A DNA stretch of 39,669 nt. Origin: an uncultured Methanosarcinales archaeon (GTDB lineage Archaea; Nanobdellota; Nanobdellia; Woesearchaeales; SKGA01). Where the stretch lies: contig CAZCGV010000001.1 of assembly GCA_964498515.1 (NCBI GenBank), positions 1 through 39,669 of the forward strand, given 5' to 3'. Shown piece by piece: positions 1 to 39,669 of this stretch. Below the pieces are notes generated by a model. That model searched no databases and was not told the DNA's origin. It was given only the letters and a program-made list of their open reading frames with translations. Positions within the stretch are counted from its first letter, which is position 1. Every line of letters starts with the position of its first letter. The position numbers were made by a program, and so were the translations under genes.

Positions 1-2
1 AT

Positions 3-362
3 TTACCTTAACATAGACAACTTCTTCTCTATATCAGACAAAGCTTGTGCAATTTTATCCACATTTTTAGAAACAACTTTTTTCTCAACAACAATTGCTT
101 TTTTACCTTTTTTAGTTTTAGCAACAACTTTTTTCTCAACAAACAATTCTTTATGAGGTAAGCATTCTTCTAATTTTGTTGAAAGCAATATTATTTCTTT
201 TAGTTGTTCTTTTAGAATATTGTTTAATTTTAATTTTTCTTCTTTTAAAGAGTTTAATTTTTCTTCTATTCGCATGCTGTGCAGGGCTAATTTAGAGCTT
301 TCTAATAGGTTTATTCTTATGTCATCGACATTTTCCATTTTAACAAAAAATGGTTCGCTCAT
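3..362 (-). CDS. hypothetical coiled-coil protein (119 aa), last gene of a three-gene paralog set
   Basis: Intact ORF with TAA stop at 3-5 and a 1-nt gap to ORF 364-588. K/E/L-rich heptad-like sequence. The N-terminal block PFFVKMENVDDIRINLL resembles blocks in the two upstream ORFs. No family recognised. Confidence 0.5.
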   Translation of the reverse strand: MSEPFFVKMENVDDIRINLLESSKLALHSMRIEEKLNSLKEEKLKLNNILKEQLKEIILLSTKLEECLPHKELFVEKKVVAKTKKGKKAIVVEKKVVSKNVDKIAQALSDIEKKLSMLR

Positions 363-363
363 T

Positions 364-588
364 TTATTCCTCTGGGTTAAATAAATTTTTATCTATCGAA
401 GCAATTTTAGATTCTATTTCTTTAACATTATCTCGCCAAGCGCTCAATTCTTTAGCTTCTTCTGAACGAATTGAATCTATTTGATTTAATGTTGAATTTA
501 CGTCGGATAGTTTTGCTTTACAAAGGTCAACTATATCCAATATTTCTTTGTATTCTTCAAGTTTTATGAATGTTTGATTTGTTGCCAT
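364..588 (-). CDS. hypothetical small helical protein (74 aa)
   Basis: ORF packed 2 nt from ORF 591-1256 and 1 nt from ORF 3-362. Block QTFIKLEEYKEILDIV...KEIESKIASIDKNL parallels the neighbours. No family recognised. Confidence 0.5.
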   Translation of the reverse strand: MATNQTFIKLEEYKEILDIVDLCKAKLSDVNSTLNQIDSIRSEEAKELSAWRDNVKEIESKIASIDKNLFNPEE

Positions 589-590
589 TT

Positions 591-1256
591 TTACCTCGAT
601 AATTTTGATTCTATTTCCATGAATTTGTTTTGTAGATTTTCTAAATCTGTTACTCCTTTGCTCATTGCTTTTGAACTTCTTGTTAATATTGTGGAATATT
701 TAGTTACGTCTGTATTTTGTGATTGTAATGTGTTTTGTATGTTTTTTAAATTCAATATCATGTCTGAATAAGTTTTTTTAGAGACGAAAAATGAATCTTG
801 TGTTTCTTTTCTTAGAAAGTCTGAGCCATATTTTGGTGCTTCCATAAATTCGGTTTGTATTTCATCTTCGAATGAAGGTAATCCACTTAATAGATCGTCT
901 GCATCTTCTTCTGGTTCGGGTTCTTCAAGAGATTTAGTTTCTACTGCGTGATTTTCTTCAGGAAGTTTTTTATCTATTTCTGGCAAATCTTCAACTGAAT
1001 GTTCTAATTGCTCAACTTCTTCATCTGAAAGTTCGTTTAAACTTAAATCAGATTCTTCAGAGGGTATTGAACTGTTTGAATCTTCAATCATTTCAGGTTC
1101 TTCAGAAGGTATTGAAAAGTAATTTTCTTGAGGCGTTTCATCGATAATCGGAGGTTTTTCTGGATTTTTTAAATTTAAATCTAGACTAGAAAAGTCATTT
1201 TCTTCATCCAATTTAGGATATTCTTCTTTTTTCTTAAAGAAATTAAATAAGCCCAT
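591..1256 (-). CDS. hypothetical acidic protein (221 aa): N-terminal amphipathic helix, long D/E/S/P-rich linker, C-terminal helical module
   Basis: N-terminus MGLFNFFKKK. Residues ~20-140 are strongly acidic and low-complexity. C-terminal ~70 aa (SFFVSKKTYSDMILNLKNIQ...FMEIESKLS) resembles the two downstream small ORFs. Confidence 0.55.
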   Translation of the reverse strand: MGLFNFFKKKEEYPKLDEENDFSSLDLNLKNPEKPPIIDETPQENYFSIPSEEPEMIEDSNSSIPSEESDLSLNELSDEEVEQLEHSVEDLPEIDKKLPEENHAVETKSLEEPEPEEDADDLLSGLPSFEDEIQTEFMEAPKYGSDFLRKETQDSFFVSKKTYSDMILNLKNIQNTLQSQNTDVTKYSTILTRSSKAMSKGVTDLENLQNKFMEIESKLSR

Positions 1257-1394
1257 TCCACACCTCTTTTAATATTACACCTGGCAAGAGTATTAAAATG
1301 TTTCTTACCACTGATGAATGAAAATCACACAATCCGAAATATTTCCGGATTTTTGAAAGGTGGTTTAATATTGGAGTTTAATAAAAGTAATTTT

Positions 1395-2945
1395 ATGACA
1401 AAAATTCAATGGATAAAATACCTAAGTATTTTTTTAATACTCTTAACTAATGTTTTATTGGTTCAAGGAAATGAATTAAAACAATTTAATATTGAAGAAG
1501 AATATTTTTCAATACAACCAATTATAACTGATTTTTGTAATGTAGAACAAACGTCTGTATTTCATATTGTTAGATTGAATTATAGTACGAATCCTAATCC
1601 TTATTATTTGAATTATGTTCAATTTTTAGATTTTGAAAATGAAACTATTATTGAAAAGAATATTGTTAAGGAATTGAAATCATATACGAAGGCAAATACT
1701 GGTTTTGTACAATTTAACTTGAGCGGGAATTATGATTTGATCTTTAATTTAGATAACCTCTCGCTTAGTTGGAACTACAATGTTTCTTGTAATGAAACTG
1801 GAATTAATCAAACTGAAAATGAAACAACTGAAGAATTTCAAATCTTTTTTAACATCAACACCGATAAAGATATTTATCTTCGAGGAGAAAGGGTTAAAAT
1901 TTATTTTAACAATGTAAACACGTCCAAACCATTTCAAATAAGTTATTGGGTAGAAGATCTAAGAGGCAATATTGTTAAATCAAAATATACTACTCAAAAT
2001 ACTGAATATAAATCTTTTACTCCTTCTTTTGAAGAAATTGAAAAGGGATTTGTTGTTAAAGCGATTTTATATCAAGAGGGTTTGGAAAAAAGTGATGATA
2101 AATTATTTTCTTTTGTGAATGAAGATTATGTTTCTTCAAATATGGAAAACCATATCGAACTGGAAGAAGTGGAATTCAATCAAGTTTCTAAAACAGTTGA
2201 TTTTGAGATGCTAATTGAAAAAAATGAAGGTCTTAAACGAATTGTTGAAATTGATGGGAAAGATGAGGATGGTAAAAAAGTTTGCAACACTTTGAAATTG
2301 GATTTGCTAACTAAGGGAAAAATTAAAGTTTATGGTTCGCTTTATTGTGATTTAAATAAATTAAGGGAATCTGAAGAATTTATTTTTGTTGTTAATGGTT
2401 TAAATGTAAGCAGGTATGAGGATATTTATTTAGATAAAAAAACGTTAGATGAACAAATGGAAAGTTCTTGGAGCATAATTAATCAAAGTACTAGAAAGAA
2501 ATATGCGGAAGGAAATTTGACTTGGTATGTTAAGGTTGAAGGAGATGGTGAAGCGTTATTGATTCTTCAAAACAACAAGGATCCAATCATTATTGAAAAA
2601 ATAAATGTGAGTGGAGAGAAAACTTTTGACTTTGTTTTTGAGTCTTCGTCTAATATGAATGTAACTGCGAGATTAGTTCCCTTTAAAGATATGTTTGAAA
2701 AACAAACTAGTGTAAACTTGATTTCTGAAAAAATAGAGACTAAAAAACTAGATTTGATGTTTGAGAATGCCAGCTTAAATACCTCTGAAACAATTATGAA
2801 TGATTTTTTGACAGGAAATGTTGTTTTAGATGAAGAAAACTCCGACCATTTGATGGGGAAAGACGTTAAAACTGTTCTTATGGGAATAATTCTTTTAATC
2901 GTTCTGGGATTGGGTGGATTTCTTTTCTTTTTTAAACAAAAATAA
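1395..2945 (+). CDS. secreted, C-terminally membrane-anchored surface (S-layer-like) glycoprotein candidate
   Basis: The track ORF starts at 1314, but the ATG at 1395 gives MTKIQWIKYLSIFLILLTNVLLVQG, a typical signal peptide. At least 17 N-x-S/T sequons (e.g. NVSCNETGINQTENETT). Single C-terminal TM helix VLMGIILLIVLGLGGFLFFF followed by a basic KQK tail. Confidence 0.7.
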   Translation: MTKIQWIKYLSIFLILLTNVLLVQGNELKQFNIEEEYFSIQPIITDFCNVEQTSVFHIVRLNYSTNPNPYYLNYVQFLDFENETIIEKNIVKELKSYTKANTGFVQFNLSGNYDLIFNLDNLSLSWNYNVSCNETGINQTENETTEEFQIFFNINTDKDIYLRGERVKIYFNNVNTSKPFQISYWVEDLRGNIVKSKYTTQNTEYKSFTPSFEEIEKGFVVKAILYQEGLEKSDDKLFSFVNEDYVSSNMENHIELEEVEFNQVSKTVDFEMLIEKNEGLKRIVEIDGKDEDGKKVCNTLKLDLLTKGKIKVYGSLYCDLNKLRESEEFIFVVNGLNVSRYEDIYLDKKTLDEQMESSWSIINQSTRKKYAEGNLTWYVKVEGDGEALLILQNNKDPIIIEKINVSGEKTFDFVFESSSNMNVTARLVPFKDMFEKQTSVNLISEKIETKKLDLMFENASLNTSETIMNDFLTGNVVLDEENSDHLMGKDVKTVLMGIILLIVLGLGGFLFFFKQK

Positions 2946-3000
2946 TTTTTTCGATAGATTTATAAAAAAAACTAAAGTCAAGAATGAATGAGGTATTTAG

Positions 3001-3594
3001 ATGAAAGATAAAGAAATCAGAGAATACATTGAAAAGAAATATTTGCGTATAAATACTATTTTTGAAATAATTGGTCACCCTAAAGAACATGTAGAATCAA
3101 CCATGAAGCTATATGTTGAAAACATAAAAAAGGATTCAGATATTGTTGTTATTAAAGAAGAATATGAGCCTGCGGAAAAACTTGAAGGCGATGTTTTTGG
3201 AGTTATTGCTGAAGTCGATATGCTTGTTAAAAATATTGAAAAGTTAACTTGGTTGTGTGTTAATTTTTCGCCTGCTTCAATTGAATTAATTGAACCTGAT
3301 AAAATAATTATCGAACAAAACGATGTAACTCATTGGTTGAATGATTTTTTATCTAAACTTCACGAGATTGGAGTTGCACAAAAAAAAATTCAATCAGATA
3401 ATGAAGGATTAATTAGAAATTTTAACGCGATGACTAGAAATGCCATCTTACTTGTTTTAAAAGAACCTTCAGATATTCAAACTATAAGTAAACATATTGG
3501 TATGGAAGACAAACATACTGAATTGTTTGTTGAAAAATTAATAAAGGAGAAAAAAATAGTTAAAGAAAAGAATGTTTATCATTTAATACATTGA
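3001..3594 (+). CDS. hypothetical protein with probable C-terminal winged-helix domain
   Basis: 197-aa ORF 13 nt upstream of scpB on the same strand. The C-terminal segment NAILLVLKEPSDIQTISKHIGMEDKHTELFVEKLIKEKKIV looks like a wHTH. No ScpA/kleisin N-terminal motif recognised. Confidence 0.55.
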   Translation: MKDKEIREYIEKKYLRINTIFEIIGHPKEHVESTMKLYVENIKKDSDIVVIKEEYEPAEKLEGDVFGVIAEVDMLVKNIEKLTWLCVNFSPASIELIEPDKIIIEQNDVTHWLNDFLSKLHEIGVAQKKIQSDNEGLIRNFNAMTRNAILLVLKEPSDIQTISKHIGMEDKHTELFVEKLIKEKKIVKEKNVYHLIH

Positions 3595-3607
3595 TTGGAG
3601 ATATCGA

Positions 3608-4501
3608 ATGTCGAAAGAACTTGAAAATCAAATTGAGGCAATTTTATTTGCATCTGGAAAGGGCGTTGCTATTTCTGAAATTGCTAAGATTGTTGATGAA
3701 TCGGATAAAAAGATTCTTAATGCATTGAAAAATTTGGAAAAAGAATACTCTACTAGAGATAGTAGTTTGCAATTAGCGCCTAAAGAAAATAAATGGAAAT
3801 TAACGGTTAAAAGCAAATATGTTGAATATATTGAGAAGTTAGTTAGTGAAACTGAATTACCTCAATCAATATTGAAAACTTTAGCAATGGTTGCTTTTAA
3901 AAGTCCTGTTTTACAATCGGAAATCGTTGATATGCGAGGTCAGAGTGCATACGATCATATTAATATTTTAACAAAAGAAAAATTAATAACTAAAGACCCG
4001 AAAGGGCGTAGTTTTGTTTTAAAAATAACTGATAAATTCTATCAATATTTTGATGTTGAAGGGGATGAAGAAATCAGGGATGTTTTTGATAAGTTAAGAA
4101 CGGAACAAATACAAAAATTAGGAGAATTAGATGTTGTTGATGTTGACCCTGAAGAATTGAAAAATAAAAATTTAAAAGAGTTTGATGATTCGGGTGAATT
4201 TAAAAATTTAGAGGGCTTAAGTGGTTTAGAAGTTGTGGATTCTAGTGAAGAAGAATCTAGTGTTGAAGATTTTAAAAAACAAAAAGATGAAGAAAAGGAA
4301 ACTCAAAAATCGTTTCTTGCAGACATAGATTCTCAAATAGATACTATTTCAAAAAGATTAACTGAGCACGGAGAAATTACCCCTCCTAAAAAAGAGGAAG
4401 AAAAAACTGAGGAATCTGAAGAAAAAACTCCTTTGGAAGAATTGAATGACTTTGCTGATGAACAAGAAAAAAAAGAGCAAAAAGAGGAGGATTTTCTTTA
4501 A
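3608..4501 (+). CDS. scpB: segregation and condensation protein B (ScpB)-like, with long acidic C-terminal extension
   Basis: N-terminal IEAILFASGKGVAISEIAKIV and second wH LKTLAMVAFKSPVLQSEIVDMRG...GRSFVLKITDKFYQYFDV match the ScpB tandem winged-helix signature. Residues ~165-297 are E/D/K-rich low complexity. Confidence 0.75.
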   Translation: MSKELENQIEAILFASGKGVAISEIAKIVDESDKKILNALKNLEKEYSTRDSSLQLAPKENKWKLTVKSKYVEYIEKLVSETELPQSILKTLAMVAFKSPVLQSEIVDMRGQSAYDHINILTKEKLITKDPKGRSFVLKITDKFYQYFDVEGDEEIRDVFDKLRTEQIQKLGELDVVDVDPEELKNKNLKEFDDSGEFKNLEGLSGLEVVDSSEEESSVEDFKKQKDEEKETQKSFLADIDSQIDTISKRLTEHGEITPPKKEEEKTEESEEKTPLEELNDFADEQEKKEQKEEDFL

Positions 4502-4684
4502 ATGATTTTAACTCTGAGATGTCCTCATTGTGCTTCTTTTATGAATTATTCTCCTCGAAATAAGTTTTTAAATAAACGAAAAGTTTGTGTTTATTGTGGA
4601 AAGAGTTTTACTATAAATAGAGATACTATTAGTCCTCAAACATTGAAACAAGTTCATGAAAAAAAGGCTAGTTTTTTGTTATAA
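4502..4684 (+). CDS. small zinc-ribbon protein (60 aa)
   Basis: CPHC...(17 aa)...CVYCG pairs. The ATG directly abuts the scpB stop codon (TAAATG), suggesting co-translation. Confidence 0.5.
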   Translation: MILTLRCPHCASFMNYSPRNKFLNKRKVCVYCGKSFTINRDTISPQTLKQVHEKKASFLL

Positions 4685-4715
4685 AACGGGGGCATTTTTC
4701 TAAGAGGACGTAAGA

Positions 4716-4724
4716 CTTATAAAG
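4716..4724 (+). promoter_or_regulatory. candidate TATA box for gyrA (CTTATAAAG)
   Basis: TATA-like element centred ~27-29 nt upstream of the TTG at 4749. This would fit a leaderless transcript. Sequence inspection only. Confidence 0.35.
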
Positions 4725-4748
4725 AGCTTGCGCTTCTGAAATACTAGC

Positions 4749-7250
4749 TTGGAAGAAGAAAATATAGATATAAAAATGGATGTCGATGACGGTAATATTA
4801 TCGATGGAATTTTAGAAGACGAGATGAAAAGCGCATACTTAGATTATGCGATGTCTGTTATAATTGGTCGTGCATTACCTGATGTTCGAGATGGCTTAAA
4901 ACCAGTTCATAGAAGAATTCTATATGCTATGAATGACATGGGTATTACTTTCAATAAATCATATAAAAAATGTGCGAGAATTGTTGGGGAAGTTTTGGGT
5001 AAATATCATCCTCATGGTGATTCTGCAGTTTACGAATCGTTGGTTCGTATGGCTCAAGAGTTTTCTTTAAGATATCCTTTAGTTCAAGGTCAAGGAAACT
5101 TTGGTTCTGTTGATGGAGATAATGCTGCTGCTATGAGGTATACTGAAGCACGTATGTCTAAAATTTGTGATGAAATGTTGAAAGACATAGAAAAAGAAAC
5201 GGTAAATATGCGGCCTAATTTCGATGAGAGTTTAGAGGAGCCAATAGTGTTACCAACTAGACTTCCTAATTTATTGATTAATGGTTCTAATGGTATTGCG
5301 GTGGGCATGGCCACGAATATTCCTCCACATAATATTTCTGAAGTTGTTGATGCTTCGATTAAAGTTTTAGATTGTCCTGATGTTAATGTAGAAGACTTAT
5401 TTGAACTTGTTAAAGGTCCTGATTTTCCAACTGGCGGAATTATTTTAGGTAACGCCGGTATAAGGCAAGCTTACTTGACGGGTAGAGGCAAATATAAGAT
5501 TAGATGTAAATCACATATTGAAGAAAAAAATGGGCGTAAAAGATTAATTGTTACTGAAATTCCTTATCAAGTAAATAAATCTGATTTGCTTGAACAAATT
5601 GCTGAAGAAGTTAAAGAAAAAAAAGTTGAAGGCATTAGCGACATTAGAGATGAAAGTGATCGTAAGGGTATGCGTATTGTTTTTGAATTGAAAAAAGATG
5701 CTAATGAGGAAGTTGTGCAAAATCAACTTTTCAAACATAGTAGATTACAGGTAGGAACGGGAATAATTTTACTTGCGATAGTGGACAATCAACCGAAAGT
5801 TCTGAATTTGAAAGAAATTTTAGAACATTTCATAAATCACAGAATTGAAGTGGTTAAAAGAAGGACTGCTTTTGATTTGAAAAAAGCTTACAAAAAAGCA
5901 CATATTTTGGAAGGATTGGCAATTGCTTTAAACCACATAGATGCAGTTATTAAATTAATAAAAGAAGCAGATAATTCTTCGGATGCAAAAGAAAAATTAA
6001 AAGAAATCTATTCTTTGAGTGATGAGCAAAGTCAAGCGATTTTAGATATGAAATTGCATCGTTTAACTGGTTTGGAACAATCCAAAATTAAGAGCGATTA
6101 TGAAGAAACTAAAAATTTAATTGCTGAGCTAGAATCAATTTTAGCAAGTGAAACCAAAATAAGAGGTGTTGTTAAATCTGAGCTTGAAGATGTTAAAGAA
6201 AGATATCAAGATAATAGAAAAACAGAAATTGTTGATTATTATGAAGATGATTTAGATATGGAAGATTTGATTCCTGAAGAAGACCAGATTTTAACACTAA
6301 GTGCTTCAGGATATATTAAAAGAATAAATATGTTGTCTTACAGGGTTCAAAACCGTGGTGGGAAGGGCGTTATAGGAGTTACAACTAAAGAAGAAGATGT
6401 TATTGAACATTTATTTATCGCTAGCACGCATTCATATTTACTCGTATTTACTAATAAAGGAAATGTTCATTGGTTAAAAGTTTGGAAGATTCCTGAAGGT
6501 GGACGACAAGCTAAAGGAAAAGCAATCATAAATTTAATTAATCTAGGCGAGAATGAAAATGTGGCCGCAGTTATTCCTGTACGAGAATTTGATGAAAACC
6601 ACCATTTAATTTTGGCCACTGAAAAAGGCGTTGTTAAAAAAACTAATTTGATGGCTTATTCAAGACCTAGGCAAAATGGAATAATTGGTATAAATTTAGA
6701 TGATGGTGATAAAGTCATTAATGCTGTTTTGACTGATGGTCAACAAGAATTACTTATTGCTACAAAAAAAGGTCAAGCAGTTAGATTTAATGAAAAGGAT
6801 GCTCGTTGTATTGGAAGGACAAGCAGAGGTGTTAGAGGAATAACATTGGCACCTAATGATTCAGTCATTAGTATGATTTTATTAAACCCTGTTGAAACTA
6901 TTTTAACCGTTACTGAAAATGGTTATGGTAAACGAACACGCATAGAAGATTATCGTTTGATTAATCGTGGTGGGAAGGGCGTTAGAAATATTATTTGTAG
7001 TGAAAGGAATGGAGACGTTGTAGCAGTAAAGGGTGTTGATGATTCTAAAGATATTTTGTTGATTTCAAAACAAGGAATAATAATTAGAACCAAGGCATCT
7101 CAAATAAATGTTATTGGAAGAAACACTCAAGGAGTGCGCTTGATGAGGTTAAAAACTGAAACAGATAGAGTGCAAAATGCCACTGTTGCTGAACATGATG
7201 AAATTGCAGAAAGTGTTGATATTATTGATGAAGATAAATCTTTAGAATGA
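4749..7250 (+). CDS. gyrA: DNA gyrase subunit A
   Basis: [74 protein letters not shown] and [10 protein letters not shown] (catalytic Tyr region), plus C-terminal beta-pinwheel repeats. Start is the TTG at 4749 or the ATG at 4776. Confidence 0.95.
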
Positions 7251-7264
7251 TTTTGAGGTTGTTT

Positions 7265-7675
7265 ATGAATATAAAAGAATGGACTCAAACATACATTAAT
7301 TTTAATTTTTTGAAATATAAAACTAATAAAATTGATGAAGATAAAGATGGTTATATTCATTCTTTCAAAGAAAGAGGAGAGGAAAAAAAAGTAAAATATT
7401 TTTTTTCAGAAGAACTTAAAAATTTAGTCAAATTTATGAAAATAACTAAATTTGATAAGATTTATTTTGTCTGTAACAATACTAAAAAAAATGTAGATTT
7501 TCTTATTTCTGAATGGGATAAATTTATTTGTGAATCTAAAATAATTATTTTGTTTGTAGATGTAAACACTCAAAATAAATGGTTAATCAAACCTCAACTA
7601 CATCATTCGATTGCAGATAAGGAAAGTTTGAAAGAAGGAATATATAGTCTGCATTCATCTTCAAAGGAATCTTAA
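7265..7675 (+). CDS. hypothetical protein (136 aa from ATG 7265)
   Basis: ORF wedged between gyrA (stop 7250) and radB (start 7677). The track start at 7247 overlaps the gyrA stop, so the ATG at 7265 is more likely. No family recognised. Confidence 0.5.
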   Translation: MNIKEWTQTYINFNFLKYKTNKIDEDKDGYIHSFKERGEEKKVKYFFSEELKNLVKFMKITKFDKIYFVCNNTKKNVDFLISEWDKFICESKIIILFVDVNTQNKWLIKPQLHHSIADKESLKEGIYSLHSSSKES

Positions 7676-7676
7676 A

Positions 7677-8363
7677 ATGGATATAAAAGTTAGTACAGGT
7701 ATTGGTTGTTTTGATTGGTTATTAGAGGGTGGTTTTGAGAAGGGAGTAATCACCACAATTTATGGTCCAGCTGGTAGTGGCAAGAGTAACATTTGTTTGT
7801 TGTTTACTAAAGAGATAACTGAGGGTAAAGTTATTTTTGTGGATACAGAAGGTTCTTTTTCTGTTTCGAGATTTAGACAAATTTGTACAAATGTAAAAGA
7901 GTCTATGGAAAACATACTTTTTCTTAATCCTACTACGTTTGATGAACAAAAAAAGGCATTTAAGAAATTAAATGAATTAGTTAATAGTAAAATTAGTGCA
8001 ATAATTATCGATTCCATTGCAATGTTATATCGTTTAGAGATGGGTAAATCTAAAAATGTTTATGAAGTTAATCGAGAATTGGGAATTCAATTGGGACAAC
8101 TAACTGAATTCGCTAGGAAAAAAAACATTCCTGTTTTAATTACAAATCAAGTTTATGCGGATTTTGAACAAAAGGGAAAAATAAATATTGTTGGCGGGGA
8201 TTTGTTGAAGTATCAAAGTAAATGTTTAATTGAGATTAAAAAAGAAGATGGTTTGAGAAAAGCTGTGATTCGTAAACATCGTTCTATTGAAGAAGGTAAA
8301 GAAGTTATTTTCAAAATAACTGATGCAGGCATAGAAGAAATAAAATTAGAAGAATATAAATAA
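7677..8363 (+). CDS. radB: RadB, RecA-superfamily recombination/repair paralog
   Basis: 228 aa. LLEGGFEKGVITTIYGPAGSGKSN (Walker A), VIFVDTEGSF, AIIIDSIAMLYR (Walker B region), VLITNQVY and a C-terminal FKITDAGIEE. Colinear with euryarchaeal RadB and lacking the RadA N-terminal HhH domain. Confidence 0.85.
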   Translation: MDIKVSTGIGCFDWLLEGGFEKGVITTIYGPAGSGKSNICLLFTKEITEGKVIFVDTEGSFSVSRFRQICTNVKESMENILFLNPTTFDEQKKAFKKLNELVNSKISAIIIDSIAMLYRLEMGKSKNVYEVNRELGIQLGQLTEFARKKNIPVLITNQVYADFEQKGKINIVGGDLLKYQSKCLIEIKKEDGLRKAVIRKHRSIEEGKEVIFKITDAGIEEIKLEEYK

Positions 8364-8374
8364 AAAAGAAAAAT

Positions 8375-8983
8375 TTATTCTTCTGAAAAGTCATCGATTG
8401 AATATTCCATTGCTTGTCCTTTATTTATTAAATTTTTATTTTCTAAATATAACTTAGACAACAAGTAGAATACTAAACCTAAACTTTTCTTTCCTTTATT
8501 GTTGCAAGGAATTACAAAATCAAGATTGTTTGTGGCATTGTTTGTATCACATAATGCAATTGTAGGTATTCCTATTGTTAATGCATCTTTTAAAGCATTT
8601 CTATCGGGACCCACGTCAACTAAAATCATCAATTTTGATTCCATAAAATTTTTTAATTGGGGGTTGGTTAATACGCCTGGAGGATATCTTCCTGCAAATA
8701 TTTTACTTCCTGTTAATTTTGCAAACAATCTTAATGGTTTCCATCCATTTTCTCTTCGACATACAACTAGAATGTCTTCGGGATTGTATTTTGAAATTAG
8801 ATTTCCTGCTTGTTTTATTCTTTCATCGATTTTTTGAAGATTTAAAACGGAAAGTCCATCACTACGTGTTTTATATATGAAATTTTCCATATACTTTGAT
8901 CTAAATTTAGTACCTATGTGAATTCCTGATTTGAGATATTCTTCTGTAGGTATTAATAAATTTTCTTCACTCATATTTTTCAC
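8375..8983 (-). CDS. rps2: 30S ribosomal protein uS2
   Basis: LLIPTEEYLKSGIHIGTKFRSKYMENFIYKTRSDGLSVLNL and IPTIALCDTNNATNNLDFVIPCNNKG are typical of archaeal S2. Confidence 0.9.
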   Translation of the reverse strand: MKNMSEENLLIPTEEYLKSGIHIGTKFRSKYMENFIYKTRSDGLSVLNLQKIDERIKQAGNLISKYNPEDILVVCRRENGWKPLRLFAKLTGSKIFAGRYPPGVLTNPQLKNFMESKLMILVDVGPDRNALKDALTIGIPTIALCDTNNATNNLDFVIPCNNKGKKSLGLVFYLLSKLYLENKNLINKGQAMEYSIDDFSEE

Positions 8984-9051
8984 CTTAGTTTATGTGACAA
9001 AAAGAACTAGTCTTTGAGCACTTATTTTCACCCTGTGCAAACGATTTTCGT

Positions 9052-9100
9052 TTTTGTAAGTTTTTTAGCAATCGCCAGACAATGTCTTTGACTTACAAAA
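9052..9100. other. 10-bp perfect inverted repeat TTTTGTAAGT / ACTTACAAAA with 29-nt loop
   Basis: Read directly: 9052-9061 and 9091-9100 are exact reverse complements. Lies in the 169-bp spacer between the TRAM gene and uS2. Confidence 0.6.
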
Positions 9101-9110
9101 GGGTTCTAAA

Positions 9111-9130
9111 ATGAAGAAAACATTCTTCAT
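9111..9130. other. hairpin ATGAAGAA-AACA-TTCTTCAT (8-bp stem, 4-nt loop)
   Basis: Read directly. Located ~23 nt downstream of the TRAM gene stop on the minus strand, next to TATA-like TTTATAAAT (9130-9138). Possible terminator or promoter-proximal structure. Confidence 0.55.
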
Positions 9131-16221: not shown

Positions 16222-17631
16222 TTATCGCCCCATCATTTTACGTAGTGCTGGATTCATATCCTCGAGGTGTTGTTTGGCAACATCTTCATATAATTTGTAG
16301 ATGATCATAACTGTTAATAATAATCCTGTACCACTTCCTAAGGCACCAGTCATGTTTGCTATTGAAGCTAAGAAACCTATAAATATTCCACCCATAACTG
16401 TTAGAGGATATATATATCTTTTCAGTAATCGCTCTAAAACTCGAGCATCTTTTCTAAAGCCTGGAATTTGTAATCCTGATGACATCATTTGTTTGGCTTG
16501 AGCACGTGGATCTAAACCAGATGTTTGCATCCAGAACCAACTAAATAATACTGATCCTGCAATCATTATGAGCATGTAAACACCAGCTTGTGCAAAATCC
16601 ATTGCAACAACATTTCCTTGAACTATTTTACTTAGTAAATTAACATTTGTTAGCCATGCAGCAAGACCCCCTACTGCTTGACCGCCTGAAAATGTTCCTA
16701 GCCAAGATAGCCAAGAAATTCCCGCATTACTAACTAATCTGGCTAGTAATTGTATATTTGCAATTAATGCTGAAACTAAAATAACTGGAATAACACTTGT
16801 ATAAATAAAATTTAAAGGCCATCGTATTCCGTGGCCCCTTATTCTTCCAAATGATAAAGGAATTTCTACTTTCATCGCTTGTGCGAAAACAACTATTAAG
16901 AAAACAACGACGGTTGCAATTAGCACAGATAATTTCAATCCTACAGTTAATGAATCCCCCATAGTTAATGATTTGAATATTTGAGGAATTGCTCCAACAT
17001 ATGTATTTGGATCAGATACTCCTGCAGTAACGGGGTGTAATGGACTTAATACTTGAACAAATATGGATTGCGATACTCCGGCTGCGATGAATAAAGATAT
17101 CCCGCTTCCAAAACCCCATTTGTTTATTATTTCGTCTAAATACATAATAATTAATGCACCTATACATAACTGAATTATTAAAACTATTGGATGGATTCCT
17201 GCTTTAGGAGATAAACCTCCCATTAAAACATATATGCATGCTTCCAAAATTATGAAAAAATAAGTTAATAATTTTTGAGTTCCTTGGAAACTTTCTTTTC
17301 CATGGTGTGTCGTTAAATCAAAATTTAATATTCCTGCTCCGTTAAGCAATTGTAGAACGATAGATGCAGTTACAATAGGACCAATACCTAATGAAATTAT
17401 GGAACCAAAACTAGCTCCGAGTACAACAGATAAAAATTCGAATTGTGATAGGGCATTAGCGCCTAAACCATATAAGTGTACAGCTCCTAAAATGAAGAAC
17501 AAAATTAATACGAACGCAGTCCATTTTAATTTTTGACCAAAAGGTAATTTTTTTTCTTTTGGCGCCTTAACTTCTGGAATTATGTTAAGAATTTTTTGCA
17601 TCAACGTCATATTTTTACACCCAAAATACAT
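16222..17631 (-). CDS. secY: preprotein translocase subunit SecY
   Basis: IPEVKAPKEKKLPFGQKLKWT N-terminus, 10-TM layout, GIGPIVTASIVLQLL (TM2 plug region), GISLFIAAGV. The true start is probably the ATG at 17610 (GGGTG SD-like sequence 7 nt upstream) or 17601. Confidence 0.95.
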   Translation of the reverse strand: MYFGCKNMTLMQKILNIIPEVKAPKEKKLPFGQKLKWTAFVLILFFILGAVHLYGLGANALSQFEFLSVVLGASFGSIISLGIGPIVTASIVLQLLNGAGILNFDLTTHHGKESFQGTQKLLTYFFIILEACIYVLMGGLSPKAGIHPIVLIIQLCIGALIIMYLDEIINKWGFGSGISLFIAAGVSQSIFVQVLSPLHPVTAGVSDPNTYVGAIPQIFKSLTMGDSLTVGLKLSVLIATVVVFLIVVFAQAMKVEIPLSFGRIRGHGIRWPLNFIYTSVIPVILVSALIANIQLLARLVSNAGISWLSWLGTFSGGQAVGGLAAWLTNVNLLSKIVQGNVVAMDFAQAGVYMLIMIAGSVLFSWFWMQTSGLDPRAQAKQMMSSGLQIPGFRKDARVLERLLKRYIYPLTVMGGIFIGFLASIANMTGALGSGTGLLLTVMIIYKLYEDVAKQHLEDMNPALRKMMGR

Positions 17632-17687
17632 TTAAGGGGAATAACTTATTTAAAAATCTTCCCGTATTAAAAAATAAAAAATAAAAA

Positions 17688-18143
17688 TTATTCTTTAGAG
17701 GGCTCATTTAATTCAATTGAACCGCCCGCAGATTTTATTTTCGCAATTGCAGACTCTGTTGCGCTTTTAACAACAATTTTGAAAGCAAATTTAGGATTAC
17801 CTGTAGCAATTAACTTATCCACACCTAATGCAGATAAATCTACAAGAAATAAATTACCTTCTTGTTTAGCCATTTGATTTTCAATTAAATAATGTATGTT
17901 CATATTTAACTGGGCTATTGTTGCTGCAACTACTAATTTTGTAGTTGGATTAGTAAATCCGTGTTTTCCTTCACGATTCTTTATTTTCCAAAAGGATGGT
18001 TTTTTTGCATCTCCTCTTTTACCGGAACCTGCATTTCCACGACCTCCTCGACTACCTGCGCCTCGATGTTTTTTCTTTTCACCATGACCGTGTGTCCAGG
18101 AACCTCGATGTCTTGAAATTTTTTTACGATGATTAGTTGTCAT
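17688..18143 (-). CDS. rpl15: 50S ribosomal protein uL15
   Basis: G/R/K-rich N-terminus HRGSWTHGHGEKKKHRGAGSRGGRGNAG and position before secY. Confidence 0.9.
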   Translation of the reverse strand: MTTNHRKKISRHRGSWTHGHGEKKKHRGAGSRGGRGNAGSGKRGDAKKPSFWKIKNREGKHGFTNPTTKLVVAATIAQLNMNIHYLIENQMAKQEGNLFLVDLSALGVDKLIATGNPKFAFKIVVKSATESAIAKIKSAGGSIELNEPSKE

Positions 18144-18153
18144 TTTGGATACC

Positions 18154-18525
18154 TCATATCATTTTGGAAATTAATTCATTTATTTTTTCGCCTCTGTAGC
18201 CTAAAGCTCCACCAACGACAAATGATTTTTTTATTCCTTTTCTTTCAAAACCTTTTACTGGAGGTGCAAGGGAATAAAACTTTTTAATAGTTCCGTCTTT
18301 TAATTTTTTCTCTCTTTTTTCTTTTAATAATGCCATTATTTCATCTGAAACTTCACCATATGTTGTAAAATTTTCAACTTTTTTAAGCATTCCACGATAA
18401 GTTGGCGTATCTTCAACCACAACACATGTGTGTTTTTTTTTCAGATTTAAAAAATATAATGTTTCTCTTATATCTCTACGAACTCCAACCAAACCTCTGA
18501 TTAAAATTACTGCTAATTTACTCAT
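18154..18525 (-). CDS. rpl30: 50S ribosomal protein uL30
   Basis: MSKLAVILIRGLVGVRRDIRETLYFLNLKKKHTCVVV. The ATG at 18525 is preferred over the track start at 18567, which lies inside uS5. Confidence 0.9.
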   Translation of the reverse strand: MSKLAVILIRGLVGVRRDIRETLYFLNLKKKHTCVVVEDTPTYRGMLKKVENFTTYGEVSDEIMALLKEKREKKLKDGTIKKFYSLAPPVKGFERKGIKKSFVVGGALGYRGEKINELISKMI

Positions 18526-19291
18526 TTGAATCCACCTTTTGTGATTTTTTTGTTGAACTTTCTGCAATGGATAAAAATTCCATGTGTTCAGGCATTATTC
18601 TCGTTCTTGATAATTTTTTTAATGCTTGCATTGTTGCAGTTATTACGTTTATTTTATTTTTTGTTTGTCCTTGGGATTTGGCCCACACATTTTGTATTCC
18701 TGCTAATTTTAAAATTTTAGCAATCTCTTTATCGCAAACCAAGCCTTTACCTTTTGGTGCAGACATTAACATTAATCTATATGAACCGCAAGAACCTGTT
18801 ACTGCAAAAGGAATTGAATGAGGTTCATTTGAATCTTCTTCCCAAGAGCCACTTCCCCGTCTTACTGTGATTAAATTTAATTTTGCTTGTCTTAATGCTT
18901 TTTCTCTCGCGGGCACAGTTTCTTTAGATTTTCCAAATCCAACACCTACATGACCATCGCTATCTCCAACTACGGCCATAGTTGCAAATTTAGGTTTATT
19001 ACCTTCTCTCGTTTTTTTCTGTGTTTGTCTGAACACTCTTCTTTGACCGCCGCCAAATTTACCTTTTGCTTGCCCAATTAATAATAATTCACTTTTTAAA
19101 GTTAATAATGTATCTACGATTTCAGGTTCTAATATTCGCATACCTGTATTTAATATTTCATCTATGGATTTGATTTCCCCTGATTTTACTTTCTTACCTA
19201 ATTCAGTTTTAGGCACCCAAGCATCTAAACTAGCTGTAGCATCGTCAAAATTTTGAGGTAGTCTATTTTTTTGCGAGTTATTTTGTTTCAT
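18518..19291 (-). CDS. rps5: 30S ribosomal protein uS5
   Basis: GGGQRRVFRQTQKKTREGNKPKFATMAVVGDSDGHVGVGFGKSKE and a C-terminal NVITATMQALKKL. Confidence 0.9.
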   Translation of the reverse strand: MKQNNSQKNRLPQNFDDATASLDAWVPKTELGKKVKSGEIKSIDEILNTGMRILEPEIVDTLLTLKSELLLIGQAKGKFGGGQRRVFRQTQKKTREGNKPKFATMAVVGDSDGHVGVGFGKSKETVPAREKALRQAKLNLITVRRGSGSWEEDSNEPHSIPFAVTGSCGSYRLMLMSAPKGKGLVCDKEIAKILKLAGIQNVWAKSQGQTKNKINVITATMQALKKLSRTRIMPEHMEFLSIAESSTKKSQKVDSNE

Positions 19292-19296
19292 TTTGA

Positions 19297-19848
19297 TTAC
19301 TCCATTATTTTCTTTTTAACTGCTTCGAAAACAGTTGGCATTTTAGTTACATCTAAGTTTTTAGATTTATATTTGCTGAATAAATATAAATCCGACATTT
19401 TTGCTATGTGTTCGCCTTTTAATCTTGATTCTTCGGGGAAAACTTTCGCATCTGCAGGAATATTTAGTCCTCCGTCTATTGCACCTTTTAGTGCTGCATA
19501 AACTTTTGATTTTTGTTGCGGTGTTTGCAATCCTAAATCTAAAACTGCTTCACTTACTTTTTTATCTTTAGCTGTTTTTGCCAATAATAAACCTGTTAAA
19601 TATGCTGCAGGAATTGATTTTTTACTGTATTCCCAACCAAATTTAGTTAGTTTTTTGGAGGGTATTGTTGCAATAACTCTATCTCCATCTTCATAATAAT
19701 TTACCAACTGTAAAACTATTTCGGTATTTGTTTTTCGAATAACTAATCTTGGTAAGTTGCTTTTCAATAAAGTTAATCTTCTTTTATAATTAGTTTTACC
19801 TTCTCTTTTTCGCCGATATGCAACAGTGAATATGCTATTTTTTGCCAT
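19297..19848 (-). CDS. rpl18: 50S ribosomal protein uL18
   Basis: RRKREGKTNYKRRLTLLKSNLPRLVIRKTNTEIVLQLV is the archaeal L18/L5e signature. Confidence 0.9.
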   Translation of the reverse strand: MAKNSIFTVAYRRKREGKTNYKRRLTLLKSNLPRLVIRKTNTEIVLQLVNYYEDGDRVIATIPSKKLTKFGWEYSKKSIPAAYLTGLLLAKTAKDKKVSEAVLDLGLQTPQQKSKVYAALKGAIDGGLNIPADAKVFPEESRLKGEHIAKMSDLYLFSKYKSKNLDVTKMPTVFEAVKKKIME

Positions 19849-19850
19849 AA

Positions 19851-20303
19851 TTATCCCTTCCTCATTAGATTATGTTCTTCTATGTAAATCTTTATGTGAC
19901 GTTTGTTTCTAAAAAATCCACCTTTTGATTTTCTATATAAATTTTTATAATTTTCAGCATTCAAAAGTTTTTTCTCTTTTAATTCTTTCAAAAAAGTTCT
20001 TAATAATCTTATTTTGATCATCCAAGATTCTTTCGAGGGATTTCTGGTAGTTTTCTTACCTTTATGTTTTCCAGGTCCTTTTTGTAATCCTTTACTTTTT
20101 TGTTTTGCTTTGTGATTTGCTCTAACTCTAGACACCCCTCTCATAGGAGCTTTAACAACTATGCCTTGATTAACTAAATCAGACATATCATTTCTTGTAA
20201 TTGCTTTACTAACTTCAGACAATCTATCTGGAGAAATTTTTACTCGTTTAAGTGAGCATTTCAATAGTTTGCTTGCAATTTTCTTTTGAACCGACAATTT
20301 CAT
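19851..20303 (-). CDS. rpl19e: 50S ribosomal protein eL19
   Basis: LSVQKKIASKLLKCSLKRVKISPDRLSEV...GKHKGKKTTRNPSKESWMIKIR. Confidence 0.9.
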   Translation of the reverse strand: MKLSVQKKIASKLLKCSLKRVKISPDRLSEVSKAITRNDMSDLVNQGIVVKAPMRGVSRVRANHKAKQKSKGLQKGPGKHKGKKTTRNPSKESWMIKIRLLRTFLKELKEKKLLNAENYKNLYRKSKGGFFRNKRHIKIYIEEHNLMRKG

Positions 20304-20872
20304 TTGTTGTCACCTTTTGGGGTTTCTATTTTTTCAGATTTTTCAACCACAGGAGTTTTTTCTGTTTCTTTTTCAGCAGTTTTTGCTTCTTTTTTAGGTT
20401 TTTCAATTATTTTTTGTTTTTGATTTTTCTTTTTTAATAACTTTGATCTTTGATCTTTTTTATTTTGTAACATTTTTTCATATGTTTCTTTAAATTTATC
20501 AATTTTCAAATTTAATATTTTGAACCCTTTAGTTGTTGCAAACTCTAAAAGTTCGGATTTCTTTTTCATACCCATAGGGCCTGAAATTATTATTCCATCT
20601 TTTGAAGGATTAAGAGATTCTAAATCCGATGCTGAATAAATTAAATTTTGAGTTAAACCTTCAGAAGATAAACCCTTAGCCATAGCAGGAGAACCAAATC
20701 CTGTAGAGCATCCTCTAGCATATCCTTTTCGATGTAACCTCATTTTATTTTGTCTTCCTTTCGGTCGTCTCCAACCATCGCCAACACGTTTCTTTTTATG
20801 GGAATCATGTGTTTTGAAGATTGGTTTCTTTGATTTTAATTTTTTACGAAGTTCTATAACTTTTTGTATCAT
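20300..20872 (-). CDS. rpl32e: 50S ribosomal protein eL32 with ~55-aa K/E-rich C-terminal extension
   Basis: KPIFKTHDSHKKKRVGDGWRRPKGRQNKMRLHRKGY. Tail is KKKNQKQKIIEKPKKEAKTAEKETEKTPVVEKSEK. Confidence 0.85.
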   Translation of the reverse strand: MIQKVIELRKKLKSKKPIFKTHDSHKKKRVGDGWRRPKGRQNKMRLHRKGYARGCSTGFGSPAMAKGLSSEGLTQNLIYSASDLESLNPSKDGIIISGPMGMKKKSELLEFATTKGFKILNLKIDKFKETYEKMLQNKKDQRSKLLKKKNQKQKIIEKPKKEAKTAEKETEKTPVVEKSEKIETPKGDNK

Positions 20873-20880
20873 AATAACAC

Positions 20881-21429
20881 CTATTCAATTTTTTTACCGT
20901 CTTTTTCGATTATGTAAATTCCATCTTGAAATATACGTTTATCAAAACCATTTCTACGAGTTGTTTTTTCTATTGATGCAGCGACTTGAGAAACTAACTC
21001 TTTATCTATTCCAAAAACAGTTATTATAGTTCCATCTAGTTTAACCTCTGCATTTGAATTTAAAATGCATTTTCTTGGAACTGCCTCTCCAATAAAATTT
21101 TTAATTTCTAAAATATTATTTTTTATTGAAACATTCATTGGAAAATGACCTGAACAAATTTTTAATTTATACATGTGTCCTTCTGAAACTCCTTTAACCA
21201 AATTTTTTAAAAGGGATAAAAATGTATTTAATAATTTTTTTTCAGATTGCCTAACTTTCTCAGTTTTTAATTCAATTTTATTTCCTTCAACCTTTAAATT
21301 TATTAAGGGGTGTGTGAATGATTTTGATACTTCTCCTTTTGGGCCCTTAAAAGTGACAATACCTTTATCAATAATGCATGTAACTCCTTCAGGTATGGAG
21401 AATATTTCTGAATTTTTTGTTTGAGACAT
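20881..21429 (-). CDS. rpl6: 50S ribosomal protein uL6
   Basis: IPEGVTCIIDKGIVTFKGPKGEVSKSF and the duplicated alpha/beta domain layout. Position is between uS8 and eL32. Confidence 0.9.
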   Translation of the reverse strand: MSQTKNSEIFSIPEGVTCIIDKGIVTFKGPKGEVSKSFTHPLINLKVEGNKIELKTEKVRQSEKKLLNTFLSLLKNLVKGVSEGHMYKLKICSGHFPMNVSIKNNILEIKNFIGEAVPRKCILNSNAEVKLDGTIITVFGIDKELVSQVAASIEKTTRRNGFDKRIFQDGIYIIEKDGKKIE

Positions 21430-21440
21430 TTTATATTATA

Positions 21441-21833
21441 TCAATAGCAAAAGCTAATGAGTTTTCCTCCTAATTTTTTATCTTTGGCTTCTTTGTGCGT
21501 CATCAAACCTTGGTTTGTTGAAACTAGTAAAAATCCAAAATTTTTAGCGAGTAAAAATCGTTTTTCAAATTTTTCATAATCTTCAATTTTTACAGCGAAT
21601 CGTGGTTTTATAACTCCACAATTATTTAGATTTCCACTTAAGGTAATTTTTAGAAAATCTCCTTTTGAATCTTTTATTTCTTGAATTTCTTGAATATAAT
21701 TTGCATCATTCATAATTGATAAAACTTTTCGTATTAATTTGGAGTTATTATCTACAATTACTTCAAACTTACCTATTTTTGTGGCATTGCTCAATTTTGA
21801 CAACACATTTGCTAATGGATCATTAAGTGACAT
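21441..21833 (-). CDS. rps8: 30S ribosomal protein uS8
   Basis: MSLNDPLANVLSKLSNA... and a C-terminal GLMTHKEAKDKKLGGKLISFCY. The ATG at 21833 is preferred over the track start at 21845. Confidence 0.9.
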   Translation of the reverse strand: MSLNDPLANVLSKLSNATKIGKFEVIVDNNSKLIRKVLSIMNDANYIQEIQEIKDSKGDFLKITLSGNLNNCGVIKPRFAVKIEDYEKFEKRFLLAKNFGFLLVSTNQGLMTHKEAKDKKLGGKLISFCY

Positions 21834-21841
21834 TTTTAACC

Positions 21842-22072
21842 TCAACTAAACTTTTTAAAACCTAATTCTAGGGCATTTTCTCTAAAACATTGTCTGCATA
21901 CATCTAAACCATATTTACCTACATGAGCTCCTGTTCGTCCACATAATTTACATTTTTTTGTAGACTGACCAAATTTACGATCTCTTGGAACATTATGTTT
22001 CAAATATTTTTGATATTTTCCTGGCTTGATGCCAATTTGTTTTACCATTTTTGCATGATTGGAAGTAGTCAT
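21842..22072 (-). CDS. rps14: 30S ribosomal protein uS14 (zinc type) with N-terminal extension
   Basis: [45 protein letters not shown] (CxxC...CxxC). Confidence 0.9.
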
Positions 22073-22073
22073 T

Positions 22074-22589
22074 TTAATTCTCCTCTAAAGCAAGTCCAAA
22101 TGTTTCTTTTGTAAATGAAATTGCTTCTTCTTTTTTTATTAAATGCGTTTTACCTATGGATGTTTTTCTAATTTTACGTTTTTTTACCCTAAATCCTGGT
22201 CGGGAAAGAGTAATTGAAACTTGCAATCCTAAAATTCCTAACTCAGTATCATATTTAACACCAGGGATATCAACGTATTCATGGATGCCAAAAGATATAT
22301 TTCCATAATTATCAAAACACTCTGCTTTTAATTTATTATCTCTAGCCATAAATAATCTTTTTACTAATTCGTTAACCACTTCTTTATCTCTTAAAGTAAT
22401 TTTTGCGCCGATAGGTAGACCGGGTCTTAACCCCCAAGCAGCCAATCTTTTTTGTGTTATGGTTTGAACAGGATCAACATTAGTTATATTTTTTAATAAT
22501 TTGACTGCTTTTTTTAACATAGTTGCATCTTTCCCTGCACCTATGTTTAAAGTTAGCTTATCAATTTTTATTTTTTTCATGACATTCAT
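22074..22589 (-). CDS. rpl5: 50S ribosomal protein uL5
   Basis: [14 protein letters not shown]... [31 protein letters not shown]. Confidence 0.9.
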
Positions 22590-22599
22590 TTTAATACAC

Positions 22600-23289
22600 C
22601 TATAAATTTATCACTGGTTTATTTTTTCCCACCACGAATGCAAAATATTTTTTTGTTGTAAATTCAGCATCGTCTGTTTTGATTGTTACAATCGAATCTT
22701 TTGATTCTTTTATAGTTCCCACTTCACCGACATGGGCTCCTGCAATTAAAATAACTGGGGCACCAGATATACAAGGATAATGTTCAGATATTTTTTGCTC
22801 CGGTAAATTTATTTTCAAACTATCTCCAATGGCATATGTAGTTGCATCTTTAATTAACATATTTCGACCATCTGTGAAATTTAATTGAACTTTATTTCCT
22901 TTTAGGTTTGTTTTAGAGGAAATTCTTACTAATTTAAATGAACTATCTTCTTTAGTTATTTGACTTAAATATAATTTATTTTTTTTGTTTATTAATATCA
23001 TATGATACGAATCTATTGATGGAAGAGAAATTATGTCCATAATCCCTGCAGGTCGTCTATAATCATGGCAAAGTTTACCATCAACCATACAAGATTTATT
23101 TTTCAATATGAATTTAACTTCTTTTGTAGATTTAGCTATCTTCAATAAATCTCTTAAAATTAATGTGATTGGCATCTGAAGAGACATTTTGTGCGGCCCT
23201 GGATTTGGTCTTGTCGTAAAAGTTATATTTTTCTTTTTGATTGCCCAACTTTTAGGACTTGCTAATCGTTTTAAATGTTGTTTTGTCAT
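22600..23289 (-). CDS. rps4e: 30S ribosomal protein eS4
   Basis: HLKRLASPKSWAIKKKNITFTTRPNPGPHK and a KOW-like C-terminal half. Confidence 0.9.
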   Translation of the reverse strand: MTKQHLKRLASPKSWAIKKKNITFTTRPNPGPHKMSLQMPITLILRDLLKIAKSTKEVKFILKNKSCMVDGKLCHDYRRPAGIMDIISLPSIDSYHMILINKKNKLYLSQITKEDSSFKLVRISSKTNLKGNKVQLNFTDGRNMLIKDATTYAIGDSLKINLPEQKISEHYPCISGAPVILIAGAHVGEVGTIKESKDSIVTIKTDDAEFTTKKYFAFVVGKNKPVINL

Positions 23290-23291
23290 TT

Positions 23292-23675
23292 TTAATCACT
23301 CTTTTTAAGATTTTTTAATCTTTTTTTATCTTCTTTAAATAATTCTAAAAGCATAACGTTTGAAGGATCCACAGGATAAAGAGATTTTGATCCATCTCTT
23401 TTAGTTAGAGCTATTCCAGTTATATATAATTTTGATTTTGAAACGGAAACTTTTTCAACCACTCCGGATTTATTTTTGAATTGTCCTCTTAAAACTTTAA
23501 CTTTATCTCCTTTTCTAACTCTTAAACTTCTAACTCCTTCTTTTGAACGAAGTTCTTTTGAAAGATGTGCATTCAAAAATTCGCCTTTTATATGTAATGG
23601 TGCGTTAGTACGAAATTTTCTTTGTTTGTTTGGTTTAATGCTTCTTAACCAACTTAGTGAAAATATTGATTTCAT
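23292..23675 (-). CDS. rpl24: 50S ribosomal protein uL24
   Basis: LRVRKGDKVKVLRGQFKNKSGVVEKV (KOW motif). Position is between uL14 and eS4. Confidence 0.9.
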   Translation of the reverse strand: MKSIFSLSWLRSIKPNKQRKFRTNAPLHIKGEFLNAHLSKELRSKEGVRSLRVRKGDKVKVLRGQFKNKSGVVEKVSVSKSKLYITGIALTKRDGSKSLYPVDPSNVMLLELFKEDKKRLKNLKKSD

Positions 23676-23685
23676 TTTAATACCT

Positions 23686-24087
23686 CTATAATATTATGTT
23701 TGCTACTTTTGCAACAGCAGGCCATCTACTTGCAGCTTCCTTAGCAATCGGTCCTTTGAAAATAGTTCCTTTGGGATTACCTTTATCGTCTTTTAATATA
23801 ACTACTGCGTTGTCCTCGAAACTAACTCTTGTGCCATCAGGTCGTTTGAATTCCTTTTTTTGTCTTACTACAATTCCGTATGCAACAGTTTTTCGCATAT
23901 CGGGTCGACCTTTTTTTACTGCAACTACAACCATATCTCCCACTCCTGCTCCAGGGATTCTTCCTTTAACAGTTTTTTTACGTTTAACGCCAGTTATTTT
24001 AATTAATTTTGCTCCTGAATTATCACACGTATCAACATGAGAGCCAATTTGTAATCCGTTCGTTACGTTTGCTTTTATTGCTTTCAT
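23686..24087 (-). CDS. rpl14: 50S ribosomal protein uL14
   Basis: DNSGAKLIKITGV...GDMVVVAVKKG...VRQKKEFKRPDGTRVSFEDNAVVIL. Confidence 0.95.
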   Translation of the reverse strand: MKAIKANVTNGLQIGSHVDTCDNSGAKLIKITGVKRKKTVKGRIPGAGVGDMVVVAVKKGRPDMRKTVAYGIVVRQKKEFKRPDGTRVSFEDNAVVILKDDKGNPKGTIFKGPIAKEAASRWPAVAKVANIIL

Positions 24088-24089
24088 TT

Positions 24090-24371
24090 TTAATTACCTG
24101 TAGCTTTTTCTAAAATTTCCAATACGGTAAAATTTTTAGTTTTTGAAAGAGGTCTAACTTCTCCAATTTTAACTAAATCTCCTTCCTGAGCGTTGATATT
24201 TTCTGGGTTATGCGCGGCGACCTTGGAAGTTTTTTTAGTAAACCGTTCGAATTTTCTTAAAAGAACTTTTCGTTCCCATTCGACAGTCACTGTTTTGTGC
24301 ATTTTGGCACTAACAACTTTACCTACGATTATTTTTCCGCGAACACTTGTGTTTGTAATGTTTGAAGTCAT
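24090..24371 (-). CDS. rps17: 30S ribosomal protein uS17
   Basis: GKVVSAKMHKTVTVEWERKVLLRKFERFTKKTSKVAAHNP...GDLVKIGEVRPLSKTKNF. Confidence 0.9.
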   Translation of the reverse strand: MTSNITNTSVRGKIIVGKVVSAKMHKTVTVEWERKVLLRKFERFTKKTSKVAAHNPENINAQEGDLVKIGEVRPLSKTKNFTVLEILEKATGN

Positions 24372-24438
24372 TCTTCATTCCTCTTGTTTAATTATTTTTT
24401 AATTGTTAAAAATTGGATTTTTAACTTCAAAAGATTTT

Positions 24439-24684
24439 TTATCTTTTGATTCTTTGATCACATCGTCCAATTATTGAATCGCCCGTAATGGTGACGTTTT
24501 CAATTGTAAAAACGGTTCCTTTTTTCAAAACTGTTTTTTTTGAACCTTCCTTCACAATAATGAATGTGTTTTTTGTTTCATCCACTATTTTACCTTTCAA
24601 CCCAACATAAGATTGATTTTTTGCACCTAGGATGCAAACTTGGTTGCCTATGAAAGACAATCTTTGAACTTTATCTTTTGCCAT
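24439..24684 (-). CDS. rnp1: RNase P protein component 1 (Rpp29/Pop4)
   Basis: FIGNQVCILGAKNQSYVGLKGKIVDETKNTFII...GTVFTI is the Sm-like Rpp29 core. Occupies the canonical position between SUI1/uL29 and uS17. The ATG at 24684 is preferred (track start 24723). Confidence 0.8.
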   Translation of the reverse strand: MAKDKVQRLSFIGNQVCILGAKNQSYVGLKGKIVDETKNTFIIVKEGSKKTVLKKGTVFTIENVTITGDSIIGRCDQRIKR

Positions 24685-24991
24685 TGTGAACTTCAATTGT
24701 TTCGGGAGCAAAACCAAGTTCAATCAAAACATCTTTTATTTTGGTAATGTGATTGCCTTGCAATTCAATAAAATCTTTTTTTGCTGTTCCTCCACAAGCG
24801 AATTTATTTTTTAGTTTCTTTGTGATATCTTTCACATCAATTTCAGTAGGATTTAATCCTTCAACAACAGTATATTGTTTTCCAAATTTTTTCTTGATTA
24901 TTTTGATTACTATTTTTTGACTTTCTTTTGAAATGTTATCCCATGCTGAAAGTTCTTTTGGGAGACCCGTTACTGGACAAATATCAACCAT
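24671..24991 (-). CDS. sui1: translation initiation factor aSUI1 (eIF1 homolog)
   Basis: KKKFGKQYTVVEGLNP...ITKKLKNKFACGGTAKKDFIELQGNHITKIKDVLIELGF. Confidence 0.9.
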   Translation of the reverse strand: MVDICPVTGLPKELSAWDNISKESQKIVIKIIKKKFGKQYTVVEGLNPTEIDVKDITKKLKNKFACGGTAKKDFIELQGNHITKIKDVLIELGFAPETIEVHNGKR

Positions 24992-25182
24992 TATTTAGCC
25001 TCGTCATCCTTTACAGAGGATATTTGTGCTATTATTTTTTTTAATTGTTTTACTTGACCAGGACTTTTTAGTACTGTTCCTTGAGATACTTGTGCTCTTA
25101 ATTTAAGTAATTCCATTTGCGATTCTTTTAATTTTTTATCTCGGTCTGCAGGAGTCATTGTTAAAATTTCTTTGAATTTCAT
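24991..25182 (-). CDS. rpl29: 50S ribosomal protein uL29
   Basis: LTMTPADRDKKLKESQMELLKLRAQVSQG...KKIIAQI. TAATG overlap with the SUI1 start. Confidence 0.9.
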   Translation of the reverse strand: MKFKEILTMTPADRDKKLKESQMELLKLRAQVSQGTVLKSPGQVKQLKKIIAQISSVKDDEAK

Positions 25183-25967
25183 TTTTTATCCTCCGAAGAC
25201 GGAATTTCTTCTTCAACAACTTTTTCTTTTTTAGGTTTCGATTCTTTTTCTACTTTCTTTTTTGTTGAAGTTTTTTTAGGTTCTCTTTTTGTTGTTCTTT
25301 TTTTAGGCTTTTCTTGCTTTACTTCTTTTAAACGATTTTTAGTTTCTAAAATCGGTGCACGTTCTATTTCTGTTGAACTGATTTCAATTTTATCTGGCAA
25401 AATTGTTGAACCAGGCATTATTTTAACTTGAACTCCTACAATGCCGGTCTTTAAACATGCGCTTGTTTTACAAGTATTAACTCCTGTTATTGCAATATCT
25501 CCACATTTTTTCATGTAGCCTGCTGCAAATCTCCAACTTTTTGCCCTTGATGAAGGTATTTTTCCAGAGATTAATATCTCCACACCTAAAGCACCGCTAT
25601 CCATAACTCTGCTTAGTGTTTTATGTCCAATTCCTTTGAATCTTTGTGAACCAAAACGTTCTAATTGATTAACAATATTTTCAGCAACTACAGTTGCATC
25701 TGAATTTACATCTTTTAATTCATCAATTTCAATTTCAGGATTTTCTAATTTAAAATCATCTTTCATTACTTTTGTTAATTTTTGAATAACTGCTCCACCT
25801 CTTCCAACTACTAAACCCGGTCTATTTGCAGATATTAAAATTTTTTCACCCATGCTTGTTCTTTGGAGTTTAACATCGCTTAAACCTGCTCGATTTAATT
25901 CGAGTTTGAGATATTGTTTTATGTGAAACTCTCTAAATTTTTGGGATACGAATTTTCGTTCAATCAT
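25179..25967 (-). CDS. rps3: 30S ribosomal protein uS3 with K-rich C-terminal tail
   Basis: KH domain PGLVVGRGGAVIQKLTKVM and the C-terminal domain GVEILISGKIPSSRAKSWRFAAGY. The last ~55 aa are lysine-rich. Confidence 0.9.
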   Translation of the reverse strand: MIERKFVSQKFREFHIKQYLKLELNRAGLSDVKLQRTSMGEKILISANRPGLVVGRGGAVIQKLTKVMKDDFKLENPEIEIDELKDVNSDATVVAENIVNQLERFGSQRFKGIGHKTLSRVMDSGALGVEILISGKIPSSRAKSWRFAAGYMKKCGDIAITGVNTCKTSACLKTGIVGVQVKIMPGSTILPDKIEISSTEIERAPILETKNRLKEVKQEKPKKRTTKREPKKTSTKKKVEKESKPKKEKVVEEEIPSSEDKK

Positions 25968-26458
25968 TTATTTTCACCTTTTGAAATTTTTGTTTCGGTT
26001 TTAGGTTTCGGTTGTTCTTTTTTAGCAGTTTCTTTAACAACTAATTCTATGTGTGTTCGTTTCATTGCACGCCTTCTTTGTCGACCTTGATGAAAAGGTG
26101 TAGCTGCTTTATGCGCGCACATATGTACTAATTTTAATGAATCAGATAATCCTTTTGTTTCTGCATTTGCTTTAATATTTTTTAACAATTTTAATACTAT
26201 TGATGCTAATTTTTGAGGATATCTTCCTGGCCCAATCTTACCTCTTCTGTGACCAACTCCATCGTTAAATCTCCTATAAGGTATTGCTTGTTTGAATGTT
26301 AAAACATTTTCTAAAATTTTTGTAGCTTCTTCAACTGATTTTCCTCTTAAAAAAGAGCATAACTCAATTGAGTTTTTGGTAGACACTGGTAAATCTCGTC
26401 CGTATGCTGAAGCACAAGTTTCATCAAATTTTTCATATGCATATTTTGTTTTTGCCAT
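25964..26458 (-). CDS. rpl22: 50S ribosomal protein uL22
   Basis: ASAYGRDLPVSTKNSIELCSFLRGKSVEEA...RRFNDGVGHRRG...HIELVV. Confidence 0.9.
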   Translation of the reverse strand: MAKTKYAYEKFDETCASAYGRDLPVSTKNSIELCSFLRGKSVEEATKILENVLTFKQAIPYRRFNDGVGHRRGKIGPGRYPQKLASIVLKLLKNIKANAETKGLSDSLKLVHMCAHKAATPFHQGRQRRRAMKRTHIELVVKETAKKEQPKPKTETKISKGENK

Positions 26459-26467
26459 TTTATCGCC

Positions 26468-26830
26468 TTATTTTTTAGGTTTGTTTGTGACTCCAACTGA
26501 AGTATGTACAGCTCGTTTTCTAGTCAATGCAAATTCTCCGAAATATTGTCCAATCATTTCTTGACGAAGGGTTATTGGTTCAAATTTGTGTCCATTGAAT
26601 ATTTGCACAGTTTTTCCTACCATAGAAGGCAAAATAATCATATCTCTACGATGTGTTTTGACATTATTTTTTGTCTCTATTTTTTTTAATAACGTTTTTT
26701 TTTCTTCTGAAAATCCTCTTTTAATAGATCTTCTTTGACGTGAAGGTAAGATTTCAGATAATTGAGATAAACTCAATTCTTTTAATTCTTCAAGTGTTTT
26801 TGAACGATATGTAAATTCTTTTTTAGCCAT
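26468..26830 (-). CDS. rps19: 30S ribosomal protein uS19
   Basis: MVGKTVQIFNGHKFEPITLRQEMIGQYFGEFALTRKRAVH. Confidence 0.9.
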   Translation of the reverse strand: MAKKEFTYRSKTLEELKELSLSQLSEILPSRQRRSIKRGFSEEKKTLLKKIETKNNVKTHRRDMIILPSMVGKTVQIFNGHKFEPITLRQEMIGQYFGEFALTRKRAVHTSVGVTNKPKK

Positions 26831-26839
26831 TTAATCACC

Positions 26840-27541
26840 TTATTTTTTTCTACCAGTTCTACGCGGTCTAATCATTCCTACCAATCTTCCTGGTGGTGCG
26901 TTCTTTGGTGCTGGTTTTGCTTTGGATTTTCTTAAAGTACGTTTATTACCAAATGGATGTGCTACTGCGTTCATCGCACTTGCGGATACAATTGGCCAAT
27001 ACTTATTTCTTGCTTTCATTGCATAAAATTTATTTCCTGCTTTATAGAATGGTTTTTCAACTCTTCCACCGCCTGCAACAACTCCAATCATTGCTCGACA
27101 TTCAGGATTGAATTTTTTTTGTTTTCTTGAAGGAAACTCAATAGTTACAGCGTTTTCATTTTTTGAAACAACTCTTGCTGAAGCTCCCGTTGAACGGATA
27201 AATTTTCCTCCGTCATTTGGTCTTGCTTCGATATTGAATACAGAAATTCCTTCAGGGATGTTTTTTAGTTTCAAAACATTTCCAAACTCTAATTTTGCTT
27301 CGTTTGAAAAATCTAATTTGTCTCCAACTCGAATTCCCTCTGGTGCGATAACATAACTTGAAGCTCCAGTATCATAATATAATGCTAATAACGGTGCAGT
27401 GTGACCTGCGCAATGAACTATATCCATAACCATTGCGTCTGACGCCTCCAACATTTTAGCTTCGCCTTTAAATCTTAAACCATGAGTTTTAAATGTAGCG
27501 GAACCTTTTCCTCTTCTTTGTGAAATAATATTTTTTCCCAT
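26840..27541 (-). CDS. rpl2: 50S ribosomal protein uL2
   Basis: GNVLKLKNIPEGISVFNIE...GGRVEKPFYKAGNKFYA...VSASAMNAVAHPFGN. Confidence 0.95.
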   Translation of the reverse strand: MGKNIISQRRGKGSATFKTHGLRFKGEAKMLEASDAMVMDIVHCAGHTAPLLALYYDTGASSYVIAPEGIRVGDKLDFSNEAKLEFGNVLKLKNIPEGISVFNIEARPNDGGKFIRSTGASARVVSKNENAVTIEFPSRKQKKFNPECRAMIGVVAGGGRVEKPFYKAGNKFYAMKARNKYWPIVSASAMNAVAHPFGNKRTLRKSKAKPAPKNAPPGRLVGMIRPRRTGRKK

Positions 27542-27554
27542 TTTTTGATACCTC

Positions 27555-27800
27555 TTACATCAAACCTAACTTAGTTGCTAAATCGATAGCGGGTGTGTTG
27601 TCGGAAAAAGTGACATAAGCTTTCTTTTTTGAATCCGGACCAATCATAGTATTTATGTGTTCAATTTTTACTTTAAACATTTCCTCTATTTCATTTTTGA
27701 TTTCTTTTTTTGTCGCTTTTTTATCAACTACAAAAACAAGTTTATTTTCAGACTCCATCAAACGAGTCGCTTTTTCTGTAGCTAAAACGGTTTTTATCAT
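27555..27800 (-). CDS. rpl23: 50S ribosomal protein uL23
   Basis: TEKATRLMESENKLVFVVDKKATKKEIKNEIEEMFKVKIEHINTM. Confidence 0.9.
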   Translation of the reverse strand: MIKTVLATEKATRLMESENKLVFVVDKKATKKEIKNEIEEMFKVKIEHINTMIGPDSKKKAYVTFSDNTPAIDLATKLGLM

Positions 27801-28639
27801 TGAGCATCACCTGTAATTTTTTGATTTGTATACAGATTGGATTTTTCTAAAATGTTTATTGCTAAATCTGTAAATAAGGTTAATCTACCTGGATGAGTTC
27901 CAGGTGCTAATAATTCTGCATTTAAAGAATCTACAGGAACAACCTCTGCTCCTGAAATATTGTTTGCAGCTTTTAGTAAAGGACAATCTTTTGAAACTAC
28001 GAAAAGAAATGATTTTTTAGTTACATGTTTTCTTCCTCTCATTTTTCCAATTCCGGCCCTTATACTTACATTATTGGCTCTTTCAATTTCTTCTGAAAAT
28101 CCCAATTTAATTAAAATTTGAACTAAGTCTTTTGTTTTATTTATAGATTCAAAAGAAGAATCCAATATAAATGGAAATTCTTTAGGAATTTTATGCCCTC
28201 TTTCAGAAATTAGTTCGGGCAATATTGTTGCAGCCAATGCAGAACGAATTGCTTTTCTTCTTTCTTTGATGTTTATTTTTTGAGTCCAAATTTTCTCTGC
28301 TTTCGGAGGATGTGCTCTTCGACCACCAACTGTTTGTGGAGTGGTTGCACCAACAAAATAAAATCTTGTTCCTCGTCTATTTAGAACTTTTCTAGGGGTT
28401 CTAGATTGACCAATACCATATGTACCTTTGTAATTATGTCTACGTTTAGAAATGTATGACGAATATCTTTGACCTGCTTCAGGATTTGAGCCATATTGTT
28501 GTCGTCTATTTGCTTGTAAAGCCAATACAGCTCGAGTAATTAAATCGGGTCTAACACTCTCGGAAAATTGTTGTGGTAATTCAATTGTGTTTTTCACAAC
28601 ATTGTTTTTATCAATAACATTTAATTTCATCATGATCAC
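27797..28639 (-). CDS. rpl4: 50S ribosomal protein uL4
   Basis: RPDLITRAVLALQANRRQQYG...GIGQSRTPR...GGRRAHPPK. Start may be one of the ATGs at 28639-28630. Confidence 0.9.
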   Translation of the reverse strand: MIMMKLNVIDKNNVVKNTIELPQQFSESVRPDLITRAVLALQANRRQQYGSNPEAGQRYSSYISKRRHNYKGTYGIGQSRTPRKVLNRRGTRFYFVGATTPQTVGGRRAHPPKAEKIWTQKINIKERRKAIRSALAATILPELISERGHKIPKEFPFILDSSFESINKTKDLVQILIKLGFSEEIERANNVSIRAGIGKMRGRKHVTKKSFLFVVSKDCPLLKAANNISGAEVVPVDSLNAELLAPGTHPGRLTLFTDLAINILEKSNLYTNQKITGDAQ

Positions 28640-29623
28640 CTAATTACCTTGTTTTGATTCCACACTTACATACTCAATTGTAGGTAATGCTGGTTGCTTT
28701 GTCGTTCTTAATGGCGCTGTTAAATGAATTAATCTTTTTGAAGGACCTGGTACAGAACCTTTAATTAAAAGATATTGTGATTTAACATTTCCAAATCTTA
28801 CAAATCCACCTTTAGGATTTACTTTATCTAAATCGTCAGATATCATCAATATTTGATTATTATATTGTGTTCTTTGATGAAACCCCATTTGACCGGCATA
28901 TGCAATACGATACATTACATGACCTTGACCTTTCCATGGACCTAATGAACCAGGTGCCCTTATGGTTTTTTCAGATTTATGCGATCTTATGCTTACTCCA
29001 AATCGTTTTACTGGACCTTGAAAACCTTTTCCTTTAGTTACAGACCTTAAATCAACAACTGAACCTTCAGAAAATGCATCTTTTATTGAAAAACCAGACT
29101 CTAAATGATTTTTTATGTAATTTATTTTTTCTTCATTAGAACCACCAAAAGACATTTCAAAAACATCAGGTGTTTTTTTACCTAAATTTGTTTTGATTGG
29201 TTGAGTTCTAACTACTGCAGTTATGTCAAGAACATCGGTTAAATCTAATTTATCTAAATCTTCCAGGGAAGAAATTTTTGAAGAAATTTTTGTTTTCCTT
29301 ATTAATTCTTTATCGTGCTTGAAAAATAGTTCTTGATTAACAGAGGATCCATAACCATTTGCCTTATATGTTCTAACACTTACAAGTTTAATATTTGGAC
29401 ATTCTATAACTGTTACTGGATAAGATACTTTATCGCCTTTAGTAGGTGAATTTTTTTGAGAATCTATTCCAATTAAATGAGTCATTCCGACTTTGTAGCC
29501 TGCGAAAACTAAAGGTTTAACTTCAGTCACTATTGGTAAAGATCTAACTCTAGCATAAGCTCTAGTTGCTCTTTTACGAGGCCAAAATTGCATACTTCCG
29601 TGACGAGGATTTACTCTTTTCAT
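28640..29623 (-). CDS. rpl3: 50S ribosomal protein uL3
   Basis: PRHGSMQFWPRKRA...FAGYKVGMTH...KGKGFQGPVKRFGV...GQMGFHQRT. First gene of the cluster. Confidence 0.95.
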   Translation of the reverse strand: MKRVNPRHGSMQFWPRKRATRAYARVRSLPIVTEVKPLVFAGYKVGMTHLIGIDSQKNSPTKGDKVSYPVTVIECPNIKLVSVRTYKANGYGSSVNQELFFKHDKELIRKTKISSKISSLEDLDKLDLTDVLDITAVVRTQPIKTNLGKKTPDVFEMSFGGSNEEKINYIKNHLESGFSIKDAFSEGSVVDLRSVTKGKGFQGPVKRFGVSIRSHKSEKTIRAPGSLGPWKGQGHVMYRIAYAGQMGFHQRTQYNNQILMISDDLDKVNPKGGFVRFGNVKSQYLLIKGSVPGPSKRLIHLTAPLRTTKQPALPTIEYVSVESKQGN

Positions 29624-29644
29624 TTATATCATACTCTTTGTGTT

Positions 29645-29681
29645 TTTTCAGAAACAGTAGTTATACTGTTAGTACTGAAAA
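29645..29681 (-). other. nested hairpin in the putative uL3-operon leader
   Basis: TTTTCAG (29645-29651) pairs with CTGAAAA (29675-29681). AACAGTA (29653-29659) pairs with TACTGTT (29664-29670), and CAGTA can alternatively pair with TACTG at 29673-29677. Read directly. Confidence 0.5.
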
Positions 29682-29760
29682 TGGACTTATTTCCAGGCAG
29701 CACATCATATACTAATAATGAATATTATTATTGAAGTGAAATGATAGAAAAACTAGTTTC

Positions 29761-29768
29761 TTTATAAA
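29761..29768 (-). promoter_or_regulatory. candidate TATA box (TTTATAAA) for the uL3 operon
   Basis: Palindromic TTTATAAA ~140 nt upstream of the uL3 ATG, the strongest TATA-like element in the 242-bp spacer. A closer weak AGTATAA (~ -40) also exists, so the TSS is unresolved. Confidence 0.35.
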
Positions 29769-29803
29769 TGTTTTGCTTATTTTTATTTATTTTGGACATA
29801 TAA

Positions 29804-29853
29804 GCTCTTTTTAGGGTTTTTTTGTTTAAGGACGCTCTTTTTAGGGTTTTTTT
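29804..29853. repeat. two exact 20-bp direct repeats GCTCTTTTTAGGGTTTTTTT (29804-29823, 29834-29853; 30-bp period)
   Basis: Read directly. Lies between the primase gene stop (29866) and the candidate uL3-operon TATA box. Confidence 0.85.
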
Positions 29854-29865
29854 TGAAAATAAAGG

Positions 29866-31881
29866 CTAAATATTTAATTTGAGAATTTCTTGTATTTCTT
29901 TTGAAAATACGTGTTCGTCTTGTTTTAGTTTTCTTAATAACTCTGATTTGGAAAACCATTTTATTTCTTTGAAGGAATTGGAAGGATTAAAGTTGTTTAT
30001 GTGCCTATCAACTACCGCATAAAAAAAGTAATTGAATTTATTTTCAGTTTTGATTAAATTTTTAGGCAATTTTAATTCTCTTGGAAAGAATGTTCGTAAT
30101 CCAAGCTTCTCTTTAGCAATTCTTTTTAATGAATTTACTTCCGTTTCTTTTTTTTGGACAAAAGTTTGTAAAGGAAAAATCCAGATATCAGTTATGTCTT
30201 TTACCAATAATAAACCATCTGCACTATTTTTTATAATTAGAACACATTTTCGAATTAAATCTTTTTTTGTGATTTGGTCTAATTTTTTATATTCTTTTTG
30301 TATGTTTTTTTCATCCACAATTAAAATGTATGGAATAGTTTTCTCGATTTTATTTTTAGGTTTTAATTTTTTAGAAGGATTTAATTTAGATTTATTTTGA
30401 GCATATTGAGAGGGATTTTTTATGTGTTGACAAAATTCATCTGGAGAACATATTTGAATTGCTTCGTAGTAAGATTTATTTGAACAGCTTGGGGGGAGAA
30501 TAGGTTTTTTTCCTTGTTTAATTTGACTTAATTGTCCTTTTATATATTGTTCTCTCAAAGGTTCGGGATTTTTTGAATTCCACTCATGAACATACTCTTC
30601 GATTTGTTCTAAAGACCAACCAACCATTCTTAAAAAATTTAATAAAACAAATAGGGCTCTTTTTTTACCGTCTTGAAGTCCTTTTGTAATTTTTTGAATA
30701 CAAGGAGGAAAGAATTCTTCAGATAGAGCATTTGGAGGTAGTTCTATTTCTTTTTGTATATTTTCAATTTTACGATTGTATTCTTTGAAAGAGGAATCAA
30801 AGGATAATAAAACTAATTTCGATGCTTCCCCTTGCTGAGCTTTTTCTCTAAACATAAATCTTTTCTCGAAAGAACAATGTTCAGGTTGGGCTGATTCTTT
30901 TTTGAAATTTAAAATTTCAGATTTATCTACAGGAATTGAAACTAATTTTGATTTTTCATGTAAAGAATACGGCATACGGTATAGATGTCTTGAAGCTATA
31001 AGTATTGTGTCTACATCTACAACTGCAAAAAAATTGAAAATTTTATCAAATTTGGTAGGAATTTTACAGTATTTACATATGTTTTTTTCGATGTTTGGTT
31101 GAACAGGATAACCACAAGAAGGACAGGGTAAAATATCTATTTTTGTTTTTGAGTTAAAAGATTTTCCACATTTAATACAAGTATAAGATAATTTTGAACT
31201 TTTAGGTGACTCTTCGGAAATTGATTTACATTTTTGACATCGATAAGCTATTAGAGAATGCGAATTTTTTTTTGCGATAGCTTGTAGTTGTTTAAAAGAA
31301 AACTTAAACTGATCTAAAAAAACAACATACTCATTATTAATTTTTGCAAAATTTTCAGTTATGTAGCTTAACAAATACAAAGCTATTTTTCTTGCCCCCT
31401 CTGGAAATAAATTTTTGAAAAATACAGTTTGACCTTCATAAGATACTTTTTGAGGAAAAGCTTCAAATGGAACCGCAATATGGAATCCTTTGTTACCTGA
31501 AAATTTACAAAAAATCGTTTTTACACCATGTGCTTCCAAAGCCTTAATAAATAAGTGTGTTGTTAGTTTGGATAATTCCCACTCAGGACAATCAATGTCT
31601 AAGATTAGATCCCATCCTTTCCTTAAATCATCTAATTCGCGTCGTTTCATACCTGTACTTAAAGCTAAAGGATTAAACCACAATTCTTCTGAACAATGAA
31701 AAGAAGTCGCTTTCTTTTTTGCTAATTCTAAAACATCATTTTCATATGTTAAAATGTCTGGTCGTTTTCCAAATCCTTCATTTATAAATCTAACAGAGCA
31801 TTCTTTATCTTGGGCCTCTCTAACAATTGCAGATTGAACTTCTTTGCGTTTATAATACATTAATGAAAAAGACAGGTCCAT
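29866..31881 (-). CDS. fused archaeo-eukaryotic DNA primase: PriS catalytic domain + PriL C-terminal Fe-S domain + C-terminal degenerate Nudix-like domain
   Basis: The AEP domain has WDLILDIDC (DxD), FSGNKGFHIAVPF and SRHLYRMPYSLHEKS. Two CxxC pairs of zinc ribbons (CQKC/CIKC, CPSC/CKYC). PriL-CTD-like FFPPCIQKI...RALFVLLNFLRMVGWSLEQI...PPSCSNKSYYEAIQICSPDEFCQHIKNPSQY (4 Cys). Residues ~515-660 contain WIFPLQTFVQKKETEVNSLKRIAKEKLGL (Nudix-box-like) and KEIKWFSKSEL. Confidence 0.8.
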   Translation of the reverse strand: MDLSFSLMYYKRKEVQSAIVREAQDKECSVRFINEGFGKRPDILTYENDVLELAKKKATSFHCSEELWFNPLALSTGMKRRELDDLRKGWDLILDIDCPEWELSKLTTHLFIKALEAHGVKTIFCKFSGNKGFHIAVPFEAFPQKVSYEGQTVFFKNLFPEGARKIALYLLSYITENFAKINNEYVVFLDQFKFSFKQLQAIAKKNSHSLIAYRCQKCKSISEESPKSSKLSYTCIKCGKSFNSKTKIDILPCPSCGYPVQPNIEKNICKYCKIPTKFDKIFNFFAVVDVDTILIASRHLYRMPYSLHEKSKLVSIPVDKSEILNFKKESAQPEHCSFEKRFMFREKAQQGEASKLVLLSFDSSFKEYNRKIENIQKEIELPPNALSEEFFPPCIQKITKGLQDGKKRALFVLLNFLRMVGWSLEQIEEYVHEWNSKNPEPLREQYIKGQLSQIKQGKKPILPPSCSNKSYYEAIQICSPDEFCQHIKNPSQYAQNKSKLNPSKKLKPKNKIEKTIPYILIVDEKNIQKEYKKLDQITKKDLIRKCVLIIKNSADGLLLVKDITDIWIFPLQTFVQKKETEVNSLKRIAKEKLGLRTFFPRELKLPKNLIKTENKFNYFFYAVVDRHINNFNPSNSFKEIKWFSKSELLRKLKQDEHVFSKEIQEILKLNI

Positions 31882-31929
31882 GATAAAATAAAAACTAACT
31901 TAAATATAAAACTAATGATAATTAAGCAT

Positions 31930-33657
31930 TTAACGTATTAGCGATTCTAACTTAATTATGTCTTCTTCTAATTTTTTAAATGCGCCATTCCAAAAAGATT
32001 TATCATTTACATCTATTCCTGCGTTAGCTAATATTTCTTCCACATCTGCGTCTCCACCAGAACTTAATATTTTTAAATATTTTTTGACAAAACTACTTCC
32101 CTCTTCAAGATATTTAGAATATAATGCGAACACTAAAAGATTGCCAAAGGCATAAGCGTAACAATAAAAAGGCGTCTCATAAATGTGTGGTATTCTCAAC
32201 CACTCATACTTAAAAATAGTGGGTACGTTCATTTCATTTCCAAACTGCTCTTTTAATAAATCATAATATTTTTGATTTAGTTCATCCACACTTACCCCTT
32301 TAGAAATAAGTTTGTGTGCTTCAATTTCAAAAAGTACAAAATAAGTTTGTCTTAATATGCTTGCAAAAGCAGAGCTTATGTGATGAAATAATAAATATTT
32401 TTTTTCTTCCTTTGATGAATTTTTTAATAACTCTTCTGTTAAAAGTAATTCAGAGAATATGCTTGCAGTTTCGGCTAAAACAAGGGATGAATGATATGTC
32501 ATTTGAGTTTTATCTTTTGCTAATTGTCCATGTATTCCATGACCTAGTTCGTGTGCCATAGTTAGCATTGAATTTAAATCATCCGTGTGATTTAATAATA
32601 TGTATGGAACTTCATCTTTTCCATAAGAATAACAAAAAGCTCCTCCTCGTTTTTTTTCTGAAATTTCTGAATGTATGTTGTTTTGGTCAAAAATATTTTT
32701 AGCTAAGTTTTCAATTTTAGGCGAGAAATCTTTGAAAGTTTCTAAAACTATTTTTTTTGAAATGTTGAACGAATATTTTTTATTTGATTTTAATTTATAA
32801 GGTGTGTAGATATGGTATCTTGAATTAAGTATTTTCAAAATTTTAGATTTCAATTTGAAAAATTTTTGAAATATAAATCGTTTACTTTTTATTAAATCCA
32901 ACAACATACTAATTGTTTTATCTGAAAGTGTGTTTGAAAAATTCCTTGCAGAAATGGATGAAGAATAGTTTCTTATTTTAGTCATTTCATTAGACCAATC
33001 TAACGATAAGCCTTTGTAAATCTCAGCAAAAACATCTTCGTTTTTTTCGTATTCTAAAAATAAAGATTTGTATGCTTGTATGTTGTTTTTTGGTAGAGGG
33101 TCCATAAAATATTTATTTAGTTCTGTTTCAGATAATTTTTTGTTTTTAAATTTAAACTTTAATTTCGATGAAATTATGTTTCGAAGAGTGGTTAAAGTTT
33201 GTTGTCCACTCAAATCTTTAATATTTAATATTTTTTCTTCTTCAATGGAACGCATGTGTATTTTGGCATCCCTTATAGATTGGAAACAATATTTATATTT
33301 TCCTAATTTGGAATAAATTGTATGTGCTTTTTTCTCATTTAGATTTCGTATAAATTCACTTACAAATAAAATTTTATTTTGATTTTGTGTTAATAATGAA
33401 TCTAATTTTTGTAATTCTTTTATTGTTTTTTTATCTTCTTGATTTTCACAATGTTTGAGGTATGTTTTAACATATAGTTTATTTGAAATTTGATTGATCT
33501 TTTCTTGAATTTTAAAAATTTGAATTAACTCTTTTTCTCCACAAGATTTAATTTTTTTTTGAAAAGAAATTAATTTTTTTACTTGTTTGTCGAGATCTGA
33601 AAGTAATTTAGTTTTTTCACCTTCTTTATAGATATTGTTTAAGTTCCATTTGACCAT
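31930..33657 (-). CDS. pepF: oligoendopeptidase F (M3B family metallopeptidase)
   Basis: HExxH zinc motif MAHELGHGIHG, a downstream LAETASIFSE (third ligand Glu region), and ~575-aa length typical of PepF. Confidence 0.8.
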   Translation of the reverse strand: MVKWNLNNIYKEGEKTKLLSDLDKQVKKLISFQKKIKSCGEKELIQIFKIQEKINQISNKLYVKTYLKHCENQEDKKTIKELQKLDSLLTQNQNKILFVSEFIRNLNEKKAHTIYSKLGKYKYCFQSIRDAKIHMRSIEEEKILNIKDLSGQQTLTTLRNIISSKLKFKFKNKKLSETELNKYFMDPLPKNNIQAYKSLFLEYEKNEDVFAEIYKGLSLDWSNEMTKIRNYSSSISARNFSNTLSDKTISMLLDLIKSKRFIFQKFFKLKSKILKILNSRYHIYTPYKLKSNKKYSFNISKKIVLETFKDFSPKIENLAKNIFDQNNIHSEISEKKRGGAFCYSYGKDEVPYILLNHTDDLNSMLTMAHELGHGIHGQLAKDKTQMTYHSSLVLAETASIFSELLLTEELLKNSSKEEKKYLLFHHISSAFASILRQTYFVLFEIEAHKLISKGVSVDELNQKYYDLLKEQFGNEMNVPTIFKYEWLRIPHIYETPFYCYAYAFGNLLVFALYSKYLEEGSSFVKKYLKILSSGGDADVEEILANAGIDVNDKSFWNGAFKKLEEDIIKLESLIR

Positions 33658-33689
33658 GACTCCTTAGAAGAAGAAAGCATTTAAAAAAC

Positions 33690-35939
33690 TTACTTTGTAG
33701 TTTTAGAATAGTCTAAATTAAGAATTCTTAAAATTTCATCGGCTTTTTTCTCACCCAATTTATCTATTTTCATCAATTGTTCTTTATTCGACTGAAGAAA
33801 AGATTTTATTGTTTTGAAATGATCCATTATTTTTTTTGCTAGAGCAGGTCCAATAGTTGGAAAAGAAGATACAATATATTCTTGAAGTTCTGCATCCTCT
33901 AATGGTTTGGCGGTATGAAATGTGAATGTATTAGTTTTATTTTCTTGTTCTTTTTTTGCGAAAGCAATTAATAACCTCGCAGATTCGATATAATTTTTAG
34001 TTCTAAATACAGGTATTTTGTATGATAATCCTATTGTTGCCAACATTCCGTCAATCGCAGAAGGATCCACATTTCTAATTTTGTATATGTCTTCTTCTCC
34101 CTCTATGAGTAATATAGGTTTTGAATATTGTGTTATTGATTTTAATTGAACCAATAAGCGACCATCAATAATAGAATCGACAAAATCTTTTACATTTTTG
34201 AATTCAACAACAACATCACTAGAGATTAAAAAATCGCCGACCGATAATTGTTTTAATTTCAAATCAACATTTTCTGTGAGTAAACGTTTAACTAAATCTG
34301 AACCTTTTTCTCTGTGATCAACATACATTGTTAGTTTTTGGTGTGGTTTTGTGAATGAATGTAAGGATTTTTGAGGGGAGTTTTGTGGAATGATTGAGAT
34401 GTCTGTTAAAACTTTAAACATAGTTTTTTCTTTGTGATGTGAAGCCCACCTATATGCTTCATCTCGCGTTCCTTTAGATATTAAGATAGTTACGTTTCCT
34501 TTTGAATGTCTTCCAGTTCGACCCCTTCGTTGTACTGAACGAATCGCACTAGGTATTGGCTCATAAAAGAAAACATGATTTACAGAAGGGATGTCTAAAC
34601 CTTCTTCTGCAACACTTGTTGCAATTAAAACTTGAAATTGGTTTTTTGTGAAATTATTAAGTATTTCTTTTTGTTGCTTTTGTGAAAAACCGACACCATT
34701 CTTTTTAGATTGACCAAAAAAAATATTTGAAGAACATATATTATTTAATTCTTCTTTTAGTTTTGAAGCAGTATCTCTGAATTGCGTGAATATTATTATT
34801 TTGGATTGAGGATTTTCTTCTAACAATTGTTTGAGTTTAGTTTTTAAAAAAATTATTTTTGGGTGAATTTCATTATTTGAGATCGCATTTCTTATTGTAG
34901 CTAAAGATGAAACAAAATTAACATCTTTAACTAAATTTTGTATGGATTTGGCTTTAGATATTCTGCTTTTTGAGAATATTCCTGACATATATTGATTTGC
35001 TGCGAAAAGAGATTGACTTTCCAATAATTCTAAAGAATGATTTAATTTAATTAATTCAGCTAAAACACTCATAGAAATTAATTTAGTGTGATCTATGTTT
35101 CCTTGCGCAATAGATTGTTGTATTTCTCGTTGAGCTTTTAAAATATCTAAATTTGAATTGAAAGATGTTTTTTTAAATCCCATCTCAGCCAATTTATTTT
35201 TTCGAAGTGTTACGCATTTATTCAGATAAGCGATGGCTTTATTTATTTCAGGAGTTAAATAAATTTCTTCCCAAATTAAATCAGTTATTTGTGTATATTT
35301 TTGTACATCTTCATCTTTTGAGGATTTAAATTCAACATTGGATATATGTAAGTTTTTACATATTTGTTCCACCTCTTCTTTTTGTGAACCAGGGGATGCG
35401 GAAAGAGCTAGAATTAAAGGTTCTTTTTGGGTTTCCATATATTTTTGTGCTAAAAAAACATATGCGTAATTTCCACTCGCTCTATGTGCTTCATCAAAAA
35501 TAACTAAAGACACATCATCGAAATTAAAATTCCTTGATATGACGTCATTTTCTATAGTTTGGGGGGTTGAAAAAATAAATTTAGTATTTTGATATAGTTG
35601 TTTTCTTTTTTCAGGAGATATTGTTCCAGTAAATAAATTAAAATCTGTTTCAGGGAATAAAAATTGTTTTTTGAAAGAATTTAGTTGTTGTTCGGCTAAA
35701 GGTTTTGTAGGTGCTAGAAATAAAATTTTGCTTTTTGGAAAAAGAAGTAATCGTTTAGCCGCTAATAACATAGCTATTGCTGTTTTGCCCAATCCTGTAG
35801 GTAGAACAACCAATGTGTTTTGGGTTTGAGAATGTTCATATAAGTCTAATTGATATTTTCGAGGGTTAAAAGATTTTAGCATAAACTTAAACTTATTTTT
35901 AAGTTTATAAATTTTTAGGTGAGTTGACCAGTGTGGCAA
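33690..35939 (-). CDS. hef: Hef-type helicase-nuclease (SF2 helicase + XPF/ERCC4 nuclease + (HhH)2)
   Basis: Helicase motifs are VVLPTGLGKTAIA, VIFDEAHRA, SASPG, TSVAEEGLDIP and QRRGRTGR. The nuclease has VDHREKGS...LSVGDFLIS...VVEFKNVKDFVDSIIDGRL (ERK motif reads EFK). C-terminal HhH is FPTIGPALAKKI...IDKLGEKKA. Start is at 35939 or the ATG at 35882. Confidence 0.85.
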   Translation of the reverse strand: MPHWSTHLKIYKLKNKFKFMLKSFNPRKYQLDLYEHSQTQNTLVVLPTGLGKTAIAMLLAAKRLLLFPKSKILFLAPTKPLAEQQLNSFKKQFLFPETDFNLFTGTISPEKRKQLYQNTKFIFSTPQTIENDVISRNFNFDDVSLVIFDEAHRASGNYAYVFLAQKYMETQKEPLILALSASPGSQKEEVEQICKNLHISNVEFKSSKDEDVQKYTQITDLIWEEIYLTPEINKAIAYLNKCVTLRKNKLAEMGFKKTSFNSNLDILKAQREIQQSIAQGNIDHTKLISMSVLAELIKLNHSLELLESQSLFAANQYMSGIFSKSRISKAKSIQNLVKDVNFVSSLATIRNAISNNEIHPKIIFLKTKLKQLLEENPQSKIIIFTQFRDTASKLKEELNNICSSNIFFGQSKKNGVGFSQKQQKEILNNFTKNQFQVLIATSVAEEGLDIPSVNHVFFYEPIPSAIRSVQRRGRTGRHSKGNVTILISKGTRDEAYRWASHHKEKTMFKVLTDISIIPQNSPQKSLHSFTKPHQKLTMYVDHREKGSDLVKRLLTENVDLKLKQLSVGDFLISSDVVVEFKNVKDFVDSIIDGRLLVQLKSITQYSKPILLIEGEEDIYKIRNVDPSAIDGMLATIGLSYKIPVFRTKNYIESARLLIAFAKKEQENKTNTFTFHTAKPLEDAELQEYIVSSFPTIGPALAKKIMDHFKTIKSFLQSNKEQLMKIDKLGEKKADEILRILNLDYSKTTK

Positions 35940-36620
35940 TCATAATATTTTTAAAAATCCAGCTTTAATTTCATATATTTCACCCATAGAAATTAGTAAA
36001 GTTATGGTTTTTTGAATATCTTGACCATAAAAATCAATTATTTGTTGTGTTGAACAACCATCGCCTGAATCATTTTTTTTTATAAACGCAATTAAATTAT
36101 CAGGAGTTATTTCTTTTTCATCATAATTCTCTATTGAAGGTACTTCAAATTCAATTACATTTGGAGTTTCAATATATTGTGATTCTTCTTCAATCAAATC
36201 AAATTCTTGGTGATTTAGATTTTCAAATGTATCTAAATAAGATTTTCGAAATTCGAACCATTTTTTATTTGAATGTATTTGGTTTTTGTTGAGTATTTCA
36301 CTAACTAAACACAACGAGTTTTCATATTCTCTTATTCTCGCAATAACTAAAATAGAGTCACTAACATTTAAATTATTTTTTTGAATTTCATCCGAAAAAC
36401 AATTAACAGTTATCGTTGCAGTACCATCATCTAATAAAAATTTTGTAGGAGATTCTATTTTAACAACCAACCCTATTGTGTTTAAACGAGAAATTTTACC
36501 AAATTTAGAATCGACGTAGTTAGGATTCCACCCTTCTTGAATAACATATTTTCCTGAGATTAAATATTTTAATGGAATCTTTTTTGCAACTTCTCGTTTA
36601 AATTTATTTTTATTTTCCAT
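35940..36620 (-). CDS. RPA32/Stn1-like protein: OB fold plus C-terminal winged helix
   Basis: OB signature ISRLNTIGLVVKIESPTKFLLDDGTATITVNCF...SDSILVIARIREYENSLCLVSEIL. The C-terminus GCSTQQIIDFYGQDIQKTITLLISMGEIYEIKAGFLKI resembles the RPA32C/Stn1 wH (G-x-IY motif). 5 nt after mcm and abutting hef. Confidence 0.6.
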   Translation of the reverse strand: MENKNKFKREVAKKIPLKYLISGKYVIQEGWNPNYVDSKFGKISRLNTIGLVVKIESPTKFLLDDGTATITVNCFSDEIQKNNLNVSDSILVIARIREYENSLCLVSEILNKNQIHSNKKWFEFRKSYLDTFENLNHQEFDLIEEESQYIETPNVIEFEVPSIENYDEKEITPDNLIAFIKKNDSGDGCSTQQIIDFYGQDIQKTITLLISMGEIYEIKAGFLKIL

Positions 36621-36625
36621 TTAAA

Positions 36626-38668
36626 TCACAATCTAGATATGAAATCTTTTTTAGGACGATAAATGTCCCCACTTCTACTTAATTTTTCAATAGTTTCTTC
36701 TATTTTAGACAACTCTATTCCCTTAGCTTCACATTCTTTTATAACATCCGCTAATGGAAGTATTTTTTTCATAGTTATATTCTCTAAATTGATTAAAACT
36801 TCTTTGACAATGGCGATATGACTTCTTTGGCTTGCAGTTATTCCTGTTGTAATTCGATCTATATCTAATTTTCCAGTTTCAGGATCCAACATGATTTGAC
36901 CTAACGAATAATGCAATAAATTTATTGCTCTTTTAGCATCTTCTTTATTTGCAACTTGAGATAATCTTGCTTTTGCACATGCTTCGGTTAAACGAATTAA
37001 TGCCTCTAATTGACGAGCTGTAATTGGAACGGATTTTATTCCACCTGTATCGCTACCGGAATTTCTTATTTTAACATAATATTTTTCTATTTCTTCGAGA
37101 GCATCATTAGTTAGTTTAGGAAAAACATTTTTCTTCGCGTATGCAATATATTTTTTTAATAAATTTGTATCAATATCCACATTTTTTTCCGTTCGGGTAC
37201 TGTCTTGATGTAAATTTAAAATAAATTTTGCGATTTGAGTATCTTTTTCTCGATCTGGAACATCTCTAACAGGAAACATTAAATCAAAACGAGACATTAA
37301 TGCAGGAGGTAATTCAATTTGTTTTCCTAGAACCTCATATGGATCAAATCTTCCGTATTTAGGGTTAGCTGCTGCAAGTACGGTTGTTTGACATCTTAAA
37401 GTTGCTTGTATGTTCGCTTTACTAATAGTTACGGTTTGTTGTTCTAACGCTTCGTGCATCGCAGAACGATCTTCAGTCGTCATTTTATCTAACTCATCAA
37501 TGCAAACACAACCATTATTTGCTAGAACCAAGGCTCCTGCTTCTAATGCCCATCCTTTCAAAAAATCATCTTTTATAACTGCTGCAGTCAATCCTGCACC
37601 AGATGCCCCTTTTCCAGAAACAAATCTTGATTTAGGAGCTATTACGGAGATTCTTTTTAATAACTGACTTTTTGCAGCACCAGGATCCCCGACCAATAAA
37701 ATGTGTATATCTCCTCTTGTTTTTATTCCATCACTTCTTGGTTTTTGGATGCCTCCAAATTGTTGTAATAATAGTGCTTCTTTTATTTTTTCATAACCAT
37801 AAATTGATGGAGCTAGGTTTGTAACTAAATCTTTAATTAAGGTTGGTTTTTGAGATAATTGAATTATTTTTTCTTCTTCTTCAGGCGTTATAATTACAGC
37901 TCCAAAGTCTTCTTGTAAAGGTTCAACATGATTTCCATCCAATATTAAATCAAATTCAACAGATTTGCCTCCACTTGAGAGCGAAATAGGTATTTCAGAA
38001 ACCACGCCAACCAATCTAATTTGGCTGCCCGGATTTGTTTTTTTCTCACCTATGGGGCTAACTAAATCGTGTTGAAGCAAAACTTTGAAACGCTTTGCTT
38101 GTTCTCCACCATCTAAATTTTCAGTAGGTTCTTCTAAAACTATTTTTTGTATATCTATTAATTCTTTATCTAATAATTTGAATCCTCCTTTTCTACCACA
38201 ACCACATTGGGAGGGTTCTCTGAATTTTTCATCAACTTGTATTATATTCATTATATTTCCACAAGAAGGACATTCAAATTTTGCAGAAATGGCTTTAGGT
38301 CTTACATCTCCCTTTTGACGTATAACTCCGTCCACTTGTATGAGTTTACCTATATGTTTACTTCGAATATTTCTTATAGATACTTTTTGCGCTAAAGGAA
38401 TATTTTTGAATCGTACAAAAAATTCTTTTTGTTTTTTATCTTCATGTAGATCTAATCTTTCAATAGATAAGCTTGCAGTTTTAAAACATTCTTCAGGATA
38501 ATCTAATACTTTTTGCGCTAATTCAGGATTGAAAACCGCTAAATCTTGAAAATCAACTATAATGTAATTTTCACCTCTTTGTAAAGCGGAAATTAAATTC
38601 TCATAATAGAATTTCTCGAAAAAATTTTGAAATATTTTTAATTGCTCCCCCACATCCATTATTTGCAC
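36626..38668 (-). CDS. mcm: minichromosome maintenance (MCM) replicative helicase
   Basis: Zinc motif CPSCGN...CGCGRKG, Walker A GDPGAAKSQLLK, Walker B CVCIDELDKM, arginine finger SRFDL, and a C-terminal wH. 680 aa with no intein-sized insert. Confidence 0.95.
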   Translation of the reverse strand: MQIMDVGEQLKIFQNFFEKFYYENLISALQRGENYIIVDFQDLAVFNPELAQKVLDYPEECFKTASLSIERLDLHEDKKQKEFFVRFKNIPLAQKVSIRNIRSKHIGKLIQVDGVIRQKGDVRPKAISAKFECPSCGNIMNIIQVDEKFREPSQCGCGRKGGFKLLDKELIDIQKIVLEEPTENLDGGEQAKRFKVLLQHDLVSPIGEKKTNPGSQIRLVGVVSEIPISLSSGGKSVEFDLILDGNHVEPLQEDFGAVIITPEEEEKIIQLSQKPTLIKDLVTNLAPSIYGYEKIKEALLLQQFGGIQKPRSDGIKTRGDIHILLVGDPGAAKSQLLKRISVIAPKSRFVSGKGASGAGLTAAVIKDDFLKGWALEAGALVLANNGCVCIDELDKMTTEDRSAMHEALEQQTVTISKANIQATLRCQTTVLAAANPKYGRFDPYEVLGKQIELPPALMSRFDLMFPVRDVPDREKDTQIAKFILNLHQDSTRTEKNVDIDTNLLKKYIAYAKKNVFPKLTNDALEEIEKYYVKIRNSGSDTGGIKSVPITARQLEALIRLTEACAKARLSQVANKEDAKRAINLLHYSLGQIMLDPETGKLDIDRITTGITASQRSHIAIVKEVLINLENITMKKILPLADVIKECEAKGIELSKIEETIEKLSRSGDIYRPKKDFISRL

Positions 38669-38766
38669 CCAGGATGGTGAAATATTAAACCATTCATAAA
38701 TATACGTATTTAGGAAATAAATATATTAGAACATATAGGTTGTAGAAAATAAAAAAAATAAAAGAA

Positions 38767-39333
38767 TTATTTCTTTTCTTTAAGAACTTTAATAAGCATG
38801 TCTACTGCCCTATAAACTTCTTCTACAGATTTTGTGCCTGTACAAACAATTTTTCCATTACTAAATAACAAGAATGTTGCTTTTGCAGCAGGTAGTTTAA
38901 ATACTAATCCTGGAAATTGTTCTGGTTCATATTCTGTGTTGTCTAACTTCATAGCTAACGTGTTTAAATTTAAATCCATACCTATATTTCCACTAGCAAC
39001 CATGTTTTGAACATTGATTTCTGGAACAACTTTAATAGTTATGTCTATTTTTTTTAATGTTTCAATAATTTTATTTAATGATTCTCGGACCATTTCCAAA
39101 CTTTTAGCCCCTGTAGAAACAACTTTGCCTGAACTAAATATTAATGCAGATGTTTTTGGTTCTTTGATTCTAATCACTAAACCTGGAAATTGTTCTGGAT
39201 TATATTCGGTGTTAGAAAGATTTGCGGCCATTTTTTCTAATGGAATGTCGTGGTCTAAACTTGTAGAAACAACAATATTAACAATCGTTATATCTAATTC
39301 TTTTTTCAATTGTTCTAAGCTTTTTTCAGCCAT
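38767..39333 (-). CDS. tbp: TATA-box binding protein
   Basis: Two direct repeats: IVNIVVSTSLDHDIPLEKMAANLSNTEYNPEQFPGLVIRIKEPKTSALIFSSGKVVSTGAKS and VQNMVASGNIGMDLNLNTLAMKLDNTEYEPEQFPGLVFKL...FLLFSNGKIVCTGTKS. Confidence 0.95.
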   Translation of the reverse strand: MAEKSLEQLKKELDITIVNIVVSTSLDHDIPLEKMAANLSNTEYNPEQFPGLVIRIKEPKTSALIFSSGKVVSTGAKSLEMVRESLNKIIETLKKIDITIKVVPEINVQNMVASGNIGMDLNLNTLAMKLDNTEYEPEQFPGLVFKLPAAKATFLLFSNGKIVCTGTKSVEEVYRAVDMLIKVLKEKK

Positions 39334-39559
39334 TTTTAAATACCCCCTAAAAAGTTTAAAATATAAATAGTGGTTGAAAAATCAATCACTTAAAAAAAGC
39401 AAAAGTAAGACTTATTTATAAACACTCCTATTTATCATTTAAAAAGATTTATAAATGAAAAGTCTCAAAACAGTTATAAATTAGATGTTATTAATTTCTT
39501 TTGGAACTTAATTTTGTCTTTATTAGAGGGAATATTATTTTAATTATTTTTGAATCATA

Positions 39560-39581
39560 CCCCTTTATTTCCACTGGAAAT
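39560..39581 (-). promoter_or_regulatory. ORB-like element B (CCCC-TTTATTTCCACTGGAAAT; minus strand ATTTCCAGTGGAAATAAAGGGG)
   Basis: Perfect TTCCA-N-TGGAA dyad followed on the minus strand by a G-run. Near-identical to element A at 13909-13930. A lone GTCTCA lies ~95 bp away at 39462-39467. Confidence 0.55.
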
Positions 39582-39669
39582 TGAAAAAAATAAAATATTA
39601 TGGCTTTTCGAAGAGTAAATTGTATTTTGGTAATAATAATATCATGCCTTCTTTATGACCTGCTCCAAC

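What the first reader, a model, noticed from the sequence alone, without database searches (positions are those of the whole stretch)
29866..31881. Single-chain primase: PriS + PriL Fe-S domain + an appended degenerate Nudix-like module
Residues 1-~345 carry all AEP catalytic motifs (DIDC, SGNKGFH, RMPYSLH), plus two CxxC-pair zinc ribbons where PriS normally has one. Residues ~385-495 match the PriL C-terminal 4Fe-4S domain (FPPC...PPSC...QIC...EFC..IKNP.QY, four Cys). No separate priL is seen nearby. To my knowledge PriS/PriL-CTD fusions have been reported in Nanoarchaeum equitans and some mobile-element primases. The additional ~150-aa C-terminal domain looks new. It has the Nudix beta-grasp pattern (IWIFP...) and a box aligned as T-x5-E-x7-R-I-A-x-E-K-x-G-L, which retains E, R, E and G but loses two consensus Glu and the first Gly. 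It could sense or bind nucleotides (NTP/dNTP or nucleotide-sugar) or cap 5' ends rather than hydrolyse.
Basis: partly seen in the sequence, partly recalled or inferred. Interest (0 to 1): 0.7.

Follow-up and report, generated by a model that had tools for sequence, protein, structure and literature searches.

The report
DPANN primase with dead Nudix domain
This is the ordinary single-chain DNA primase of a tiny DPANN archaeon which, in one small clade only, has picked up a catalytically dead, positively charged copy of a common Nudix enzyme at its tail; that is a real but modest new variant of a known enzyme.

Summary
ORF 29866..31881 (-) encodes a 671-aa protein with three domains that all pass Pfam's cut-offs: PriS, PriL C-terminal Fe-S domain and NUDIX.

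The PriS–PriL fusion is not new. It is the published shared trait of Undinarchaeota and DPANN Cluster 2, and I found more than 4,600 homologues. The gene is chromosomal, in a conserved Hef, M3 peptidase, primase, ribosomal-operon neighbourhood.

The C-terminal domain is the only unusual part. It models confidently as a Nudix fold (pLDDT 88.7; TM 0.77 to DR0079 and YfcD). It descends from a free-standing ~165-aa Nudix family common in DPANN and CPR organisms. It was acquired once and is known from five lineages. It has lost the catalytic Glu residues that are 95–97% conserved in that family. Its charge has flipped (pI 9.0–9.7 against a family median of 5.2), and four of its ten newly invariant residues are basic. 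It remains under purifying selection.

It is best read as a pseudo-enzyme reused as a binding module, probably for nucleic acid or nucleotide. That function is inferred, not shown. A sister group carries a GrpB domain at the same site. Novelty: new variant of a known kind. Interest is moderate.

The parts
29866..31881 (-). Whole gene: single-chain primase with appended pseudo-Nudix domain, 671 aa plus stop codon (29866-29868)
   Evidence: ORF list. 100% identical to database protein P0001. Full-length AF2 model has mean pLDDT 90.7.
30847..31881 (-). PriS-type AEP catalytic module, aa 1-345 (motif I D95/D97, motif II H134, motif III D291, RMPYSLH 302-308)
   Evidence: PF01896 39.4 bits against cut-off 26.8. 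D95, D97, H134 and D291 are invariant in 75 homologues. Foldseek matches human Pri1 and Prim-PolC.
31057..31251 (-). Insert in PriS with four CxxC pairs (C215/218, 235/238, 253/256, 269/272), read as two zinc ribbons
   Evidence: Positions. All eight Cys are at least 90% conserved in 75 sequences. Weak similarity to the DZR and Zn_ribbon Pfam models and to the eL43 zinc ribbon in PDB, E about 3e-3. Metal binding is inferred.
30730..30846 (-). Linker between the PriS and PriL-CTD modules, aa 346-384 (flexible core 366-377)
   Evidence: pLDDT below 50 at residues 366-377. Fast evolving.
30391..30729 (-). PriL C-terminal 4Fe-4S domain, aa 385-497 (Cys 394, 466, 478, 484)
   Evidence: PF04104 26.9 to 30.3 bits against cut-off 22.4. 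NCBIfam PriL models match their C-terminal parts. The four Cys are at least 90% conserved. The family profile hits PDB PriL 9f26_B at E 4.8e-8. The cluster itself is inferred.
30337..30390 (-). Lysine-rich flexible linker, aa 498-515 (pI 10.4), the remnant of the K-rich tail that ends the short primases
   Evidence: pLDDT below 50 at 509-513. dN/dS about 1 in the distant pairs. Short relatives have a tail of median 39 aa with K+R 39%.
29869..30336 (-). Pseudo-Nudix domain, aa 516-671: Nudix fold of the YfcD/IDI-like branch, catalytic residues lost, basic
   Evidence: PF00293 24.5 to 28 bits against cut-off 21.1. AF2 pLDDT 88.7, pTM 0.82. Foldseek 2o5f TM 0.77 at E 1.5e-9, and 2fkb. Profile hit to free-standing Nudix P0121 at 6e-30. 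The reverse profile hits this domain at 1.7e-21.
30097..30165 (-). Degenerate Nudix box, aa 573-595: T-x5-E-x7-R-I-A-K-E-K-L-G-L
   Evidence: Column-by-column comparison of the five primases with 149 relatives. It lies on helix 581-593 of the model.

Best explanation
The gene encodes the chromosomal replicative primase of a Woesearchaeota/Nanoarchaeota-type DPANN archaeon.

Shown:
- It is the single-chain PriS + PriL-CTD enzyme typical of DPANN Cluster 2, with intact AEP catalytic residues, a double CxxC zinc insert and the four Fe-S cysteines.
- In the ancestor of one small clade (five known lineages), a copy of a free-standing ~165-aa Nudix gene of the YfcD/IDI-like branch was joined to its 3' end. 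This gene family is common in DPANN and CPR genomes. The new domain replaced most of the lysine-rich tail that normally ends the protein.
- The attached copy kept the Nudix fold but lost the Nudix-box glycine and the metal-binding glutamates. It also shortened the loop before the conserved Trp.
- It switched from acidic to strongly basic and fixed ten new invariant residues, four of them basic (K586, R596, R601, R626).
- It has stayed under purifying selection, weaker than on the primase core.

Inferred:
- It no longer hydrolyses anything.
- It serves as a tethered, non-catalytic binding module next to the PriL-CTD, the domain that in other primases holds the initiating NTP and the primer's 5'-triphosphate.
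- The likeliest ligand is nucleic acid (template DNA or the RNA-DNA primer end). A free nucleotide is the second choice.
- On this reading it supplements or replaces the role of the basic tail in template or primer affinity, primer-length control or hand-off.

Confidence by step: architecture and single origin about 0.95; catalytically dead about 0.85; binding-module role about 0.45. The overall figure of 0.6 is for the statement as a whole.
For: Architecture: all three Pfam domains score above their cut-offs. The catalytic Asp/His and all twelve cysteines are conserved in 75 homologues. The full-length model has three confident modules and two floppy linkers and matches both Nudix and primase structures.

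Known fusion: PMC7414124 and the biochemistry of NEQ395 in PMC10250227. There are 4,651 homologues, mostly 510-550 aa.

Chromosomal, not an artefact: the same Hef, M3 peptidase, primase, L3 operon order is found in five lineages and in a short relative.

Nudix fold: pLDDT 88.7, TM 0.77 to DR0079/YfcD.

Parent family: 628 profile hits. The only primase among the 150 best-scoring hits listed is this clade's own representative. Members are named from DPANN and CPR phyla and fall in the YfcD/IDI-like branch.

Dead active site: relatives have E77 in 142/149, E80 in 144/149 and E81 in 145/149. The five primases have IILDE, ESEDN and KNKIQ at those positions. Of the 20 family-conserved positions, 11 are lost.

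New role: pI 9.0-9.7 against a family median of 5.2, plus ten new invariant residues.

Selection: for window vs P0002, dN/dS is 0.28 in the domain, 0.06-0.08 in the core, and about 1 in the linker for distant pairs.

Single origin: the clade is recovered in 100/100 bootstraps on the core columns.

Attachment site: the K-rich tail of the short forms.
Against: No ligand or binding has been shown; the function rests on composition and analogy. Lysine richness is general in this AT-rich genome (PriS pI 9.1, PriL-CTD 8.7), so part of the charge shift may be compositional. dS is near saturation, so the dN/dS values are rough. Only five sequences define the conserved set. The model's pTM of 0.59 gives no confident docking of the domain onto the primase. 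Losing the metal-binding glutamates would also weaken binding of a pyrophosphate-containing ligand, which argues against simple NTP sensing. The domain evolves 3-4 times faster than the core.
Confidence: 0.6

Rival explanations
1. The domain is a protein-protein docking or purely structural module, or a slowly decaying passenger with little function, kept mainly because it sits in an essential gene.
For: It evolves much faster than the core (identity 32-64% against 64-90%; dN/dS 0.28-0.9). It occurs in only five lineages. More than 4,600 relatives do without it. A sister group carries an unrelated GrpB domain at the same site, which suggests the C-terminus tolerates additions.
Against: The fold is still predicted with high confidence from five diverged sequences. 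29 columns are invariant at 33-63% identity. Ten new residues became fixed and the charge was reversed. The adjoining linker shows what neutral drift looks like here (dN/dS about 1, identity 11-25% in distant pairs), and the domain is clearly more constrained than that.
Confidence: 0.25
2. The domain is still an active Nudix-type hydrolase using non-canonical residues, for example to trim 5'-triphosphates or to clean the nucleotide pool at the fork.
For: Pfam NUDIX scores above its cut-off in three of the five. The window protein keeps E579, R587 and E591. D541 and E602 are invariant. Some Nudix-fold enzymes such as IPP isomerase work without a canonical box (my own knowledge; these are among the Foldseek hits).
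Against: No Nudix-box acidic position is conserved among the five: E81 in 0/5, E77 in 1/5, E80 in 2/5, E68 in 2/5. No Cys or His is invariant, so an IPP-isomerase-type site is excluded. Only two acidic residues are invariant in the whole domain. The domain is basic, while active relatives are acidic.
Confidence: 0.08
3. The long ORF is an artefact (frameshift, chimeric assembly or read-through of two genes), or the gene is a mobile-element primase and not the cellular one.
For: It comes from metagenome-assembled genomes. The linker is low-complexity and A-rich.
Against: Five lineages from separate assemblies at 54-77% identity all have one uninterrupted ORF with linkers of different sequence. 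The neighbours are core genes in conserved order: Hef, M3 peptidase, the L3/L4/L23/L2 operon and MCM. There is no integrase, repeat or tRNA nearby. No other primase gene is in the window.
Confidence: 0.02

Closest known systems
Fused PriS-PriL primase of DPANN Cluster 2 / Undinarchaeota (biochemically studied example: Nanoarchaeum equitans NEQ395)
   Same: One chain carrying the AEP catalytic domain followed by the PriL C-terminal Fe-S domain. The PriL N-terminal domain is absent. It is the only primase seen and it is chromosomal. The window protein is a clear sequence member of this family (4,651 hits; literature).
   Different: NEQ395 is 393 aa and ends after the Fe-S domain. The Woesearchaeota-type members are about 530 aa, with a double CxxC insert and a K-rich tail. 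This clade adds a 156-aa Nudix-fold domain.
Free-standing YfcD/DR0079/IDI-like Nudix hydrolases (about 165 aa) of DPANN and CPR organisms
   Same: Homologous over the whole domain (E 6e-30 and 1.7e-21 in the two directions). Same fold, including the N-terminal beta-hairpin (TM 0.76-0.77 to 2o5f and 2fkb).
   Different: The free-standing proteins have an intact box (G, E, K/R-E-A-x-E-E-x-G-L at 89-97%), a longer loop before the Trp, and are acidic (median pI 5.2). The primase copy has lost these and is basic.
MutY C-terminal domain (a Nudix-fold, MutT-like domain without hydrolase activity that reads 8-oxoG in DNA); also NrtR regulators and the TRPM2 NUDT9-H domain
   Same: These are examples, cited from my own knowledge, of a Nudix fold stripped of catalysis and reused as a ligand- or DNA-reading module attached to another functional domain. 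It is the same kind of reuse proposed here.
   Different: There is no specific sequence relationship. Pfam's MutY-type model NUDIX_4 does not hit this protein. The partner enzyme here is a primase, and the ligand is unknown. This is an analogy of mechanism, not membership.
GrpB-bearing fused primases (P0011, P0022, P0041, P0042)
   Same: Same primase family and the same attachment point after about 20 aa of the basic tail. The added domain is also from a nucleotide-handling superfamily.
   Different: Unrelated fold (PF04229 GrpB). A separate clade or clades in the primase tree.

Membership tests
Archaeo-eukaryotic primase catalytic subunit (PriS, PF01896) | Profile match above the curated cut-off | tested here: met
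   39.4 bits against 26.8, aa 101-319
Archaeo-eukaryotic primase catalytic subunit (PriS, PF01896) | Catalytic motifs I (hhhDhD), II (sxH) and III (hD) | tested here: met
   LILDIDC with D95/D97, SGNKGFH with H134, VVDVDT with D291. All four are invariant in 75 homologues. Motif definitions are from PMC10250227.
Archaeo-eukaryotic primase catalytic subunit (PriS, PF01896) | AEP fold | tested here: met
   The full-length model matches human Pri1 (6r5e, 4bpu) and Prim-PolC (6sa1) at E 7e-6 to 3e-5
Archaeo-eukaryotic primase catalytic subunit (PriS, PF01896) | Primer synthesis on ssDNA | not testable with these tools
   Needs a biochemical assay
PriL C-terminal Fe-S domain (PF04104, C-terminal part) | Profile match above the cut-off to the C-terminal region | tested here: met
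   26.9 bits, or 30.3 alone, against 22.4, profile positions 89-218 of 266. Five NCBIfam PriL models match their C-terminal thirds. PDB PriL 9f26_B at E 4.8e-8 with the family profile.
PriL C-terminal Fe-S domain (PF04104, C-terminal part) | Four conserved cysteines for a 4Fe-4S cluster | tested here: met
   C394, C466, C478 and C484 are each at least 90% conserved in 75 sequences. Cluster binding itself is not testable here.
Canonical full-length PriL | N-terminal helical domain that docks on PriS | tested here: not met
   Only profile positions 89-218 of 266 are matched, and the NCBIfam matches start at model positions 193 or later. This is as expected for the fused DPANN form.
Fused PriS-PriL primase of DPANN Cluster 2 | Both domains in one chain, as the only primase, in a DPANN genome | tested here: met
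   Single ORF. No other priS or priL in the window. Homologues are named Woesearchaeota, Nanoarchaeota or Nanobdellota. The family is defined in PMC7414124. The rest of the genome could not be checked.
Nudix fold superfamily (PF00293) | Alpha/beta/alpha Nudix fold and profile homology | tested here: met
   24.5 to 28 bits against 21.1. All of the 50 best of 481 Foldseek PDB hits at E<=0.001 are Nudix-fold proteins, best TM 0.77. P0004 and P0005 fall below the Pfam threshold but align throughout.
Nudix hydrolases (active enzymes) | Nudix box GX5EX7REUXEEXGU with the metal-binding Glu of REUXEE | tested here: not met
   The window protein has T-x5-E-x7-R-I-A-K-E-K-L-G-L. Across the five orthologues the positions read G: TTGSF; E: EESQT; R: RRKKK; E: IILDE; E: ESEDN; E: KNKIQ. 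Relatives are 89-97% canonical at these positions.
Nudix hydrolases (active enzymes) | Pyrophosphohydrolase activity | not testable with these tools
   Needs an enzyme assay
YfcD / DR0079 / IDI-like branch of Nudix | Closest profile and structural relatives; N-terminal beta-hairpin extension | tested here: met
   Best PDB by sequence is 2fkb YfcD at E 0.02. Best by fold are 2o5f and 2fkb. The nearest free-standing relatives score best on the YfcD, Nud_hyd_Meth and IDI models, but far below the equivalog cut-offs, so this places the branch and does not establish equivalog membership.
Type 1 IPP isomerase | Conserved catalytic Cys/Glu and His metal ligands | tested here: not met
   No invariant Cys or His among the 29 invariant columns of the five domains

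The most novel reading that the evidence does not exclude
The dead Nudix domain has been turned into a specific reader that regulates priming in a minimal replisome. It might read the primer's 5'-triphosphate end, the RNA-DNA junction, or a signalling nucleotide. It would then control primer initiation, primer length or hand-off to the polymerase, much as MutY reuses a Nudix fold to read a base in DNA. Together with the GrpB-bearing sister primases, this would show that DPANN archaea tune their single-chain primase by bolting nucleotide-handling domains onto its tail.
Probability: 0.2. Interest if true: 0.6.

Novelty: new variant of a known kind. Interest (0 to 1): 0.35.

Why it matters
Single-chain DPANN primases have been proposed as minimal, tractable models for the eukaryotic/archaeal primase (PMC10250227). 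A natural version with an extra, non-catalytic nucleotide-fold domain tethered next to the Fe-S domain offers a ready-made comparison, with and without the domain, for asking how template or primer-end binding limits priming. It is also a clean, datable example of an enzyme turned into a pseudo-enzyme: the active site is lost, the charge is reversed and new residues are fixed. The effect is confined to five known lineages, and no function has been demonstrated, so the importance is modest.

Tried and rejected
- **Word-index search with the C-terminal domain alone:** it found nothing, not even the query's own cluster. This is a limit of the tool and carries no biological meaning. The exhaustive profile search replaced it.
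- **Frameshift or assembly artefact:** rejected, because five independent ORFs share the same synteny.
- **Mobile-element primase:** rejected, given the core-gene neighbourhood, no tRNA, no Rfam hit and conserved gene order.
- **Nudix gene captured from the adjacent position:** not supported. The short relative P0014 has the same neighbours and nothing between the primase and L3.
- **IPP-isomerase-like activity:** rejected, with no conserved Cys or His.
- **More members:** scans of GTDB species genomes and JGI metagenomes only re-found P0002, P0003 and P0004.
- **Bacterial promoter/terminator scan:** at chance level, and not applicable to an archaeon.
- **Failed scripts:** the first dN/dS script failed on a file name and the first tree script timed out. 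Both were rerun successfully.
- **Domain docking:** the full-length model gave no confident placement (pTM 0.59, and no PAE output is available), so I make no claim about an interface.
Full report
**Observation.** The window holds an uninterrupted 671-codon ORF at 29866..31881 on the minus strand. Eighteen cysteines are present, including four CxxC pairs (215/218, 235/238, 253/256, 269/272) and the four Fe-S candidates (394, 466, 478, 484). Pfam finds three domains, each above its curated cut-off. PriS (PF01896) scores 39.4 bits over aa 101-319. PriL (PF04104) scores 26.9 bits over aa 373-488, matching only the C-terminal part of the model. NUDIX (PF00293) scores 24.5 bits over aa 547-655, or 28.0 when the C-terminus is scanned alone. 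NCBIfam PriL equivalogs match through their C-terminal thirds only.

**Context.** The window has about 30% G+C. Downstream of the gene lie ribosomal proteins L3, L4, L23 and L2 and the rest of the large ribosomal operon. Upstream lie an M3 oligopeptidase, a Hef-type helicase-nuclease, a 226-aa protein with no family, MCM and TBP. Elsewhere in the window are RadA, a RadB-like protein, GyrA, ScpB, SecY and aRF1. No tRNA or Rfam element is present. This is a core chromosomal region of a DPANN archaeon; homologues are labelled Woesearchaeota, Nanoarchaeota or Nanobdellota. No other priS or priL is in the window.

**The PriS-PriL fusion is known.** A search of 5.8 billion proteins returned 4,651 significant homologues, and nearly all of the 120 listed are 500-560 aa and cover about 75% of the query. 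[quoted passage not shown] The N. equitans enzyme NEQ395 has been shown to be an active monomeric, Fe-S-containing primase (PMC10250227). In an alignment of 75 family members, D95, D97, H134 and D291 are invariant. All eight zinc cysteines and all four Fe-S cysteines are at least 90% conserved. The 'two zinc ribbons' are thus a family trait. The family profile hits a solved PriL (9f26_B, E 4.8e-8), and the zinc insert weakly resembles the eL43 ribbon.

**The C-terminal domain is a Nudix fold.** A model of aa 512-671, built from only five sequences, reached mean pLDDT 88.7 and pTM 0.82. Foldseek against the PDB gave 481 hits at E<=0.001. Every one of the 50 best hits listed is a Nudix-fold protein, led by D. 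radiodurans DR0079 (2o5f, TM 0.77, E 1.5e-9) and E. coli YfcD (2fkb), then IPP isomerases, RppH and Dcp2. The full-length model (pLDDT 90.7) shows three confident modules separated by low-confidence linkers at 366-377 and 509-513. Its pTM is only 0.59, so the relative placement of the modules is undetermined. It matches both Nudix proteins and primase catalytic subunits.

**Where the domain came from.** A profile of the five C-terminal domains was searched against 1.84 billion representative proteins and found 628 hits. Of the 150 best-scoring hits listed, the only primase is this clade's own representative. The others are free-standing proteins of about 165 aa (best P0121, E 6e-30) or fusions to unrelated domains. 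These relatives are named from Woesearchaeota, Pacearchaeota, Aenigmarchaeota, Nanohaloarchaea, Nanoarchaeota and several CPR/Patescibacteria phyla. They score best, though below equivalog cut-offs, on the YfcD, 'Nud_hyd_Meth' and IPP-isomerase models. A profile built only from free-standing members finds the primase C-terminus at E 1.7e-21 and nothing else in the window.

**The active site is gone.** In the 149 relatives the Nudix-box positions are canonical: G 140, E 133, K/R 145, E 142, E 144, E 145 and G 139 of 149. The five primase copies read TTGSF, EESQT, RRKKK, IILDE, ESEDN, KNKIQ and GGGGG at those positions, and the loop before the conserved Trp is shortened. The glutamates that remain in the window protein are therefore not conserved in its orthologues. 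Of the 20 positions at least 80% conserved in the family, nine mostly hydrophobic or structural ones are kept. Eleven are lost, including every functional box residue. No Cys or His is invariant, which excludes an IPP-isomerase-type site.

**Signs of a new role.** Ten residues are invariant in the five primases but rare in the family: G556, P570, K586, R596, T597, F598, R601, E602, V624 and R626. The domain's pI is 9.0-9.7, against a family median of 5.2. Nei-Gojobori estimates have dS near saturation and are therefore rough. For window vs P0002 they give dN/dS of 0.06 (PriS core), 0.08 (PriL-CTD) and 0.28 (Nudix-like domain). The linker before the domain is about 1 in distant pairs. The domain is therefore constrained, though less than the core.

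**Distribution and origin of the fusion.** Full-length relatives are P0001 (the window), P0002, P0003, P0004 and P0005, at 54-77% identity. A scan of one genome for each of 185,579 species found three of them, and a metagenome scan re-found only P0002. All have the same neighbours. On the primase core columns alone they form a clade in 100/100 bootstraps, which indicates one acquisition. A short relative with identical synteny has no Nudix gene next to the primase, so the donor was not the adjacent gene. Short primases end in a lysine-rich tail (median 39 aa, K+R 39%). In the fused forms about 20 aa of this tail remains as the linker. One orthologue is already auto-annotated 'NUDIX domain-containing protein'. 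No paper in the library mentions the fusion.

**Interpretation.** The evidence shows a standard DPANN single-chain primase carrying a clade-specific, catalytically dead, basic Nudix-fold domain on a flexible basic linker next to the PriL-CTD. I infer that it is a binding module, most likely for nucleic acid or a nucleotide, that supplements the basic tail. By analogy with MutY's non-catalytic Nudix-fold domain (my own knowledge), such a module could read a feature of the template or primer. The rival readings are a docking or passenger domain (0.25), residual hydrolase activity (0.08) and an artefact or mobile-element gene (0.02).

**Verdict.** The fusion itself is ordinary for this lineage. 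The pseudo-Nudix addition is a real, rare and unreported variant with no demonstrated function. I rate interest at 0.35.

Noticed in passing
Related proteins P0011, P0022, P0041, P0042 (not in the window): A second group of the same fused primases carries a GrpB-like domain (PF04229; 39.3 bits in P0011, sub-threshold in P0022 and P0042) at the same C-terminal attachment point. P0022/P0041/P0042 form one clade (100/100), while P0011 nests among short forms. This suggests either two gains or one gain followed by losses.
   Followed up: partly
C-termini of about 104 short homologues (P0006-P0120): The ordinary ~530-aa primases of this family end in a lysine-rich, presumably disordered tail (median 39 aa, K+R 39%, D+E 11%) after the Fe-S domain. 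Its role is unknown.
   Followed up: partly
window 28640-38668 and loci L001, L002, L003, L007, L008: Gene order is conserved: MCM, small protein with no family, Hef, M3 oligopeptidase, primase, then the L3/L4/L23/L2 ribosomal operon. This links replication genes to the ribosomal operon across genomes at 54-77% primase identity. In L003 a PolD large-subunit gene replaces MCM upstream.
   Followed up: partly
window 35940-36620 (-), 1314-2945 (+), 591-1256 (-), 3001-3594 (+), 14043-14660 (+): Five sizeable ORFs have no Pfam match at E<=0.001. The 226-aa one lies between Hef and MCM, and a no-family gene (265 aa) occupies the same position in L002.
   Followed up: no
L007 (CAYSFC010000011.1): This contig is titled 'uncultured Methanosarcinales archaeon' but carries the DPANN-type fused primase (identical to P0004) in the Woesearchaeota-type neighbourhood. 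The taxonomic label is probably wrong.
   Followed up: no
P0034: A 520-aa partial copy of this archaeal fused primase is labelled 'Simkania sp.' (a chlamydial bacterium) in NCBI. This is probably contamination or mis-binning of a 2.7-kb contig.
   Followed up: no
window 4749-7250 (+), 3608-4501 (+), 7677-8363 (+), 12445-13380 (-): The archaeal window encodes a bacterial-type DNA gyrase A subunit and ScpB. It also has two RecA-family genes: a full RadA with an HhH domain, and a shorter RadB-like protein.
   Followed up: no
window 31057-31251 (-), aa 211-275: The double CxxC insert of the primase gives weak but repeated matches to the eL43/L37ae ribosomal zinc ribbon (E about 3e-3 to 9e-3 with the family profile; Pfam Ribosomal_L37ae at E 0.15).
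   Followed up: no
Proteins P0124, P0125, P0129, P0133, P0134, P0151, P0158: The active free-standing Nudix family is itself fused in other organisms to various partners, including what look like alpha/beta-hydrolase-like, GDSL-like, HAD-like and folylpolyglutamate-synthase-like regions. These labels come from reading the sequences only and were not tested with profiles.
   Followed up: no

Follow-up and report, generated by a model that had tools for sequence, protein, structure and literature searches.

Why should a sequence resembling a recognition site of the replication initiator lie directly upstream of the gene for the TATA-binding protein (tbp)? The stretch of DNA analysed here, hereafter the window, comprises 39,669 nucleotides (C1:1-39669 of a 54,909-bp scaffold) from an uncultured Woesearchaeales MAG whose assembly amounts to 811,705 bp in 68 contigs. 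Near its right end, in the spacer upstream of tbp, lies a 22-nt element that the original prediction described as ORB-like and took, together with a lone GTCTCA, for the possible flank of a replication origin. Is this box genuine, does it flank an origin, and, if it does not, which gene does it accompany?

Identity and rarity of the 22-mer

The element at 39560-39581, here called the distal box, reads ATTTCCAGTGGAAATAAAGGGG on the minus strand (CCCCTTTATTTCCACTGGAAAT on the plus strand of the window) and consists of a perfect TTCCA-G-TGGAA dyad followed by AT-AAA-GGGG. The 22-mer with its TTCCA-N-TGGAA dyad is exactly as originally described, and its 12-nt core TTCCAGTGGAAA occurs as a single exact copy both in the window and in the entire assembly, compared with an expectation, estimated from base composition, of about 0.004 per window. 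When two mismatches are allowed, the window contains 7 copies of the core where 6.1 are expected, which is no enrichment; the signal is therefore one long exact match and not a set of loose look-alikes.

The conserved cores of the ORB are TTCC and GAA, and the mini-ORB of P. abyssi reads TTCCAGTGGAACT (PMC1904270). Both cores are contained in the dyad TTCCAGTGGAA, which is identical to the P. abyssi sequence at 12 of 13 positions. Furthermore, the dyad is followed on its 3' side, after a few bases, by a G-string that has no counterpart on the other side; the relatives have it on the same side. The dyad of an ORB is read by the winged-helix (wH) domain and the G-string, or G-track, by the AAA+ domain or ISM (PMC3936714; PMC9738581), and in Pyrococcus full ORBs are bound strongly by Cdc6 and single mini-ORBs weakly (PMC1904270).

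A genome scan for the full-box pattern GGAAAT[AG][AT][AG]GG[GA]G (GGAAAT-RWR-GGRG) was run on both strands (TCCANNGGAA is not self-complementary) and returned three sites, compared with 0.26 in shuffles. All three are intergenic, namely the distal box, a twin at 13909-13930 and C31:7790. Judged by its sequence, the 22-mer is a real and conserved recognition box for Orc1/Cdc6, of the type known from classical oriC1 origins.

The probable origin beside orc1

The window is followed in the scaffold by 100 N, which turned out to be a false gap, as the last 55 bases before it recur exactly behind it. Merging the two sides over this 55-nt overlap restores an intact open reading frame of the TraB/PrgY/GumN family, with a Pfam match that spans the junction, and yields a gene order equal to that on an uninterrupted contig of a relative (G001). 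Merged coordinates continue the window numbering and equal the C1 coordinate minus 155 (Table 1). It had been guessed that orc1/cdc6 might be located just past the window end, and with the gap closed the gene is indeed found 2.2 kb to the right. Likewise, the 25-kb co-directional block that the tbp spacer was said to head is real, but it is larger than assumed: a run of 34 consecutive minus-strand open reading frames of at least 110 aa extends from 8.4 to 41.1 kb, with a TTG-initiated frame at 14043-14660 as the lone plus-strand exception.

Table 1. Predicted features of the tbp-mcm unit, its upstream region and the adjoining orc1 region. Positions beyond 39669 are merged coordinates.
Feature	Position	Strand	Basis and remarks
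Hef helicase/ERCC4 nuclease	33690-35939	-	packed behind the OB-fold gene; the pair spans 33690..36620
OB-fold protein	35940-36620	-	packed directly behind mcm
mcm (replicative helicase)	36626..38668	-	Pfam MCM, E 1.1e-90; 98 nt downstream of tbp
tbp (TATA-binding protein)	38767..39333	-	Pfam TBP, E 1.9e-60; first gene of the unit
GGGGG, Shine-Dalgarno-like element	39343..39347	-	9 nt upstream of the tbp ATG; GGG core nearly invariant in alignment A3
CTTTTGCTTTTT	39395..39406	-	invariant within the genus (alignment A1); probably transcription start or leader region
TATA box TTTATAAAT of the tbp promoter	39415..39423	-	5 columns invariant, others nearly so (26 genomes)
First TATA-like box TTTATAAAT	39448..39456	-	starts 51 nt downstream of the proximal-box start
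GTCTCA	39462..39467	+	chance occurrence; outside the module
Proximal box GTTCCAAAAGAAAT	39494..39507	-	mini-ORB in this genome; PWM score 14.9; conserved GAAA columns
Distal full ORB (predicted Orc1/Cdc6 box)	39560..39581	-	dyad TTCCAGTGGAA plus G-string GGGG; unique in genome; footprint kept in genus and order
T-run ATTTTATTTTTTTC (minus-strand reading)	39584..39597	-	between the traB-like stop and the distal ORB; probable terminator
traB-like (TraB/PrgY/GumN family)	39598-40287	-	39598..39669 is the 3' end in the window; Pfam TraB_PrgY_gumN, E 5.9e-21
trmB-like	40327-41139	-	gene order after gap closure
orc1-upstream spacer, 666 bp	41140-41805		between trmB-like and orc1
orc1/cdc6	41806-43038	+	Pfam Cdc6_lid and Cdc6_C
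PolD DP1	43040-44551	+	gene order after gap closure
PolD DP2	46632-50219	-	gene order after gap closure

An archaeal origin is defined by a DUE that is flanked by ORBs and adjoins orc1/cdc6 (PMC5333045), and this arrangement is what we see in the spacer upstream of orc1. The inverted ORB partners around an AT-rich unwinding element, which the original prediction had proposed to search for, are present there as CAGACACACCACTATTTCCTATAGAG (41276-41303) and TTCTCCATAGGAAGTGTTGGTGTGTGTGGG (41655-41685), two arms that are 81% complementary with 356 nt between them. Both arms are conserved in the four genus members, which represent four species, while the 350-600 bp between them are extremely AT-rich and unalignable save for a short TTTCTATATTGAAA (alignment A2). 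The AT content peaks at 90% at 41401-41500, and the gene strand flips from minus to plus exactly at this spacer. The proposed GC-skew analysis placed a local minimum of the cumulative skew at about 41 kb; on a contig of 55 kb the skew is dominated by gene strand, so that this minimum fits an origin at about 41 kb without being independent evidence for it. The same inverted-ORB architecture is found upstream of orc1 in a member of another family (G024), where the right arm reads TTCCAATGGAAATGAAGGGGTCAGT, the canonical form, and the ORB form of the distal box also flanks the AT-rich region.

The protein encoded beside the spacer provides a cognate initiator. It is the sole Cdc6_C match in the assembly and is closely related to S. 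solfataricus Orc1-1 and A. pernix ORC1, whose structures in complex with DNA it matches (2QBY_A, E 1e-106; 2V1U, E 2.5e-98). All genomes of the order also carry a second Orc1-like paralog; in the genome studied here this divergent protein is encoded on contig C26, and no Cdc6_C winged helix was detected in it. We conclude that the 666-bp spacer is the probable oriC of the chromosome. No characterised DPANN replication origin was found in the literature searched, nor any paper that informatively combined DPANN, ORB and origin. The locus offers a clean candidate oriC for the Woesearchaeota.

The tbp spacer differs from the orc1 spacer in several respects. Its AT content of 76-82% is about the level of other intergenic DNA and does not mark an unwinding element like the one that reaches 90% beside orc1. 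No inverted ORB partner was found in 39300-39669, where the distal box and a second, proximal box point the same way, so that no AT-rich element is bracketed as it is upstream of orc1. Nor is orc1 an immediate neighbour: it is 2.2 kb away, and two genes, traB-like and trmB-like, separate the box from the unwinding element. In relatives, furthermore, the offset of the box from the promoter stays constant, also in genomes with 5-13 kb between box and orc1 or with tbp at another locus. The proposal of an origin flank can therefore not be upheld for the distal box; the probable origin is found beside orc1, about 1.7 kb to the right of the box.

The lone GTCTCA is present at 39462-39467 as the original prediction stated, but its relevance to an origin is not borne out. 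The hexamer occurs in the window at chance frequency (12 copies, 10.8 expected, with 8 of the 12 clustered at 13.8-14.0 kb), and the copy near tbp is not conserved in the same-genus relatives G001, G002 and G003 (alignment A1). We have rejected it as an origin signal.

Geometry and gene association of the box pair

The proximal box has the same orientation as the distal box and starts 73 nt downstream of it, measured from start to start. Its PWM score was obtained with a matrix built from the relatives only. The box has no G-string in this genome, where it is a mini-ORB, whereas the orthologous site in more distant relatives is a full ORB with GGGG. The distance from the box starts to the TATA boxes downstream is 50-130 nt; many archaeal activator sites are located closer to TATA than this. 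Oligo-T terminators are known in archaea, and the T-run that precedes the distal box is therefore probably the terminator of the traB-like gene. No Rfam family or tRNA was found over the boxes in the window, in C31 or in the right part of C1.

When the spacers upstream of tbp are aligned for the four genus members (A1), three conserved islands stand out from otherwise diverged DNA. The first is the full ORB (TTTCCAGTGGAAATAAAGGGGT, TTTCCAGAGGAAATGAAGGGGT, TTTCCAAAGGAAATAAGGGGGT and AGTACATAGGAAATATAGGAGT), the second is the second box, in the same orientation and 72-74 nt closer to tbp (GTTCCAAAAGAAAT in the genome studied here), and the third is the TATA box TTTATAAAT plus CTTTTGCTTTTT. Of 27 genomes from across the order, 23 have at least one box in the region 130-330 nt ahead of tbp and 16 have both; all of these boxes are oriented toward tbp (alignment A3), and the coding remainder of the aligned sequences (about 400 nt) contains a single match at up to one mismatch. 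Few upstream columns are invariant or nearly invariant in 26 genomes; they include the GAAA of the proximal box, the TATA box (T543-A546 and A548 invariant; T547, A549 and A550 nearly so), the Shine-Dalgarno-like GGG and the ATG. No recognisable box was found upstream of tbp in G025, G028 and G030, and among four further genomes of the same order a strict-pattern box near mcm was seen in G085 alone, on the tbp-mcm side and 711 nt upstream of mcm.

The geometry is precise, with position and orientation fixed relative to the core promoter across species. The start of the proximal box precedes a TATA-like box by 50-52 nt in 13 of the 15 informative members of family f1, and the distance is 58-59 nt in G018, G020, G021, G026 and G027, which belong to five other families. 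Distal and proximal boxes are spaced by 72-74 nt in genus g1. For most of genus g2, and likewise for G022 and G027, the figure is 84-88 nt; G011 (76) and G020 (55) are outliers. At 10.5 bp per turn, these spacings correspond to roughly 7 and 8 helical turns, which would place both boxes on the same face of the DNA.

The same data bear on the simplest alternative, that the box is a chance match or an RNA hairpin or terminator of the upstream traB-like gene. The box lies 17 nt behind the stop codon of the traB-like gene, its dyad has the potential for a 5-bp hairpin, and the core is, as noted above, not enriched at two mismatches. Against these points stand the uniqueness of the exact 22-mer, the conservation of the box while its flanks diverge, its presence where the upstream gene is not traB (G027, G024), the T-run able to act as a terminator that already precedes it, and the controls with the reversed pattern, which gave 0 matches. 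Conservation and control data together effectively rule this explanation out, and we regard it as exceedingly improbable.

Which of the neighbouring genes does the module follow? The tbp and orc1 genes are divergent and about 3 kb apart in family f1. In G018, G024, G021 and G026, the region upstream of tbp is about 5-13 kb from the orc1 spacer and the box is still at the promoter. The orientation of the boxes tracks the gene and not the origin: tbp is transcribed toward the origin in G024 and away from it in the genome studied here. In practically every genome of the order, 7-110 nt separate tbp from the mcm gene behind it. The exception is G027, whose tbp gene is carried by a different contig and is not preceded by a box. 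In this genome, mcm itself (C34:23759) is preceded by a distal full ORB TTTCCAGTGGAAATAAGGGGGT, a proximal full ORB TTTCCATTTGAAATTAAGGGGGT 85 nt further on, a TATA box 58 nt later and the ATG; the upstream neighbour of this module is an unrelated gene, orc1 is 10 kb away, and the OB-fold ortholog is likewise located behind mcm. All relatives are MAGs, and misassembly is possible in single cases such as G027. Since the module stands directly before mcm in G027 while tbp is boxless, we take it to belong, by this gene-order evidence, to the mcm transcription unit, which also includes the OB-fold and Hef genes, and neither to tbp as such nor to orc1.

The possibility that the motif might be no more than a common promoter-associated element had been raised along with the original prediction. 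It is promoter-associated, but it is not a common motif, being tied to one promoter.

On most contigs that carry both, tbp-mcm lies within about 13 kb of orc1 (27 kb in G030), which leaves room for an origin-related role. The boxes could be an accessory ORB cluster of an extended origin, that is, outlying loading sites for Orc1 acting together with the oriC core, 1.7 kb distant, for example through looping or by assembling cooperatively. Such an arrangement has a parallel in the Thermococcales, which have a second cluster in the dp1 gene. In both cases a full ORB and one or more mini-ORBs are located about 1.5-1.7 kb from the oriC core, adjoin replication genes and are conserved throughout an order; for the cluster of Pyrococcus, binding of Cdc6/Orc1 has been shown both in vivo and in vitro (Matsunaga et al., 2007, PMC1904270). 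Cdc6/Orc1 was found to occupy a 5-kb region in vivo that contains the two ORB clusters about 1.5 kb apart (PMC1904270). The module upstream of tbp likewise combines an ORB and a mini-ORB without an unwinding element, 1.7 kb from the left ORB of the probable oriC and in the same orientation as that ORB. Furthermore, of the 11 distinct sites with the best PWM scores in the genome, 4 fall within 2.5 kb around orc1, and the linkage of tbp and orc1 within about 3 kb is kept in family f1. However, the Pyrococcus cluster is located within a coding region on the cdc6/dp1 side and remains linked to cdc6, whereas the module described here is intergenic, fixed to the nucleotide relative to the TATA box of tbp-mcm and follows mcm, in G027 even alone. 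The modules of G018, G024, G021, G026 and G027 keep their precise spacing to the TATA-like box at about 5-13 kb from orc1, two genes intervene between module and unwinding element in the genome studied here, the orientation is that of the gene and not of the origin, and the position upstream of mcm in G027 would have no explanation. We therefore consider an accessory origin cluster doubtful.

Possible functions and parallels in known systems

The reading that we favor, with a probability of roughly 55%, is that Orc1 boxes have been wired to the promoter of the tbp-mcm(-OB-hef) unit in the Woesearchaeales (DPANN), as a two-box, same-orientation module at a fixed distance from the TATA box. One hypothesis is that the Orc1-1-type initiator encoded 2.2 kb away binds both boxes upstream of the promoter, which at about 7 or 8 helical turns apart would present themselves on one DNA face, and that this binding tunes the transcription of the helicase operon, in either direction, to the level or the nucleotide state of the initiator. 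Binding of Orc1 to the boxes and an effect of binding on transcription are both predictions from the DNA sequence. Counting against this reading are the lost G-string of the proximal box, given the weak binding of single mini-ORBs, the distance of the boxes from TATA, and the genomes of the order in which no box was recognised. The logic of such regulation would be akin to that of DnaA boxes in bacterial promoters, which are known from the autoregulation of dnaA, from nrdAB and from other genes. In these systems, too, an origin motif is reused at fixed promoter positions and replication genes are coupled to the status of the initiator; the protein family and the domain of life are different, and the comparison is an analogy only.

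A precedent within the archaea comes from Saccharolobus islandicus, where the Orc1 paralog Orc1-2 is a promoter-binding regulator of DNA-metabolism genes that acts on motifs (DDRE) upstream of promoters (PMC9738581). The DDRE sequence ANTTTC resembles the AATTTC half of the distal box. Orc1-2 is not an initiator, recognises a motif of 6 nt and governs a DNA-damage regulon, whereas the module described here contains a full origin-type ORB, its likely reader is predicted to be the initiator, and its target would be the helicase operon.

In a different interpretation, the initiator Orc1 would not be the reader of the dyad, which would instead serve as the operator of another dimeric winged-helix regulator, such as the TrmB-like protein or the divergent paralog encoded on C26. 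The TTCCA-N-TGGAA element is palindromic, as are the operators of dimeric wHTH proteins, a TrmB-family gene is syntenic in family f1, the second Orc1-like paralog is present in all genomes of the order, and it is the non-initiator Orc1-2 that binds promoters in Saccharolobus (PMC9738581). Yet the asymmetric G-string is kept on one side only, as expected for monomeric recognition of the Orc1-1 type. The motif also borders the unwinding element near orc1 in G024, and origin-type inverted pairs of it occur throughout the class. The C26 paralog, moreover, has no detectable Cdc6_C winged helix, and the known TrmB operators are, to our knowledge, unrelated in sequence to the dyad, which counts against a TrmB-like regulator. 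We consider another regulator to be quite unlikely.

Initiator boxes outside an origin may also serve to restrain replication. In E. coli, datA is an initiator-titration site outside the origin. By analogy, high-affinity Orc1 boxes upstream of tbp-mcm could buffer free Orc1 and restrain re-initiation, and the distal box is a perfect full ORB near an origin. The archaeal counterpart is oriC2D of Haloarcula hispanica, which like datA holds initiator boxes outside the origin proper: 11 boxes within 722 bp downstream of cdc6E form a regulatory region with no origin activity, which controls oriC2 negatively according to genetic evidence, and likely does so by titration of Cdc6E (Wu et al., PMC3936714). 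The module described here has two boxes where oriC2D has 11, and titration explains neither the fixed spacing to TATA, nor the fixed orientation, nor boxes that follow mcm in G027. An initiator-titration site is unlikely in our view.

We can also think of a more speculative and rather improbable arrangement, in which the promoter region would act as a helicase-loading station. Orc1 parked beside mcm would capture MCM as it emerges from coupled transcription and translation, and the spacer ahead of tbp-mcm might be a second licensing site or a dormant origin, its position selected to keep helicase synthesis and helicase loading near oriC.

Promoter regulation by Orc1 remains the interpretation that we favor. 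The boxes can also be set against the classical oriC1-type ORBs of Sulfolobus oriC1, Aeropyrum pernix and Pyrococcus. They share with these ORBs the TTCC...GGAA dyad with the G-string a few bases on, an Orc1-1-type initiator encoded nearby and, in the spacer of this orc1 gene, inverted copies around an AT-rich element. They differ in that the boxes of the module are direct repeats which bracket no unwinding element, are two genes removed from the origin and track a promoter. What would be new is the use of origin-type initiator boxes as a promoter-locked module, whereas the probable oriC of a Woesearchaeon just outside the window is of an already known kind. No description of ORBs at an mcm promoter was found in the literature searched. 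If the reading is correct, it would provide direct sequence evidence of an archaeal Orc1/Cdc6 initiator that doubles as regulator of its own downstream partner; gene regulation by Orc1/Cdc6 initiators has been raised in reviews (PMC5333045) and documented so far solely for the non-initiator paralog Orc1-2. The locus is also a caution for origin-prediction pipelines that score ORBs, as a perfect ORB beside replication genes need not mark an origin.

How widespread is the arrangement? The strict full-box pattern gave 81 matches in 44 of 61 genomes at the class level, compared with 0 for the reversed control, and the matches are arranged as outward-facing inverted pairs or as same-strand tandems. 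Outside the Woesearchaeales, none of the strict-pattern ORBs in these 61 genomes is located next to mcm. The twin box of the genome studied here is located upstream of a small open reading frame and radA. Family f1 has kept this box together with the GAGAC arrays on its flanks, but the other families of the order have not (alignment A4), and orthologs of the box account for the matches in two relatives (G002:C5 and G005:C3). Since the radA box is confined to family f1, the association with mcm is older and broader, and a wider Orc1 regulon that includes radA is only partly supported. The high-scoring PWM sites at C38:6866, C30:2262, C17:4291 and C26:2422 are located inside open reading frames, for example in a RelE-like gene, and were taken as coincidences.

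The false scaffold gap and the probable origin

The 100-N gap at C1 39670-39769, directly after the window end, is false. The 55 bases preceding it are repeated exactly in the sequence that follows, and closing the gap leaves a TraB-family ORF intact.

The spacer upstream of orc1 is the probable oriC (see table). In its inverted ORBs (Orc1/Cdc6 binding boxes), an unusual GGTGTGTGTGGG string replaces the plain GGGG, and a short TTTCTATATTGAAA within the unwinding element is conserved in all four of the genus members (4/4). An ORB-like GTTCCAAATGAAAT was also observed in the orc1 coding sequence (merged 41896-41909, codons ~31-35, peptide VPNEMEH), and this may be a third box on the origin side, or its resemblance to an ORB may be a coincidence of coding.

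Nearly every genome of the order carries a second Orc1/Cdc6 paralog. In the copy identified here, the Cdc6_C winged helix was not detected, nor was any ORB found near its gene.

Coordinates of the probable origin, the paralog and the ORB-like sites; merged coordinates continue the window numbering past the closed gap (C1 minus 155)
Feature	Position	Locus	Description
Probable oriC	merged 41140-41805 = C1 41295-41960	L025	inverted ORBs, 90% AT core
Second Orc1/Cdc6 paralog	C26:2800-3852	L024	27% identity; AAA+ and Cdc6_lid domains
Third full ORB-like site, CTGCAGTGGAAATGAAGGGGT	C31:7790-7811	L028	GC-richer 230-nt divergent spacer
Triple full-ORB array	G034:C2:7247-7386		same-strand boxes
Triple full-ORB array	G054:C12:52127-52252		same-strand boxes
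Triple full-ORB array	G038:C25:19887-20032		same-strand boxes

ORB-like sites in other settings

The third full ORB-like site is flanked by a 146-aa Cys-rich ORF and an ORF of at least 451 aa. An Rfam search of this site gave no match, and a similar site was identified in a relative (G002:C21:9184). Arrays of three full ORBs on the same strand, spaced by 51-74 nt, were observed in other orders of the class.

Promoter elements and mcm genes in relatives

The tbp promoter contains two or three TTTATAAA boxes spaced about 22-33 nt apart (window 39415-39456), which are family-conserved in the alignment of orthologous regions (A3). These repeated boxes may serve in TBP titration or in autoregulation of its own gene.

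An invariant CACTGGACA, often in the doubled form CACTGGACACTGGACA, was observed upstream of the small-ORF/radA operon (window ~13740-13760, minus strand; columns 885-915 of alignment A4 for this locus). It lies about 8 nt upstream of the operon's TATATAAA in every one of the order's 27 genomes and is a candidate regulator site.

Finally, the mcm genes of three relatives (G026:C4:16630-20025, G086:C2:42996-46361 and G037:C9:6381-9692) are suggested to contain inteins, because the MCM matches are split within a single open frame of about 1130 aa.
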